Below, in pieces: positions 1 through 64,000 of a stretch of 64,000 bases of DNA (the stretch's first letter is position 1; each line of letters opens with the position of its first letter). The DNA is from Bacteroidota bacterium (GTDB lineage: Bacteria > Bacteroidota > Ignavibacteria > UBA10030 > SZUA-254), in NCBI GenBank assembly GCA_033854175.1, contig JAWOKN010000056.1, positions 3,736-67,735 of the forward strand, read 5' to 3'. The position numbers and the translations under genes were made by a program. A model generated the notes under the pieces. It was not told the origin of the DNA and searched no databases. It saw nothing but the letters and a program-made list of their open reading frames with translations.

Positions 1-434
1 ACTAAGACCATGTTTCCTGCGGAATTGTTTGATTTGATCCCCTATAATGGCAACGCAACCCTGGTTCTGTGGAGATTTCACAGATCCATCGAAGGAGCGT
101 ACATGCACTCCATTACAGATTCAAAAATATATGGGGAGGATCCGGGCGCACGACTTGATCGAATCGACCTTCATAGTGAAGTTCCTGCAGTCAAGTCCTG
201 GAACCTTCAAGCAAAGAAAGCGGTGAGCCGTCAGTCCAAATTCGTGAGCGAGTAAATGGTGTGAGAGAGGATCAAAGAAAAAGATTTCATGGACAAATAG
301 AAGCCTGGACAGGAATTTATAGCAGACATTGTAGAAGTTTTTCGCATACTGGATGTTATCCAAACATTGACAGATCATTGGCTTTTGAGAAACGGATCGA
401 TTATCTTGAATATGAAATCGGAAAGGTACCTGCT

Positions 435-1430
435 TTGACAAAGTATATTATCAGCATTCTTGTGGCTCTCTCCTCGATGAGCACTGACGAACGGGCCTAT
501 GCGAGCTGCGGAGCTGCGAGCTGCCCACTCAATTCATTCTCGCCGCTTCGTGGTGGCTGGCTGCAATTCGGTCTGGCGTATGAGTACATCAATCAGGATC
601 GCATATTTCTTGGATCGTCGGAATCGTACCCTGGAGCAATTCCGGAGGTTCATGACGAGCTCCGCACAATCAATCGGCGGACTCTTTTTCACGCACAGTA
701 CGGACTCTTCGATGGACTCGGCTTAGAAGTGCATGTCCCATTCATCAATCGTGAGCATAGCCACATTGCTCACGATGCAGAAGGCGACAAGGTGGAGTCA
801 TGGGCGTTTAGCGCAGTTGGCGATGTAATCATAAACGGGCAATATGCGCTACTCGTCCCACCAGAGGAGTTCGAGCCGTATCTCAGCGTGGTTGCCGGGA
901 TAAAGCTTCCGACCGGTGCGACTCATGAAGTGAATTCAGGTGGCGAAGAGGCAGAAGTTACAATTCAGCCCGGAACTGGGTCGACAGACGCATTCTTCGG
1001 ACTCAATTACCAACAAACTCTTGCGTCTCTTCCGATGCTCTCTGGTAAATACAGTGCACTGCCGATTATCGCGAATATAACCTTCCAGTTACCGGGACAT
1101 GGAACGCATGATTATCGATTCGGAAATTCTCTCCTTGCACATGTTGGAACCGCATACCGGTTCAGTAATTTTACCAGCATTCTCTTGCAGGTTAACGGAA
1201 AAGTTCAGGATTATGCTGATGTCGGGACGACCGGGGAACCGCGCGAGAACACCGGCGGAACATGGATTTTCCTTAGCCCGGGTCTCGGCCTCCACATATC
1301 CGATGCCTTTGTCGGCAACGCATACCTGCAAATTCCTTTATACCAGAACGTACACGGCATACAGCAAACAGCGGCATACAATTTGGCGTTCAACCTGACG
1401 TATTCGCTCAGTCTCGTTGGGGCCGATTGA
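435..1430 (+). CDS. putative outer-membrane beta-barrel protein (MetA/phenol-degradation-like transporter family?)
   Basis: Part of ORF 261..1430. In-frame TTG at 435 is preceded by GAAAGG and gives a plausible signal peptide MTKYIISILVALSSMSTDERAYA. The rest shows alternating hydrophobic residues typical of beta strands, is Gly/Tyr-rich and ends in an LSLVGAD tail. The start is uncertain and family assignment is by composition only. Confidence 0.35.
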   Translation: MTKYIISILVALSSMSTDERAYASCGAASCPLNSFSPLRGGWLQFGLAYEYINQDRIFLGSSESYPGAIPEVHDELRTINRRTLFHAQYGLFDGLGLEVHVPFINREHSHIAHDAEGDKVESWAFSAVGDVIINGQYALLVPPEEFEPYLSVVAGIKLPTGATHEVNSGGEEAEVTIQPGTGSTDAFFGLNYQQTLASLPMLSGKYSALPIIANITFQLPGHGTHDYRFGNSLLAHVGTAYRFSNFTSILLQVNGKVQDYADVGTTGEPRENTGGTWIFLSPGLGLHISDAFVGNAYLQIPLYQNVHGIQQTAAYNLAFNLTYSLSLVGAD

Positions 1431-1669
1431 GAAATTCGCCGTTGGGAAATTAAATCCGGAATGGTTTCCGGACGCATGAATCTGCCAATAAAGGGACACG
1501 GCCATCATTGTGAGAGGTTTTTGTTCCATATGGCTGCCCGCATGTTCAAAAGGTGTGACGGACAAATGCTGGAGAGAGGGTAAAGGTGCACCGAGGGGTT
1601 ATTTACCCGGCGCCTATTTGATTACGTCGACTTTCTCGTGGCAGTCAGGCGTTCGTCACCGTCGGTTTG

Positions 1670-1948
1670 TCATCCCTCAATAATGTTCTGCACGGGAAAT
1701 ACTTTGGGTTCGACCGGAGTCACTCCTGCCTTATGAAGAACAGGTATCAAGGTCTTGCCAAATTCCTCAAGCAAGGCTTTCGATTCCCATATATCCGTCA
1801 CAACGATACTCCCGTCTTCCTGAAGGGAAGCGACATGGTACAAACGCCCTTTTGGCATTCCCTGGCCTGCGGCTTCCAATCCACGTATGGCTTTGTTGTA
1901 TTTTTCGGTATTCATGGTCGGCAGGTTAAACACGGTGATAACTGACAT
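1670..1948 (-). CDS. small ABM/Dabb-like (stress-responsive alpha-beta barrel) protein
   Basis: 92-aa ORF. The LYHVASLQEDGSIVVTDIWESKALLEEFGKT segment resembles the antibiotic-biosynthesis-monooxygenase fold. Similarity is weak. Confidence 0.3.
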   Translation of the reverse strand: MSVITVFNLPTMNTEKYNKAIRGLEAAGQGMPKGRLYHVASLQEDGSIVVTDIWESKALLEEFGKTLIPVLHKAGVTPVEPKVFPVQNIIEG

Positions 1949-2351
1949 GGGTCTTTCCTTTCCTCATAGACCGCATAGAAGGCGATGCGGCACGCCGAAG
2001 CAAATGGAGTGAACCTGATTTACTGATCAGGAGTTAACTAAAAGAACGCCATGCGAACAGTCCCTATGCACGCATGTGTGCCCTTGATTGATCAAATGTA
2101 ACAATCCTTCAGAGAAAAAGCAACAGACAGGCAGTGTTGATACTGCCGGCTCGTTTTCGTCGTTTCCAGCCATTACACCTGGAAGTGGAGTTTGCCCACA
2201 AAAGAAGACAGGAAGTTAAGCCAGTGACGTTAGGAGATTTTCATATGCACTGGTGGTCTCAAACCGAGTGATGAGTGGCCGCTCGCACGTTTATAAAATA
2301 TTTTCAGATACCGACAAGATTTCGCCGGTGCACTTCCAATATCTGAAACCT

Positions 2352-2660
2352 CTACGGGAGAACATGTCGTTTCTTAAGCGTTGCAAAGAAGGATTCAGAC
2401 ATTGCGTTATCGAGGCAGTTTCCCGTGCTGCTCATATTCTGTACGATGCCATTAGTGGTCAGGATTTCTTTGACCCGAGCATCAACATATTGTTTCCCGC
2501 GATCACGGTGAAAAACAATCCTGAAGCGGTCTCTCGTCAGTGCAATGCCATCTGCAGTGCTTCGACGACTGCCTCGGCATGCATGTGAATTGGAAGGAAT
2601 GTGCGAACTTGCGACCGATAGGGACAGGTCCCCCCGCCAAGCTGCCGGTTTCCCGGCAGA
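2352..2660 (-). pseudogene. IS3-family transposase OrfB remnant (frameshifted, truncated)
   Basis: The C-terminal ~50 aa of ORF 2352..2855 read FHRDRGKQYVDARVKEILTTNGIVQNMSSTGNCLDNAMSESFFATLKK, matching the IS3 OrfB DDE-region motif HSDRGSQY...GNCYDNAxAESFF.TLK.E. An adjacent frame upstream reads ...AEAVVEALQMAL, as expected just N-terminal of that motif. No intact OrfA/OrfB or inverted repeats were found. Confidence 0.55.
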
Positions 2661-3344
2661 ATAATCTTTGGACAGGCTCCGACCATCATTCTGAATCCAG
2701 ATGGTGGCGGCCTGCGCCTCCTGCATGAAACGAGCCCTATCCTGTTCCGACGCCGAGAGATGGGCCGGAAGGAACTTCAGTGCGACGAACCATCTGAGCT
2801 TGAACCCTCGCGGCCTTATAGACCACTCCCATGCCCCCTTCGTCCAGCTTCTCAAGAACTTTATACCGTGACAGAGTTCGTCCGATCATGAACATCTCTT
2901 GATGAAATATTGCGATATTCGGCTATTGCGAGAGGCAGGTCGTGAATGAATACCAAATCATCCGCTCTCCGTGATCCTCCCCGGAAACGATTCCCCTAAT
3001 CCACCGAGCGGTGACATAAGTCACCCGGGAATTCCATGATCTTCCGGCAGGACCCTGACGATGTCGGAGTATCCGACCCTTCGGCCCGCCCGAGATGGAT
3101 GACACTGTTGTGCTCCCCCCACAGCCGCGTCATTCTTCCGGCGACCGGAACAAGAAATCAGACAAATGAGTATAGATCGAGTCGTAGCCGTATGATCCAA
3201 CACCCCGGTTTGCCGGCATGAAGAAAACGGGAAGATCTCTGAAGAACGGTGCACGGGGTGCGGCTCTTCACCCAAACAGGTCTCACACTTGAGAGATGTA
3301 GATCCCGATCCCCCCGGAAACCAATCGCACGGGGCAACAGAATA

Positions 3345-3360
3345 TGGTGCGCAATTTGCT
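3345..3360 (+). promoter_or_regulatory. candidate sigma-54 promoter (TGGTGC-N5-TTGCT) upstream of the multiheme cytochrome
   Basis: The GG(-24) and TTGC(-12) core elements are correctly spaced about 94 nt upstream of ATG 3454. The -24 hexamer deviates from TGGCAC at two positions. Confidence 0.3.
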
Positions 3361-3453
3361 CGAACATATGCCGACAGAACCGCGTCCAGATCGGTCGCGG
3401 GTGCGGTCGAAATACCTCATAACATTGCGACCGGAGAGAGAAGGAGTGCGAGT

Positions 3454-5205
3454 ATGGACAAGAATACATATTTTCGCGGAGGCGCCTGTTTTTTTCTGTT
3501 ACCCATTGTTTTCATCCTTTCCCCAACCCACCTACGAGCCCAATCAGCGCTGCCATGCTACGCATGCCACAGCGGGGAGAACGACAACTGGCTGCTCGGC
3601 CGGCATGCAAACACCCAGAAGGACGTCGCAGGCGAGATCGCTGCTAACTGGCAGGGGCAGACGCCAGATTCCGTCATCCACGGCTCGGCTGCGGAGAACT
3701 GTGTAGCATGTCATTCCCCGCTTGCCGTCACGACAAACGGCGGGATGACCGAAACGCAGGTGATGGGACATTACTTCACCACGACCGGCGGTTTCTACAC
3801 TGATTCCACGCAGGCCGCGGATACGGCCAACTGGCCGCATGTCGGCTGCAACACCTGTCATGACGTTCCGTCGAACCATACGAGCCATGTGTTACCGACG
3901 CTTGCGATTTTCAATTCAACGACGGCACAATACGACTCGATGCCGACGACGGCCACGCTCTGCGGACAGTGTCACGGAACGCTGAGATTCGCGGAAACCG
4001 ACCATCGGATATTCGATGCGTGGAAACTCAGCCGGCACGGGCACAGGGGCCAATCGGACGTCGCGGGCGAGCTCGCCGGAAGCTGGGCGGGCAAAACACC
4101 CAATGACGTCATCAACGGGCCCGATGCGGAAAACTGCGTCGCCTGCCATGCTCCGACGGCGGTCGGTCAAAAATCCGGGGACACAACGGAGGTCATGGTC
4201 TTAAGCCGGTTCTTCACGACCTCGGGCGGGCAATTTACTGCAGGAACGGCCCCTTCCGACACGGCCCACTGGCCTGATGTCAGCTGCACCGCATGTCACG
4301 ACCCACATCGGCCGGACACACTTTCGTACTACAACACATCGACGAGGACGTACCAGGTCATGGCCTCATCAAACCAGTTATGCGGCCAATGCCACGGCAA
4401 CCTCAGGTTTGCCGGTACTGACCATTTAAGCTACAACGTGGAAGAAGCCATCGGTGGAGTCGGTGTGGCGGCCCAGGCGACCATGCCCGGCGCCGGGTGC
4501 ACGGATTGTCACATGCACAAGGGTGAAACGGACGGAACAAACTCACTCATGTACAAGGGGCACAGCTGGTCCATCTTCATCCACGAACCGGACAGCAGCA
4601 CAACCGCCTCCTGCACATCATGTCATGCGGGAATGAACGCCGATTCCTCCAAAACGGTCATCGCCGGCTGGAAGGCCGAATTTGCCTCGACGGACTCACT
4701 CGCCCAGTTACGGGTTGCCTCAGCAGACTCGGCGCTGCAGGGAATAACCGATTCCGTCAGGCAGGCATATCTTGCGGAAGCAAAGAGCAACCTGAGTCTT
4801 GCGGAATCGGACGAAAGCGGCGGATTCCACAACCACAAATACAGTATGGCGCTCCTGAACGACGCCATTGCGAAATCGGCACTCATCACCGGAGTAACGA
4901 TGCCGCAGGCGAATCTCCCGCTGCGGTTCGCGTTACATCAGAACTACCCGAATCCCTTCAATCCATCGACCATCATCCGGTATGAGATCCCCCTTGAAAG
5001 CAGAGTGGCCCTGAAGGTCTACAATGTTCTGGGACAGACCGTGGCAATACTGCGGGAGAACGTAGAATCAGCGGGGTACAAAATTGTAGAATGGACTGCG
5101 GCAGGCATGCCAAGCGGCATATACTTCTGTCAGCTCCAGGCAACGAGCACCTCGCATCCCGTCAAGGCCTACAGTCAGGTCATGAAGATGCTTCTTATTA
5201 GATAA
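3454..5205 (+). CDS. nonaheme c-type cytochrome with T9SS C-terminal sorting domain (secreted/cell-surface)
   Basis: ATG 3454 is preceded by AAGGAG. Signal peptide is MDKNTYFRGGACFFLLPIVFILSPTHLRAQS. Nine CXXCH motifs are present (CYACH, CVACH, CNTCH, CGQCH, CVACH, CTACH, CGQCH, CTDCH, CTSCH). The C-terminus NYPNPFNPSTIIRYEIPLESRVALKVYNVLGQ... is a T9SS type-A (Por) sorting domain. Confidence 0.85.
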   Translation: MDKNTYFRGGACFFLLPIVFILSPTHLRAQSALPCYACHSGENDNWLLGRHANTQKDVAGEIAANWQGQTPDSVIHGSAAENCVACHSPLAVTTNGGMTETQVMGHYFTTTGGFYTDSTQAADTANWPHVGCNTCHDVPSNHTSHVLPTLAIFNSTTAQYDSMPTTATLCGQCHGTLRFAETDHRIFDAWKLSRHGHRGQSDVAGELAGSWAGKTPNDVINGPDAENCVACHAPTAVGQKSGDTTEVMVLSRFFTTSGGQFTAGTAPSDTAHWPDVSCTACHDPHRPDTLSYYNTSTRTYQVMASSNQLCGQCHGNLRFAGTDHLSYNVEEAIGGVGVAAQATMPGAGCTDCHMHKGETDGTNSLMYKGHSWSIFIHEPDSSTTASCTSCHAGMNADSSKTVIAGWKAEFASTDSLAQLRVASADSALQGITDSVRQAYLAEAKSNLSLAESDESGGFHNHKYSMALLNDAIAKSALITGVTMPQANLPLRFALHQNYPNPFNPSTIIRYEIPLESRVALKVYNVLGQTVAILRENVESAGYKIVEWTAAGMPSGIYFCQLQATSTSHPVKAYSQVMKMLLIR

Positions 5206-5241
5206 GACGGACACGGGAAAAAAGTCACATTGATATCGAAG

Positions 5242-5267
5242 CAGGCCGGTGCAACAACACCGGCCTG
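5242..5267. terminator. bidirectional hairpin between convergent genes (cytochrome / feoB-associated ORF)
   Basis: CAGGCCGGTG-caacaa-CACCGGCCTG forms a perfect 10-bp stem with a 6-nt loop. A T-run follows on the minus strand about 18 nt away. Confidence 0.45.
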
Positions 5268-5287
5268 CCTGTCATTCAGGAGACAAT

Positions 5288-5488
5288 TCAGAGCCGGTCA
5301 GGCTTCACCGGGCAGATCGACCGGTAGAAGCAGCCGGTGCATTCAAGCGCCTGGCGGGGAACCACGGTAGTACACCGGGGGCAACGTTCGACGAAAGGAT
5401 TCGTGACCTCGAGATGGCACTGCGGGCAGCGGCGGATTTCCGTGGCAAGTTTCTCCCGGAGGGCCATTTCCGATGCCTTCAGATCCAT
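5288..5488 (-). CDS. small six-Cys (3x CXXC) zinc-ribbon-like protein immediately downstream of feoB
   Basis: ATG at 5488 lies just after the feoB stop. The product is MDLKASEMALREKLATEIRRCPQCHLEVTNPFVERCPRCTTVVPRQALECTGCFYRSICPV... (66 aa). It shares the feoAB strand and may be a FeoC-like or Feo-associated accessory protein. Confidence 0.4.
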   Translation of the reverse strand: MDLKASEMALREKLATEIRRCPQCHLEVTNPFVERCPRCTTVVPRQALECTGCFYRSICPVKPDRL

Positions 5489-5493
5489 ACCCG

Positions 5494-7386
5494 TTACATC
5501 ACAAAATGAGACACAACGCCGCCGACAAAAAAGGCCACGACCCAGGTACCGATCCAGATCACCATCCCCTCCCTCCAGCCCCTCTCTTTGAGCATCACCA
5601 TCAGTGAAGCGATGCACGGGACAAAGAGGGTAATGACGATAAGCGAAACGGCAATCTGCATCGGGTTGAGGGACATATGGTACAGACCGGCCGCGCCGAA
5701 ATCTCGGCGGACGACGCCCATAATAAATGCGACAGCGGCCTCCGGGGGCAGCTGGAGCCAGTGGACGACCAGGGGGGTAAGTTCGTGCTCGAGAAGATCC
5801 AGCAAACCGGTAAGCTGTGCGATACCGACCGCGAGTGCGCCCACAAAAAACCAGCCCGAGGCCTCCTTCATGAAATAATATGTCCGGACGGCGGTTTTCC
5901 TGAAGACATTTTCCATACGGGGCAATCTCATCGGCGGGAGATCCAGAAGAAGCGGGGCTGACGAGCCCGGCAGGACCCGGTCGAGCATCGTTCCGATAAG
6001 GACCAGAACGGCAAGGATCACCAGGACATAGACAGCGATCGGGCCCGGGCCCGCACCCGCAAGGAGCGCGGCGATGACGGCCATCTGGGCGGAGCAGGGG
6101 ATGACAAACTGAAGAATTGCGGTGGCAATCGTCTTCTCGCGTTCAGAGCCGAGGAGGCGTGTAGTAATCGTTGCGGAGGTCACGCAGCCGAAGCCGAGAA
6201 TCAGCGGAATGACGGCCCTTCCGTTCAGGCCGAGGTAGGTCAGAATGCGGTCCACCATCGTCGCCAGCCGCGGAAGGTACCCGCTATCCTCCATCAGAGA
6301 AAGAACGATATAGAACGAAATCACGAGCGGAAGCAGAAGAAAAAGAAGATACGTTGTGGTCATGGTCACAACGCCGTAAGGACCGACAAGGAGTGTATAC
6401 CACCATGATGAGGGAGAAATCAGGGTGGCGGTGATCGTGCGGATCCACGGTTCCCAGAGATTGTTACCGATCCGCTGCTCGGTAAAATTCACAACCAGCT
6501 GGGAAACAAACTTTCCGATAAAGAGATAGGCGACATACAATGCGGCGACAAGGATAGGGATCCCCGTGGAGGGCTTCAGGGCCCAGCGGCCGAGCCTGTC
6601 GGAAAACCGTCTTTTCGGGGAAGTATCCTGCATGACCTGGTTCACGAGATAATTCACCCGGTTGCGGCGGCTGATATAAATCTCATCGCGGAGCGTGCCG
6701 GGATTGACGCCGTGGCGCCGGGCGACAAACTGGTCCCCCTCGAGGACCAGCAGGGCCTCGGATTGTGAGCCGACCATGGAAAGGGTCTCATGGAGGTGGC
6801 CGTGGAGTTCCTCGCGCTGGGTCCCCTCGCGGGCGCCCAGGATGGCCTGATCGAGTTTTTCCAGCGTGACGCCGTTCACGGCGGTAACGGGAATGACACT
6901 GACGCCCAAAAAATTCGAAAGCTTCGGAATGTCGATACTGATATGAAAATCCCTCACCTCGTCCATAAAATTCAGCAGCACCGTAATCTTCTTCCCCATA
7001 TCGATCAGCTGCTGGGTCAGAAACAGGTCCCGTTCGAGGTGTGTCGCATCGACAACATTCAGAACAATATCCGCGTCGAGGATGATATCGCGGGCGGCTT
7101 TCTCCTCATCATTAAACGACGAGACCCCATAGATGCCGGGTGTATCGAAGACATCATAATCGCGGTAGGAACCGCAGACAAGTTCGACGGTAGTCCCCGG
7201 ATAATTCGAGACATCGACATTCATACCGGAAAGGGTATTAAAAATGATCGATTTCCCGACATTGGGATTGCCGGCAAGGACAATTTCCACGCGTCCGGTC
7301 TGTTTGCGGGGGGATCTCAGGCCGGGATGCTGGTGTCTATCCGAATGTTCCAGCGGGGGGCGGGATAAAGGATCATCTGGTGTCAT
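5494..7386 (-). CDS. feoB: ferrous iron transporter FeoB
   Basis: N-terminal G-domain (VLAGNPNVGKSIIFNTLSG...NYPGTTVE) followed by a polytopic membrane domain. An alternative GTG start at 7290 would remove a 32-aa N-terminal extension. Confidence 0.9.
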   Translation of the reverse strand: MTPDDPLSRPPLEHSDRHQHPGLRSPRKQTGRVEIVLAGNPNVGKSIIFNTLSGMNVDVSNYPGTTVELVCGSYRDYDVFDTPGIYGVSSFNDEEKAARDIILDADIVLNVVDATHLERDLFLTQQLIDMGKKITVLLNFMDEVRDFHISIDIPKLSNFLGVSVIPVTAVNGVTLEKLDQAILGAREGTQREELHGHLHETLSMVGSQSEALLVLEGDQFVARRHGVNPGTLRDEIYISRRNRVNYLVNQVMQDTSPKRRFSDRLGRWALKPSTGIPILVAALYVAYLFIGKFVSQLVVNFTEQRIGNNLWEPWIRTITATLISPSSWWYTLLVGPYGVVTMTTTYLLFLLLPLVISFYIVLSLMEDSGYLPRLATMVDRILTYLGLNGRAVIPLILGFGCVTSATITTRLLGSEREKTIATAILQFVIPCSAQMAVIAALLAGAGPGPIAVYVLVILAVLVLIGTMLDRVLPGSSAPLLLDLPPMRLPRMENVFRKTAVRTYYFMKEASGWFFVGALAVGIAQLTGLLDLLEHELTPLVVHWLQLPPEAAVAFIMGVVRRDFGAAGLYHMSLNPMQIAVSLIVITLFVPCIASLMVMLKERGWREGMVIWIGTWVVAFFVGGVVSHFVM

Positions 7387-7609
7387 GGGGAACTTCGTCG
7401 ATGACCGTCACGAGAATACTCCGTGCAAGTGTGTGGCCGATAGCGATCTGCTGTCGGTTTTTCTGGAGAACGATGGTTCCGCCCGGGAGGCGTTCCAGGC
7501 ATTTGACGCGCTGCCCTTCATGGATCCCCAGCCGGACGAACTGGGGGTAATAATCGCCGCCGGGGACCGAATGAATCTTCAACAATTGACCGACCTTGGT
7601 TTCGCTCAT
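7373..7609 (-). CDS. feoA: ferrous iron transport protein FeoA
   Basis: FeoA SH3-like domain (VGQLLKIHSVPGG...RLGIHEGQRVKCLERLPGGTIVL...IAIGHTLARSILV). The ORF track starts at 7678 (GTG), which is upstream of the predicted sigma-54 transcription start. ATG 7609 (MSETKVGQ...) or 7645 is more plausible. Confidence 0.8.
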   Translation of the reverse strand: MSETKVGQLLKIHSVPGGDYYPQFVRLGIHEGQRVKCLERLPGGTIVLQKNRQQIAIGHTLARSILVTVIDEVPHDTR

Positions 7610-7686
7610 AGAGACGGGTTTCTTGCGGCTCTTCTTGTCAGTCATGATATCATATCGATTAAATTCAAACATACTCACCTATTATC

Positions 7687-7702
7687 GGCAATTATTGTGC
7701 CA
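7687..7702 (-). promoter_or_regulatory. sigma-54 promoter (TGGCAC-AATAA-TTGCC) driving feoAB
   Basis: Minus-strand sequence CCGATTTGTGGCACAATAATTGCCGATAAT matches the -24/-12 consensus perfectly. It sits between the PLP-enzyme stop (7811) and feoA. Confidence 0.6.
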
Positions 7703-7728
7703 CAAATCGGATAAATCTATCCAATATT
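7703..7728. promoter_or_regulatory. palindromic operator ATCGGATA-N4-TATCCAAT abutting the -24 element (copy A)
   Basis: CAAATCGGATAAATCTATCCAATATTTC is near-identical to the 26-bp perfect palindrome at 45231..45256. In both copies it sits 1-3 bp upstream of TGGCAC. Confidence 0.55.
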
Positions 7729-7810
7729 TCAGATAAGGATTCCGCAAATCCGCAGACGGGGGAGGGAATGCCTATCATCTTTGATAAAACGAAAATCACA
7801 CGGAAACCGA

Positions 7811-9139
7811 TCAGAGTAAAGAGAGTGCTTTCTGAAGATCATAAATGATATCCTCGGGATCCTCGAGGCCGATGGAAAGGCGCAGACCGCCCGGATCGAG
7901 TCCCCTTTCGAGCTGTTCGTCGAGCGGGAAAGCCGAATGCGTCATCGAGCTCGGATGTTCGACCAGAGTTCTGATCTGGCCGAGGCTGACTGCAAGGGTA
8001 ATCGTATAGGCATTATGGGCGAGGGCATTAATAAACCTTTCGCCCTGGTCGTGCCGTTCCTTCGGTGTAGAACCGTGGAGGACAAAATAGAGGAGTGTGC
8101 CGGGGGAGAAATTCCCCTTATAGTCGCGCATCTGTTTCCGGGCAAGTTTAAACTGCGGAAACGAGGGTAATCCGGGATACCGGACGAAGGCGACGCGGGG
8201 CTCCTTCCGCAGGAATTCAGCCACCCGGTAGGTGCTCTCGATCTGCTGGCGGATACGGGTTGAAAGACTCGGGAGGCCATAGACCAGTATAGGCCAGGCG
8301 CTCTTAGCTGACAGTGTGCCGCCGAAATCCTTCCGGTAAAGGAGGAGCCGGTCATAGGACCAGCGGGGACCGACAACGACGCCCCCCATATCGGTGCCGA
8401 AACCGCAGATCCCCTTTGTAAGAGAATCGACGACAAAATCGGCACCCAATGTCAGGGGACGCTGGCAGAAGGGGGTGGCGAAGGTATTATCGATGACCAG
8501 ATAGATCTTCCTTTCGGGGGATCTCCGGCGGTTCGCGCGGCGGATAATGCCGGCAATCGCGCCGATATCGATAAGATCCAGAGTCGGGTTCACGGGGGAC
8601 TCAAAATAGACGACGCGGGTGCGGTCGGTGATCTTCCGTTCAAGGTTTGCGGGTTTTCTCAGATCGACATAGGCCGTAGTGATCGTATACCGCGGGTACC
8701 AGTTAAGGAGAAGCGAATAGGTACAGCCGTACAAAACGGGGTGGGCGATAATTTCATCGGCGGTGCCGGTAAGTGTGCCGAGGACGGCCGAGATGGCTGC
8801 CATACCGGTCGCAAAAGTCACGGCCACCTCGCCCTGTTCGGCGTCGGCGAGGTTTTCCTCGAGGATCTCCTTATTCGGTTCGCCGAGGCGGTCATAGATA
8901 TAGATCGGGGCGCACGATGCAATCTTTCTGATTCCGTCGTGGTGGGCGAACTCTGCGAACCCCTGAGCGCCGCGCCGGGCGGTATCGAGGCGGAACGTCG
9001 AGGAGGAGGAAAGGGGCGGGACGACATGGTGGTTATAGTCCCACTTCTTGCTCGAGGCCTTTCCATAAATAAGGCGCGTCTGCATTGAATACGGGCGCGC
9101 CTGATGTTTTTTACCTTTCTTCGGGCGTAAGGATTTCAT
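7811..9139 (-). CDS. Cys/Met-metabolism PLP-dependent enzyme (cystathionine gamma-synthase/O-acetylhomoserine sulfhydrylase/methionine gamma-lyase family)
   Basis: Fold-type I PLP enzyme with the DSLTKGICGFGTDMGGVVVG lysine motif. TRLIYGK...HHVVPPLSSSSTF is typical of the trans-sulfuration family N-terminus. It overlaps the upstream gene by 4 nt (ATGA). Confidence 0.75.
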   Translation of the reverse strand: MKSLRPKKGKKHQARPYSMQTRLIYGKASSKKWDYNHHVVPPLSSSSTFRLDTARRGAQGFAEFAHHDGIRKIASCAPIYIYDRLGEPNKEILEENLADAEQGEVAVTFATGMAAISAVLGTLTGTADEIIAHPVLYGCTYSLLLNWYPRYTITTAYVDLRKPANLERKITDRTRVVYFESPVNPTLDLIDIGAIAGIIRRANRRRSPERKIYLVIDNTFATPFCQRPLTLGADFVVDSLTKGICGFGTDMGGVVVGPRWSYDRLLLYRKDFGGTLSAKSAWPILVYGLPSLSTRIRQQIESTYRVAEFLRKEPRVAFVRYPGLPSFPQFKLARKQMRDYKGNFSPGTLLYFVLHGSTPKERHDQGERFINALAHNAYTITLAVSLGQIRTLVEHPSSMTHSAFPLDEQLERGLDPGGLRLSIGLEDPEDIIYDLQKALSLL

Positions 9140-10125
9140 TTTTTCGTCTCATGTTGTTCCGGAACGGGATCTGACAGAAGCAGTTCCCTGACCGTAGGGC
9201 AGGAGAGAACCTCCGATCGGAGTTTGGCCAGAACCTCCGAGTTATACCAGATCTCCCTGAAATTATAATTATTCTCGCGGAGTTCGCCGCACGGGGTGCC
9301 GAGTGAGGCGCAGGGCTGGACCGAGCCTGTAGGCGAGATGAAGATAAAGCTCCTTCCGGCGAGGCACCAGTGGGTCCACTCGACGCGGACCTTATGATTC
9401 TCCTGTTCCCCGTTTCCCTCACCCGGTGCCGCAACATCATGGAGGCCGTATTTGATGCACTGGGGAGAAAAATACATCCCCTTCGGGCTCAGGCGTTTAA
9501 TCTGGGCGATCTTCGATATGAACTGGCCGATAAACTGGTCGGTATCGGCGTCCTGATCCTTCTCCGGAAGGAGGGCGGCGTCCCACGCCAGGTGGCAGTA
9601 GAGACCGTTTGCGGACTTCTGGAGTGCAAAGTCATGTTCAAAGGCCAGCTGGCGGGTATCGGGCTTATGGATACTGCTCCCGAGGTGGATTTCGTAGCCC
9701 GCCTTCTTGAGCCGCCGGATGCTGTTTTCCAGCGCCTGAAACTGCGTCGATTGCTTGAAACGGGTATCCATATCCTCGGTGATCGCGCCATCCAGGAGAA
9801 GGCGGAAAACCTTGGGGCCGAAGATGACATACTTCTCGATCATTTCGTCGGTCAGCTCCTGGGGTGCGACCTCGATAATCATCTTCAGGCCGAGGGCGAA
9901 CCCGTATTCGACAATCTGAAAAAGATCGGGGCGTTCGGCGACCTTTCTGCCGGTGAGGACGATAATCGGTTTTGCGATGCGGGCGATGCTGTCGATGATC
10001 AGGAGGCATTCATGGGTAGTAAGGACATCGGGCTCTCCGGGTGTTTTTTTCCTTGAAAGCTGCCAGACGATCATCCTGGGGAAAAAATCCTCTTCTTCGC
10101 GGTGGCTGTGTGCTGGACCCTGCAT
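9136..10125 (-). CDS. radical-SAM-fold / SPASM-like protein lacking the CX3CX2C cluster motif
   Basis: PIIVLTGRKVAERPDLFQIVEYGFALGLKMIIEV resembles the radical-SAM core (GGEPLLrpD...). The C-terminus CLAGRSFIFISPTGSVQPCASLGTPCGELRENNYNFREIWYNSEVLAKLRSEVLSCP resembles a SPASM/twitch domain. The N-terminus MQGPAHSHREEEDFFPRMIVWQLSRKKTPGE has no Cys where CX3CX2C is expected. No alternative frame supplies the motif. Confidence 0.5.
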   Translation of the reverse strand: MQGPAHSHREEEDFFPRMIVWQLSRKKTPGEPDVLTTHECLLIIDSIARIAKPIIVLTGRKVAERPDLFQIVEYGFALGLKMIIEVAPQELTDEMIEKYVIFGPKVFRLLLDGAITEDMDTRFKQSTQFQALENSIRRLKKAGYEIHLGSSIHKPDTRQLAFEHDFALQKSANGLYCHLAWDAALLPEKDQDADTDQFIGQFISKIAQIKRLSPKGMYFSPQCIKYGLHDVAAPGEGNGEQENHKVRVEWTHWCLAGRSFIFISPTGSVQPCASLGTPCGELRENNYNFREIWYNSEVLAKLRSEVLSCPTVRELLLSDPVPEQHETKK

Positions 10126-10146
10126 AAAAAATCTCCTAAGAACGAG

Positions 10147-10533
10147 TTATGATGAACGTGATCTGGAACGGCGTGAAGCATGATGAACCGCTTCGATAGT
10201 TTCGACGACAAGGGGAAAATAGCGTTCGAGGGCGCACTCCTCGTCCTCGCGCAGCTGGCAATGCCCCGAGGCGGACTGGAACGTGCATTCGGTGCAGACG
10301 ATCATATGCAGTTCGCGGAGATACCTCTCCATCGAATCCGCCTGCAGGTTTCCGACGATCTGGACGATGCGGGGAAGCTGGGTCTGGAGGGGGCAGTCGA
10401 ACTCGGCATCCAGCCGGCAGTTCCCGTGCCCGTCGCCGTCGAGGCAGACCCTGCAGACCTTCTCGCGGACGGCCTGCCAGTAGGCGTGTGCATCCTGGCG
10501 GGGGCGTTTTTCAGACCGCAATTTTCTTGCCAT
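10147..10533 (-). CDS. 8-Cys small protein, paralog A (uncharacterised family)
   Basis: C-x2-C-x-DGDG-x-G-x-C-RL ... E-x-CPL ... VC-x2-C-x-FQ ... C ... ECAL-x-RYFPLVVE. About 50% identical to the adjacent paralog B. Confidence 0.55.
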   Translation of the reverse strand: MARKLRSEKRPRQDAHAYWQAVREKVCRVCLDGDGHGNCRLDAEFDCPLQTQLPRIVQIVGNLQADSMERYLRELHMIVCTECTFQSASGHCQLREDEECALERYFPLVVETIEAVHHASRRSRSRSS

Positions 10534-10852
10534 TATTCTTCACCGTCTCGATAATTTCGACAACAAGGGGGAAGTAGCGGTCGAGGGCGCACTCCAGTTT
10601 ACTCCTCTTCCCGCAGAAAAGGTCGGGGGTCTGGAAATCGCAGTTTGCGCAGACAGTTTTCCTCAGGGCCGTGACATAGTCCCGGATATCGGGGGAATCG
10701 ACGGCAGTGACCGACTGGACAATCTCGGGTAAAAAGTGTTTCAGGGGACATTCCTCACCGGCGGGGAGGCGGCAAAGGCCCGTGCCGTCGCCGTCCACGC
10801 ACTTCCTGCAAATCCGGTTTTGGATCACCGGCCACAACTGATCGAGTTTCAT
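10511..10852 (-). CDS. 8-Cys small protein, paralog B (uncharacterised family)
   Basis: ATG 10852 (MKLDQLWPVIQNRICRKCVDGDGTGLCRL...) is preceded by AAAGGTGG. It has the same Cys spacing and the same ECALDRYFPLVVEIIE C-terminal motif as paralog A. Confidence 0.55.
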   Translation of the reverse strand: MKLDQLWPVIQNRICRKCVDGDGTGLCRLPAGEECPLKHFLPEIVQSVTAVDSPDIRDYVTALRKTVCANCDFQTPDLFCGKRSKLECALDRYFPLVVEIIETVKNNGKKIAV

Positions 10853-10901
10853 ACGCACCACCTTTCGCAAAAACGTGATATAAGAACAATAACAGTGTGA
10901 A

Positions 10902-11171
10902 TTATGATTGTACATCGTCAAAACGGGCCCTGATCTGATCGAGGACCTCAAACTTGCCCCGCAGGGTTTCCTTAGTCTTCTCGAGCAGTTCGATCGACTT
11001 CTTCTTATTAATGATCAGCTCATTGAGGATAGCCTTGACATCGGGGTAGGTGCAAGCGTCGCGATAAAAGGCATACTGGAGGATCGCCTCCTTTTCCGTC
11101 GTACTTGCAAATTCCAGGGCATTGCACAACTCCCTGCATGATTGAACACAGTTCGGTTTTGTTTGCGGCAT
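10902..11171 (-). CDS. small helical (ferritin-like/four-helix-bundle?) hypothetical protein
   Basis: ATG 11171 has GGAGG 7 nt upstream. MPQTKPNCVQSCRELCNALEFASTTEKEAILQYAFYRDA... Similarity to ferritin-like proteins is weak. Confidence 0.3.
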   Translation of the reverse strand: MPQTKPNCVQSCRELCNALEFASTTEKEAILQYAFYRDACTYPDVKAILNELIINKKKSIELLEKTKETLRGKFEVLDQIRARFDDVQS

Positions 11172-11181
11172 AGTGATCCTC

Positions 11182-11739
11182 CTAGACAATAGGTGTAGCT
11201 GCTTCGATAACGAGTTTTTCACCGCAGGAGAGGGCGCGCCGGTTGACGTCGAGGAGATGGTGATACCGTTCCGGCAGGACGCTCTCGAGCGCCTTCATCA
11301 CGGAAGAAAGCTGGACGACCTGGCAGACATTCAAAAACGCGCCAAGCATGACCATATTCTTCACCTTGAGGTTCTTCAGCTTAATAGCCTCCTTCTCGAT
11401 ATCAACCGGAAGGACGGTGATATCGGTGCGGGTGGGGGGGATGATGACATTGGAGCTGTCATAAATCAGGATGCCGTTCGGTTTGATGGCCTTCTCGAAC
11501 TTGTCCACGGACGGCTGGTTCATCGCGACGACGGCATCATAGCGGGTAACGATCGGTGAACTGATCTCCTGGTTCGAAATGATGACGATACAATTGGCTG
11601 TGCCGCCCCGCATCTCGGGGCCATACGACGGCATCCATGAGACATGTTTTCCTTCAATCATCCCTGCATAGGTGAGGGTCATCCCCATCGAGAGAACCCC
11701 CTGCCCGCCAAAACCTGAGAACAAAATCTCGTGTGTCAT
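11182..11739 (-). CDS. 2-oxoacid:ferredoxin oxidoreductase gamma subunit
   Basis: FSGFGGQGVLSMG... gamma-subunit signature (PorC/KorC/VorC family). Confidence 0.85.
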   Translation of the reverse strand: MTHEILFSGFGGQGVLSMGMTLTYAGMIEGKHVSWMPSYGPEMRGGTANCIVIISNQEISSPIVTRYDAVVAMNQPSVDKFEKAIKPNGILIYDSSNVIIPPTRTDITVLPVDIEKEAIKLKNLKVKNMVMLGAFLNVCQVVQLSSVMKALESVLPERYHHLLDVNRRALSCGEKLVIEAATPIV

Positions 11740-11790
11740 GTTCTGTTATCCTTTACGCTGTCAAAATGAATTACCCTGACCGATCGTTGC

Positions 11791-12576
11791 TTATTTATGT
11801 TCGACGACTTTTCCGTCAACCTTGAGATCCCCGAGAGGGAAAACCGGGAGCATATTCTGTTCAAGCCATTTATTCGCCTCGACGGGGGTCATCTTCCAGC
11901 CCGAGGGGCAATTCGAGACGACCTCGATGAGGCAATAGCCCTTCTTTTCCTTCTGTGCCTGGAGGGCCTTCGTGATGGATTTCTTCAGGTGCCGGATCGC
12001 ATTGGGTGTATGCACGGCCTGGCGGGTGACATAATAGGCGCCGGGGAGCATTGCGATAAGGTCTGTGACTTTTATCGGAAACCCGCAGTTGGCGACATCC
12101 CTCCCCTCGGGGGAGGTTGTGGTTTTCATGCCGAGGATAGTGGTGGGGGCCATCTGGCCTCCGGTCATGCCATAGATCGCGTTATTGATAAAAATCACGA
12201 GAATATTCTCGCCGCGGTTCGCTGCATGGATCGTCTCATTGGTGCCTATTGCCGCCAGGTCGCCGTCGCCCTGGTACGAGAAGACGATCTTATCGGGCCA
12301 CATCCGTTTAATGCCGGTGGCGACTGCGGAGGCGCGGCCGTGGGCCGCCTCCTGCATATCGACATCCAGGTAATGATAGGCGAAGACGGAGCACCCGACG
12401 GGAGCCACGCCGATCGTCTCGCTCTGGATGCCCATCTCCTGGACAACCTCCATCAGCACCTTATGGACGGCGCCGTGGCCGCAGCCCGGGCAATAGTGCA
12501 TCGGTGTATCGGTCAGAGTTGCCGGTTTCGACCAAACGATTTCCATACCTTCGATACTTGTCTGAACCTGGTTCAT
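11791..12576 (-). CDS. 2-oxoacid:ferredoxin oxidoreductase beta subunit (TPP-binding)
   Basis: YCPGCGHG and GDGD TPP-binding motifs. The likely start is MNQVQTS at 12576. Confidence 0.85.
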   Translation of the reverse strand: MNQVQTSIEGMEIVWSKPATLTDTPMHYCPGCGHGAVHKVLMEVVQEMGIQSETIGVAPVGCSVFAYHYLDVDMQEAAHGRASAVATGIKRMWPDKIVFSYQGDGDLAAIGTNETIHAANRGENILVIFINNAIYGMTGGQMAPTTILGMKTTTSPEGRDVANCGFPIKVTDLIAMLPGAYYVTRQAVHTPNAIRHLKKSITKALQAQKEKKGYCLIEVVSNCPSGWKMTPVEANKWLEQNMLPVFPLGDLKVDGKVVEHK

Positions 12577-12580
12577 CGCA

Positions 12581-13723
12581 TTATCTTTCAATGATTTCGG
12601 ATAATTCGGATTTCGCGCCCTCGCGCTGGTTTTCCCCCTTTGGAGCCGGTGACTGCGCGGCGGGTGTCTGGATGAGGTGAAGCATCTGCTCGAGGATCTC
12701 ATCCGGGGGAGGAATCATACCGCCCAGGCGTCCGTAAAAATTCACCGTAGTCTTACCTTCGACGGCCAGCCGGACATCCTCGACCATCTGTCCCGCATTG
12801 AGTTCAATAACCAGGATATTCCGCACCTTCGGAGCTAGTTCCCGGAGGATCTGGTAGGGATACGGAAACAGAGTAATCGGGCGGACGAGGCCGGCCTTGA
12901 TGCCGCGGTGGCGTGCCAGTTCGACGGCGCGGGCGCAGATCCTTGCGGCAAGTCCGTAGGCGACGAGGATCATATCGGCGTCGTCGCACGACGTAAGCTG
13001 ACAGCGGACCTCACTCTCGCGGACCTTCCGGTACTTCTCCTGGAGCTGTTTATTGATCCCCTCCATCTTTTCAGGCTGGATAAACAATGACGTGACGATA
13101 TTCCGTTCGCGGTCGGGGGTTTTGCCGGTGGTAGCCCACGGTTTATCGACCCTGTGCTTATTCGGGTCATACTCCCTGAAGGTGACAGCCTCCATCATCT
13201 GGCCGAGGGCACCGTCGGCGAGGATCATGACGGGATTGCGGTATTTGTCGGCGAGGTCGAAGCCGTCGAAGACAAAATCGGCCATCTCCTGGACGCTGTT
13301 GGGGGCAAGGACGATAAGGTGATAATCGCCGTGTCCGCCCCCCTTGGTCGCCTGGAAATAATCCCCCTGTGAGGGCTGGATCGTGCCGAGGCCCGGGCCG
13401 CCGCGGTTGACGTTGACCACGAGGCAGGGCAGCTGAGCCGATGCGATATAGGAAAGGCCCTCCTGCATGAGGCTGATACCGGGGCTTGAGGACGAGGTCA
13501 TTGCCCGTTTGCCTGCGCCTGCGGCGCCGTAGACCATATTGATGGCCGCAAGCTCGCTTTCCGACTGCATGACGACCATACCCCGTTTCCTCCCCTCCTC
13601 GGCCAGATACTCGATGACCTCAGACTGGGGGGTAATGGGATAACCGAAATACCCGTCGCAACCCGCCCGGATGGCGGCTTCCGCGAGGGCTTCGTTGCCC
13701 TTCATCAATTTCGCTTCGCTCAT
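12581..13723 (-). CDS. 2-oxoacid:ferredoxin oxidoreductase alpha subunit
   Basis: GYPITPQSEVIEYLAE...SESELAAINMVYGAAGAG alpha-subunit motifs. Confidence 0.85.
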   Translation of the reverse strand: MSEAKLMKGNEALAEAAIRAGCDGYFGYPITPQSEVIEYLAEEGRKRGMVVMQSESELAAINMVYGAAGAGKRAMTSSSSPGISLMQEGLSYIASAQLPCLVVNVNRGGPGLGTIQPSQGDYFQATKGGGHGDYHLIVLAPNSVQEMADFVFDGFDLADKYRNPVMILADGALGQMMEAVTFREYDPNKHRVDKPWATTGKTPDRERNIVTSLFIQPEKMEGINKQLQEKYRKVRESEVRCQLTSCDDADMILVAYGLAARICARAVELARHRGIKAGLVRPITLFPYPYQILRELAPKVRNILVIELNAGQMVEDVRLAVEGKTTVNFYGRLGGMIPPPDEILEQMLHLIQTPAAQSPAPKGENQREGAKSELSEIIER

Positions 13724-14046
13724 ATATCTATTCCTCCTTGGGGTTGTTCATCGAGGACGACCCTGACATTGCTTTTCACGTTGGAGATAACGGCGACCGG
13801 TTCCTTCTTCGCGGCGCTCTTGCCGTCCTTGCGGGAGCGGTAGACGGTTATGACGGCATCGGGGCAGACAAGGGCGCAGTTGACGCAGCCGGTGCAGTTA
13901 TCCTGGACAAGCACGGCATAGTGATATCCTTTTGCGTTGATTTCCTTCGAAAGCGCCAGACTCTCCTGCGGGCACGAGTCGATACAGATCTCGCACCCCT
14001 TGCAGGTTTCCACCTGAATCTGGACAGTTCCATGGACTGTAGCCAT
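13720..14046 (-). CDS. 2-oxoacid:ferredoxin oxidoreductase delta subunit (2x[4Fe-4S] ferredoxin)
   Basis: CKGCEICIDSCP and CTGCVNCALVCP motifs. It overlaps the alpha subunit by 4 nt. Confidence 0.8.
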   Translation of the reverse strand: MATVHGTVQIQVETCKGCEICIDSCPQESLALSKEINAKGYHYAVLVQDNCTGCVNCALVCPDAVITVYRSRKDGKSAAKKEPVAVISNVKSNVRVVLDEQPQGGIDI

Positions 14047-14057
14047 AGGTACTCCTT

Positions 14058-14372
14058 TTAAGTTGAAAACAAAACCTGATTACTCCCGGCCGACATCGCG
14101 ATCTGCAATTCCTCTTCGATCCACGTTTCGAACTCATACACGCTCGGTATCCTGCCGGCGGACTTGAGTTTCTCATTGACAAGTATCGTCGGAACCACGA
14201 GGGCCCCCATCGAGGCGATTTGCTGGATATCATTGATCCACTGGACGCGCGGTTTGGTTTCAAAGCGCGAGACCGAGGCGGTGGCATTCGTGACGGCATG
14301 ACGGACCTTAGCCGTCGGCAGGCCGATGATTTTGATTCGAACGGGATTAGGTCGCGGTTTCATTGCTGTCAA
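14058..14372 (-). CDS. thioredoxin-fold (Thioredoxin_3/MTH895-like) protein lacking the CXXC active site
   Basis: [13 protein letters not shown]...[25 protein letters not shown] matches the small redox-active disulfide protein family. The expected CxxC is replaced by TAKV. It overlaps maeB by 4 nt. Confidence 0.5.
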
Positions 14373-16669
14373 TTCACTTTCACTGGTTCTCTCAGCACCT
14401 GTTTGACTGTTTGGCCGGTCTGTGACTGCTGGGCTTCATGGACGGCCATGGCGGTAATATTGACGATATCGCTCACATCGTTCCCCGGCACCAGGAGGTA
14501 GACCGGTTTCCGGATCCCCATAAGGATCGGGCCGATGGCGGTTGCGCCGCCAAGGCGCCAGAGAAGCTTATAGGAAACGTTGGCCGATGTGAGGTCCGGG
14601 AAGATCAGCACATTTGCGCGGGTTTTGAGCGTATTGAACGGGTAAAGCTCGTTGAGGATCTCCGGAACTGTCGCCGTATCGGCCATCATCTCGCCGTCGA
14701 TCGTGAGGTCGGGCGCCTGTCGTTTCACGATTGCGACAGCTCGTGCGACCTTCTCCGAAAGCGGGTGGCGGGTGCTGCCGAAATTCGAGAACGAGAGCAT
14801 GGCCAGCCGCGGTTCGATATCAAACCGTTTCACCCGTTCCGCGGTCAGCATGGCAATCTCGGCCAGTTCCTCGGCTGATGGTTCGATATTCACCGTGGCG
14901 TCGGCGATAAAGACGGTCTGGTTCTTGAAGACCATCATATAGAGGCCGGCGATCCTGTTGACGCCGTCCTTCTTTCCGATGATCTGAAGTGCCGGTCTCA
15001 CGGTTTCGGGGTACTGCTGGGTAAGGCCGGAGATGAGGCCGTCGGCGTCCCCCTGGCGGACCATGAGCATGCCGAAGATATTATGAGTTTTCAGATGGCG
15101 TTCCGCGTCGAACTTCGTCACGCCGTGGCGCTGCCGGATGTTATAGAACGTGGTAATATACTCATCGAGCTTCGCCGATTTCGAGGGATTGATAATCTCG
15201 ATCCCCTCGAGGTCGAGGCCCAGGTCGGCGATCCGCTGCTGGATCAGGGTGCGGCTCCCCAGGAGTATTGGACGTGCGATCTTTTCGTCGACGATGATAT
15301 GGGCGGCGCGGAGAATCTTCTCCTCCTCGCCCTCCGGGAAGACGATGCGTTTGGGTTCGCTCTGCGCCTTATGGATAAAGAAGCGCATAATCTCGCGCGA
15401 CTTGCCCAACCGAGCCTCGAGCGAATCGCGGTAGGCCTCGATATCCTTGATCGGATTGCGGGCGACGCCGGAATCCATGGCGGCCTTGGCGACGGCGACG
15501 GCTTCCCACAAAAGAACGCGCGGATCGAACGGTTTCGGGATGATATATTCCCGGCCGAACTCAATCCTCTTGGCGCCATAGGCCTTGATGACGGAGTCGG
15601 GGACATCCTCCTTGGTCAGGCGTGCGAGTGCATTGGAAGCTGCGACCTTCATCTCGTCGTTGATCGCCATTGCGCGCACATCGAGGGCGCCGCGGAAGAT
15701 AAAGGGGAATCCGAGGACATTATTCACCTGGTTCGGGTAATCGGACCGGCCGGTGGCCATAATGACATCATCGCGGGCTGCGACGGCGTCGTTATAGGTA
15801 ATCTCGGGATCGGGGTTGGCCATAGCGAAGACGATCGGTTTGTCGGCCATCGAGCGGAGCATCTCCTTCGAGACAATATCCTTGGCGGAGACGCCGCAGA
15901 AAACATCGGCCCCCTTCATGGCATCGGCGAGAGTCCGTTTATCGGTTACGGCGGCAAAATACTCCTTATAGGGGTTCATCCCCTCGGTTCTCCCCTTATA
16001 GACGACGCCCTTGGTATCGACGAGGGTAATATTCTCCCGTTTCACGCCGAGGCGTTCATAGAACTTCGCGCAGGCGATCCCGGCCGCGCCGGCGCCGCTG
16101 AAGACCACCCGGACCTCGCCGATCTTCTTCTTCACCAGTTCAAGGGCGTTCATCAGGGCGGCGCCGCTGATGATGGCGGTACCGTGCTGGTCGTCGTGGA
16201 AGACGGGGATATTCATCGTCTTCTTGAGCGTCTCCTCGATATAGAAGCACTCGGGGGCCTTGATATCCTCCAGGTTGATCCCGCCGAATGTGGGTTCAAG
16301 CATCTGGACGGTCTTGATGATGGCGTCGGGGTCGTGGGAATTCAGTTCGATATCGAACACGTCGACATCGGCGAAGCGTTTGAAGAGGACCCCTTTCCCC
16401 TCCATGACCGGTTTACCGGCCAGAGCGCCGATATCGCCGAGACCCAAGACGGCGGTGCCGTTACTGACGACGGCGACGAGGTTGCCTTTGGCGGTATAGC
16501 GGTAGACATCCTCGGGGTTGGCTTCAATTTCCTTGCACGGGTCGGCGACGCCTGGCGTATAGGCCAGGGAAAGGTCGCGCTGAGTGGCGCACGGCTTCGT
16601 GGAGATGACTTCAATCTTGCCATGACGGCCTTGCGAATGATAATCGAGGGCTTCCTGTTTGCGTACCAT
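14369..16669 (-). CDS. maeB: NADP-dependent malic enzyme (malic enzyme fused to PTA-like domain)
   Basis: N-terminal malic-enzyme domain ([24 protein letters not shown]) plus a C-terminal phosphotransacetylase-like domain. Length 766 aa. Confidence 0.9.
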
Positions 16670-16727
16670 AATATTATCCCTTTCACATTGATACCTGACG
16701 AGCGGGGTATCAGATTTTTAGTCGAGT

Positions 16728-17156
16728 TTATCTACCGGGCACATCGCCGCCCTCATGCCTCAGGCGCCAGCAACCGACATCCGACGGTGGCGAGAGAAAC
16801 GGCCCGGTCAAATCAAGATGTTTGACGCTTCCCCAGGAGGGAAGAATGTCGTGAGTTAAGAACTTTTTCGTATAATCGGCCAGATCGAGATCATCCTCGA
16901 CATCCTCATCCACGCAGACATAGACATCGACGATGCCGTGTGTTCCCTGAATGGAGCGCGGGCAGAGGGCATAGGCAATAAACCCCGTATCGCGCCATTC
17001 GTAGGCCTTCAGGATATGGTCGTAGGTATTCGGGAGTTCCAGCAGCATATCGATCTCTTTATGCAGCTCCAGTTCGAGGACAAATTTTTCACAATACTTG
17101 CACCGCTGTTCCGCAGTTTGCATATCCTCCTCCTCTATGATTGGACGCTTGACCAT
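16728..17156 (-). CDS. hypothetical protein
   Basis: 142-aa ORF co-oriented between the CoA-transferase gene and maeB. No recognisable motif. Confidence 0.3.
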   Translation of the reverse strand: MVKRPIIEEEDMQTAEQRCKYCEKFVLELELHKEIDMLLELPNTYDHILKAYEWRDTGFIAYALCPRSIQGTHGIVDVYVCVDEDVEDDLDLADYTKKFLTHDILPSWGSVKHLDLTGPFLSPPSDVGCWRLRHEGGDVPGR

Positions 17157-17159
17157 AGT

Positions 17160-18533
17160 TCAGGAATGAACTGCCGTAGTTAGGGTTTTACCATGCATCC
17201 GGCGGCCGGAGGCCGATGGACACAAAATCTTCTGCTGGCACGCATCGCGTTCGAGCCCCTCCTGGAACTTCGGGTGGGCGATATCGATCAGGGCGCGTGC
17301 GCGCTCGCGGACCGTTCTGCCGTAGAGATCGGCAACGCCGAACTCCGTGACGACAAAATGGACATCGCCGCGTGTGGTGGTAACGCCCGCACCTTCGGAG
17401 AGCGTGGCGACAATGCGCGAGCACTCCCCGTCCCTGGCGGTGGAGGGGAGGGCGATGATCGGTTTTCCACCCTTACTCTTCGCGGCGCCGCGGATAAAAT
17501 CGAGCTGACCGCCGAAACCGCTATAGAACCTCCGTCCGATCGAGTCCGCGCAGACCTGGCCGGTATAATCGACCTCGATTGCCGAATTGATCGCGACCAT
17601 ATTATCGTTCTTGGCGATAATAAACGGATCGTTCACATAATGCGAAGGATGGAATTCGATGAGCGGATTATTGTCGATAAAATTGAACAGCGGCCGGGTC
17701 GCAAGGACGAACGAGGCGATCATTTTCCCCGGATGGAGGGATTTCCTCTCGTTGGTGATCACGCCGTCGTCGACAAGCTTCATGACGCCGTCGGCGAACA
17801 TCTCGGTATGCATGCCGAGGTGTTTCTTCCCGTGGAGGTAATGGAGGACCGCGTCGGGGATAGCGCCGATGCCGAGCTGGAGAGTGGATCCGTCCTCGAT
17901 CAGTTCCGAGATATTCTTCCCGATCTTCTCAAAGACCTCGAGTTCGTCCTTCGAGATTTCCTTATTGACCTGGGGCAGCTCCTTCAGGGGGACATCGGTT
18001 TCGATGCAGTAGGTAAACTTATCGACATGAATAAAGCAATCCCCCAGTGTGCGGGGCATATTGGGATTCACCTGGGCGATGATGACCTTGGCGACCTCGG
18101 TCGCCGGTTTCGTGCACTCGACGCCGACGCCGAAGCTGCAGAAGCCGTGTTCGTCGGGCGGGGAGACATGAACGAGCGCGACATCGATCGGCAGGATACC
18201 GCGGTAAAAGAGATGGGGGATTTCAGAAAGAAAGATCGGAGTAAAATCGGCCTTCCCCTCGTTCACCGCCTGGCGGACATTCTTCCCCATAAAGAGAGCG
18301 TTATGCCTTATGTGCCCTTCCATCTCCGGATCGGAGTAGCGCGATTTGCCGACAGTCAGGAGATGGATCACCTCGACATCCTCCAGTTCGAAGGCCCTGT
18401 CGCACATTGCATCGACAAGGACAGCCGGGACGGCGCATCCCGGGTGAACATAGACGCGCTGACCCGACCCGATGATACTGACGGCCTCCTGGGGAGTCCG
18501 TAATTTCGATTTATACCGATCGATCCACACCAT
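17160..18533 (-). CDS. acetyl-CoA hydrolase/transferase family protein (succinyl-/butyryl-CoA:acetate CoA-transferase-like)
   Basis: Family-wide motifs are present throughout (e.g. GGQLDFIRGAA). The likely start is MVWIDRYKSKL at 18533. Confidence 0.8.
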   Translation of the reverse strand: MVWIDRYKSKLRTPQEAVSIIGSGQRVYVHPGCAVPAVLVDAMCDRAFELEDVEVIHLLTVGKSRYSDPEMEGHIRHNALFMGKNVRQAVNEGKADFTPIFLSEIPHLFYRGILPIDVALVHVSPPDEHGFCSFGVGVECTKPATEVAKVIIAQVNPNMPRTLGDCFIHVDKFTYCIETDVPLKELPQVNKEISKDELEVFEKIGKNISELIEDGSTLQLGIGAIPDAVLHYLHGKKHLGMHTEMFADGVMKLVDDGVITNERKSLHPGKMIASFVLATRPLFNFIDNNPLIEFHPSHYVNDPFIIAKNDNMVAINSAIEVDYTGQVCADSIGRRFYSGFGGQLDFIRGAAKSKGGKPIIALPSTARDGECSRIVATLSEGAGVTTTRGDVHFVVTEFGVADLYGRTVRERARALIDIAHPKFQEGLERDACQQKILCPSASGRRMHGKTLTTAVHS

Positions 18534-18541
18534 GCTGGTTA

Positions 18542-19660
18542 TCAGGATAAGAGTTTTGAAACTTCGCACGCATTGACTTCAAACCTCCGGGCGATCTCCC
18601 CGCGGGTACACATCCCCTTGAACGTACAGACGCCCTTTGCGAGGCCGGCATTTTCCTGGAGCGCGCCGTCGACGCCCTTCAGTGTAATAAGCTGAAGGTA
18701 AGGCAGAAGGGCGTTGGTCAATCCATAGGTAGCGGTACGGGCGACATTGGCCGGCATATTCGGGACGCAGTAATGAATCACGTCATGCCAGACATAGGTC
18801 GGGGATTCAAGCGTCGTGGGCCGGCTCGTGGCGCAGCAGCCCCCCTGATCGATCGAAGCATCGATAATAATCGAGCCCGGTTTCATGGAAGCGACCATAT
18901 CCTCGCTGATGACATGTGGTGCCCGTTCGGCCTTAATGAGAATCGCGCCGATGACCACATCGGCAAACTGGAGCGCCTTCCGCAAGTTATACTCATTGGC
19001 AACATAGGTCACGACGCGGTAATTGAACCTGTTCTCGAGAGCGCGGAGCTTATTAATATCCTTATCCAGGACGATGACCTCGGCACCTGTGCCGAGGGCC
19101 ATACGGGCGGCGGCCTGGCCCACGGTACCGGCCCCGATGATGACGACAGTAGCGGGCGGGATACCGGTAATACCGCCCATGACAATACCGCGGCCGTTAT
19201 TATGGCTCTCGAGGAACCGTGCGGCGATATTCAGCGTCATCTGGCCCGCGATTTCGCCCATAATCTGGGAAATCGGGACATTGCCGGATTCATCCTCGAT
19301 GAGTTCATACCCGAAGGCGCAGATCCTTTTCTGGAGAAGCTGTTCGAAGACCCTGGTCGGTGAAACGGCCAGATGGAGAAAGCAAAAGACCGACTGACCG
19401 TCGACAAGTTTCTGGCAATCGTTTTCCGTCAGGGAAGAAATTTTCAGGAGAAGGTTGGAGCGGCCGAACACCTCGTCGTTTGAATAGACGATATGAGCGC
19501 CCACCGCCTGGTATTTCTCATCTGAAAAGTGTGACGCCTCGCCGGCATTCTTCTGGATAAACACCTGGTGGCCGCCGCTGGCAAGCGTCTGGACGCCTGC
19601 CGGAGTCAGAGCCACTCTCCGCTCACGCCGCGGATCTTCACTCAAAATGCCAATGTTCAT
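18542..19660 (-). CDS. ald: alanine dehydrogenase
   Basis: AlaDH/PNT family member with an NAD-binding GAGTVGQAAARMALGTGAEV motif. The likely start is MNIGILSED at 19660. Confidence 0.8.
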   Translation of the reverse strand: MNIGILSEDPRRERRVALTPAGVQTLASGGHQVFIQKNAGEASHFSDEKYQAVGAHIVYSNDEVFGRSNLLLKISSLTENDCQKLVDGQSVFCFLHLAVSPTRVFEQLLQKRICAFGYELIEDESGNVPISQIMGEIAGQMTLNIAARFLESHNNGRGIVMGGITGIPPATVVIIGAGTVGQAAARMALGTGAEVIVLDKDINKLRALENRFNYRVVTYVANEYNLRKALQFADVVIGAILIKAERAPHVISEDMVASMKPGSIIIDASIDQGGCCATSRPTTLESPTYVWHDVIHYCVPNMPANVARTATYGLTNALLPYLQLITLKGVDGALQENAGLAKGVCTFKGMCTRGEIARRFEVNACEVSKLLS

Positions 19661-20060
19661 GATCTTGAACGCCAATAAAATGATGAGTCCCAGTACCAGT
19701 TTGTGGGGCGTCAATTAACATGCCAGTTCTTTGAGGGTTTTAGGCTGGTTACAAATGAAATTTGAGGAAATGCGGGATTCAAGCTTTCAAGAGTGAGAAT
19801 CGCTCCTGACGGGGCTTTCAGCGGTGATAATCAAAAAACGGCATGAATCAGAAAGATCGGATATCACGCCGGAAGGGATGAAAGAAGGGGAAAAATCCGG
19901 ATACTGGACCTTGGGAAAATTTTCCCGGATGGAAACAAAACAGTGTCTTTCATCGTTTAAAAGTAACAAACCGAAGGATGAAATTTTCAACACCGGGTGT
20001 TTGGAAATGCATCAAAAAAAACAGTACATTGAAAAAATTCTGAACCAGGAGATCCACTAC

Positions 20061-20783
20061 ATGCACAGGGCAGACGCACCACGCACCATAGTCACGACAG
20101 CAATTCTCACACTCATCCTCCTCGTAACAGTGCCTGCGGCGGCACAACTGGGGAGTCCATACAGCATCAACATCTTCGCAGGCTTCTCGCTCCCGGTGGG
20201 AGACTATTCATCCACCTCCGCCAGCTCGGCAAATGATTTTCTCAACGCAAGCGGCAACACGCCCGGTTTCGCGCAACTGGGGTTCAACGGGGGGATAGAG
20301 TACACGCTCCGCATCCACTCGCCCTACGAGATAGGGATACTCGGCAGCGTCAGCGTCAACGGAACCGACGAGGGAGCATTGCGGCGGATATCCTCGGATG
20401 TCAGCTCGAACACCAGCGGCGGGACATGGTACCTTTACAGTGCCCTACTGAGCGGCGGTGTAGGGACCGATTTGACGCCCGAATTGGGCATCCACGGGAG
20501 GATCTACGCGGGATTCACGGGAGGAAGCTCGGCGGAATTCAGCTTCTACAATCTCAACGGGAGCGGCGGGTATGTGATCCAGAAATCGACCTGGGCATCC
20601 ACATTCGGATACGGCATAGGGACGGGGATAACATTGAGCAACTCCTGGGACATCAATCTCCGGTATCTGGCCTCGAATCCGGAATACACATCGAACTGGA
20701 CTGACGGGCGGCAGATCACCGACAAAAAATTCACGCAGCCATCCGGCATCCTGACACTCACGCTGGGATTGATTCTGAAATAG
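20061..20783 (+). CDS. outer-membrane beta-barrel protein (OmpA-like barrel / porin family)
   Basis: ATG 20061 has AGGAG upstream. Signal peptide is MHRADAPRTIVTTAILTLILLVTVPAAAQ. The body is Gly/Ser/Tyr-rich with alternating residues. Confidence 0.55.
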   Translation: MHRADAPRTIVTTAILTLILLVTVPAAAQLGSPYSINIFAGFSLPVGDYSSTSASSANDFLNASGNTPGFAQLGFNGGIEYTLRIHSPYEIGILGSVSVNGTDEGALRRISSDVSSNTSGGTWYLYSALLSGGVGTDLTPELGIHGRIYAGFTGGSSAEFSFYNLNGSGGYVIQKSTWASTFGYGIGTGITLSNSWDINLRYLASNPEYTSNWTDGRQITDKKFTQPSGILTLTLGLILK

Positions 20784-20844
20784 AGAGAAGGACACCCACC
20801 GCGTCTGACCTTCCCAAAACGCGGGGAAGGCGCCACACCTCATG

Positions 20845-23826
20845 TCAGGTCTTCCTGGCAGGTTTCAGTATCACGCCGGAATTCTTATGGCCGTTCATCT
20901 TCACCACAAGAGGATCCGGGAACTGCAGGTGCCGTGTAAACTTTTTCTCCTCGACGGCCGGCTGGGCGTGGATCCAATCCCAATCGATAAACCCCTTCCC
21001 GTCGTGCTCATTGACGGTAAAGTAACCGACCATAAAGGCGGTCAGGTTCTGGAAGAAATGCGACCCTTGAGAGGGGGCCACGATAAAATCCTTGAACCCC
21101 GTTTCGACGATCGTCTTCGCGCCGGAGATCTGGTCCCAGGCCACGGGGATGCCGAGCCATGGATCCAGCGTGCCCCATCGGCCCACGCCGATGAGAACAT
21201 ACTGACGGTTCTCCGCGACCAGGTGCGCATTAAACTCCCCCACTTCGCGGGCGACCTCATGGCTCTGCGAGCGGTCGAACCGGCGGATATCCACCACGAC
21301 AAGATCGCGCAAGTCCGCATACGATCCGTTCCCGAGCACCTGCGAGCTATGGCAGATCATCTCCTCCTGGCTGATCTTCTCGAGTGAGAGCTCATCGAAC
21401 TCCCGGCTCACGACGAGCGGGCGGATCTGGAGAATGCCGAACTGTTTCCGCACCTCGGGCGGCAGGGAGAGGTTCACGGCAAACTCCATCTCCACTGCGG
21501 TACCCATGCCGCCGCTCCCCAACGAAAGAAGGAGATCAAGAATTTCCGCAATAGGAAACAATTTATTCTTCAGAACCGGTGCAAACGTCACCAGGCGCAT
21601 CCCGTTACGGGAAATGCCGTCATAGACCGCATCATTCTCCGGCGAATAGGTCGAACCCACCACCGATAGGGTGCCATCGAGCTCCGAAACGCTCAGCGGG
21701 AAGCTCCGGGTGAGGACATCAAACGTCTCGGTCTTGGTATCGAACGAAGCGGACATATCGAGTGCAAAAAACTCGTGTTGGTTATTTGCCAGTGTATCGG
21801 AGATCGAGGAAAGCTGCTGGAGGTGGAGCGGATATTTCGGGCAGAACCTCACCGATGGCCCCCCGTCGACAACCATCTTGCCGAGACCAAGAGCAACCGA
21901 GACGATGCCGTCGGAGGAATTCTGCGGAGGCGAGGGATAAAAATTGTACGACTTTGCGACGCCGGAGATCTCGGGATAAAAACGGTCATGGTGGCGGGCC
22001 CCGATCATCTTCTGGATAATGACGGCCATCTTCTCCTCCTCCAGCCGGTAGGAGGTCGCCCTGATATAGTTCTTCGTCCGCTGGTAGAAGGTCGAGGCAT
22101 AGACGCGCCTGATGGCATCCAGGAGCTCCTCGAGCCTCGCGTGGTCGTTCGGATTGGAGTTCGGGACCATATAGGTCTCATAGACGCCGGCGAACGGCTG
22201 GTACTGGGAATCCTCCAAAAGGCTTGAGGAGCGGACCGCCAGGGGCTCGCGGATCAGGTCGAGGAACGTTTCAAGCTGGTGGCGGATATGCTGGGGGAAA
22301 TAGCCGGCATCGAGGAACTTCTGGGTAATCACCTTATCGTCGGTTTCCGAGAGGGCGATCTCGCGCAAGGAATTTTCGTCGAGAAACTGGTCGAAGACAT
22401 CGGTGCCGAGGACGACGCCTGCGGGGATAAAAATCTCCGTGCCGTCGAACTTCTCCCGCAGGTTGAAATCGTTGATCATCCGGTTAAAGAACCCGAGGCC
22501 GCGGGCCTTCCCGCCTATGGAGCCGCCGCCGATGCGGGCGAAGGAGGCAGCCGGGTCGAACGATTCCCGGTTATAATCGGTGATAAGGCCGCGCTGCTGT
22601 GAAAGCCTGTAGGTATGGAGTGCTGAAATGAGCGCCGACCGGAGTTCGTTCGTGGACGAAAAATCGGACACCTTCCTCGGGCGGAGCTGGTGGGCGAGCC
22701 AGAACTCCGTCCGGGCCTTCAGCCAGTTGGAGAAGTGATTCCGTTCGCCGTGGTAGAGGAGGCTTTCGGCCGGGACGACGAGGAGCTGTTCCTCGAGCGA
22801 CCGGAGGTCGGTGGCCCGGCCGACCTCGGTGCCGTCAGGTTTCCGGAAGACGAAATCGCCGAAGCTGAAATACTGGTTCATGAAATTCTGCACCTGGTGC
22901 AGCAGCAGCGGCGAATCCTTCACAACGAACGACACCCCGAGGTTTTCCGCCTTCCCGGCATTCTTCGCGATCGACGACTGGAGGAGGACCGGCATATCGG
23001 GGGCGATACCTCTTATATCATTTGTAAAATGGATGCCGGCTTCGGCGTCGGGCCTGCCATTGCGGAGGAAATCGACATCGGAGATGACACCGAGGATATG
23101 TTCCCGGTAGCGTTCGAAATACTCCCAGGCCTCCTCATAGCTCGTGCAGAGGAGAATTTTCGGGCGGGCCTTCATCCGGAGGTACCGGTGGGCGATATTG
23201 ACCCCCTCGGAGATAAGCCGCTGGGACTGTTTCAGAATCTCCGAATACATGAACGGAAGAAAGGAGGAATAAAACCGGATGTTGTCCTCGATGAGAAGGA
23301 TCGACTGGACGCCGAAGGTCATCGTGTCGTGTTCGACATTCTTCTTATCCTCGATCTGGTTGACCATGGCGATAATGAGGCGATAATCCCCCTGCCAGAT
23401 GAAGATGCGGTCAAAATCGGACGTATCGTGGCGGGAGATCAGGTCGGCGAGTTCGCGGTTATCGAACGCCAGAAGGACAATGGGTGTCGTAACGCCGCTT
23501 CGCCGGGCCTGCCGGGCGAATTCCAAGGGATGCATATCCTCGATATGCATCGTAGTCACGATCATGTCGAAGCGCCGCTCTTCTGTAACGAGGTCGATGG
23601 CGCCTTTTCCGCTCGAGACGCGCGTGAGTTCGGGTGAATGGGAGAGGTTGAGCCCCTGGTATTCGCTCCGGATCAGTTCATAAAGCCGTCCGTCCTCCTC
23701 GAAGATATACGAATCATAGAGGCTGGAGACGACAAGGATATCGCGGATCCGGAACTTCATGAGATTCTGAAATCCCTGGAAGCGGGTACTATCGGCCACT
23801 TCTAACGGGGGTTCATTATGCGGCAT
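20845..23826 (-). CDS. response-regulator receiver domains fused to a PEP-synthase/PPDK N-terminal ATP-binding domain (PPDK_N); no phosphohistidine or PEP-utilising domains
   Basis: There are two REC-like domains. The first lacks the acceptor Asp (FDMIVTTMH). The second reads ILGVISDVDF. A PPDK_N-like region follows (GGSIGGKARGLGFF...VRSSSLLEDSQYQPFAGVYETYM). No GGxTSHAAI motif is present. Confidence 0.7.
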   Translation of the reverse strand: MPHNEPPLEVADSTRFQGFQNLMKFRIRDILVVSSLYDSYIFEEDGRLYELIRSEYQGLNLSHSPELTRVSSGKGAIDLVTEERRFDMIVTTMHIEDMHPLEFARQARRSGVTTPIVLLAFDNRELADLISRHDTSDFDRIFIWQGDYRLIIAMVNQIEDKKNVEHDTMTFGVQSILLIEDNIRFYSSFLPFMYSEILKQSQRLISEGVNIAHRYLRMKARPKILLCTSYEEAWEYFERYREHILGVISDVDFLRNGRPDAEAGIHFTNDIRGIAPDMPVLLQSSIAKNAGKAENLGVSFVVKDSPLLLHQVQNFMNQYFSFGDFVFRKPDGTEVGRATDLRSLEEQLLVVPAESLLYHGERNHFSNWLKARTEFWLAHQLRPRKVSDFSSTNELRSALISALHTYRLSQQRGLITDYNRESFDPAASFARIGGGSIGGKARGLGFFNRMINDFNLREKFDGTEIFIPAGVVLGTDVFDQFLDENSLREIALSETDDKVITQKFLDAGYFPQHIRHQLETFLDLIREPLAVRSSSLLEDSQYQPFAGVYETYMVPNSNPNDHARLEELLDAIRRVYASTFYQRTKNYIRATSYRLEEEKMAVIIQKMIGARHHDRFYPEISGVAKSYNFYPSPPQNSSDGIVSVALGLGKMVVDGGPSVRFCPKYPLHLQQLSSISDTLANNQHEFFALDMSASFDTKTETFDVLTRSFPLSVSELDGTLSVVGSTYSPENDAVYDGISRNGMRLVTFAPVLKNKLFPIAEILDLLLSLGSGGMGTAVEMEFAVNLSLPPEVRKQFGILQIRPLVVSREFDELSLEKISQEEMICHSSQVLGNGSYADLRDLVVVDIRRFDRSQSHEVAREVGEFNAHLVAENRQYVLIGVGRWGTLDPWLGIPVAWDQISGAKTIVETGFKDFIVAPSQGSHFFQNLTAFMVGYFTVNEHDGKGFIDWDWIHAQPAVEEKKFTRHLQFPDPLVVKMNGHKNSGVILKPARKT

Positions 23827-23932
23827 TGCAGAAACAGAGCATATTCAGACACGTGTGAATCAGGATTGATTCAATATACACGTTCGGCGGTAATAATTCC
23901 ATTAAGAAGGGGAGTACATAAAGCCGGGGCAG

Positions 23933-23972
23933 CGAGAAAAAAAATCGGAGCAACGTGTGAAACGTCACTCCG
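23933..23972 (-). terminator. rho-independent terminator after gdhA
   Basis: Minus strand reads CGGAGTGACG-tttcaca-CGTTGCTCCG (10-bp stem with two G.U pairs) followed by ATTTTTTTTC. Confidence 0.6.
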
Positions 23973-24002
23973 ACTTTTAAACAGCTTCAGGGAACAGCGC
24001 GG

Positions 24003-25370
24003 CTAGACCAGGCCCTGATCCATCATAGCATCAGCGACCTTCAGGAAGCCGGCGATATTGGCACCGTTCACATAATTGCCCGGTGTGCCAAAGCGTTCGG
24101 CCGTCTCAAAGGCAGCCTTATGGATACTCTTCATGATGCCATGGAGGCGCTGATCGACCTCTTCGCGCGTCCAGGACAGGCGCATGCTGTTCTGGGACAT
24201 CTCCAGGCCGGATGTGGCAACACCGCCCGCATTGGCGGCCTTGCCCGGACCATAGAGGATCTTGGCATCGATGAACTGCTTCACGCCCTCGATCGTCGTC
24301 GGCATATTCGCGCCTTCGGCGACCACATAAACGCCGTTCTTCAGAAGATTCGCGGCATCCTTGCCGTTGATCTCATTCTGCGTGGCGCTGGGGAACGCGC
24401 AATCAGCCTTATGATTCCAGAGCGGGTTGTAATCGAGCTTCGGATCGACCGGAGTATAGGTGGAGCCTTTAAAGGCGTCGGTATATTCCTTGATCCTGCC
24501 GCGGCGAACATTCTTCAGGTCCATGATGAACTTCAGCTTCTTATCGTCGATACCTGCTTCATCGTAGATATAGCCTGCCGAATCCGACGCCGTGACGGCT
24601 TTTCCGCCGAGCTGGTTGATCTTCTGGATCGTATACTGCGCGACATTGCCGCTTCCGGAGACGAGGCATTTTTTACCCTGGAGGGTCTGCTTGCGCGTGG
24701 TGAGCATTTCCGCCGCGAAGTAGACCGCGCCGTAGCCCGTGGCCTCTGGCCGTATGAGGGAGCCGCCCCAGTTGAGGCCCTTGCCCGTAAGGACGCCGGT
24801 GAACTCGTTGCGGAGGCGTTTATACTGGCCGAACAGAAAACCTATCTCGCGGCCGCCGACGCCGATATCGCCTGCCGGAACATCGGTATCAGGGCCGATA
24901 TGGCGCTGCAGCTCGGTCATAAAGCTCTGGCAGAACCGCATGACCTCGGCATCGCTCTTGCCCTTGGGATCAAAATCGGAACCGCCCTTGCCGCCGCCCA
25001 TGGGAAGGGTGGTCAGGGAGTTTTTGAAAACCTGTTCGAACGCCAGAAACTTCAGGATGCCGAGATTCACCGATGGATGGAACCGCAGGCCGCCCTTATA
25101 CGGGCCGAGGGCGCTATTCATCTCGATACGGAAACCGCGGTTGACCTGGATCTCACCGCGATCATCCGACCAGGGAATGCGGAACATCAGAACGCGTTCC
25201 GGTTCGACGATACGTTCCATAATTTTCGCCGAACGATATTCCGGATACCGGTCGAAGACAAGCGACAACGACTCGACGACCTCCTCGACTGCCTGGAGGA
25301 ATTCCGGCTCGTTGGGATTTTTTGCTTTAACCATTGCCATGAGGTTCGCTGCATAACCTGACATGAACAT
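24003..25370 (-). CDS. gdhA: NADP-specific glutamate dehydrogenase
   Basis: Classic GdhA N-terminus with motifs spread through the sequence (GGGKGGSDFDPKGKSD, GKAANAGGVA). Length 455 aa. Confidence 0.9.
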   Translation of the reverse strand: MFMSGYAANLMAMVKAKNPNEPEFLQAVEEVVESLSLVFDRYPEYRSAKIMERIVEPERVLMFRIPWSDDRGEIQVNRGFRIEMNSALGPYKGGLRFHPSVNLGILKFLAFEQVFKNSLTTLPMGGGKGGSDFDPKGKSDAEVMRFCQSFMTELQRHIGPDTDVPAGDIGVGGREIGFLFGQYKRLRNEFTGVLTGKGLNWGGSLIRPEATGYGAVYFAAEMLTTRKQTLQGKKCLVSGSGNVAQYTIQKINQLGGKAVTASDSAGYIYDEAGIDDKKLKFIMDLKNVRRGRIKEYTDAFKGSTYTPVDPKLDYNPLWNHKADCAFPSATQNEINGKDAANLLKNGVYVVAEGANMPTTIEGVKQFIDAKILYGPGKAANAGGVATSGLEMSQNSMRLSWTREEVDQRLHGIMKSIHKAAFETAERFGTPGNYVNGANIAGFLKVADAMMDQGLV

Positions 25371-25764
25371 AAACTTTCTCCTCTGTTGATGGTGAATTAA
25401 CTCTGTAATTTATTGCCGATGACAAACCCCCGACCAGAAAAACCGGAAAGACCTGATGAACTCCGGAACACACTTTCTCAACGGCAAGGTACAACCGATG
25501 ACGCGCAAATTCGATTCAACTTTTATGCCATGGGCCCCTTTGGAGGACTGATTTTAAACTTTACTTCCATGATACGGAATTTCCCCCACTCTCGAAAATG
25601 AGAAATCGGGGAAAGGCTCTTCTTATCTCTGAGAATGAAGATCAGGTGTAAATCCAACTATTGATGTATGTTATGTCAATGCCGGGCGACGGATACCCGC
25701 TACCCACTTCCCGGCGGGAAGACCGCTGAGAAGTCACCGGGAGCGTCAGAAGATCCGCGGTCAT

Positions 25765-25794
25765 TTGACACTGGCATGATTTTAGACGTTTAAT
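25765..25794 (+). promoter_or_regulatory. sigma-70-type promoter candidate for osmC (TTGACA-N18-TTTAAT)
   Basis: The -35 TTGACA and -10 TTTAAT elements lie about 25 nt upstream of ATG 25819. Confidence 0.4.
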
Positions 25795-25818
25795 CCCGGA
25801 AACCGAAAAGGACCAGAC

Positions 25819-26253
25819 ATGGAAACGAAACAGGCAACCATTGTCCAGCTTCAGGGACTCACGCTGGCTGCGCGGGCAACGACAAATCACTGGATCATGA
25901 TGGACGGGGAGGAAAAGTTCGGTGGGAGCGACGCGGCCTCGACGCCCAAGGAACTGCTTTTGATGGCGCTCGGGGGATGCACGGCGATGGACGTCATATC
26001 GCTCATGAAAAAGATGCATGTCCCCTATACGGGATTCGAAATCCACCTGAGCGGCACGGCACGAGACGAACACCCGAAAATCTTCACCGGGATCCAAGTC
26101 GAATACATCGTCCGCGGGGAGAACATCCGGAAAGACGATGTCGGGCGGGCAATAGAGTTATCCATGACAAAATACTGCGCCGTTTCGGCCATGCTCGGTG
26201 CAAGCGTCAAGATCACGCATACATTGCGGATCGAACCCTCCAAGGAGCGGTAA
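25819..26253 (+). CDS. OsmC/Ohr family peroxiredoxin-like protein
   Basis: LLMALGGCTAMDV...KYCAVSAML OsmC motifs with two conserved Cys. A paralog lies at 47453. Confidence 0.8.
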   Translation: METKQATIVQLQGLTLAARATTNHWIMMDGEEKFGGSDAASTPKELLLMALGGCTAMDVISLMKKMHVPYTGFEIHLSGTARDEHPKIFTGIQVEYIVRGENIRKDDVGRAIELSMTKYCAVSAMLGASVKITHTLRIEPSKER

Positions 26254-26375
26254 CATCCCTGGTGCAACTCTCCCGGGAAATTAGTATCTTCACCCCCGGA
26301 CTCGGGTGCTCCCCCCCGGGGTGGGGGGGCACAGGTGTACACTCGTGGTATAAATAATACCGGAGTCAAAAGTAC

Positions 26376-27713
26376 ATGAACAACGCACTGACCATTGACC
26401 GTCTGCAGTTCGCCTTCACGGTCTCCTTCCACTATCTCTTCCCGCAGCTGACGATGGGGCTGGCGCTTTTCATCGTGATCCTGAAGTGGCTCGGTTTCAG
26501 GAACAACGACGAAACCTACGACAAGGCGGCAAGGTTCTGGGGGAAGATCTTCGCATTGAATTTCTTCGCCGGTGTCATCACCGGCATACCGATGGAATTC
26601 CAGTTCGGGACCAACTGGGCGCGGTTCTCGAAAATCACCGGCGGCGTGATCGGGCAGACGCTGGCGATGGAGGGGGTATTCTCCTTTTTCCTCGAATCGA
26701 GTTTCCTCGGGCTCTTCCTTTTCGGCGAGAAGAGGCTCGGACCAAGGAAGCACTTCCTCTCGGCGCTTCTCGTCTTCATCGGCTCGTGGTTATCGGGGTA
26801 CATGATCGTGCAGACAGACGCCTGGATGCAGCACCCCGTGGGGTACGAACTCACGGCTGACGGCACCATTCAGCTCACCGACTGGTTTGCCTTGCTCTTC
26901 AACCCGTGGGGATTGTGGCAGTACGCGCACACAATGGCCGGGGCGGTCGTGACTGCCTCGTTCGTGATGATGGCGGTGGGGGCTTATTACCTCTTATCGG
27001 AGAGGGAGAGCGGGCATGCCAGAATCTACCTGCGACACGGCGTCGTGGTGGGGATCGTGGCGTCGGTCATCCTCATTTTTCCGACGGGGGACCAGCAGGG
27101 GAAAAACGTGGCCTACAACCAGCCCGCGACTCTTGCCGCGATGGAATGCGTGTTCAAGTCGAAGGAGGGGGCGGAGCTGATCCTCATCGGGCAGCCCGAC
27201 ATGGAAAAGGAGCGGATGGACAACCCGCTGCACATACCGAAGATGCTCAGCTTCCTCACCTACAACAGGTGGAACGCACGCGTGGTGGGGCTGGACGAGA
27301 TACCGGCGGAGTTACGGCCCGACAACATACCGCTTCTCTATTACACCTATCACATCATGGTGGGGCTGGGGACAATCTTCGTGGCCATACTGGTAACGAG
27401 CATCCTTCTCTTATGGAAGAAAAAACTCTTCACCTCGCGATGGATGCAATGGATACTCCTCTTGAGCTTCCCGTTCCCCTACATTGCCAACACGGCGGGC
27501 TGGATGACGGCTGAACTGGGGCGGCAGCCGTGGCTGGTCTACAATCTCCTCAGGACGGCGGAAGGGACATCGCCGACCGTGGCGGCGGGGAACGCGCTCT
27601 TCACGCTCCTCGGGTTTCTGGGGATGTACCTTGTCGTGGGGGTCGTCTTCATCATGCTGGTCGTCAACATCATCAACGGGGGACCGGAAAAAGTGTCCCG
27701 GGCCGGATACTGA
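26376..27713 (+). CDS. cydA: cytochrome bd ubiquinol oxidase subunit I
   Basis: MNNALTIDRLQFAFTVSFHYLFPQLTMGLALF... is a typical CydA start. Multi-TM. Confidence 0.9.
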   Translation: MNNALTIDRLQFAFTVSFHYLFPQLTMGLALFIVILKWLGFRNNDETYDKAARFWGKIFALNFFAGVITGIPMEFQFGTNWARFSKITGGVIGQTLAMEGVFSFFLESSFLGLFLFGEKRLGPRKHFLSALLVFIGSWLSGYMIVQTDAWMQHPVGYELTADGTIQLTDWFALLFNPWGLWQYAHTMAGAVVTASFVMMAVGAYYLLSERESGHARIYLRHGVVVGIVASVILIFPTGDQQGKNVAYNQPATLAAMECVFKSKEGAELILIGQPDMEKERMDNPLHIPKMLSFLTYNRWNARVVGLDEIPAELRPDNIPLLYYTYHIMVGLGTIFVAILVTSILLLWKKKLFTSRWMQWILLLSFPFPYIANTAGWMTAELGRQPWLVYNLLRTAEGTSPTVAAGNALFTLLGFLGMYLVVGVVFIMLVVNIINGGPEKVSRAGY

Positions 27714-27732
27714 TCTTTCAAAGGAACTAGCC

Positions 27733-28767
27733 ATGGAAGCACTCTGGTTCTGGATCATCGCCCTGATGATCGTCGTCTACGTGATCCTGGACGGGTTCGA
27801 TCTCGGGATAGGGGTCATATACTTCCTGATAACCAAAAACGACAGCGAGCGGTCGCTGTTATTGAAGACCATCGCGCACGTATGGGACGGAAACGAAGTC
27901 TGGCTTCTGGCCGGGGGCGGCGTATTATTCCTGGCATTCCCGGCGGTCTATGCGGCATCGTTCAGCGGATTCTACCTCCCCCTGATGATCGTCCTATGGC
28001 TTCTGATGCTGCGCGGCGGAGGAATCGAACTCCGGCATTACGTCCATCATCCGCTCTGGAGAAAATTCTGGGACAGAACATTTTCCGTCTCGAGCCTTCT
28101 TCTGGCGATATTTCTGGGCGCCGCACTGGGTAATGTCGTACGGGGAGTCCCGCTGACACGTGAGGGATACTTCTTCGAGCCGCTCTGGACGACCTTCACG
28201 GTTGTGCCGGAGGCGGGGATACTCGACTGGTTCACGGTCATGATGGGACTGGTGGCGCTGGCGACGCTGACACTGCACGGGGCCGTCTATGTCAGCATGA
28301 AAACGACGGGAGAAATCCAGGCACGGGCGCGGACAATCGGACAGTGGGTCTGGTGGATTGCGTTATTCATGTCCGTCGACATGTTCATCGCGACCTGGAC
28401 CATTCACCCGGATCTCTGGGCGAACTACGCCGAGCATGCGGGGGGATTCATCCTCCCGGTGGGCGGGGTGGCGGGGATACTCGCGACCTATATCGCCATC
28501 GTGCGGAAAAAGGACACGGCTGCATTTTGTTTCTCGACGCTCTACATCATTTCCATGCTGGCGGCGACGGCATTTGCGGTCTATCCGAACCTGTTATTGG
28601 CATCCACGCAGAAGGAATACTCGCTCACGATCTACAACTCGGCCGCCCGGAGTTACGGACTGGGGGCAGCGCTCTACTGGTGGATACCGGGAATTCTGCT
28701 CGCCGCGCTCTACTTCACATATCTTTTCAGGACATTCCGGGGGAAGGTACAACCCTCGGAGGAATAA
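27733..28767 (+). CDS. cydB: cytochrome bd ubiquinol oxidase subunit II
   Basis: ATG 27733 (MEALWFWIIALMIVVYVILDGFDLGIG) has AAGGAA upstream and lies 20 nt after the cydA stop. Confidence 0.9.
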   Translation: MEALWFWIIALMIVVYVILDGFDLGIGVIYFLITKNDSERSLLLKTIAHVWDGNEVWLLAGGGVLFLAFPAVYAASFSGFYLPLMIVLWLLMLRGGGIELRHYVHHPLWRKFWDRTFSVSSLLLAIFLGAALGNVVRGVPLTREGYFFEPLWTTFTVVPEAGILDWFTVMMGLVALATLTLHGAVYVSMKTTGEIQARARTIGQWVWWIALFMSVDMFIATWTIHPDLWANYAEHAGGFILPVGGVAGILATYIAIVRKKDTAAFCFSTLYIISMLAATAFAVYPNLLLASTQKEYSLTIYNSAARSYGLGAALYWWIPGILLAALYFTYLFRTFRGKVQPSEE

Positions 28768-29090
28768 TCCCGGGAGAACAGGCATCAACATCCGGTGGCC
28801 GGCATGCCGGTGGGTGGTGCTTCTTACAAATGAGATTAAAAAATTCCCCTCTTTTCAGGCGTGATAGCTTCCCCGTGTAAATCAAAAAAAAGCGGGACAA
28901 TTTCCATGAATCAGACGACTGAAGGGTGGAATAGTTCTTGCAGATATCGTGGAATTGCGACACTGGCATCCGAGTGGGAACTTCAAAGAAGAAGCACCAT
29001 TCCCGCTCATCGTGGTTACGGATTGAAAACGAACAGATCCGCAGAAGCATAACAGACAGGCACCAAGATACAACAGTGAAGGAACATCGT

Positions 29091-29306
29091 ATGGATCATC
29101 GAATGAACGGGGAAATCGTGGAAATCTACATCAGGGACGGGTCGACGCTTGCGAAAGTGCGCGTGGACGGCACCTATTTTCACGTTCCGCTTCTTCTCCT
29201 GATGAACGCCCATGTGGGCGACCACATCATCATCGACGCCGGAATCGCATTAACAAGGATCGAACGGAAGGCAAAGAGCCGGCAGGCTGCAGAACCGGCG
29301 CTGTAG
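29091..29306 (+). CDS. HypC/HupF-like small beta-barrel protein lacking the N-terminal Cys
   Basis: MDHRMNGEIVEIYIRDGSTLAKVRVDGTYFHVPLLLLMNAHVGDHIIIDAGIALTRIE parallels HypC (MCLAIP...VDFGG...VGDYVLVHVGFAI), but MC is replaced by MN. AAGGA lies 8 nt upstream. Confidence 0.3.
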   Translation: MDHRMNGEIVEIYIRDGSTLAKVRVDGTYFHVPLLLLMNAHVGDHIIIDAGIALTRIERKAKSRQAAEPAL

Positions 29307-29526
29307 AAAGACGTCTGATCGACGGAGAGGATCCGGCAGGAGGCTGTTTCCGAACACCCGGGAAAGCATGAAGCTATCCCACCATCCAGAAGAGTAACCC
29401 CCCCTTGAGGATGCACACCCGTTTTTTTACCCTAAATTCCGGACAGATATTCACGCGGAGGCAGGCAGAGAAATCAGACAAAAAGCGCGAATTTGCGATT
29501 CGGCCGAATAATGGCTAATATGCTGC

Positions 29527-32202
29527 ATGATGATCGGCACGCTCATATCCCATTACAAAATACTTGAAAAACTCGGCGAGGGAGGAATGGGTGTGGTATA
29601 CAAGGCGCACGACACAAAGCTCGAGCGCGTGGTTGCGCTGAAATTCCCCCCTCAGGCGCTCACGGCCGACCCGGAGGAGAGGGAGCGGTTTTACCAGGAG
29701 GCCCGATCGGCATCGCAGCTTCTCCACCCGAACGTCTGCACGATCTTTGAGATCAACGAATCGGAGAAGCAAATCTATATTGCCATGGAGTATGTCGACG
29801 GCCCGACCCTCAAGAAACGGATTCAGGCAGACAATCCGATGCCCCTGGGAAAATCCCTTGACATCGCCATCCAGATCTGCAACGGGCTTGTTGCCGCCCA
29901 TGAAAAGGGGATCGTGCACCGGGACATCAAATCCGAGAACATACTGCTGACGGCCAGGGGGGAGGTAAAAATCACCGATTTCGGACTCGCCAAGCTCAAA
30001 GGTGCGGAGAAGCTCACGAAAACAGGAAGTACATTGGGCACTGCCGCCTACATGTCCCCCGAGCAGGCGCGTGGTGAGGATGTCGATGCGAGAAGCGACA
30101 TATTCTCCTGCGGGGTGGTACTGTATGAACTCTTCGCCGGCAGGCTTCCTTTCCGCGGAGAACACCAGGCTGCGATACTCTACTCACTGGTGAACGAAGA
30201 GCCCGCGCCCCTGGCGAGGTTCAATGAGCACGTGTCGCCGGACCTGCAGCATATTGTTTCAAAGGCGCTCGCCAAAGACAGGGAGGACCGTTATCAGCAT
30301 GCCGACGAAATGCTTGCCGACTTGAGGCGGGAACGCAAACGCATGGAGTACGCGCGAACCGGTGTAATCATACAGCCAAAAGTGGTTTCCTCCACGCAAG
30401 AAGTCCAAGCGCAGGAAGCCTCAGACCGTTCGGGAGGCACCAAGCGAGTGATATGGGGCGTCGCCGGTGCTGTCATTCTTCTTGTCGCAGCCGGTATTTA
30501 TCTCACGGTCTGGAAACCCGGACCCAATCAGAGCGCGACAAATTCCGCAATCAGCAAGATTGCGGTACTCCCATTCGAGAACATCGGACCATCCGACAAG
30601 GAATATTTTGCGGACGGTCTCACCGACGAGATACGGACAAAGCTCAGTGGGCTTTCGAATCTGGCCGTCATTGCCCGTGCAAGTTCGATGCAGTACAAAA
30701 AGACCACGAAATCCATCTCGGAAATCGGCACCGAACTCAGTGTCGGTTACCTGTTGCAGGGGACCATACGATGGGAGGAAGGAGGATCGTCCCAGAGTGC
30801 TGTTCACCTTTTGGTAAATCCTTCCCTGGTGAAAATCACCGACGGGACGCAGGTCTGGTCGCAGTCATTCGAAGGGACCCTGTCGAGCGTCTTTCAGATG
30901 CAATCCGACATCGCGCAGCAGGTCGCACGCGCGCTCGAGGTGGCATTGAATCCCAGCGACCAGCAAGTCATCACCTCGAGGCCGACCAACAACGCCGAAG
31001 CGTACGATTACTTTTTACAGGGGCAGCAAAAATTGTATTTGCCGACCTCGGCGGACATGAAAGAGGCGCTTCCGATGTTTGAGAAAGCGATCAAACTTGA
31101 TCCAAAATTTGTCGCCGCCTATGCGGATTTATCCCGTGCGTACGCTTTCGCGACATTTCAGGGAATGAGCCCTGACAGCCTCCTTGTGTTATCGAAGAAA
31201 TCGCTTGACAAGGTCAAAGAACTGGAACCAAATTCGTTTCTGGCAAACTGGTCGGAAGGCTACTACTATTATTACGGGTTCAGAGATTACGACCAGGCAT
31301 TACGGCACTTCACCACGGCACTGAATCTCCAGCCCAACAATGTGGACATCATATCCGCGATCGGGTATGTCAAGCGGAGGCAGGGAAAATTCCAGGAAAG
31401 CCGCGATCTCCTCGCCAGGAGCTGTGATCTTGACCCGCAGGCGTGGCGCAACTGGTTCGAGCTCGGCTATGTAGAGCTCGTCATGCGTCAATATCCTCTG
31501 GCGGACGAACACATGAAGCGGGCGCTCCTGGTTTTCGGCAAGGGAAATGTCGCGGTAGCGGCATATCATTCGCAGGCCATCTTCTCCATGAACGGCGACG
31601 TCAGGGGGGCGCAGGAACTCTTCGACCGGGAGGCCGGCGAAAACAGATCGTGGTTATACAAGATGAGGAGTGCTCAACTCCATCTTGCGGGCGGGAATGT
31701 CGGCGCCGCCATAAATGATCTTTCCCGTGCGGTGCTCTCGGAGCCGGACGTGGATTCCACGGTCTACTACATGTTCTCAGGGCTCCTGCATGAACAATCC
31801 GGGCCCCGTAGTGCAGGGCGTGCTTATTTCGATAGTGCAAGAATTCTCGCAGAAAGAACAGTACACAACGCCCCCAATCAGGCCGTGGCTCACATGAATC
31901 TGGGAATCATCCTGGCTCATCTCGGACAAAAAGCCCGTGCAATTGAGGAGGGGGAAAAGGGGGTACGACTGATGCCGCTGGAAAAGGACGCGCTTGATGA
32001 AGGGCCGAACGCACTCTATGAGTTAGCTCAGATTTACGCTCTCACGGGAGAATCTGACGCTGCAATCGACAAGCTTGAACAGATATTGAGCATTCCAAAC
32101 ATGTACTCGGTCTATTTTGTGCAATCCGATCAGGAGCTTGCATCACTTGCGACGCTGCCCCGGTTTCAGAAATTGCTGGAAAAGTACAAAACTGCGCGGT
32201 AA
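29527..32202 (+). CDS. Ser/Thr protein kinase with TM helix, TolB-N-like periplasmic domain and TPR repeats
   Basis: Kinase subdomains are present (GEGGMGVVYKA, HRDIKSENILL, DFGLAK). TM helix is VIWGVAGAVILLVAAGIYLTVW. The periplasmic region has AVLPFENIGPSDKEYFADGLTDEI followed by TPR-like repeats. Confidence 0.85.
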   Translation: MMIGTLISHYKILEKLGEGGMGVVYKAHDTKLERVVALKFPPQALTADPEERERFYQEARSASQLLHPNVCTIFEINESEKQIYIAMEYVDGPTLKKRIQADNPMPLGKSLDIAIQICNGLVAAHEKGIVHRDIKSENILLTARGEVKITDFGLAKLKGAEKLTKTGSTLGTAAYMSPEQARGEDVDARSDIFSCGVVLYELFAGRLPFRGEHQAAILYSLVNEEPAPLARFNEHVSPDLQHIVSKALAKDREDRYQHADEMLADLRRERKRMEYARTGVIIQPKVVSSTQEVQAQEASDRSGGTKRVIWGVAGAVILLVAAGIYLTVWKPGPNQSATNSAISKIAVLPFENIGPSDKEYFADGLTDEIRTKLSGLSNLAVIARASSMQYKKTTKSISEIGTELSVGYLLQGTIRWEEGGSSQSAVHLLVNPSLVKITDGTQVWSQSFEGTLSSVFQMQSDIAQQVARALEVALNPSDQQVITSRPTNNAEAYDYFLQGQQKLYLPTSADMKEALPMFEKAIKLDPKFVAAYADLSRAYAFATFQGMSPDSLLVLSKKSLDKVKELEPNSFLANWSEGYYYYYGFRDYDQALRHFTTALNLQPNNVDIISAIGYVKRRQGKFQESRDLLARSCDLDPQAWRNWFELGYVELVMRQYPLADEHMKRALLVFGKGNVAVAAYHSQAIFSMNGDVRGAQELFDREAGENRSWLYKMRSAQLHLAGGNVGAAINDLSRAVLSEPDVDSTVYYMFSGLLHEQSGPRSAGRAYFDSARILAERTVHNAPNQAVAHMNLGIILAHLGQKARAIEEGEKGVRLMPLEKDALDEGPNALYELAQIYALTGESDAAIDKLEQILSIPNMYSVYFVQSDQELASLATLPRFQKLLEKYKTAR

Positions 32203-32358
32203 CACCGGACCTGAGGAAGATCCTCAGCCTCCTTCCTGATCATCCCTCCCCCTGGAACCCCCGCATGGGACAGATTCAAAGTCCTGCCTCAATTTTCGAA
32301 AAGAAATTCAAATGAGGCAACGAATCCCGCGATAAAAACCTTCATTTATGATGAAGAA

Positions 32359-32383
32359 TTATTCAACAGTACGTGTTGAATAA
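32359..32383. promoter_or_regulatory. 25-bp palindrome TTATTCAACA-gtacg-TGTTGAATAA (candidate bEBP upstream activator sequence)
   Basis: Perfect 10-bp arms in an AT-rich region, about 190 bp upstream of the sigma-54-like -24 element at 32560. Confidence 0.4.
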
Positions 32384-32559
32384 ATAAACGCATTCATAAA
32401 TACTTGTTTTGAAATTATTTACACATCTTCAGCAGCCTTCGCCCGGTTTTCTGTAAAATAATTCATCAACTCTTCTTCATCTCAATCCTGAAAAAAAGTT
32501 TCACTCCCCCATCTTCTTACATATTCACCACTTAGCATCACGGTTTTTTCCATAGTTAC

Positions 32560-32575
32560 TGGCATGATATTTACA
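32560..32575 (+). promoter_or_regulatory. sigma-54-like promoter candidate (TGGCAT-GATAT-TTACA)
   Basis: Correct GG/N5 spacing, with two mismatches to TGGCAC-N5-TTGC (the -12 GC is replaced by AC). It lies about 50 nt upstream of ATG 32626. The upstream palindrome and the operon-encoded bEBP support it. Confidence 0.35.
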
Positions 32576-32625
32576 TAAGTGATGGGTGAATAAATAAGCA
32601 CGCAAGGACAGAAGGAGCAGTGAAA

Positions 32626-33303
32626 ATGACAGTCATATTCGTAATAGCGACGATTATATTCTTCCTCACGCTTGATTGGGTTGTGAGGCGGATAAGGGCA
32701 AGAAAAGCAGCACCGGTAACTGCGGTACACCCGTCGGCATATCCGATACGTGTACCGGAGGGGATATTCTTCACCAGATCGCACACCTGGCTCAATCTTT
32801 TCCCCTCGGGGAAAGTACGGCTCGGAATCGATGATTTTGTGGGCCGCATGGTAGAAAACCCGCAGATCATTTTCCTCAAGAAAAGCGGCGAGAGTATCTC
32901 CCGTGGAGAGCCCCTGTTGACGATGAAGGAAGACGAGCATCTGCTGACCGTCAGATCGCCGATCGACGGGGAGATCGAATCGATCAACGAGGAACTCCCG
33001 CGGCATCCCGACCTTTTGAAGGACCTCCTTTTCAGTGACGGCTGGGCATACACGATCAAGCCGAGAAAGTTCTCTGAAATCAAGGGCTTACTTCTCGGGA
33101 CAGAGACGAGGGAATGGATGCGGGCGGAATTCGGCCGTCTGCGTGATTTCTTTGCGGGGATCTCTCACAACGGCACAATAGCCCCGGCCCTCCTGCAGGA
33201 CGGCGGGCCGCCGATGGCGGGCGTCATGAAAACGATGGACGACGCGGTGTGGCAGAATTTCGAGCATGAGTTCCTCACGATCGAAGAATCTGAAAGGGCA
33301 TAG
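32626..33303 (+). CDS. membrane-anchored glycine-cleavage-H-fold (lipoyl/biotinyl-type barrel) protein
   Basis: ATG 32626 has GAAGGAG 8 nt upstream. N-terminal TM helix is MTVIFVIATIIFFLTLDWVV, followed by RRIRARK. It continues ...FTRSHTWLN...GKVRLGIDDFVGRMVENPQIIFLKKSGESISRGEPLLTMKEDEHLLTVRSPIDGEIESINEEL...DGWAYTIKP, which parallels GcvH (HEW...vGitd.aq..lGdiv.v.lp.vG...ESvKaas..ysPvsGev.evNe...GWl.k.k). Confidence 0.5.
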   Translation: MTVIFVIATIIFFLTLDWVVRRIRARKAAPVTAVHPSAYPIRVPEGIFFTRSHTWLNLFPSGKVRLGIDDFVGRMVENPQIIFLKKSGESISRGEPLLTMKEDEHLLTVRSPIDGEIESINEELPRHPDLLKDLLFSDGWAYTIKPRKFSEIKGLLLGTETREWMRAEFGRLRDFFAGISHNGTIAPALLQDGGPPMAGVMKTMDDAVWQNFEHEFLTIEESERA

Positions 33304-33305
33304 CG

Positions 33306-34124
33306 ATGGCGAGTGCGAAGGCGATGTTAATCGACCTCACGATGTGCATCGGGTGCAATTCGTGTCAGGATGCCTGCAAGAAGGCAAACGGTTTACCCGA
33401 AGGGGAGGAACAGCAGTTATCGGCAACCGCCTATACGGCGCTCAATGAATACAACGGCGTCTATGTCCGGAGGATGTGTCAGCACTGCATCCAGCCGACC
33501 TGTGCATCGGTCTGTCCCGTTGGTGCGTTGAAAAAGACGCCCGAGGGGCCTGTCCTCTACGACGAATCGAAGTGTATCGGCTGCCGGTACTGCATGCAGG
33601 CATGTCCGTTCCAGGTGCCTAGGTACGAGTGGAGCAGCACCTATCCGAGAATCCAGAAATGCCGCTTCTGTGCGGAGAGGCTTGCGAAGGGGATGCCCAC
33701 GGCATGTTCGGAGGCATGTCCGACGGGTGCGACAAAATTCGGCGACCGGGACGAACTGGTGCGCGAGGCCTACCAGCGGATATCCGCGGAACCGGGGAAA
33801 TACATCGACAAGGTCTACGGCCTCCAGGAAGTCGGAGGGACGTCAATACTGTACCTCTCCTCGGTTCCGTTCGAGCAGCTGGGATTCAAGACCCAGCTGG
33901 AGTCCAACGCGCTGCCGCTCCTCACGTGGAACGTGCTGTCGAAGATTCCGAACGTGGTCAGTGTCGGCGGAGTGGCGCTCTTCGGCATCTGGTGGATCAC
34001 CAACCGCCGGATGGAACTCGAGAAAGAGCGAAAAAACGGCCGGGCAAACGGTACGGCGCCGGGGGATGACCATCATTCCCGGAAAGAACAAACCCAACAA
34101 ACCGAGAATGGAGAGAGAGTATGA
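33306..34124 (+). CDS. HybA/DsrO/NrfC-like 4x[4Fe-4S] ferredoxin-type subunit with C-terminal TM anchor, no Tat/Sec signal
   Basis: Four Cys clusters (CIGCNSCQDAC, CQHCIQPTCASVCP, CIGCRYCMQACP, CRFCAERLAKGMPTACSEACP). C-terminal helix is VVSVGGVALFGIWWITNRR. The N-terminus MASAKAMLIDLTMCIGC has no twin-arginine motif. Confidence 0.8.
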   Translation: MASAKAMLIDLTMCIGCNSCQDACKKANGLPEGEEQQLSATAYTALNEYNGVYVRRMCQHCIQPTCASVCPVGALKKTPEGPVLYDESKCIGCRYCMQACPFQVPRYEWSSTYPRIQKCRFCAERLAKGMPTACSEACPTGATKFGDRDELVREAYQRISAEPGKYIDKVYGLQEVGGTSILYLSSVPFEQLGFKTQLESNALPLLTWNVLSKIPNVVSVGGVALFGIWWITNRRMELEKERKNGRANGTAPGDDHHSRKEQTQQTENGERV

Positions 34125-35323
34125 AACGCAGACTTCAGCAACTGACACTCTGGAAGGTCGTCGCCGGGCTGATCATCCTCAGCGGCCTCATATCAACCTA
34201 CGTCCGTTTCGCAAAAGGGCTGGGGGCGGCGACGCACCTGAGCGATCAATTCCCGTGGGGATTATGGATCGGGTTTGACATCCTGTGCGGCGTGGGGCTT
34301 GCGGCCGGGGGGTTCACGCTGGCTGCGATCGTCTACATCTTCAACATCAGGCGGTTTGAAGCGATCATCCGGCCGACCATCTTGACGGCATTCCTCGGCT
34401 ATCTCCTTGTGATTGCCGCGCTGATGTTCGATCTCGGGCGGCCGCTGCAGATATGGCATGCGATCATCATGTGGAACCATCACTCGGTCATGTTCGAGGT
34501 CGCGTGGTGCGTCATGCTCTACACGACAGTTCTCGCCCTTGAATTTTCGCCGATGCTCTTTGAAAAATTCAGGATGAACAACACGCTGAAGACATTCCAC
34601 AAAATCAGCATACCGCTCATTATCCTCGGGGTGATCCTCTCGACGCTGCACCAGTCGTCGCTCGGCTCGCTCTACCTCATCGTGCCCGAGAAGCTCTACG
34701 GCCTCTGGTATTCCGCCTATCTGCCGGTATTCTTCTACGTCTCGGCGATCGCGGTCGGCTGTGCGATGGTCATCTTCGAATCCATCCTGAGTTCCCGGGC
34801 GTTCCGGAAGAGCCTGGAAACGAACCTCCTTGCGGAGCTGGCCCGCATCAGCGTCGTGGCGCTCGCCGTTTACGCCACGATGAAGATCGTCGACTTGAAG
34901 GACCGCGACGTCATCAGCCTCCTCTTCCTCCCCCGCGCCGAGACCTATTTTTACTGGGCTGAGATCACCGTCGGGGTCATCGCACCGATCATACTTTTCT
35001 CCATCAGAAAAGCCCGTGAGAGTCAGACGGGGTTATTCGCCGGGGCCACGATGATCATCACCGGGTTCATCATGAACCGTCTCAACATCAGTCTGACGGG
35101 GATGGAAGGCTGGGCCGGTCTTTCCTACTTCCCGTCATGGATGGAAATTTCCGTCACCCTCACCATCGTCACGGTGGGGTTCATTGCATTCCGGCTTGCG
35201 GCCAAATATCTGCCGGTGTTCAAGCCCGAACTGAACGTTCCCGAAAAGGAATTCGCACACCCGATCGTCGAGGATCTCCACAGCGTCTCATCGTCGCGGG
35301 AACGCTCGATGATACTGGAATAA
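34121..35323 (+). CDS. NrfD/PsrC/HybB-family polytopic membrane protein (quinone-interacting subunit)
   Basis: About 10 predicted TM helices. It overlaps the HybA-like gene by 4 nt and has the family-typical architecture. Confidence 0.8.
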   Translation: MKRRLQQLTLWKVVAGLIILSGLISTYVRFAKGLGAATHLSDQFPWGLWIGFDILCGVGLAAGGFTLAAIVYIFNIRRFEAIIRPTILTAFLGYLLVIAALMFDLGRPLQIWHAIIMWNHHSVMFEVAWCVMLYTTVLALEFSPMLFEKFRMNNTLKTFHKISIPLIILGVILSTLHQSSLGSLYLIVPEKLYGLWYSAYLPVFFYVSAIAVGCAMVIFESILSSRAFRKSLETNLLAELARISVVALAVYATMKIVDLKDRDVISLLFLPRAETYFYWAEITVGVIAPIILFSIRKARESQTGLFAGATMIITGFIMNRLNISLTGMEGWAGLSYFPSWMEISVTLTIVTVGFIAFRLAAKYLPVFKPELNVPEKEFAHPIVEDLHSVSSSRERSMILE

Positions 35324-35328
35324 TTGTC

Positions 35329-36087
35329 ATGAACGAGAATCAAAAAAATTACACAATCATCCCTGAAGGAGACTCCCGGTGTGTCTGGATGTCGGCCGGG
35401 ATCCTCAGCTACCAGCTCTGCAACCGCGCATTCGACTGCGACGCATGTCCGCTCGACATGGCGATGCGGCAGCACTTCCCGCGACCCGAGGGGGAGAAGG
35501 ATGAGGCGGCGCCAGGCAGGGAGCGTGAGGAAACAGAACTCCGCGGCGCGTACAGTTACACGGCAACGCATTTCTGGGTAAAGTCGATCTCCACCTCGCT
35601 CTACCGTGTGGGACTTGAACCGGGGATAGCCCACGCATTATTCGTCCCGCGGACCATCGTCTTGCCCGCCTCGGGTGAAACGCTCCAGGCATCGCAGCCC
35701 TGTCTCTGGTTCGTGATGGAGGCCGCGACCGTCCCCTTCGACGCATTCGCCGACGGCGTGGTTGTGACGCAGAATGTGCTCTTGCCGGAGCGGCCCTACA
35801 AAGTCCATTACCATCCGTACGACCAGGGATGGCTCTTTGACATGAAGTTCGACGCAGCGGGGGGTGAGCCGGATCTCCTGACCGCGGTCCAGGCGGAGAA
35901 ACTCTACGGCAGGGACCAGAAACTCTTCCGTGACAGGCTCCGCGACACGCTACAGACCGCGCCGGCTGGAGCGACACTCCAGGACGGCGGACAGCTTTTG
36001 AAAAATCTCCCTGAAATGCTCGGACCGAAGAAATACTTCGATCTCATCGAGGAGATCTTTCTGAAAAGGGGTGTCACAAAAAAATAA
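35329..36087 (+). CDS. soluble GcvH-fold protein with Cys-rich N-terminal extension (C-x12-C-x5-C-x2-C)
   Basis: N-terminus CVWMSAGILSYQLCNRAFDCDACP. It continues YTATHFWVKSISTSLYRVGLEPGIAHAL...ETLQASQPCLWFVMEAATVPFDAFADGVVVTQNVLLPERPYKVHYHPYDQGWLFDMK, which parallels the GcvH fold. There is no Lys at the lipoyl position. Confidence 0.45.
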   Translation: MNENQKNYTIIPEGDSRCVWMSAGILSYQLCNRAFDCDACPLDMAMRQHFPRPEGEKDEAAPGREREETELRGAYSYTATHFWVKSISTSLYRVGLEPGIAHALFVPRTIVLPASGETLQASQPCLWFVMEAATVPFDAFADGVVVTQNVLLPERPYKVHYHPYDQGWLFDMKFDAAGGEPDLLTAVQAEKLYGRDQKLFRDRLRDTLQTAPAGATLQDGGQLLKNLPEMLGPKKYFDLIEEIFLKRGVTKK

Positions 36088-36332
36088 CCCGCCGCGAACA
36101 GGCTGGACGGGGGTACCGCTCACCCGGGGGTGTACAGGGGTGGGCGGTAGTTATTCGGGGTGGGGGTGATCCGGTAAAACCACCTTTAACCATTTTGTGA
36201 TAAAATCCCCGAATTCATTTCAAATCTGATAACTCCGGGGGAAAAGACGGGCCGGAGAGAAGCCAAATCTCCGTTTTTCAGTATCATCTCAACCCCCTTT
36301 ATGGCACGAGAATTGACGATAACGGAAATGGT

Positions 36333-37982
36333 ATGAAGGCATTCCGTTCGCTCAGTGTGAGGGTATTTGCGGGGTCATTTCTCCTCCTTGTGACCCTCCT
36401 GGGGCTCTATTCCTATTTTGCGATAAAGTTTCACACCGAACAGATGATGGAGATCGTCCTGGGAAACGCAAGCCGCATCAGCGACATCATCAAGAACTCG
36501 ACCCACTACAGCATGCTCCTCAACAGGAAGGAGGACGTCTACCAGACGATCCTCACCATCGGCAAGGAAAAGGGGGTTGAAGGGATACGGATTTACAACA
36601 AGCGGGGAGAAATCATGGCCTCCTCCCGCACCGAAGAAAAACTGCAGATTGTCGACATGCATGCTGAAGCCTGTTACGTCTGCCATGAGAAGGGAAAACC
36701 CCTGGAATCGCTCGCATCGGACAACAGGATGCGGATCTACACCTCCCCGAAGGGGTACAGGGTACTGGGTTTGATCAACCCCATCCACAACGAGCCAAGC
36801 TGTTCGAATGCCGATTGCCATGCTCATCCGCCTGATAAAACCATACTCGGTGTACTCGACGTTCGGATGTCGCTGGAAAACGTCGACACGGCAATCGCCG
36901 AAGCGCACGCCAAGATGATCAGCTGGGCGGTCGGGGGAGTTCTCCTTGCATCGCTCCTCATCTCGGTCCTCCTCTACAGAACCGTGCATCGGCCCGTCAA
37001 GCGGCTCACGCTGGGGACGCATGAAGTCTCCTCCGGCAACCTCGATCTCCGGATACCCATACACTCGAAGGACGAACTGGGGCAGCTTGCCGAATCGTTC
37101 AATTCGATGACGACCTCATTGCGCAACCTCATTGAAGAGAAAAACACCTGGTCGCGCGAGCTGGAGGAGCGGGTCCGTGAAAAAACCGCCGAGTTGAAGC
37201 ACATTCACGAGCAGATCCTGCAGATTGAAAAGATGACATCGCTCGGGAAGCTCGCGGCGACCGTTGCGCACGAACTGAACAACCCCCTGGAAGGGATCCT
37301 GACCTACGCGAAGCTCCTGGCGAAGCAGCTCAGGAAAGCCGAATTCTCTGCGGACCGGTCAAAGGAATTTCTCGAGGAACTCAATCTCATCATCCAGGAA
37401 ACGGACCGGTGCGGAACGATCGTGAAGAACCTCCTCCTCTTTTCCCGGAAGCAGGTCGGCGAATTCGCGCTTGCGCCTGCGCGGCAGATCGTGGAGAAGG
37501 CCCAGCGTCTCGTGGATCACCACTTCCACATCTCCAACGTGAAATTCGAGGCCACGTACGCGCCTGAGGACGTGTCGCTCATGTGCGACGAAATGCAGAT
37601 CCAGCAGGCCTTGATTGCGCTCTTTGTCAACGCGGTTGAAGCCATGCCGGGGGGCGGCACACTGCGCGTCGATGTCTCGCAGCGTTCGAAGGATGACAAC
37701 ATCATCCTCCGCATTTCGGACACCGGTACGGGGATAGCGGAGGAGGATCTCCACAACATCTTCGAACCATTTTTCACAACAAAAAAGGAGGGTCAGGGTG
37801 TCGGCCTCGGCCTCTCGGTTGTCTACGGCATCGTCGTCCGTCACGGCGGCACGATCAGTGTGGAGTCGAGTCTCAACAAGGGAACGGCATTCACGCTGAC
37901 CTTCCCGGCGCTTGAGCGGAGCACCAAGGGAATCCCGGAGCCGGAGGCGAAAAAATCACCCATTGATCCACACTATGCATAA
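36333..37982 (+). CDS. sensor histidine kinase with periplasmic CXXCH (putative c-type heme) sensor domain
   Basis: TM1, then a ~165-aa periplasmic region containing CYVCH and CSNADCH, then TM2 (ISWAVGGVLLASLLISVLLY), a HAMP domain, HisKA (LAATVAHELNNPL) and HATPase_c (DTGTGI...GQGVGLGL). Confidence 0.85.
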   Translation: MKAFRSLSVRVFAGSFLLLVTLLGLYSYFAIKFHTEQMMEIVLGNASRISDIIKNSTHYSMLLNRKEDVYQTILTIGKEKGVEGIRIYNKRGEIMASSRTEEKLQIVDMHAEACYVCHEKGKPLESLASDNRMRIYTSPKGYRVLGLINPIHNEPSCSNADCHAHPPDKTILGVLDVRMSLENVDTAIAEAHAKMISWAVGGVLLASLLISVLLYRTVHRPVKRLTLGTHEVSSGNLDLRIPIHSKDELGQLAESFNSMTTSLRNLIEEKNTWSRELEERVREKTAELKHIHEQILQIEKMTSLGKLAATVAHELNNPLEGILTYAKLLAKQLRKAEFSADRSKEFLEELNLIIQETDRCGTIVKNLLLFSRKQVGEFALAPARQIVEKAQRLVDHHFHISNVKFEATYAPEDVSLMCDEMQIQQALIALFVNAVEAMPGGGTLRVDVSQRSKDDNIILRISDTGTGIAEEDLHNIFEPFFTTKKEGQGVGLGLSVVYGIVVRHGGTISVESSLNKGTAFTLTFPALERSTKGIPEPEAKKSPIDPHYA

Positions 37983-37997
37983 CCTCACAGAAAACGT

Positions 37998-39344
37998 ATG
38001 AACAACGATATATCCATACTCATTGTCGACGATGAAAAGGTCGTCCGCGAATCCCTCTCGAAGTGGTTCAAGGAAGACGACTTCATCGTGGGCGCATCAG
38101 AAAACGCGGCTGAAGCCCTGAAACAGCTCCAGGTGCGGAAATGGGACATCATTCTCCTCGACATCAAAATGCCGGGGATGGACGGGATGGAGTTACAGCA
38201 GCGAATCCGGGAGATCGACCCCGGAGCGACGATCATCTTCATCACGGCGCACGCCTCGGTCGACACGGCGGTCCAGGCCCTGAAGGCGGGGGCGTTCGAT
38301 TACATCGCGAAGCCGATCGACCCCGACTACCTGTCGCATCTGATCCAGAACGCCATCAAGCAGCGGATCCTGACGGGAGAAAACATCCGTCTGAAGGAGC
38401 AGATCACCGAATTCGCGAAAGTCGATGAGATCATCGGCGACTCCCCGCAGATGAAGAAGGTCTTCGAACTGATCGAAACGGTGGCAAAGACCGACACGAC
38501 GGTCATGATCCGGGGCGAAAGCGGAACGGGGAAGGAGCTCATCGCGCGGGCGATTCACGGCAACAGCGAACGGCGGTATTTTCCCATCGTCGCCATCAAC
38601 TGCGGGGCATTGCCGGAGGGAATACTGGAAAGCGAACTCTTCGGTCATGAGCGGGGTGCGTTTACCGGGGCGCAGTACAGGAGAAAGGGAAAAATCGAGC
38701 TGGCCGACGGCGGCACATTATTTCTTGACGAGGTCGGCAACATCGGGATGAAGACCCAGATGGACCTCCTCCGTGTAATCGAGACAAAGCAATTTTCGCG
38801 TGTCGGGGGAAACGAGCTGATCAAGGTGGACTTCAGGACCATCTGCGCGACAAACAGGGATCTCGAGAAGGCCGTTCAGGAGGGCACCTTCCGTGAAGAC
38901 CTCTATTACCGTCTCAACGTCTTCTCCGTCCTCGTCCCCCCCTTGCGCGAGCGGAAGTCGGACATCCCCCTGCTGGCAAATTACTTTTTGAAAAAATACT
39001 CGCGATCGATGGGGAAGCCGATCGTGACCATCTCCTCGGACGCGATGGATCTGATGGTCAAATACAACTGGCCCGGGAACATCCGCGAGCTGGAAAACGC
39101 GATAGAGCGGGCGATGGTGGTCGGAAAGCCCCCCTGCATCAAGGCGGTGGATCTGCCGATACAGTTCTCCGATCTCATTGCGGCACCTTCGCTCGGATCT
39201 CTGGCATCGATGGAAAAAAGCCACATCGCCGAGATCCTCCGGATGAACAACTGGAACATCTCCCGGTCCGCGGAAGTCCTGCAGATCGACCGGGTCACTC
39301 TCTACAACAAGATCGAAAAATATGGCCTGAAAAAGCCGCAGTGA
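37998..39344 (+). CDS. sigma-54-dependent response regulator (NtrC family: REC + AAA+ + HTH)
   Basis: REC domain (ILIVDDE...DIILLDIKMPGMDG), AAA+ domain (GESGTGKELIARAIH, GAFTGA) and a C-terminal Fis-type HTH. Confidence 0.9.
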   Translation: MNNDISILIVDDEKVVRESLSKWFKEDDFIVGASENAAEALKQLQVRKWDIILLDIKMPGMDGMELQQRIREIDPGATIIFITAHASVDTAVQALKAGAFDYIAKPIDPDYLSHLIQNAIKQRILTGENIRLKEQITEFAKVDEIIGDSPQMKKVFELIETVAKTDTTVMIRGESGTGKELIARAIHGNSERRYFPIVAINCGALPEGILESELFGHERGAFTGAQYRRKGKIELADGGTLFLDEVGNIGMKTQMDLLRVIETKQFSRVGGNELIKVDFRTICATNRDLEKAVQEGTFREDLYYRLNVFSVLVPPLRERKSDIPLLANYFLKKYSRSMGKPIVTISSDAMDLMVKYNWPGNIRELENAIERAMVVGKPPCIKAVDLPIQFSDLIAAPSLGSLASMEKSHIAEILRMNNWNISRSAEVLQIDRVTLYNKIEKYGLKKPQ

Positions 39345-39880
39345 CGACAGCCATCCACATCATGACGACGGCGTCGCACCCGGTAACCGATCTCGGACAC
39401 ATTTCACACACCATACAGAGGATATTCAGCCTACCGGTCGACGTGGTCAAGGGGAGTTTAAACCCGGAGCGTGCGTTCGACAGCTCCCGCCGTCAGTACA
39501 ATTCCACAGCACTCATTGCGCACATCCTCTCCTCCAACGGGGGTGACGGGAGGAAAATCCTCGGGCTTGTGGATGTCGATCTCTTCATCCCGATCCTCAC
39601 CTTTGTCTTCGGCGAGGCACAATTCACCGGCTGTGTTGCTGTCGTCTCCTCCTTCCGTCTTGCGAACCAGTTCTACGGGCTTGAACACGATCCGATCTTA
39701 CTCCGTGACCGGGTCGAAAAGGAAATCGTGCATGAGCTCGGCCACACATTCGGTCTCCACCACTGCAGGCATTTTGACTGTGTCATGCGCTCCTCGACCT
39801 ATGTGGAGGAGATCGACTTAAAAAAGGTGGAGATGTGCGGCACATGTTCGGAAAAACTCCAGCTCATCACCGCGCACTAG
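39341..39880 (+). CDS. archaemetzincin-family zinc metallopeptidase
   Basis: HELGHTFGLHHCRHFDCVMRSS...MCGTCSEKL is the archaemetzincin HExxHxxGxxH plus Cys4 signature. It overlaps the response-regulator gene by 4 nt. Confidence 0.75.
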   Translation: MTTAIHIMTTASHPVTDLGHISHTIQRIFSLPVDVVKGSLNPERAFDSSRRQYNSTALIAHILSSNGGDGRKILGLVDVDLFIPILTFVFGEAQFTGCVAVVSSFRLANQFYGLEHDPILLRDRVEKEIVHELGHTFGLHHCRHFDCVMRSSTYVEEIDLKKVEMCGTCSEKLQLITAH

Positions 39881-39929
39881 ACGATGCGCGAGCGAGCGCG
39901 CGCGGGTGCGGAAAAACAGAGATTTCACC

Positions 39930-39962
39930 CCTGCAAAAATCACATTGCAGGCTTTCATTTTT
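39930..39962 (+). terminator. candidate intrinsic terminator after the two-component system/archaemetzincin operon
   Basis: CCTGCAA-aaatcacat-TTGCAGG followed by CTTTCATTTTTGAT. Confidence 0.4.
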
Positions 39963-40097
39963 GATAAAAACGCATCCGTTTTTTGAGGTTTCAGAGTTGA
40001 TTCGGCACATTTTGGCTTATGCCTCAATGGAATGATTCTTGCATTTTACTTTGCGGTTTACTTCAATCTTTTACTTTCTCGAAAGGACATTTGAGCC

Positions 40098-43000
40098 ATG
40101 CCAGATGTAGCGGCAGGAAGAACATTACGGCAGAAGGTCACGCTTGACGGCAACGAAGCGGCTGCCTTCTCCGCGCACAAATTAAACGAAGTCATAGCAA
40201 TCTACCCCATCACCCCCTCCTCCAACATGGGGGAATGGTCGGACGAATGGTCGTCGCTCGGGAGAAAAAACCTCTGGGGGACGGTACCTCTTGTCGTCGA
40301 AATGCAGAGTGAAGGGGGAGCTTCGGGGGCGGTCCACGGGGCGCTGCAGGCCGGCGCGCTCTCGACCACGTTCACATCGTCACAGGGACTCCTCCTGATG
40401 ATCCCGAACATGTTCAAGATCGCGGGCGAACTGACCTCGACCGTCTTCCACATCGCGGCGCGCACGGTAGCGACCCACGCCCTCTCCATATTCGGCGATC
40501 ACAGCGACGTCATGGCGGTCCGGTCGGCGGGCTGGGCGATGCTGGCTTCGAACTCGATACAGGAGATCATGGACTTTGCCCTGATTGCGACGGCGGCGAC
40601 GCTTGAATCGCGTGTTCCGTTTGTCCATTTCTTTGACGGATTCCGGTCATCGCACGAGGTGATGAAAATCGAACAGCTTTGCGAGGACGACTTCCGGGCG
40701 ATGATGGATGACAAGCTCATCTTCCAGCACCGGGCGCGGGGGCTCTCGCCGGAGCATCCCGTCATGCGCGGATCGGCGCAGAACCCCGACGTCTTCTTCC
40801 AGGCCCGGGAAACCGTGAACCCCTACTATCTCGCATGTCCCGCGATCGTCCAGAAAACGATGGACAAATTCGCGCGTGTTGTCGGCCGGAAATACGAGCT
40901 CTTCCAGTACGTCGGTGCGGCCGATGCTGAGCGGATCATCATCATGATGGGATCCGGTGCGGAAACCGCCGAGGAGACGGTGGAGTATTTGAACCGGAAA
41001 GGCGGCAAGGTGGGATTACTCAAGGTCCGGCTCTTCCGGCCCTTCTCCATCGAGCATTTTTTGAAGGCGCTCCCCTCCTCGACCAAGTCGATTGCGGTAC
41101 TCGACCGGACGAAGGAGCCGGGAAGCACAGGGGAACCGCTCTACCAGGACGTTACCACAGCATTAAGCGAAGCCTTTGCCGGCGGCACGTCGCCCCTCAC
41201 GTCGTTCCCGAAAATCATCGGCGGCCGATACGGCCTCTCGTCGAAAGAATTCACACCGGCGATGGTGAAAGCGGTCTACGACGAACTTCAGAAGCCGGCC
41301 CCCAAAAACCACTTCACCGTCGGGATCAAGGATGACGTCACCCACACGAGTCTGTCGTACGACGCGAGTTTCACGACCGAAGCGGACGATGTGATCCGGG
41401 CCATCTTCTACGGTCTCGGAGCGGACGGGACCGTGAGTGCGAACAAAAATTCAATCAAGATCATCGGCGAGGACACCGACAATTTTGCGCAGGGGTATTT
41501 CGTCTACGACTCCAAGAAATCCGGATCGACGACCGTCTCCCATCTGCGTTTCGGACCCCGTCCGATCCACTCGACCTATCTGATCTCGCAGGCAAATTTC
41601 GTCGCATGTCATCAGTGGTTCTTCCTCGAAAAATACGACGTTTTGCAGCCCGTCATCCAGGGCGGAACGTTCCTTCTGAACAGCTCGTTCGGGCCCCAGG
41701 AAGTCTGGGACAACCTGCCGGTCAACATCCAGAAGCACATCATCGAGAAGAAGCTCAAATTCTACGTCATCGACGCCTACAACGTGGCGAAAGAAACAGG
41801 GATGGGCGGAAGGATCAACACCATCATGCAGACATGTTTCTTCGCCATATCCGGTGTACTCCCCCGGGAGGACGCCATCAAGGCGATCAAGCACTCCGTC
41901 GAAAAGACCTACGGCAAGAAGGGGGAGGATGTTGTCAGGCAGAACTTCATGGCCATCGACAAGACGCTGGCCAACCTCTTCGAGGTCAAGGTACCCTCGA
42001 AGGTCACGAGCACGATAACGATGCCCGACACCGTATCACCGAAGGCGCCCAAATACATCCGGGAAGTCACGGCGGAAATCATCGCGGGTTTCGGTGACAG
42101 GCTCCCGGTGAGTTCGATGCCCGTCGACGGGACATTCCCGGTCGGATCGGCGCAGTGGGAAAAGCGAAACATTGCTTTGGAGATTCCGGTATGGGAACCC
42201 GAAATCTGCATACAGTGCAACAAGTGCATCCTGGTCTGTCCGCACGCAACCATACGGACCAAGGTCTTCGATCCGAAACTCCTTGGGGGCGCGCCCGCGA
42301 CATTCAAGTCGATCGACTTCAAGGGGATGGAATACAAGGGTATGAAATACTCCATCCAGGTCGCCCCGGAAGACTGTACGGGGTGCGGGCTCTGTGTGGA
42401 CATCTGTCCTGCGAAGAGCAAGACCATGACCAAGGTCAAGGCCATCAACATGAAACCGCAGCCACCGATACGCGAGGCCGAGCGTGACAACTACGACTAC
42501 TTCCTGTCGCTTCCGGAAGTCGACCGGCGGACCGTCAAGGTTGACAACATCAAAGGATCGCAGTTCCTGCAGCCGCTCTTTGAATACTCCGGGGCATGTT
42601 CGGGCTGTGGCGAGACACCCTACGTAAAACTCGTCAGCCAGCTTTTCGGCGACAGGTGTGTTGTAGCAAATGCGACCGGTTGTTCCTCCATCTACGGCGG
42701 CAACCTCCCGACCACACCATGGACGGCGAACAAGGACGGAAGGGGGCCGGCATGGTCGAATTCACTCTTTGAAGACAATGCGGAATTCGGGCTCGGCATG
42801 CGGCTGACCATTGACAAGCACACCGAGATGGCGCGGGAGCTCGTGAAAAAGCTCTCAACATCGATCGGTGAAAACCTTGCCACGGCGATCCTCAATGCCA
42901 ATCAATCCGACGAAGCCGGCATCCACGAGCAGCGCGAGCGGGTACAGTTCCTGAAGGACAAGCTGCGCGAGCTTGCCACCCCTGATGGCAACAATCTCCT

Positions 43001-43733
43001 CACCATCGCCGACAATCTTGTCAAGCGGAGCGTCTGGATCATGGGTGGGGACGGCTGGGCATATGACATCGGGTACGGCGGGTTGGATCACGTGCTTGCC
43101 TCGGGGCGGAACGTCAACATCCTCGTCCTCGACACGGAAGTCTACTCGAACACAGGCGGTCAGATGTCGAAGGCCACATTCCGGTCGGCGATTGCGAAAT
43201 TCGCGGCCGCAGGAAAACCGACGGCAAAGAAAGACCTGGCGATGCTCGCCATGACCTATGGAAACGTCTACGTGGCGAAGGTCGCGATGGGGAGCAACGA
43301 TCTGCAGACCGTCCGGGCATTTCTGGAAGCGGAAGCCTATGACGGACCCTCGATCATCATCGCCTACAGCCACTGCATCGCGCACGGGATCAACATGACA
43401 CGGGGAATGCAGAACCAGAAGCTTGCGGTTGAGAGCGGTTACTGGCCGATCTTCCGGTACAATCCGATGCTGGAGCGGGAAGGAAAGAACCCGTTCAAGC
43501 TCGACTCCAAGGCACCCCGGATACCACTGCAGGAATTCACGCAGCTGGAGACCCGGTTCAAGATGCTCGAGAAGAGCTATCCCGAACGCGCAAAGCAACT
43601 GAGCGCGCTTGCCCAGAAAGACGTCTATCTCCGCTGGAAAGTCTACGAGCATCTGGCAAAAGAAGACGGCGATGGTGCGGCGCCGGAGGGGCAGCAGACA
43701 AAGAAACCCACAACCATGGGAGAGACGGTCTAG
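40098..43733 (+). CDS. nifJ: pyruvate:ferredoxin (flavodoxin) oxidoreductase, single-polypeptide PFOR
   Basis: 1211 aa with fused alpha/gamma/delta/beta domains. Two ferredoxin clusters ([24 protein letters not shown]) and a TPP domain ([12 protein letters not shown]). GAAAGGA lies 10 nt upstream. Confidence 0.9.
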
Positions 43734-43768
43734 GCCGTCGTACCCCGACTGATCTCAAGGACAGACAC

Positions 43769-44758
43769 ATGGATCTCTCAACCACATACCTCGGACTCAA
43801 ACTCAAAAACCCGATCGTCCCGTCGGCCGGGCCGCTGTCGCGCTCGCTCGACAGCATGAGAAGGCTGGAGGAAGCGGGAGCCTCTGCGATTGTCATTCAC
43901 TCCCTCTTCGAGGAGCAGATCGCGCACGAGACGGCGGAATTGTACCACTACCTCTCGTACGGAACGGAAAGCTTTGCGGAAGCGCTGACCTATTTCCCCG
44001 AGCTGCAGCAATACGACCGGGGGCCGGAAGAATACGTCGAGTTCATCCACACGGCAAAGAACTCGCTGACGATTCCGGTGATCGGCAGTCTCAACGGGAT
44101 CTCGGTGGGCGGTTGGATCAAGTATGCGAGAAAGATCCAGGAGGCGGGAGCAGATGCGATCGAGCTGAACATCTATTACATCCCGACCGATCCCGAGCTG
44201 CGGGGGATCGATGTGGAGGACCGGTATCTCGAGGTCCTCTACGCGGTAAAGGAAACCGTGACAATCCCGGTGGCGGTCAAGCTCAGCCCGTTTTTCAGTT
44301 CGCTCGCGCATTTCGCGAAGCGGCTCGACCATGCGGGGGCGAACGGGCTCGTCCTCTTCAACCGGTTCTACCAGCCCGACATCGACCTCGAATCACTTGA
44401 AGTAACGCCCAACGTCATCCTCAGCACCCCCCATGCACTGCGGCTTCCCATGCGGTGGATAGCGATACTCTCGGGGAACATCAAGGCGAGTCTTGCCGCG
44501 ACGAGCGGGATCCACACGGCGGAGGACGTCCTCAAGATGCTCCTTGTCGGGGCCGATGTGACCATGATGTGTTCGGCCCTCTTAAAAAACGGGCCGTCGT
44601 ACCTGGCCGATGTCCTCCAGAGCGTGGAACGGTGGATGATCGAGCGGGAATACCTCTCCCTGCAGCAGATGAAGGGAAGCATGAACCAGCGGTCCATTGC
44701 AGATCCCTCGGCCTTTGAACGCGCCAATTACATGAAAGCACTCCACAGTTACAAATAA
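43769..44758 (+). CDS. dihydroorotate-dehydrogenase-like TIM-barrel flavoprotein (PyrD/DHPD family)
   Basis: [50 protein letters not shown] is a typical DHOD-family start. The substrate is unknown. Confidence 0.6.
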
Positions 44759-44772
44759 CCAATGGAAAATCT

Positions 44773-45228
44773 ATGAGCATATTTTTTAGCCGTCAATGCG
44801 AGTACGCCCTTCAGGCGGTCATGTACATCGCCCTCAAACCGGAGAACGAGATGAGTTCGATCCGCGAGCTGTCGCGGACGCTCGGCATCCCGTATCATTT
44901 CCTTGCAAAAATCCTCCAGGACCTCACGCGGAAAGGATTGCTGACATCCCTGAAAGGTTCCACCGGCGGGTACATGCTTGCGATGCCGAAGGAAACCATC
45001 ACACCGTTCCACATCGTCGATGCCATTGACGGATCAAGTTTTCTGAACAATTGTCTCCTCGGTTTTTCATCCTGCTCAAGCGAAAAACCGTGCGCGTTGC
45101 ATTCCCAATGGGAGGGTATGCGGGAGAAACTCAATACCATGCTGAAATCGACCAACATCTATGAGGCGGCGCTCAGCATGAAGAAACCGCAATATCTCCA
45201 TAATCAACCCGGGCCAAGCACCACCTGA
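44773..45228 (+). CDS. Rrf2-family transcriptional regulator with three-Cys Fe-S ligand motif (IscR/NsrR/RirA-like)
   Basis: N-terminal winged helix-turn-helix (YALQAVMYIALKPENEMSSIRELSRTLGIPYHFLAKILQDLTRKGLL), then C-x6-C-x5-C (CLLGFSSCSSEKPC). Confidence 0.8.
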   Translation: MSIFFSRQCEYALQAVMYIALKPENEMSSIRELSRTLGIPYHFLAKILQDLTRKGLLTSLKGSTGGYMLAMPKETITPFHIVDAIDGSSFLNNCLLGFSSCSSEKPCALHSQWEGMREKLNTMLKSTNIYEAALSMKKPQYLHNQPGPSTT

Positions 45229-45230
45229 TG

Positions 45231-45256
45231 AATATCGGATAAATCTATCCGATATT
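45231..45256. promoter_or_regulatory. 26-bp perfect palindrome AATATCGGATA-AATC-TATCCGATATT (copy B), abutting a sigma-54 -24 element
   Basis: 11-bp perfect arms. It lies 2 nt after the Rrf2 stop codon and is homologous to the feoAB-promoter copy at 7703..7728. Confidence 0.55.
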
Positions 45257-45271
45257 GGCACAGATGTTGCA
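45256..45271 (+). promoter_or_regulatory. sigma-54 promoter (TGGCAC-AGATG-TTGCA), perfect consensus
   Basis: Exact -24/-12 elements, upstream of the NapH-like/methyltransferase/OsmC gene string. Confidence 0.65.
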
Positions 45272-45522
45272 CTACTAGAGCTGAAGAAATACAAAGGCCG
45301 GTTCTTCCCTCTGTATTAGAGACCTTTTTGATCATCAGAAGAATCCCTTTTTTAAGAATGAGAAATCAGCAGTTTACGGCTATAAGAAGTGACACCGTGC
45401 CCCCTCCTTCCGCTGCATTTGCCGTTGCACCGCAAAATGGACTATCCCCGTATAAAGCCGAAGGCGCCAGGTCCGGGCGTCTGAGTATAAAAAAGCTCTC
45501 ACCCGCGCTCCGCAAACCGAAA

Positions 45523-46578
45523 ATGGGTTACCGGAACGAAACAGGCATACGCCGAATCCTCCTGAGGCTCAGGGAAGATTCACAGTTCCTCCGTTCGGTC
45601 ATACAGACAGCGTTCCTGCTGCTTTGCATCTGGATCGGGATAGAGTTCTATTTATTCGTGAAATGGGGTGCCTCGGGAGGTGTGGAGGCCTATCATATGC
45701 GGCCTCCCGGTGTGGAAGGATTTCTGCCGATCAGCGCTCTGATCAGCCTGAAATATTTCCTGCAGACCGGCATCATCAACAGCGTCCATCCCTCGGGATT
45801 ATTCATCTTCGCAGCGATTCTGGTAATAGGATTTTTCTTTAAAAAAGCCTTCTGCAGCTGGCTCTGTCCGATCGGCACAATAAGTGAATCCCTCTGGACC
45901 TTCGGCCGGAAACTCTTCGGGAAAAATATCGTCCTACCCCGATGGCTCGATTATCCGCTCCGTTCCATCAAATACCTGCTCCTGTTGTTTTTTGCCTACA
46001 TCATCTGGAGCATGAGCATCGATGGCCTCCAGTTTTTCATACAAAGCCCGTACAACCAGGTAGCAGACGTCAAGATGTACTACTTTTTCGCACGGATCAG
46101 CACCTTTGCCCTCTGGACCATCATCATCCTTGCGATCCTGTCGGTCTTCATCAAAAACTTCTGGTGCCGGTATCTCTGTCCCTACGGAGCGCTCCTGGGC
46201 ATCACCGGATTATTCAGTCCGTTAAAGATCACGCGGAATACGACAACATGCATCGACTGCGAACTCTGCACGAAAGTCTGTCCGGCCAGCATCAGGGTCC
46301 ACGCGCTGAAGAAGGTGAGAAGTGATGAATGCATGAGCTGTCTTGAATGCGTGCAGATCTGTCCGGTAAAAAACACACTTGAAGTTCAGCCCCCCGCGGG
46401 GAACGCGAAAGTCCCCGGATGGATCTTCGGGCTTCTCGTCGCCGGGGTATTCGTCGGGATCACCGGTCTTGCGATGCTCGCCGGGCACTGGCAGAATTCA
46501 ATCACAAAGGCAGAATACCTGAACCACTTCCGGAACATCGAATCCCACGTCTATTCCCATGAAGACGCGATCCGATAA
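45523..46578 (+). CDS. NapH/MauN-like membrane polyferredoxin (4Fe-4S binding)
   Basis: CSWLCPIG and CRYLCPYG membrane CxxxCP motifs, plus CIDCELCTKVCP and CMSCLECVQICP ferredoxin motifs. An alternative start is at 45328. Confidence 0.7.
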   Translation: MGYRNETGIRRILLRLREDSQFLRSVIQTAFLLLCIWIGIEFYLFVKWGASGGVEAYHMRPPGVEGFLPISALISLKYFLQTGIINSVHPSGLFIFAAILVIGFFFKKAFCSWLCPIGTISESLWTFGRKLFGKNIVLPRWLDYPLRSIKYLLLLFFAYIIWSMSIDGLQFFIQSPYNQVADVKMYYFFARISTFALWTIIILAILSVFIKNFWCRYLCPYGALLGITGLFSPLKITRNTTTCIDCELCTKVCPASIRVHALKKVRSDECMSCLECVQICPVKNTLEVQPPAGNAKVPGWIFGLLVAGVFVGITGLAMLAGHWQNSITKAEYLNHFRNIESHVYSHEDAIR

Positions 46579-47365
46579 ATCTCTCCGGGCGTTTTACGAC
46601 ACTCTGGCGCCGGACTACGACCTGATGACGGCATTCAACGATCGCGTCGCGAGAGAGGAGGAATTCTTCCGTTTCCTTGCAAAAAAATATCACATTCGCA
46701 CCGCAATCGATGCAGGCTGCGGGACGGGAGTTCACTCGATACTTCTTGCCAGGCTGGGCGTGAAGGTCACTGCTGTGGACATATCGCGGAAAATGATCAC
46801 GGCGACGAGAGCCAATGCACAAAAATTTCACCTCCCGATAAGAGGAGTAGAATCGTCATTCGGTGAAATGGCAAAAAAATTGGATACCGTCGCCGACGCC
46901 CTCTTTTGCATGGGAAATTCCCTGGCGCACATGCTGACGGAGGAGGAATTACTCGACAGCCTGGCAAATTTCCGTGCACTCCTCAGGCCGAAGGGACTTT
47001 TGGTACTCCAGCTGGGAAATTACGACCGAATACTCAAAGAGAGGGCACGTCTGCAGCATGTGAGGGATTCCGGAGGAAAAAGCTTCGTGCGATCGTACTG
47101 CTACCTTCAATCTTTAATATCCTTCAGTATAGATATCAAGACTTCAGCCAGGGGGAGAACATTGAAGAACATCAGAATAAAGCTGAACCCAATCCGCAGC
47201 GGATATCTTCAAAGGCTCCTCATCCGGTCAGGATTCACAGTGATGGCAGAATACGGAAGCCTGCAAAAGGAGCCATTTTCGAAGGGTAGGTCGCGCGATG
47301 TAATCATCCTGGCCAAAAAGGCATACATGCGAATCTTTTCCTCATTTCCTGCATCATATAGATGA
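46559..47365 (+). CDS. class I SAM-dependent methyltransferase
   Basis: AIDAGCGTGVHSILLARLGVKVTAVDIS is SAM-binding motif I. It overlaps the preceding gene by 20 nt. Confidence 0.75.
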   Translation: MKTRSDKSLRAFYDTLAPDYDLMTAFNDRVAREEEFFRFLAKKYHIRTAIDAGCGTGVHSILLARLGVKVTAVDISRKMITATRANAQKFHLPIRGVESSFGEMAKKLDTVADALFCMGNSLAHMLTEEELLDSLANFRALLRPKGLLVLQLGNYDRILKERARLQHVRDSGGKSFVRSYCYLQSLISFSIDIKTSARGRTLKNIRIKLNPIRSGYLQRLLIRSGFTVMAEYGSLQKEPFSKGRSRDVIILAKKAYMRIFSSFPASYR

Positions 47366-47452
47366 ATGGGCAGAGTATTTTCCCGAAACGGCGATGAAGT
47401 GAAAAATCGGGCAATTAGACACCAGACATGAAATGAAACGGAGCAAGTAATC

Positions 47453-47917
47453 ATGAGCACAAAGCAGGCAACAATACATCAGCTTCAGGGAACAACGCTT
47501 CTGGCAAAAAGCGATTCAAATCACTGGGTTGTCATGGACGGGTCTCCGACCTTCGGGGGAAGCAGTGCCGGATCGAGTCCCAAGGAATTACTTCTCATGG
47601 CACTCGGGGGTTGCACTGCCAACGACGTGATCCCGATTCTGAAGAAAAAGCGTGTCCCCCTTCAAAAACTTGAAATACGGGTAACAGGAAACACGCGGGA
47701 CGAACACCCGCAGATCTTCACCAACATCAACATCGAATATATATTTTACGGTAATGGCCTGGACACAGAAGCGCTCGAACGGGCGATAGAACTCTCAACG
47801 ACAAAATACTGTTCAATTTCCGCGATGCTCCGGAGCTCAGTAGAAATAACGCATTCATACCGGCAGGTCGGTGTGCAGGAAGAAGCACCCGCCGAAATGC
47901 TCGTGGAGAACAACTGA
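47453..47917 (+). CDS. OsmC/Ohr family protein (paralog 2)
   Basis: About 55-60% identical to the 25819 gene (TKQATI.QLQG.TL...NHW..MDG...FGGS...SPKELLLMALGGCTA.DVI). Confidence 0.8.
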   Translation: MSTKQATIHQLQGTTLLAKSDSNHWVVMDGSPTFGGSSAGSSPKELLLMALGGCTANDVIPILKKKRVPLQKLEIRVTGNTRDEHPQIFTNINIEYIFYGNGLDTEALERAIELSTTKYCSISAMLRSSVEITHSYRQVGVQEEAPAEMLVENN

Positions 47918-48006
47918 TACCTGAGGGATCTCACAAATCCCTGAGCGTGAGATGGACAACAACCACAGGAATACACCACAAACACAGAACGGAGCTGCAT
48001 CACCCT

Positions 48007-48240
48007 ATGCCTATTTTTGAATACCGCTGCACGCACTGCGATCAAGTCTTCGATATCCTCCACAAAGGCCGTGAAATTACCGCCGACGTCATCTGTCCGT
48101 CGTGCGGATCGACGGAGTACAAAAAACTCATCTCCGCTCCATCGGTTTCCGTGGGGCAGTCATCGGGAACCGATTCCTTTTCCGGGCCTTCATGCGGAGC
48201 CGACGGAGGATGTTGCGGAGGCTCATGCCAGGTAAATTAA
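48007..48240 (+). CDS. FmdB-family zinc-ribbon protein
   Basis: MPIFEYRCTHCDQVFDIL...CPSCGS with a Gly/Cys-rich tail. ATG is at 48007. Confidence 0.65.
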   Translation: MPIFEYRCTHCDQVFDILHKGREITADVICPSCGSTEYKKLISAPSVSVGQSSGTDSFSGPSCGADGGCCGGSCQVN

Positions 48241-48256
48241 CCGGCCAGGAAACAGT

Positions 48257-48634
48257 ATGAGCCCCACACTTCTTATCATCCTATCAGTCATCGCATTATT
48301 CCTGGTTTTCAGAATCCGCCGATGGTTCGTCCAGCGGTCGGTAAAGCAATATACACCGGCGGAGGCGCAGCAATCCCCGAATAAAATATTTCTCGACGTC
48401 CGGACGGGTGCGGAGCGGGCCCAGGGGTCGATCAGGGGATCGATCCACATTCCGCTCCACGAACTCTCCCGTCGGATCAACGAACTGCGGCCACACATGA
48501 ACCGAGAAATCATCTGTTACTGTCAATCGGGGAGCAGAAGCATCGCAGCCTCGTCGATTCTCCAGCGTCACGGATACACTGTGGCAAACCTCAAAGGAGG
48601 GATAGCCGAATGGAATTTCCAAAACCTCCGGTAA
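48257..48634 (+). CDS. rhodanese-domain sulfurtransferase with N-terminal TM helix
   Basis: The CQSGSRS active-site loop follows an N-terminal hydrophobic helix. Confidence 0.8.
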   Translation: MSPTLLIILSVIALFLVFRIRRWFVQRSVKQYTPAEAQQSPNKIFLDVRTGAERAQGSIRGSIHIPLHELSRRINELRPHMNREIICYCQSGSRSIAASSILQRHGYTVANLKGGIAEWNFQNLR

Positions 48635-48837
48635 TTTTAATAAAATCAGCCGCCCCGATCGTCGGCGGGATCATGGGTTTCGCGTACTACAAATTTGTCG
48701 GATGCACAACGGGAGCCTGTCCGATAACGGGTAACCCGTTTATCAGCACACTCTATGGGGCGCTTCTCGGGTATCTCATCGGATCCCAGTTTACCAGAAC
48801 ATCACCACCGGACAGCAAACAAACGGACACTTTATGA
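48610..48837 (+). CDS. DUF2892-like (YgaP transmembrane-domain-like) small membrane protein
   Basis: PIVGGIMGFAYYKFVGCTTGACPITGNPF has a CP-containing motif, as in the rhodanese-associated YgaP C-terminal domain. The start is ambiguous (48610 or 48673). Confidence 0.4.
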   Translation: MEFPKPPVILIKSAAPIVGGIMGFAYYKFVGCTTGACPITGNPFISTLYGALLGYLIGSQFTRTSPPDSKQTDTL

Positions 48838-49217
48838 ACTACGGAATCTCAAAAACGGTCCACCTGTCGTACGACCAGGCAGTTGCAAAAGTAACTGAAA
48901 CCTTACAGAAGGAAGGTTTTGGCATCCTCACATCGATCGACGTCAAAGAAACCCTCAAAAAGAAACTGAACGTTGATTTCAAGCGGTACGTCATCCTGGG
49001 AGCCTGCAACCCGCACTTTGCCCATCAGACCCTTCAGATGGAAGAAAACATCGGGCTACTCCTCCCCTGCAACGTCATCGTGTACGAGAAGGACAATGCC
49101 ACAGTTGTGGCTGCATTCAATCCGATGGCCATGACGGAGCTGATCGGGAACCGGTCGCTCGAAAAAATTGCCCGGGAGGTAGCCGACCGGCTTGAGCGGG
49201 CAATTAACGCCGTATAA
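48834..49217 (+). CDS. DUF302 domain protein
   Basis: DFKRYVILGACNPHFAHQTL...LLLPCNVIVYEKDNATVVAAFNP is the typical DUF302 core. Confidence 0.75.
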   Translation: MNYGISKTVHLSYDQAVAKVTETLQKEGFGILTSIDVKETLKKKLNVDFKRYVILGACNPHFAHQTLQMEENIGLLLPCNVIVYEKDNATVVAAFNPMAMTELIGNRSLEKIAREVADRLERAINAV

Positions 49218-49558
49218 TCCCCGGAAGAGAAAACTTTTCCCGTGTCTCCGGGTGTGAGAAGACAAACCATCCCCATCTCCCGGCGGAGACAATCCACGCA
49301 ATCCGGCTGAGTCTCAGAAAATTGACCCAGAACGTCACTCGAGACTAAAACCAAGTACTGGAAGAATAGTTACATCACCTCCCCCGGATCGAGCGGTGAC
49401 TTCAGAGTTTCCGCAGAATGAAACCCCGAACGATGCGCTGAAATTCTTAATCTTCTTCACTTCCCACACACTAGTCTATAAATATTCATCGGCATGGAAA
49501 GCAACACCGCTCCTGCAATCAAATGTGAAACAGCAGGTGGCAAACCATGTTGCCCGGC

Positions 49559-50110
49559 CTATCTCAGTACGCCACACTGCAGACTGAACAGCATGGCGAC
49601 ATATGATCGATCTCTATTAAGGTTCGCCGGAATATCTACACCGAGACCGAAGTATGGAAGGGGTGTCCAAAAAAACTGCCCGTCCAGGGCAAGACCCACC
49701 GTACGATAGGTGAGCTTTTCATATTCGGCCGAGCTATAGAAGTACCGGCCACGAAGGATCACGCCGACAAAACTGACGCCTGCGGATATTGAGGCAAGAT
49801 CCGTCTGTGTCTTCTTGAGGATGAGCCCATAAAGAGCACCGAGGTCCCTGACGGATTCGGGGGGATCGGGACCCATGATGCGCATTTCCTCATTATACAC
49901 AAAACGGATCGAAACGACATGCATACCGGTTTGATAGGAAACGTTTACGCCGGCAGATCCGCCGGCTGAACCGAGTCCAATTCCCCCATTGATCCAATAA
50001 TGATTTCCCGCGGCATCGCCCGAACTATCCCCGGGCGGAGAGGGAACCATTCCGGACGTTATTGTCAAAGAAAGAAGACAAACGATAAATATGAAATTCA
50101 ATCGAACCAT
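49559..50110 (-). CDS. hypothetical exported protein
   Basis: The MVRLNFIFIVCLLSLTITSG signal-like N-terminus is followed by a Gly-rich body. There is no family call. Confidence 0.3.
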   Translation of the reverse strand: MVRLNFIFIVCLLSLTITSGMVPSPPGDSSGDAAGNHYWINGGIGLGSAGGSAGVNVSYQTGMHVVSIRFVYNEEMRIMGPDPPESVRDLGALYGLILKKTQTDLASISAGVSFVGVILRGRYFYSSAEYEKLTYRTVGLALDGQFFWTPLPYFGLGVDIPANLNRDRSYVAMLFSLQCGVLR

Positions 50111-50130
50111 TTCGCCCAGACGCATTGACT

Positions 50131-50700
50131 CTATGATGACGGCCGTTTCGATTTCAACTTCGGTTGAATGACATAATCCACCTGCCGCTGGAAAGAGTGC
50201 TTATTTTCATTAAAGACAGATTTGTACATCACACTTTTCTCATCGATCGCACGGTCGACTGCAAGTATCCCGTCAAGATGGTCGATCTCATGCTGCAGGA
50301 GTTCAGACCGGGCACGACCGAGTTTCTCCCATTTCCGGATATTGCCTGATTCATCCCGGAAGGTCAAACTGATCGAAGTACAGCGTCTGACCTTCACCAG
50401 GAGGTCGGGAAATGACATGCAGTCATCCCAGAGGGTGAATGTTTCCTTCGAATGCCAGGTAATGAGCGGATTGACGACCATGAACGGACCATTTCCAAGG
50501 TTCAGGGCAATGAAACGTTTATTGATGCCGATCTGGGGAGCAGCGATCCCCCGGCCGAATCCCATCTCCCGTCTGAATCTTTCGAGTGCACTCTTCAAGG
50601 AACTCATTTCCCTGTGTAACTGCGGATCCTTGAAATCCTTTACTTCCCGGGATATCTTTCGCAGACGCGGATCACCGAGTAACAAGACCTTCTTCAACAT
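50131..50700 (-). CDS. def: peptide deformylase
   Basis: GIAAPQIG and HEIDHLDG motifs. Motif 2 reads DDCMSFP. Confidence 0.85.
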   Translation of the reverse strand: MLKKVLLLGDPRLRKISREVKDFKDPQLHREMSSLKSALERFRREMGFGRGIAAPQIGINKRFIALNLGNGPFMVVNPLITWHSKETFTLWDDCMSFPDLLVKVRRCTSISLTFRDESGNIRKWEKLGRARSELLQHEIDHLDGILAVDRAIDEKSVMYKSVFNENKHSFQRQVDYVIQPKLKSKRPSS

Positions 50701-50900
50701 AGTGACAGTCCATCAATGGTTATCGACAGGCAGCTGCACAAAGGTAATAATCTTTGGCAGGAGGTGCAATACAGTATCCCTTCCGGTAATCTGATAAGGA
50801 CCGGGTAAAGGCCCTCCGACCATCAAATCTTCGTACAATCCATTTTGCGCACTGGCTTTTCACGATCATGATTATTACATTCTGCTGAATTTTCAACCTC

Positions 50901-52562
50901 GTGAGGTTGCTTGATATGTCAGGTCCGGGAATATCCCTGTTTTTTAAAAAAGCGCATCTCATTGTAGAGATCCTCCTCCTCCACCTAGTCGGGTATCCCG
51001 CATTAGCTGGTCCTCAGCAGAAGACAGAGTACAACACCGGCATCCGGCCGTTCCATGTAAGTTACTACCGGCTCAATCTGCGAATTGCCACCTCACCAAA
51101 CAGAATACACGGGCAGGTTCTCGCAAAGATCGTCGGCACAGGAGACAGCCTGCGCACCATCAAGCTTGATCTCATCCGCTCCACAATGCTCATCGACTCA
51201 GTCACTGTCGCCGGCCGAAAGTCCACGTTTGTCCAGGACTCGGCAACATTCACGATCATGCTCGACAGAGTCTATCATCGTGGTGAGGCGGTCACAACCG
51301 GGATTTTCTATCATAACACGTATGATGGCCGGCGTTTTGGTGATTTCGTCTTTGCGACCTTCGGAACCGATAATCCTTGGATCTGGAGTACAAGTGAAAC
51401 CGAGATGGCGCGATTCTGGTGGCCCTGCAATGACCATCCCTCGGATAAAGCTGACTCAGTCGACATGATTGTCACCGTCGACCGGAACCTCAAGGTAGGC
51501 TCAAACGGAATACTTGTATCGGTCACCGACAATCCGGACCGCACCCGGACATATCACTGGCACGAAAGCTATCCCATCGCGACATATCTCGTCTCTGTGG
51601 CCATAGCCGATTATGCAGCGTACTCGGACTGGTGGAAGTACACCGACCGCGATTCGATGGAGATACTCAACTATGTATTTCCTGCGGATCTGGAGGATGC
51701 AAAGGAAAATTTTAGTTGTGTGCGTGATGGACTCACCATCTTTTCAAGATTATTTGGCCGTTATCCGTTCGCAAAGGAAAAATACGGCGTTGCTGAATGC
51801 GGTGCCGGTCTGGAAAACCAGACCATGATCTCCTTGGCATTGCGTCATTGGAGCGAGAGAAACATCATCCACGAGCTCGCACATCAATGGTTCGGTGATA
51901 TGATCACCTGCAGAACGTGGAGCGAACTTTGGCTCAACGAGGGATTTACGGAATATTGCAATGCCCTTTACCTCGAACAGAAGCACGGGGCGTCAGAATA
52001 CCGGGCATTCATCAATGATCACATGGCTCAAGCTCGGAACGCATCCGGATCGCTCCATCTCACAGATACAACGGATCCGGCAAAGATGTTCGAAGGACCC
52101 CTTGTTTATTTCAAGGGTGCATCGGTGCTCCACATGCTCAGGCGCATTCTCGGTGACAGCTTGTTCTTCAAAGTACTGTATGAATACGCAAACGATCCTC
52201 ATCTGAAATATGCCACAGCAACAACCGAAGACTTCCGCGCTGTCTGTGAGCGCACATCGGGCAAAGACCTCGGATATTTCTTCGATGAATGGGTCTATGG
52301 GGAGGGCCACCCTACGTATAAATATTCCTGGACCTCGGAGCATTCCGGAAACGGAGAGAGCCTGACCGTTCGAATACGCCAGTTCAATTACCACTCAAAA
52401 CCCGATTATTTTATCATGCCGGTAGATTTGAAGATCTGGGCTGGCGGGAAGGACAGCATCATCACACTTTGGAACGACAAACCCGATCAAATATTCCAAA
52501 TTCAATGGCATCGCAAACCGAGCTTGATGATTCTCGATCCCGGGAACTGGATATTGAAATAG
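50901..52562 (+). CDS. M1-family zinc aminopeptidase
   Basis: HELAHQWFGD...WLNEGFTEY (HExxH+E) and the upstream GAGLENQTM (GAMEN-like) motif. The start codon is uncertain. Confidence 0.8.
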   Translation: MRLLDMSGPGISLFFKKAHLIVEILLLHLVGYPALAGPQQKTEYNTGIRPFHVSYYRLNLRIATSPNRIHGQVLAKIVGTGDSLRTIKLDLIRSTMLIDSVTVAGRKSTFVQDSATFTIMLDRVYHRGEAVTTGIFYHNTYDGRRFGDFVFATFGTDNPWIWSTSETEMARFWWPCNDHPSDKADSVDMIVTVDRNLKVGSNGILVSVTDNPDRTRTYHWHESYPIATYLVSVAIADYAAYSDWWKYTDRDSMEILNYVFPADLEDAKENFSCVRDGLTIFSRLFGRYPFAKEKYGVAECGAGLENQTMISLALRHWSERNIIHELAHQWFGDMITCRTWSELWLNEGFTEYCNALYLEQKHGASEYRAFINDHMAQARNASGSLHLTDTTDPAKMFEGPLVYFKGASVLHMLRRILGDSLFFKVLYEYANDPHLKYATATTEDFRAVCERTSGKDLGYFFDEWVYGEGHPTYKYSWTSEHSGNGESLTVRIRQFNYHSKPDYFIMPVDLKIWAGGKDSIITLWNDKPDQIFQIQWHRKPSLMILDPGNWILK

Positions 52563-52648
52563 CCGCGGTTTTATCCGGAAATGACGGGAGATCGATTCCA
52601 TCAATGTCCCGTACTCTGCGGTTGTTAGTAGGGTAGTACTCGACGGAT

Positions 52649-53068
52649 CTATCCGAGTGAGCGGAATTTTTCCCTAAGAGAAGCAATCCGTTCGCGATGA
52701 CCGCAATAAGGACGGGCATACCTCTCGAAATCACCTGCCGGCAAGTTCGCACAGATATCTGGAACCTCATCCCACTGCAACTGGGCCCTCTCCAGAAGCG
52801 GGCACGATTCCACCGGACACTCCCCGCAATTCTTGAGGCCCTTCTCAAGGCAGCACCGGCGCGCGGTGCACCGGATGCTCGTATGGAACACCTGATCATC
52901 GGGACTCAGGCATCCTCCGCAGGATATGTTGGCAGTTTTCTCATCGAGTCCATAGATTCTCCGCCAGGCCTCGGCGACCTCCTGCTGAAACGATGACCCC
53001 TTCGAGGCAGCACGATACGCCCCGCATTTGGAGCATATCACTCCGCAGGCTGACACCACATCATTCAT
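52649..53068 (-). CDS. DUF3795-like Cys-rich protein
   Basis: N-terminal CGVICSKCGAY motif, with 14 Cys in total. Confidence 0.45.
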   Translation of the reverse strand: MNDVVSACGVICSKCGAYRAASKGSSFQQEVAEAWRRIYGLDEKTANISCGGCLSPDDQVFHTSIRCTARRCCLEKGLKNCGECPVESCPLLERAQLQWDEVPDICANLPAGDFERYARPYCGHRERIASLREKFRSLG

Positions 53069-53105
53069 AAAGATTCCTTCAAGTCATTCTGCCACATATC
53101 CGGAT

Positions 53106-53561
53106 TCAGGATTGTTCCTGCCGGTTCTTCCAATCGGTCACATGATCACACGTGTAGCACATCCTGTTGTGGACGCTCACAACATCCTTTCCGCATCTTC
53201 GGCAAAGGAACCGCTGTGTTTGCTTCCGGAGAAACACCTCCAGACCGACTTCCTGAATCTGTCTGAGGTTTTCGATGAAGCTTATCCGATATGTTGTCCG
53301 ATAGCGCCTGTCGATGTTTTCCAGATGTTTGCATGGAAAGACGGGGCATTCATAACAGAATGTCACCCGGCCTTTGGAGAGCCGCTGGCACTGACCCTTG
53401 ATATAGGCGCAGTTCTTGGGGCGGATACGGCAGCCGGAGCAATGCGAGATTTTACCCCGTTTCCTCTGGATGCCGTGGGAATACGCCAGAAATGCACTGC
53501 AGACTCCGCAGTTCATTCCGCATGGTGCAATCTGATCCTGTGTGAAGACATTTACTGACAT
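53106..53561 (-). CDS. DUF3795-like Cys-rich protein (paralog)
   Basis: CGMNCGVCSAF... shows the same N-terminal pattern. It is adjacent to the preceding gene and co-oriented. Confidence 0.45.
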   Translation of the reverse strand: MSVNVFTQDQIAPCGMNCGVCSAFLAYSHGIQRKRGKISHCSGCRIRPKNCAYIKGQCQRLSKGRVTFCYECPVFPCKHLENIDRRYRTTYRISFIENLRQIQEVGLEVFLRKQTQRFLCRRCGKDVVSVHNRMCYTCDHVTDWKNRQEQS

Positions 53562-53617
53562 CGGCAACCCTTCCAAAAATCGGACGACAGCGGTCCGCAA
53601 TAGTCAACGATACAACA

Positions 53618-54436
53618 TCACATAAACCATTTTTTCTGATTATGCACCGCGTCGCCGAACTCGCGCATGAACGCCATATCCTCCGCATCCAGCGGACCCT
53701 TGTGCACCGCGGCGATATTCTCCCGCAGCTGGCGTTCGTTTCTTGGGGCCGTCAGGACAACCTGAACGTTCGGGTTCGAGAGAACAAACCGATAGCACTC
53801 CCCTGCCGTCGGAACGCGCCCGTCCTTCGGCCAGGATTTCGGGCGCCTCAGGAGATAAGTCCAGCGCGTGGCCGTATAGCTGATCACACCCGGATTGTGC
53901 GGCGCAAGATGAGGAAAGATATCCCGTTCGGCACCGCGATGGGCTGCATTATAGCGCAGCATCAATGCATCAACGGAGCCGTTGGCGGCAAGCGTGCCGA
54001 GCAACACCCGATTATGGCTTGAAAGCCCTACAGCCCGAACCTTCCCTTCCTCCTTGAGTTTCAGCAGGTCCTCATGGACTTTCGGTGTAAACTCGGCCGG
54101 TTTCATCACCCCCAGAAAGAGAAAGACATCGATGTAATCCGTCTTAAACTGGCGCAATCGCTTCTCCAGTGCCGACCGGACATTCTGTGACCACCAGATA
54201 TAATTATACGCCCCGGTCACCAGGACGAACTTATCGCGTCGGGGAGGTATCAGCTTCCGGAGCGCCCTTGTCATCTGCAGATCAATCCCGAATCCGAAGA
54301 AGAGGTTGATGCCCTCCTCCACTGCGGCATAGACAGTTTTCTGGCCCGGGTAATAGGAGGCTGAGGCACCGAGCGGGGTTACACTGATGCCTGTATTACC
54401 GAAGGATCGAAGCTGAAAAGACGTCGACATAGGCAC
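53618..54436 (-). CDS. aldo/keto reductase
   Basis: AKR family TIM-barrel motifs (AVGLSSHN..., GVISYTATRW). Confidence 0.8.
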   Translation of the reverse strand: MPMSTSFQLRSFGNTGISVTPLGASASYYPGQKTVYAAVEEGINLFFGFGIDLQMTRALRKLIPPRRDKFVLVTGAYNYIWWSQNVRSALEKRLRQFKTDYIDVFLFLGVMKPAEFTPKVHEDLLKLKEEGKVRAVGLSSHNRVLLGTLAANGSVDALMLRYNAAHRGAERDIFPHLAPHNPGVISYTATRWTYLLRRPKSWPKDGRVPTAGECYRFVLSNPNVQVVLTAPRNERQLRENIAAVHKGPLDAEDMAFMREFGDAVHNQKKWFM

Positions 54437-54511
54437 CTCTCCTAATCTTGTAGACTATGAAAAAACCAGGTTCATCGGTATTATATCCGTTATGGGGTAC
54501 AATCTTCATTC

Positions 54512-55588
54512 TCATTCCAAAGGTTTTCTCTTTCGCACCTCTTTCAGGGCAGCCTTGACCATTTTACCAAACTGCTTATCCTTCCTACGCCGTTCGGCAT
54601 AGGACATCTGATAAAACGCCGACTCCTTCATCAATTTGAGATAATTCTGGTATCGTTCTTTATCCAGCGCCCCCTCTTCGACAGCCTTAAGAACTGCGCA
54701 GCCGGCTTCCCTCGTATGCGTGCAATCCCTGTATTTGCAGTTCGCGGCGAGTTCGCTTATTTCAGAGAAGCTCGAATCGATGCCCGCGTCGGCTGCCATC
54801 ACGCCCAATTCGCGCATCCCGGGAGTATCGATGAGAAGGGCGCCGGTATCAAGTACGCTGAGCTGGCGCCGGGCGGTGGTATGCCTTCCCCTCCCGTCCT
54901 TCTCGCGGACGGGATGAGTTTCAAACTCATCACGGCCCAGCAGATGGTTCAAAAGTGTCGTTTTGCCGACCCCTGAGGAGCCAAGCATACAATAGGTCCT
55001 TGACCGCTCGAGCAATTCCCGGATCGTCCCCAGCCCGTCGCCCGTGGTGTTACTAAATGCAATAACCGGGGCACTGATATGAGCGTTCTTGATCTCCAGA
55101 GCATATTGTTCCAGTTCTCCGGCCTGAACGAGATCCGATTTACTCAAGAGAATCACCGGTCTGATCCGGCCTTCATGAACCATGACAAGATACCGTTCCA
55201 TCCGCCGGACATTAAAATTTGCATCACACGATTGCATGATAAACGCAACGTCGATATTCGAAGCAATCATCTGATATTCAACTTTTTTCCCGGCCGCTTT
55301 CCGGCGCAGGAAAGACTTCCTCGGCAACACTTCATGGATGATTGCGAGTGAATCCTCATTATAATAATCCGCAAGCACCCAATCCCCCACACACGGGAGG
55401 TCCTGGCCCGAGTCCGCCGAAAAAAGAAGATTCCCCGTCACCTCCGCCTGAACCTCCGATCGTTCGTTCAGGACAAGGTACCGATCACGGTCGACCCTCG
55501 TTACGCGCGCAACATGTAAATCAGGCTTCTTCAGCGCATCCCTTCGCTCCCGAAACCAGCCATCAAATCCGAGTTCAGACAGTTTCAT
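54512..55588 (-). CDS. rsgA: ribosome small-subunit-dependent GTPase A
   Basis: Circularly permuted GTPase (LGSSGVGKTTLLN, DTPG) with a C-terminal zinc knuckle (CKYRDCTHTREAGCAV). Confidence 0.85.
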   Translation of the reverse strand: MKLSELGFDGWFRERRDALKKPDLHVARVTRVDRDRYLVLNERSEVQAEVTGNLLFSADSGQDLPCVGDWVLADYYNEDSLAIIHEVLPRKSFLRRKAAGKKVEYQMIASNIDVAFIMQSCDANFNVRRMERYLVMVHEGRIRPVILLSKSDLVQAGELEQYALEIKNAHISAPVIAFSNTTGDGLGTIRELLERSRTYCMLGSSGVGKTTLLNHLLGRDEFETHPVREKDGRGRHTTARRQLSVLDTGALLIDTPGMRELGVMAADAGIDSSFSEISELAANCKYRDCTHTREAGCAVLKAVEEGALDKERYQNYLKLMKESAFYQMSYAERRRKDKQFGKMVKAALKEVRKRKPLE

Positions 55589-55653
55589 AGGTTGTTCTCA
55601 CGATCGGACCAAAGAATATACGGTGCACATACTTGCCGGGGCAAGATGCTATA

Positions 55654-56076
55654 TCAGAAATACTTGACTTTGAAATCGAGGACCTCCAACCGCGAAGGAC
55701 GTCCCCTGTTGTTTCGAGCATTTTCCATTTCCCGGGAAAAGAAATCCTTATCGAGGCCATTCTTCTCAACTATGGATATCAGCCATTGCTCTTCATCCGC
55801 ATGGATTACTTCATGATCGACGAAAGCGAGATGGAGCCCGTCCTTGACAAACTTGACAGCCAATTCCTTCGAAGAGAACGCCGGCGGTGCATCCTCGATA
55901 TAGGGATTGTCAAGAATCTCATGGATGGCATTGTCGCAAAACTCCTTTTCGAAACCGAGGGATTTGCCGATGCTTTTCATCAGATCGATCTCAGGCTGAG
56001 TGATTTGCCGGTCCTTTCTTATGAGTAAGAGAAGACCTCTGAAATAATTACTCGCGTCAATAATATCAAGTTTCAT
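55654..56076 (-). CDS. TerB-like (tellurite-resistance TerB / DjlA N-domain fold) protein
   Basis: Two-helical-repeat pattern (ITQPEIDLMKSIGKSLG...; ADEEQWLISIVEKNGL). Weak call. Confidence 0.3.
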   Translation of the reverse strand: MKLDIIDASNYFRGLLLLIRKDRQITQPEIDLMKSIGKSLGFEKEFCDNAIHEILDNPYIEDAPPAFSSKELAVKFVKDGLHLAFVDHEVIHADEEQWLISIVEKNGLDKDFFSREMENARNNRGRPSRLEVLDFKVKYF

Positions 56077-56381
56077 TGCGCACCCGACCCACGGAATTGA
56101 CGGTCACCGGTCTTTTCACCTGCAATACCAGACACCTTTCGAAAACTTTAACGTCATCCCGATCGTCTCAGTTATGATTCCGGGAAATTAGATACATGGA
56201 AAGAACGCCCGCCCCCGATGATAGGCTAATTTACAAAATCGTTAAGGGAAAAGAAACCCCGGATCAGGCATAAAGACATCCCGGGCAGAGATAAGTATCT
56301 GTTGTTCTACGATATGCGCGGTAACGATATTGATGAAAATAAGGGTGTAAATCATTATCCTCCCGGCGAGGAAAATCCATA

Positions 56382-58490
56382 TTATTTCACGAGCAGCATT
56401 GTTTCTGTCTTCGTATACTCTCCCGCCTGCAAGCGGTAGAAATAAGGTCCACTCGGCAACTCCGCGGCACTGAATGTTCTCGCATAGACCCCGGCCGCCA
56501 ACCTCTCCCTGTCGATCATCGTCCCCACCAGCTGACCCAGCAGATTAAACACCTTCAACGTAACGACCGATTGTTTCGGAAGGCCAAACGCAATTGTGGT
56601 TGATGGGTTAAAGGGATTGGGATAATTTCGCGACAGATAAAATCGCGCTGGCAGGGGATCGTGGGCGGGTTCAATCCCCGTCATCATCTCCGACAATGGA
56701 CGTCTCCACACCCCGCTCGTCACCGTTCCTGCGAAAAGGTTTCCATTATTCACAGCAAAAGCATAAACCGTCGTATTCGGCATTCCCAGATTGACCTGGG
56801 TCCAGTACACCCCGTCGTTCGTCGAAAGAAAAATCCCGCTGTCACTTCCCGCAAAGATATTCAACACGCCCCCTCCCTGAATCGTCAAGAGCGACCTTAT
56901 GTTGAAATTTGTCAGGCCTGAATCGGCAGGAACCCAGCTCCCACCGTTATTCGTTGAACAAAAAACCCCCCCGCCCAGTGTGCCGGCAAAAAGGCGTGTT
57001 TCGGTACCGGCAAGAGCGCGCACGTCCAGATTCGACAGATTTGAACTGACATCGGTCCAGCTCGTTCCATTATTTGTGGAGAGGAAAACGCCACCGCCGG
57101 ATGTCCCTGTAAACAAATTTGTCCCCCCGCCCCCGTCGGGGACAACGGCAAACGAGCGTATTATGGAATTCGTCAGGCCAGAATCGGCCGCACTCCAGCT
57201 CGTTCCATTATTCGTCGAGAGAAACACGCCGCCTCCGGAGCTACCCGCAAAGACAGTGCCACCGCTCACAGCGAGGGAACTGAAGAGGGGATAGATCAGG
57301 CCCGAATCAACAGGGATCCATTCCGTCCCATTATTGGTGGAGAGAAAAACCCCGCTGCGCGCTGCGGCAAAGAGATTCGTACCGCTCGACGCAAGGGCGG
57401 AGATATACACGTCGTACAGTCCGGAACTCGCCGGGGACCAGTTCAACCCGCCGTCGGTGGTGCGAAATACGCCGTTACCGGATGTTCCCGCGAAAACATT
57501 TATTCCATCGGAGGAAAGAGCCCTCACCGAGGTATTCGTCAGACCTGAGCTGGCAGAGCTCCAGCTTGTCCCATCATCCGTGGAAAGATAGACCCCACCG
57601 CCATACGTGCCGGCAAAAAGATTCGTTCCGTTGACGGCAATCGAATAGACCGAACCGTTGATCAAACCCGAATCCACCGACACCCAGTTTTTCCCGCTGT
57701 TTGTTGACCGGAAGACGCCAGTACCGCCGCCTGCGTACAACGCCGTCCCTTTTGAAGCAAGAGTTCTAACATACGGATTCCATAAATCTGAATCGGCGCG
57801 GGTCCAATTTTGACCGTTATTGGTGGAAACACATACACCGCCGCCCCAGGTACCGGCAAAAAGATATGAACCGCTGACGGTCAGGGTACCCACTTGGGAA
57901 TTTGTCAGTCCGGAGTTAACAGCAGTCCAGGCGGATCCGTTGTTCGTAGAACGAAAAACCCCATTGTTCATCGTCCCGGCAAATATGTTCACCCCGTTGA
58001 CACCGAGGGCAAGAATGGATGAATCGGTCAATCCTCCGCTCGCAGACGTCCAGGTAAGCCCATTATTGGTCGACCGGAAGACTCCGCTCCCGGATGTTCC
58101 CGCGAAGATACTCGTTCCATTCACAGCCAGGGACGATACAAACATGTTCCAGAGGCCGGAATTCCGTCCGGTCCATGTCGCCCCGTTATCCGTGGAAAGA
58201 AAAACACCGCCTCCGCGGGTACCCGCAAAGATATTCGTGCCGCTCAGGGCGAATGAATAGACATACATACTGCTCAGACCAGAGGGAGTCCACGTCGAGC
58301 CGGTATTTGTGGAATGAAAAATCCCGTTATCAGTCCCCGCGAAAAGATCTGCACCATTAACGGCTATGGCATACACATCGCCGCCAAAGGGACCGTTCGT
58401 CTGCACCCATTGAGCTTCAAGCTGATTCACCACAAAAGAGAATAAACACAGAAATGATACCATTCGCAGCATAAACCCTCCTTGCACCAT
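56382..58490 (-). CDS. BNR/Sortilin-type repeat protein with T9SS C-terminal sorting domain
   Basis: Signal peptide, then at least 12 tandem ~47-aa repeats (GGGVF.STNNG.SWT...SGL.N..V.SLA..G.N.FAGT). C-terminus is NYPNPFNPSTTIAFGLPKQSVVTLKVFNLLGQ. Confidence 0.75.
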   Translation of the reverse strand: MVQGGFMLRMVSFLCLFSFVVNQLEAQWVQTNGPFGGDVYAIAVNGADLFAGTDNGIFHSTNTGSTWTPSGLSSMYVYSFALSGTNIFAGTRGGGVFLSTDNGATWTGRNSGLWNMFVSSLAVNGTSIFAGTSGSGVFRSTNNGLTWTSASGGLTDSSILALGVNGVNIFAGTMNNGVFRSTNNGSAWTAVNSGLTNSQVGTLTVSGSYLFAGTWGGGVCVSTNNGQNWTRADSDLWNPYVRTLASKGTALYAGGGTGVFRSTNSGKNWVSVDSGLINGSVYSIAVNGTNLFAGTYGGGVYLSTDDGTSWSSASSGLTNTSVRALSSDGINVFAGTSGNGVFRTTDGGLNWSPASSGLYDVYISALASSGTNLFAAARSGVFLSTNNGTEWIPVDSGLIYPLFSSLAVSGGTVFAGSSGGGVFLSTNNGTSWSAADSGLTNSIIRSFAVVPDGGGGTNLFTGTSGGGVFLSTNNGTSWTDVSSNLSNLDVRALAGTETRLFAGTLGGGVFCSTNNGGSWVPADSGLTNFNIRSLLTIQGGGVLNIFAGSDSGIFLSTNDGVYWTQVNLGMPNTTVYAFAVNNGNLFAGTVTSGVWRRPLSEMMTGIEPAHDPLPARFYLSRNYPNPFNPSTTIAFGLPKQSVVTLKVFNLLGQLVGTMIDRERLAAGVYARTFSAAELPSGPYFYRLQAGEYTKTETMLLVK

Positions 58491-58665
58491 GCATTTGACC
58501 CATGAGATCGGAAATAAACAGTAACCCCTCTGCCCCCGGGAATTTACATCTGCAATCCACCATTATACTACGGGACGAACATGGAAGTTCCACGGATAGG
58601 AAAATATTTTTCACGCCCATGAAGCTTTGATAAAAGGCACGCCTGCCGCCTCTCAGGCGTATGTG

Positions 58666-59586
58666 TCAGTGGGAAACTATCTTTAATCCCAGCAGCTCGA
58701 CATCCCTGCGGATCCTATGCTCCTCACCCCAATCGCTCCAGAAGACATCGCCCACCTCGAGGACATAAAAATCCCTCTTGATGCGTTCCAGAAACGCAAG
58801 AGAAAAGTTCACCGAGGGAATCATCCTAAATATCCGCTGAAGGACGGCAGTCTCGTCCGGGGTTCCGAGGGCGGATTTCAGTTCAAAGAACGCTTCATAA
58901 ATGTCGGGGAGTAAAATTTCAAAATGCTGGAGAAACGTTCCGACGTTCCCGACGAGCACCATACTATTCCAGAGATGGCCCTTTTCGTGCAGGCGACCGA
59001 CAACATCAATGGAAGGCTTCTCGATAAAATCCCTGACATGGAAGAGGTTTTTATTCCTATGGGTGGCGATTTTTTCCCCCTTCTCGATCCACCCGTAATT
59101 TTCGTCGGGGTACTGCGGAGCAATACCAAGCGCGATCAGGTGATGAGGAAACCTCGCCGCATGCTGCAGGGCATATTCGATATAGCCCATAAAGCGGACC
59201 TCCTCGAGAATAAAATGGTCTGAGGGAAATATCACGACAAACGCATCCGGATCACGGTTATAGACAGCCAGAAGCGGCAAAAGAATACCGGGGCCGGTTT
59301 CCCGGCAGCACGGCTGAATGATGAGAGTTGACGGAGGCTGGTCGCACAAATCACCCTTCACATAGGGAACATGTGCCTGATCGATAATCGTAAGAATCTG
59401 GTTTACGGGAAAAAGAAGGCGCACGCGGTCCAGGGTATGTCGCAGCATCGACCGCTTTCCGATGATGGTGGCAAACTGTTTCGGGCGGTCGTCGCCGTGC
59501 AACGCGCGGATAAAGCCCTTCAGCCTGCGTCCCTCGCCCCCGGCAAGAATGATTGCCCATGAACGTGTGGTATCACTCACTGACAA
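58666..59586 (-). CDS. sugar-phosphate nucleotidyltransferase (mannose-1-phosphate guanylyltransferase-like)
   Basis: WAIILAGGEGRRLKGF is the NTP_transferase N-terminal motif. Confidence 0.7.
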   Translation of the reverse strand: MSVSDTTRSWAIILAGGEGRRLKGFIRALHGDDRPKQFATIIGKRSMLRHTLDRVRLLFPVNQILTIIDQAHVPYVKGDLCDQPPSTLIIQPCCRETGPGILLPLLAVYNRDPDAFVVIFPSDHFILEEVRFMGYIEYALQHAARFPHHLIALGIAPQYPDENYGWIEKGEKIATHRNKNLFHVRDFIEKPSIDVVGRLHEKGHLWNSMVLVGNVGTFLQHFEILLPDIYEAFFELKSALGTPDETAVLQRIFRMIPSVNFSLAFLERIKRDFYVLEVGDVFWSDWGEEHRIRRDVELLGLKIVSH

Positions 59587-59791
59587 TGTTCCCTGATTAT
59601 GTTACGGCAACGTTAACCAACCCCCGATCAAACTGCCATTACCCCTTATGCGAGTAAAATATACCATCGCATGCCGAATTTTGCAACTCCCGGGTGAGGA
59701 ACAGCACGGCGTCAACCGCCGAATCCGCAAAAAAATAGCCGGTTCAGACATGAACCGGCCAAGGCGGGGGTTTAGCCCCGGGGGGGACAAC

Positions 59792-61033
59792 CTAGAGAGT
59801 GCTATTCCCGTTCCCCTTCGGGACGCACTGAACCCAGCATCCGAAATTCTTCAATTCCTCAAGGCGGCACGACCAGACAATCTCATTATTCCAGACGGTG
59901 ACATCGGGGCAGCCGTCGCACATATTCTGGCCGCCGTTCGGCATGAAGTCAATAGGCTGGATAATCATGACAGACTGATAGTGGAGACCGCGGAAGAGGA
60001 TTGCAGGACTGGTGAATAATTTCCTGAAAAACCGGCCGGTAATCCTCCGCACGCCCTCATCAAACGGGGAAAGAAGCATCATCGCGCGTCCCCGCCGGGT
60101 ATCCTTCGGTCCGGAATAGGCCAGATAGCGCCCTTTGATCAAATGATGTCCGGTCTGGATAATCTCCATAAACTTCGGGCCGACATAGCCGAGGATGCCG
60201 TCCTTCTTCGTACCGACGCGGCCCGTCAGCAGCCACTTGAACGAATCGGGTTTCTCGGTCCCGTTAAGATACGCGCAGGGGTCGAATTCCGGAAACTTCT
60301 CCCGGATGGTTTTCACCACCTCAGGAGACTGAAGCGCGATATTCCGGGCGGAAGTTTCGGTATAGACCAGTTTCTGCACATCGATTTTCTTGCCCCCGGC
60401 ATACCAGTCAAACGGAAGGGCAGGGATAGCGGCGCGGTAGAGGATAAAGACGATGACATTGACGATATCGATATGCTCCTCGGCCCACTTCACCATTTCC
60501 GGAACATACTGGAGGGTATCCTCATACACGGTCGAATTAAACGCGCAGGAGAAACCGCCCACCTCGGCGAGCATTTCGGCAAGCTGCAGGCGGAATTCAT
60601 TGAGCTCGAGTTCATTCTTATTCTTCCATTTCGGGCGACCCTGTTTGCTGTCGATATGGAAGGTAAAGCCGAACGCCCCGGCGCGTTTCAGATCCAGCAG
60701 GAGCTCCTTCGTCAGCAGCTGACCGTTTGTATTCACAATCGGCTTCATCCCCATCTCGGCGACCATCTCGACGATATCGAGGATCTGGGGATGCATCAGG
60801 GGATCGCCGCCGGCGATCGAAACACCGTCCGCGGTACGGAGGCGGCGGAACGTCTTCAGCTCCTCGCGGACCTCATTGAGCGTCTTGTGGCTGTTCGGTA
60901 CATTCTCCCGGTAGCACCCGTCGCACGCAAGATTGCATGCGGATGTCGGTTCCAGCCAAACGATGGCGTTATCCGGCAGGGTCCAGGGCAAACGGTACAG
61001 GTACCGGTGATCGATAACCGATGGTTCAGTCAT
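59792..61033 (-). CDS. radical SAM protein with Cys-rich (SPASM/twitch-like) C-terminal domain
   Basis: CNLACDGCY is the canonical CX3CX2C motif. C-terminus is MCDGCPDVTVWNNEIVWSCRLEELKNFGCWVQC. Confidence 0.75.
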   Translation of the reverse strand: MTEPSVIDHRYLYRLPWTLPDNAIVWLEPTSACNLACDGCYRENVPNSHKTLNEVREELKTFRRLRTADGVSIAGGDPLMHPQILDIVEMVAEMGMKPIVNTNGQLLTKELLLDLKRAGAFGFTFHIDSKQGRPKWKNKNELELNEFRLQLAEMLAEVGGFSCAFNSTVYEDTLQYVPEMVKWAEEHIDIVNVIVFILYRAAIPALPFDWYAGGKKIDVQKLVYTETSARNIALQSPEVVKTIREKFPEFDPCAYLNGTEKPDSFKWLLTGRVGTKKDGILGYVGPKFMEIIQTGHHLIKGRYLAYSGPKDTRRGRAMMLLSPFDEGVRRITGRFFRKLFTSPAILFRGLHYQSVMIIQPIDFMPNGGQNMCDGCPDVTVWNNEIVWSCRLEELKNFGCWVQCVPKGNGNSTL

Positions 61034-61077
61034 GACAACCCCCTTGAAAAAGAATCAGACATACATGATACGAACGC

Positions 61078-61998
61078 TTAATTCATCTGAAGCTGATTAT
61101 GTTCCGCCATGATAATGCCGAGTGCCACTGAGAGGAGCTTTGCATCGGACTTATCCGCCCGTGACGGAATAAGAACGGGAACCCTGCCGCCCACGATAAC
61201 ATGGGCGAGCCGGAGGCCCGCAAAAAACGTAGTACTTTTGGCCAGGCTGTTGGCCGATTCAATATTCGCCGCGATAAGAATCTCCGCGTGGCCGGCGACA
61301 GGTGAATTGATCCTCTTCTCGGCGGCAGCCTCCTCCGAGATCGCGTTATCGAGCGCAAAAGGCCCGTCCACGATGCATCCCTTGATCTGCCCGCGTTCGT
61401 TCATCTTCGAGAGAGCGGCCGCATCAAGCGTCGACGGAAGGTTCGGAAGAACGAACTCCGTAGCCGACAACACGGCCACCTTGGGATTTTCGTTTCCGAG
61501 GGCGTGGGCGACCTCGACGGCGTTGGCGATCAGCTCCATCTTGTTCTTCAGGTCGGGGGCAAGCGTCATACCGCCGTCAGTAATCATAATGAACTTGTTA
61601 TCCCTGCGGGCGGGATACTCCATGATAAAAATATCCGAAAGGAGGCGGCCGGTACGCAGACCCGCATCCTCGTGCAGGACAGCCTTCATCATCGTCGAGG
61701 TATCGATCCCCCCCTTCATCAAGATATCCCCTTTACCGCCCCGGACCAGGTCGACTGTTTTCAGAAGAGCCTCGGACGGATCCGCGGCGGGGACAATCTC
61801 CACGGACCCCTCTCCGTTCAGACCCGCGGAAATCCCGTAGGGGTCACCCACAAGGACAAGATCGGCAAGATGGAGATTCAGGACATCGCGGAGGGCTGCA
61901 AACGTCTCCTCGTTATTCGGATGAACGACAACGACCTTCTTCCGGTCAAGTGTCAGGGCCTTTTTGAGCAGGTCATCAAAATTCTTAATCATCGGCAT
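61078..61998 (-). CDS. ptb: phosphate butyryltransferase/phosphate acetyltransferase family
   Basis: PTA_PTB family. The start is MPMIKNF at 61998. Confidence 0.8.
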   Translation of the reverse strand: MPMIKNFDDLLKKALTLDRKKVVVVHPNNEETFAALRDVLNLHLADLVLVGDPYGISAGLNGEGSVEIVPAADPSEALLKTVDLVRGGKGDILMKGGIDTSTMMKAVLHEDAGLRTGRLLSDIFIMEYPARRDNKFIMITDGGMTLAPDLKNKMELIANAVEVAHALGNENPKVAVLSATEFVLPNLPSTLDAAALSKMNERGQIKGCIVDGPFALDNAISEEAAAEKRINSPVAGHAEILIAANIESANSLAKSTTFFAGLRLAHVIVGGRVPVLIPSRADKSDAKLLSVALGIIMAEHNQLQMN

Positions 61999-63061
61999 AC
62001 TCCTTCGCCTTCTCCTCCCCCCGGAGAACCCGCAGGGCCCCGTCGGCGAGAGCCTGCAGTTCATCATTACCCGTCTGGACGAGAACCGGCGCTATAAACT
62101 TCACCCGATCCTCTATCCACGAGGTAAGCAGTTTTGAGTTCGCGATACCCCCGGTGAGGATAATTGCATCGACAGATCCCGACAGGACAGTGGACATGGC
62201 GCCGATCTCCTTGGAAATCTGGTACGCCATCGCGCGCAGCACCTCTTCCGCCCGGGGATCATCCTGGCCGATTCGCCGTTCGATATCGAGGACGGAATTC
62301 GTGCCGAGGTAGGCGGCGAGGCCGCCCTCGCCCATGATCATCCGGCGGACCTCCCCCTCGGAATACTTACCCGAGAAGCAGAGGCGCAGGAAAGGCTGAA
62401 GCGGGAGACCGCCGGTACGTTCGGGGGAAAACGGACCATCGCTTGCTGCATCGTTGACGTCGATAATCCAGCCTGCGAGGACGGGAGCGATGGAAATACC
62501 GCCGCCCAGGTGGCAGACGATAAACGAGGTGGAGGCGATGGGACGTTGAAACGCCCGGGCAGCCCTATAGGCGGCCGCATGGATGCTCAGGGCATGTGAA
62601 AGGCTGCTCCGCCGGATAAGAGGGTGGCCGGAATAGAAGGAGAGCGGTTCAAACTCATCGGTGGAGACAGGGTCGACCACAAACGACGGGCAGGAAAATT
62701 CCCTGCCGAGGTGATGCGCCAGTGCGCAGCCAAGGTTTGAGGCATGTTCCCCCTGAATATTCTTCCTGGCATCTGTGAGCATAGATTCGGAAACCCTATA
62801 GGTCCCTCCCGGGACAGGGCGAAGAAGGCCGCCCAGGGAAACGACAGCGGAGCAGGCCCGGGCATGTTTTTTTGCCCAGGCAGTGCAGAGGGCAAGCCGG
62901 TCCGCGAACTGGCCCCAGACAGAATCATACTTCTTCAGAAAAGCGGCGTCATGGGAAAAAGTCTCCTTTTCCGTGATGACGCCATTTGCACACAGGGCGA
63001 TCTTTGTCGAGGTAGAACCAGGGTTGACGACCAGGACTATGAGCGCTTCCGCAGGTTCCAT
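61985..63061 (-). CDS. buk: butyrate kinase
   Basis: Acetate/butyrate kinase fold (LVVNPGSTSTKIAL). ATG 63061 overlaps ptb. Confidence 0.85.
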   Translation of the reverse strand: MEPAEALIVLVVNPGSTSTKIALCANGVITEKETFSHDAAFLKKYDSVWGQFADRLALCTAWAKKHARACSAVVSLGGLLRPVPGGTYRVSESMLTDARKNIQGEHASNLGCALAHHLGREFSCPSFVVDPVSTDEFEPLSFYSGHPLIRRSSLSHALSIHAAAYRAARAFQRPIASTSFIVCHLGGGISIAPVLAGWIIDVNDAASDGPFSPERTGGLPLQPFLRLCFSGKYSEGEVRRMIMGEGGLAAYLGTNSVLDIERRIGQDDPRAEEVLRAMAYQISKEIGAMSTVLSGSVDAIILTGGIANSKLLTSWIEDRVKFIAPVLVQTGNDELQALADGALRVLRGEEKAKEYADD

Positions 63062-63068
63062 AAGAATT

Positions 63069-64000
63069 TCAGGCCACGCTGTTGACGGGCTCAAAAACTT
63101 TTTGTGTTTCCTTCAGATCCTTCGACTGCAGGTACTTATGAATCGCAGCGGCTGCCGTCTTGCCGTCGCGCATGGCAAGGATAACCGTAGCACCGCCACG
63201 GGAAAGGTCACCGCCGGCGAAAATACCCTCTCGGCTCGTACCCTGTTCCTCATTGATCACGACCGTGCCCCGTTTGCTCGTTTCGAGGCCGGGGGTGGTG
63301 GCCTGGATAATGGGATTCGGTTTCTGGCCGACCGCCTCGATGACGGTCTGGACCTGGATGACATACTCCGAACCCTTGATGGGGACGGGGCGTCTGCGGC
63401 CGGATTCATCCGGTTCCCCGAGTTCCATCTTCTGGCATTCCATACCGCACACCCAGTTATTCTTATCCGCGAGGATGCGGGTAGGATTCGTGAGGAGGAC
63501 AAACTCGACCCCTTCCTCCTCGGCGTGATGAATCTCCTCATCACGTGCGGGCATTTCCTCGCGGGAGCGGCGATAGACCAGATAGGCCTTCTTGGCGCCG
63601 AGGCGGAGAGAGGTTCTCACGGCATCCATGGCGGTATTACCGCCGCCGATGACGGCGACCTCCCTGCCGAATTTGATCGGCGTATCGAACTTCGGAAACT
63701 CATACGCCTTCATCAGGTTGACGCGGGTAAGAAACTCATTGGCTGAATAGACCCCGCTCAGGCTCTCGCCGGGGATACCCATAAAGGTGGGGGTACCGGC
63801 GCCCGTGCCGAGGAAGATCGCGTTAAAGCCCCATTCATCAAAGAACTCATCAATCGTGGCAGTACGGCCGACCACGAAGTTTGTATAAATCTTCACGCCC
63901 AGCGCCTTGATCCGGTCCGTTTCCAGGTCCAGGATCGTGCGTGGAAGGCGGAATTCGGGAATACCATAGCGCAGCACCCCTCCCACGGCGTGCAGCGCTT
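63069..64000 (-). CDS. glutamate synthase small-subunit-like NAD(P)H oxidoreductase (GltD/NfnB/SudA family), N-terminus beyond window
   Basis: GGVLRYGIPEFRLP...VIGGGNTAMD GltD-like motifs. The reading frame is open to the window edge. Confidence 0.75.
   Translation of the reverse strand, partial: ALHAVGGVLRYGIPEFRLPRTILDLETDRIKALGVKIYTNFVVGRTATIDEFFDEWGFNAIFLGTGAGTPTFMGIPGESLSGVYSANEFLTRVNLMKAYEFPKFDTPIKFGREVAVIGGGNTAMDAVRTSLRLGAKKAYLVYRRSREEMPARDEEIHHAEEEGVEFVLLTNPTRILADKNNWVCGMECQKMELGEPDESGRRRPVPIKGSEYVIQVQTVIEAVGQKPNPIIQATTPGLETSKRGTVVINEEQGTSREGIFAGGDLSRGGATVILAMRDGKTAAAAIHKYLQSKDLKETQKVFEPVNSVA

What the first reader, a model, noticed from the sequence alone, without database searches (positions are those of the whole stretch)
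45231..49217. Second copy of the palindrome plus sigma-54 module directly after an Rrf2 Fe-S regulator gene, heading a NapH-like/methyltransferase/OsmC/rhodanese/DUF302 gene string
The 26-bp perfect palindrome AATATCGGATAAATCTATCCGATATT shares its last T with a consensus-perfect TGGCAC-AGATG-TTGCA. About 45 bp are conserved with the feoAB promoter, including the operator to -24 spacing. A conserved composite element occurring twice in 64 kb is unlikely by chance; I expect about 0.1 chance near-matches for the 20-bp core. The adjacent Rrf2 regulator has three Cys like the iron/Fe-S-sensing IscR/RirA class. This makes it a candidate cognate repressor linking Fe-S or iron status to sigma-54 promoters of an iron importer and of a redox and sulfur-handling operon. 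A degenerate 16/20 copy of the motif also lies inside the methyltransferase start (46567-46586).
Basis: partly seen in the sequence, partly recalled or inferred. Interest (0 to 1): 0.75.

Follow-up and report, generated by a model that had tools for sequence, protein, structure and literature searches.

The report
Rrf2 operator fused to sigma-54 promoters
A 26-base inverted repeat that sits flush against two sigma-54 promoters (one for the iron importer feoAB, one for a redox/sulfur stress operon) is very probably the binding site of the iron-sulfur regulator encoded right next to it. That would be an unusual case of an Rrf2-type repressor gating enhancer-dependent promoters.

Summary
At 45231-45256 there are two perfect 11-nt arms around a 4-nt spacer, and the last T starts TGGCAC-N5-TTGCA. 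The only other copy in 64 kb (7703-7728) abuts a minus-strand TGGCAC-N5-TTGCC heading feoAB.

Palindrome plus -24/-12 element is conserved in 7 napH-type and 4 feoAB promoters of relatives, while the flanks diverge.

A scan of public genomes for the perfect core gave 119 loci. Nine had an Rrf2 gene directly beside the palindrome, and no Rrf2 gene lay elsewhere in those loci. All nine share the window protein's recognition helix (x-K-I-L-Q/K) and its C-X6-C-X5-C-X2-H ligand set. Most sit by N-oxide genes: norCB, nirK, nrfHA, hcp, RIC.

The protein passes only the Rrf2 superfamily model. It falls below the curated cut-offs for IscR, NsrR, RirA and CymR.

The sigma-54 reading is backed by enrichment of the promoter motif, a GAFTGA activator in the window, and a second motif (TYTCA-N4-TGAKA) mostly 66-78 bp upstream of such promoters.

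Best reading: an uncharacterised Fe-S Rrf2 repressor occupying -26 to -52. At feoAB that places it between the enhancer-like site and the -24 element. Whether the signal is iron/Fe-S supply or NO is unresolved. The third, 16/20 copy is not conserved. New variant of a known kind; all computational.

The parts
45231..45256 (.). Operator copy 2: AATATCGGATA-AATC-TATCCGATATT (11-4-11 inverted repeat). It spans about -51 to -26 of the napH-type promoter.
   Evidence: Conserved in L002, L144, L134, L136, L145 and L007.
45256..45271 (+). Sigma-54-type promoter TGGCAC-AGATG-TTGCA (-24/-12). Predicted transcription start near 45282.
   Evidence: TGGCA and TTG are invariant in 11 aligned promoters. No sigma-70-like promoter or terminator nearby.
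44773..45228 (+). Rrf2-family regulator of 151 aa. Candidate Fe-S ligands are C94, C101, C107 and H110 (plus C9/E10). Recognition helix is F-L-A-K-I-L-Q.
   Evidence: Pfam PF02082 at 1.5e-30. Passes TIGR00738 only. Aligns with the IscR ligand positions. Ligands and helix residues K46/Q49 are invariant in 121 sequences.
45358..46578 (+). First gene of the controlled operon: a membrane NapH/NosR-like polyferredoxin (Fer4_5).
   Evidence: below the NapH cut-off, so domain-level only. The Rrf2-then-Fer4_5 pairing is conserved in L002, L007, L136, L138, L140, L144, L145 and L087.
46559..47365 (+). SAM-dependent methyltransferase.
47453..47917 (+). OsmC-family protein.
47947..48240 (+). Zn-ribbon protein (the start codon may lie further in).
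48257..48634 (+). Rhodanese-domain sulfurtransferase.
48610..48837 (+). DUF6132 small membrane protein.
48834..49217 (+). DUF302 protein, last gene of the string.
7703..7728 (.). Operator copy 1 (CAAATCGGATAAATCTATCCAATATT on the + strand). It spans about -52 to -27 of the feoAB promoter.
   Evidence: Conserved at feoAB in L084, L141 and L142.
7687..7702 (-). Sigma-54-type promoter TGGCAC-AATAA-TTGCC. Predicted transcription start near 7676.
   Evidence: No sigma-70-like promoter in this intergenic region.
7373..7645 (-). feoA.
   Evidence: Pfam FeoA.
5494..7386 (-). feoB.
   Evidence: Pfam FeoB_N, Gate and FeoB_C.
7773..7786 (.). Enhancer-like site TATCA-N4-TGATA, centred 78 bp upstream of the feoA TGG. 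The Rrf2 operator lies between it and the -24 element.
   Evidence: The same motif sits at 66-78 bp in the feoAB promoters of L141, L142 and L084 (108 bp in L143), and at other sigma-54-like promoters.
36333..39344 (+). Histidine kinase plus NtrC-type sigma-54 activator (GAFTGA at residue 220). Candidate activator of these promoters; this is inference only.
   Evidence: Its own promoter TGGCACGAGAATTGA (36302) has the enhancer-like site 78 bp upstream.
40098..44758 (+). PFOR and a dihydroorotate-dehydrogenase-like gene. The gaps around them are 35 and 14 nt, so Rrf2 is probably co-transcribed with them.
   Evidence: Synteny is kept in L002, L004, L007, L136, L140, L144 and L145.

Best explanation
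The inverted repeat is the operator of the Rrf2-family iron-sulfur regulator encoded immediately upstream (44773-45228). This protein belongs to an uncharacterised Rrf2 subfamily, defined by a recognition helix x-K-I-L-Q, the ligand set C-X6-C-X5-C-X2-H, and an N-terminal C-E pair. Its consensus site is AATATCGGATA-N4-TATCCGATATT.

In this Ignavibacteria-like lineage the operator has been placed flush against the -24 element of two sigma-54 promoters, covering about -26 to -52. The dimer, probably in its cluster-bearing form, would sit on the upstream edge of the holoenzyme footprint. At feoAB it would also sit inside the short loop between an enhancer-like site (centre about -104) and the core promoter. 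It should therefore block closed-complex formation or activator contact.

Loss or modification of the cluster (iron or Fe-S shortage, NO or oxidants) would release the protein. The enhancer-binding activator could then fire. This would induce the Fe(II) importer feoAB and the NapH-like/methyltransferase/OsmC/rhodanese/DUF302 operon.

Shown by computation: the operator-subfamily association, conservation of the composite, and the sigma-54-type architecture. Inferred: that this copy of the protein binds, that the effect is repression, which cluster form binds, what the signal is, and which activator acts.
For: 1. The palindrome occurs only twice in 64 kb, both times abutting a sigma-54-type element.

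2. Phylogenetic footprint. Across 7 napH-type and 4 feoAB promoters from relatives (Rrf2 69-100% identical, FeoB 69-100% identical; the L084 FeoB is taken to be P0190, on the same contig), only the operator core, TGGCA and TTG are invariant or nearly so. The flanks are unrelated.

3. Independent association. A genome-wide scan for the perfect core gave 119 loci, mostly scattered taxa. In 9 of them an Rrf2 gene lies within about 0-750 bp of the palindrome, and no Rrf2 gene lies elsewhere in those ~880 kb. My rough expectation is about 0.1 such adjacencies by chance.

4. The 8 full-length proteins among these carry the same Cys/His ligand pattern as the window protein, and all 9 carry the same recognition helix, x-K-I-L-Q (K-I-L-K in L053). 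E. coli IscR and NsrR do not carry this helix. K46, Q49, C9, E10, C94, C101, C107 and H110 are invariant in 121 homologues.

5. In other genomes the operator overlaps the -10/start region of sigma-70-type promoters, or lies 8-40 nt before start codons of the Rrf2 gene or its target (L140 9975, L087 1757, L059, L038, L041, L053). These are repressor positions.

6. The order Rrf2, operator, NapH-like gene recurs even in the distant L087.

7. Sigma-54 reality. TGGCAY-N5-TTGM occurs 6 times against 0.54 expected. Five copies are correctly oriented upstream of genes, including alanine and glutamate dehydrogenase. The window encodes a GAFTGA activator. An enhancer-like motif occurs 7 times against 0.41 expected, 66-98 bp upstream of such promoters in the window and mostly 66-78 bp in the relatives.

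8. Operator-to-TGGCA spacing varies from 1 to 4 nt. That fits steric occlusion better than a face-specific contact.

9. Proteins bound inside sigma-54 enhancer loops are known to quench activation (PMC4740811, abstract).
Against: - There is no experimental datum for any member of this subfamily.
- The whole genome could not be scanned. A paralogue with the same recognition helix could be the true or an additional binder.
- rpoN itself is not in the window.
- The napH-type promoter has no clear enhancer-like site at the usual distance. There is only a TCA-N3-TGA inside the Rrf2 coding sequence (45172-45184).
- In L002 and L004 a copy of the operator lies about 145 bp upstream of the kinase/activator promoter. 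Occlusion does not explain that position.
- One relative (L143) keeps the sigma-54 feoAB promoter without an operator.
- Some Rrf2 proteins (IscR at type 2 sites) also activate, so the sign of regulation is not proven.
Confidence: 0.65

Rival explanations
1. The operator is real, but it is bound by a different Rrf2 paralogue of the same subfamily encoded elsewhere in the genome (for example one beside nor/nir genes). The neighbouring Rrf2 would then be a bystander or only a co-binder.
For: Subfamily members in other genomes with nearly the same recognition helix sit beside N-oxide genes with perfect operators. Cross-recognition is therefore plausible. Only 64 kb of this genome is visible.
Against: The operator lies 2 nt after this gene's stop codon. 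The Rrf2-then-operator-then-NapH-like order is kept in at least 8 lineages. Only one Rrf2 gene is detected in the window.
Confidence: 0.12
2. The Rrf2 protein binds here but acts positively or architecturally. It would bend the DNA like IHF to help the activator reach sigma-54, rather than repress.
For: The site lies where IHF-type bending factors act at some sigma-54 promoters (general knowledge). Some Rrf2 proteins activate (IscR at suf; general knowledge).
Against: The site abuts the -24 element, with 1-4 nt variable spacing. In other genomes the same operator overlaps the -10/start region or sits just before start codons, which is typical of repression. Proteins bound inside short enhancer loops tend to quench (PMC4740811).
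Confidence: 0.1
3. The palindrome is the upstream activating sequence of the NtrC-type enhancer-binding protein encoded at 37998-39344.
For: It is always next to sigma-54-type promoters in this lineage. In L002 and L004 a copy lies about 135-150 bp upstream of the kinase/activator operon's own promoter, a classical enhancer distance.
Against: A site ending 1-4 nt from TGGCA leaves no room for looping. A different motif (TYTCA-N4-TGAKA) occupies the classical 66-78 bp position at the kinase, PFOR, alaDH and feoAB promoters. Perfect palindromes elsewhere lie beside Rrf2 genes at sigma-70-type promoters, with no activator gene called in the parts of those loci examined.
Confidence: 0.05
4. The palindrome works at the RNA level, as a 3' hairpin, terminator or stabiliser of the upstream transcript. 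Alternatively it is the site of an unrelated metal regulator such as Fur.
For: It folds into an 11-bp hairpin (-21.4 kcal/mol for the 86-nt stretch, z = -3.8). It follows a stop codon. feoAB is Fur-controlled in many bacteria (general knowledge).
Against: There is no U-tract and no terminator call. Substitutions among orthologous sites are not compensatory: L136 has ATCAGATA/TGTCCGAT and L002 has ATCGGATT/TATCCGAA. In other genomes it lies upstream of genes. No Fur gene was found among the ORFs scanned. There is no Rfam match.
Confidence: 0.04

Closest known systems
NsrR (NO-sensing [4Fe-4S] Rrf2 repressor)
   Same: Same superfamily, with three C-terminal Cys and an acidic residue (E10) aligned with the NsrR Asp8 position. 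It is a long AT-flanked inverted-repeat operator. Subfamily relatives are encoded beside norCB, nirK, nrfHA, hcp, RIC and flavodiiron genes.
   Different: It scores 50.8 bits against the NsrR cut-off of 182. The recognition helix differs. The operator ATCGGATA-N4-TATCCGAT is unlike gATGyAT-N5-ATrCATc (PMC1274295). Here it acts at sigma-54 promoters, and the visible targets are feoAB and a sulfur/redox operon.
IscR (Fe-S status sensor)
   Same: It is the closest solved structure (E = 2e-9). All four cluster ligands (C92, C98, C104, H107) have aligned equivalents (C94, C101, C107, H110).
   Different: It scores 71 bits against the IscR cut-off of 207.55. There are no isc or suf genes nearby. The operator is unlike the IscR type 1 and type 2 motifs (recalled, not re-read).
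RirA (Fe-S Rrf2 repressor of iron uptake in alpha-proteobacteria)
   Same: The predicted logic is the same: a cluster-bearing Rrf2 protein represses an iron importer when iron/Fe-S is sufficient.
   Different: It scores 59.3 bits against the RirA cut-off of 193. The lineage and operator are different. The targets here are sigma-54 promoters.
RsrR of Streptomyces venezuelae (redox-sensing [2Fe-2S] Rrf2)
   Same: The wHTH region is similar (LAKQMQAL against LAKILQDL). It binds 11-3-11 inverted repeats and autoregulates by occluding RNA polymerase (PMC5015018).
   Different: Its cluster ligands differ (recalled). Only the HTH region matches (residues 32-89). The actinobacterial loci that carry look-alike palindromes had no Rrf2 gene within 8 kb.
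Quenching-type repression at sigma-54 enhancers, and NorR-type NO control through sigma-54
   Same: A protein bound between enhancer and core promoter lowers activator-dependent output (PMC4740811). NO detoxification genes are often sigma-54/NorR dependent (PMC1274295).
   Different: Those cases use synthetic TetR/LacI-type sites, or sense NO in the activator itself. Here a separate Fe-S repressor would add a second input at a fixed position abutting -24.

Membership tests
Rrf2 superfamily (PF02082 / TIGR00738) | N-terminal winged helix-turn-helix plus dimerisation helix, scoring above the curated cut-off. | tested here: met
   PF02082 at 106.5 bits (cut-off 30). TIGR00738 at 108.5 bits (cut-off 73.3).
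Rrf2 superfamily, Fe-S-binding branch | Three spaced Cys in the C-terminal half, plus a fourth ligand. | tested here: met
   C94-X6-C101-X5-C107-X2-H110 aligns with IscR positions 92/98/104/107. These residues are invariant in 121 homologues. Actual cluster binding cannot be tested here.
IscR | Scores above the equivalog cut-off (TIGR02010 / NF008110). | tested here: not met
   71.0 bits against 207.55, and 50.5 bits against 275.
IscR | Encoded with, and controlling, isc/suf Fe-S assembly genes. | tested here: not met
   No isc or suf genes were found among the annotated ORFs of the window or of the related loci.
NsrR | Scores above the equivalog cut-off (NF008240). | tested here: not met
   50.8 bits against 182.
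NsrR | Operator gATGyAT-N5-ATrCATc. | tested here: not met
   The operator here is ATCGGATA-N4-TATCCGAT. The NsrR consensus is taken from PMC1274295.
NsrR | Regulon of NO-detoxification and denitrification genes. | tested here: inconclusive
   This is true for subfamily relatives. In the window the targets are feoAB and a NapH-like/OsmC/rhodanese operon.
RirA | Scores above the equivalog cut-off (NF008886). | tested here: not met
   59.3 bits against 193.
Sigma-54-dependent promoter | GG at -24 and GC at -12, in TGGCAC-N5-TTGCW. | tested here: met
   45256-45271 matches exactly. 7702-7687 has 1 mismatch. TGGCA and TTG are invariant in 11 orthologous promoters, although -12 is TTGA or TTGT in several.
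Sigma-54-dependent promoter | The genome encodes sigma-54 and a GAFTGA enhancer-binding protein. | tested here: inconclusive
   An activator with a Sigma54_activat domain and GAFTGA is present at 37998-39344. rpoN is not in the window and could not be looked up.
Sigma-54-dependent promoter | An upstream activator site at looping distance. | tested here: inconclusive
   At feoAB a candidate site lies 78 bp upstream, conserved in relatives. At the napH-type promoter no clear site was found.
Sigma-54-dependent promoter | Transcription start about 12 nt downstream of GC, and dependence on rpoN. | not testable with these tools
   This needs 5' end mapping and genetics.

The most novel reading that the evidence does not exclude
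An uncharacterised Rrf2 subfamily of the Bacteroidota/Ignavibacteria group has its own operator, ATCGGATA-N4-TATCCGAT, and an IscR-like ligand set plus a conserved N-terminal Cys-Glu pair. It would be that group's Fe-S-based sensor of N-oxide or iron stress. In one lineage it has been wired directly onto sigma-54 promoters at -26 to -52. This makes 'two-key' promoters that need both an active enhancer-binding protein and loss of the Fe-S repressor. Ferrous iron import would be one of the outputs. As far as I could find, this would be the first Rrf2-family regulator shown to gate sigma-54 promoters.
Probability: 0.5. Interest if true: 0.6.

Novelty: new variant of a known kind. Interest (0 to 1): 0.5.

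Why it matters
Rrf2 regulators (IscR, NsrR, RirA, RsrR) are the main Fe-S-based transcription sensors. All the well-studied ones act at sigma-70-type promoters.

If this reading is right, three things follow.
1. It defines a new subfamily with a distinct and easily searchable operator. That operator can be used to reconstruct N-oxide and iron stress regulons across uncultured Bacteroidota and Ignavibacteria.
2. It offers a natural example of a repressor placed between an enhancer and the -24 element of sigma-54 promoters. So far this logic has been explored mostly with synthetic constructs.
3. It shows ferrous iron uptake under sigma-54 control.

The two short sites, one small protein and one activator make a compact system to reconstitute in vitro or in E. 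coli.

Tried and rejected
- Plasmid collection: a megablast search with the locus found nothing.
It is therefore a sample, not a census.
- Metagenome scan: the composite pattern gave only 9 loci. Three were informative (L127/L128, which equal L084, and L134). L133 was dubious and five were chance hits in GC-rich, apparently coding sequence.
- Third, internal copy at 46570-46589: rejected as a site. It scores below 12 bits and is not conserved.
- Actinobacterial look-alike palindromes: I tested whether they belong to an RsrR-type Rrf2. No Rrf2 gene lies within 8 kb, and the RsrR paper's text does not spell out its motif.
- Terminator, riboswitch or sRNA: no Rfam hit and no terminator call.
- Fur gene near feoAB: none was found among the ORFs scanned.
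- Literature on Rrf2 at sigma-54 promoters, or on Rrf2 in Ignavibacteria: only a passing mention of a BadM/Rrf2 gene beside the nos cluster of Melioribacter roseus. PMC3162934 held nothing on these phyla.

Full report
**What is in the sequence.**
Positions 45231-45256 read AATATCGGATAAATCTATCCGATATT. That is two perfect 11-nt arms around the spacer AATC, so it is not a perfect 26-mer (2 mismatches to its own reverse complement). It starts 2 nt after the stop codon of a 151-aa Rrf2 gene (44773-45228). Its last T is the first base of TGGCAC-AGATG-TTGCA (45256-45271).

The only other copy in the window is 7703-7728, with 3 mismatches and none expected in shuffles. It abuts TGGCAC-AATAA-TTGCC on the minus strand (7702-7687), 31 nt upstream of feoA (7645-7373) and feoB (7386-5494). 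The two modules align over about 42 nt at roughly 76%. The feoAB copy has one extra base between operator and TGGCAC.

Downstream of 45271 lie eight genes: a NapH-like Fer4_5 protein, a methyltransferase, OsmC, a Zn-ribbon protein, a rhodanese, DUF6132 and DUF302. Upstream, PFOR and a dihydroorotate-dehydrogenase-like gene are separated from Rrf2 by 35 and 14 nt.

The contig belongs to MAG GCA_037917075.1. The closest homologues are labelled Bacteroidota, Ignavibacteriales or Ignavibacteriae.

**Is it more than chance, and is it a dispersed repeat?**
A weight matrix built from ten sites finds only the two copies in the window at a lax 12-bit threshold. The null gives 0.1 and true sites score at least 23.5 bits. 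In about 167 kb of related loci, every site of at least 14 bits lies in an intergenic, promoter-proximal position.

The 16/20 look-alike at 46570-46589 fails the matrix, and its right half is lost in L002 and L136. I treat it as coding sequence.

**Conservation.**
I retrieved orthologous loci through Rrf2 and FeoB homologues and through pattern scans. This gave seven napH-type promoters (window, L002/L003, L144, L134, L136/L137, L145, L007) and four feoAB promoters (window, L141, L084=L127/L128, L142).

In the alignment, the invariant or nearly invariant columns are those of the operator core (T.GGA...T.TCCG), TGGCA and TTG. The flanks are unrelated.

The gap between the operator core and TGGCA varies from 1 to 4 nt. 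Substitutions in the two arms are not compensatory, which argues against an RNA hairpin function.

More distant orthologues (L138, L140; Rrf2 61-64% identical) keep a degenerate TCAGA-N8-TCCGA between Rrf2 and the NapH-like gene. They also have sigma-70-type TTGACA-N17-TAAT.T promoters in front of Rrf2. In L140 an operator overlaps the -10 region and start site.

L143 keeps a sigma-54-type feoAB promoter without an operator.

**Who binds it?**

An HMM built from 120 homologues of the window Rrf2 found an Rrf2 gene in nine of these loci: L087, L030, L059, L038, L109, L095, L041, L111 and L053. Each lies directly beside the palindrome, and none lies elsewhere in those ~880 kb. My rough estimate is about 0.1 such adjacencies by chance.

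In these genomes the palindrome lies in one of two places. It is 8-77 nt upstream of the Rrf2 start (L087, L030, L038, L059, L095, L111). Or it lies between the Rrf2 stop and the next gene, as in the window (L041, L053).

The proteins share features with the window protein that E. coli IscR and NsrR lack. These are the recognition helix x-K-I-L-Q (K-I-L-K in L053), the ligand pattern C-X6-C-X5-C-X2-H (the first spacing is longer in L053), and in most of them an N-terminal C-E pair. In 121 close homologues K46, Q49, C9, E10, C94, C101, C107 and H110 are invariant.

The closest solved structure is E. coli IscR, and the four IscR cluster ligands align with C94/C101/C107/H110. The RsrR wHTH is also similar.

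The protein passes only the Rrf2 superfamily model. It falls far below the curated cut-offs for IscR, the Xanthomonas-type SUF regulator, RirA, NsrR and CymR. Its operator differs from the published NsrR consensus (PMC1274295). This is therefore an uncharacterised subfamily with its own operator.

**What do relatives control?**
The palindrome-linked Rrf2 genes sit beside the following genes:
- L041: norC/norB and RIC (ScdA).
- L109: norCB and a copper nitrite reductase.
- L030: nrfHA and hcp.
- L095: RIC and a hemerythrin.
- L038: nrdD.
- L087: a NapH-like gene plus SCO1/PCuAC. A second operator lies between Rrf2 and the NapH-like gene.
- L059: SCO1.
- L053: a flavodiiron protein.

The Rrf2, NapH-like and methyltransferase trio is followed by RIC, cytochromes or NOR-like COX1 genes in L138 and L140, and by a hemerythrin in L136 and L144. 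This points to nitrosative or Fe-S damage as the ancestral theme. In the window lineage the visible outputs are iron import and sulfur/redox functions.

**Are the promoters really sigma-54 type?**
TGGCAY-N5-TTGM occurs six times in the window against 0.54 expected. Five copies are correctly oriented upstream of genes: feoA, alanine dehydrogenase, glutamate dehydrogenase, the kinase/activator operon and the NapH-like gene.

The window encodes an NtrC-type activator with GAFTGA. No sigma-70-type promoter or terminator is called in either intergenic region, and there is no Rfam match.

A second motif, TYTCA-N4-TGAKA, occurs seven times against 0.41 expected. It lies at 66-98 bp (centre to TGG) upstream of sigma-54-like promoters in the window. 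In relatives it lies at 58-78 bp, with one at 108 bp in L143. The feoAB promoters carry it at 78, 78, 66 and 78 bp.

So at feoAB the order is: enhancer-like site, Rrf2 operator (-52 to -27), then -24/-12. rpoN itself is not in the window.

**Mechanism.**
Most likely the cluster-bearing Rrf2 dimer occupies -26 to -52. From there it would prevent holoenzyme binding or activator contact. Cluster loss would relieve this, and the promoters would then still need their activator.

Four things support repression:
- Repressor-type operator positions in other genomes.
- The variable 1-4 nt spacing.
- The location inside a short enhancer loop (PMC4740811 for the principle).
- Family precedent: NsrR, RirA and RsrR are repressors, and RsrR occludes RNA polymerase (PMC5015018).

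Several points remain inferred: which form of the protein binds, what the signal is, the sign of the effect, and the identity of the activator.

Two observations are left unexplained. An operator copy lies about 145 bp upstream of the kinase/activator promoter in L002 and L004. The napH-type promoter has no clear enhancer-like site.

**Verdict.**
It is a new variant of known kinds: an Rrf2 operator/repressor combined with a sigma-54 promoter. It is of moderate interest and entirely computational so far.

Noticed in passing
window 28853, 36218, 39953, 19785, 19816, 7773; also L002, L004, L007, L136, L141, L142, L084, L140, L143: A 14-bp inverted repeat TYTCA-N4-TGAKA (7 copies against 0.41 expected) lies 66-98 bp upstream of sigma-54-like promoters in the window: the kinase/activator operon, PFOR, alanine dehydrogenase, a HypC-like gene and feoAB. 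In relatives it lies at 58-78 bp (108 bp in L143). It is probably the enhancer of an NtrC-type activator, and distances of 68 or 78 bp recur.
   Followed up: partly
window 19711-19725 (-), 25516-25530 (-), 40028-40042 (+): Sigma-54-like promoters precede alanine dehydrogenase, glutamate dehydrogenase and (as TGGAAT-N5-TTGC) the PFOR-Rrf2 operon. Central carbon and nitrogen genes in this lineage therefore appear to depend on sigma-54.
   Followed up: partly
window 45172-45184: Inside the Rrf2 coding sequence (peptide ALSMKK), CTCAGCATGAAGA forms TCA-N3-TGA centred 78 bp before the napH TGG. That is the usual enhancer distance, but the spacing is one base short. Coding constraint makes it ambiguous.
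   Followed up: no
L002 1370-1389; L004-L006 1362-1381; window 36087-36200: Relatives carry an operator copy about 135-150 bp upstream of the kinase/activator promoter. In the window that stretch is instead GC-rich sequence with no operator copy.
   Followed up: partly
L001 (contig JBAIWV010000292) and L137 (contig JBAIWV010000274): The same MAG, GCA_037917075.1, holds two versions of the PFOR/DHOD-like/Rrf2 locus (Rrf2 78% identical). The second carries the L136-type operator variant. This suggests a mixed bin or two strains.
   Followed up: no
L013, L077, L098, L114 (L082 less clearly) (Bacteroidaceae gut MAGs): The same 20-bp palindrome is embedded in a longer repeated unit (…caggggtcagagacccct…gcatc-palindrome-gagacgg), present two or three times per contig in L013 and L077. 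This is an unrelated dispersed repeat that happens to share the core.
   Followed up: no
L042, L063, L074, L085, L102 (Streptomyces, Rhodococcus): Pairs of CGGATAG-N2-CTATCCG-type sites lie close together, with no Rrf2 gene within the 8-kb pieces. They probably belong to another regulator with a look-alike operator.
   Followed up: partly
L138 15456-15481: In a distant relative, an operator variant (ACAGATAAATCTATCTGA) is followed by TGGTAC-N5-TTGTG. It lies upstream of a Fer4_20/Pyr_redox_2 gene and Rieske/cytochrome b genes. It may be a further regulon member with a sigma-54-like element.
   Followed up: no
window 46570-46589: A 16/20 match to the operator lies at the NapH-like stop / methyltransferase start. 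It is rare by chance, but it is not conserved in L002 or L136 and scores below the matrix threshold.
   Followed up: yes
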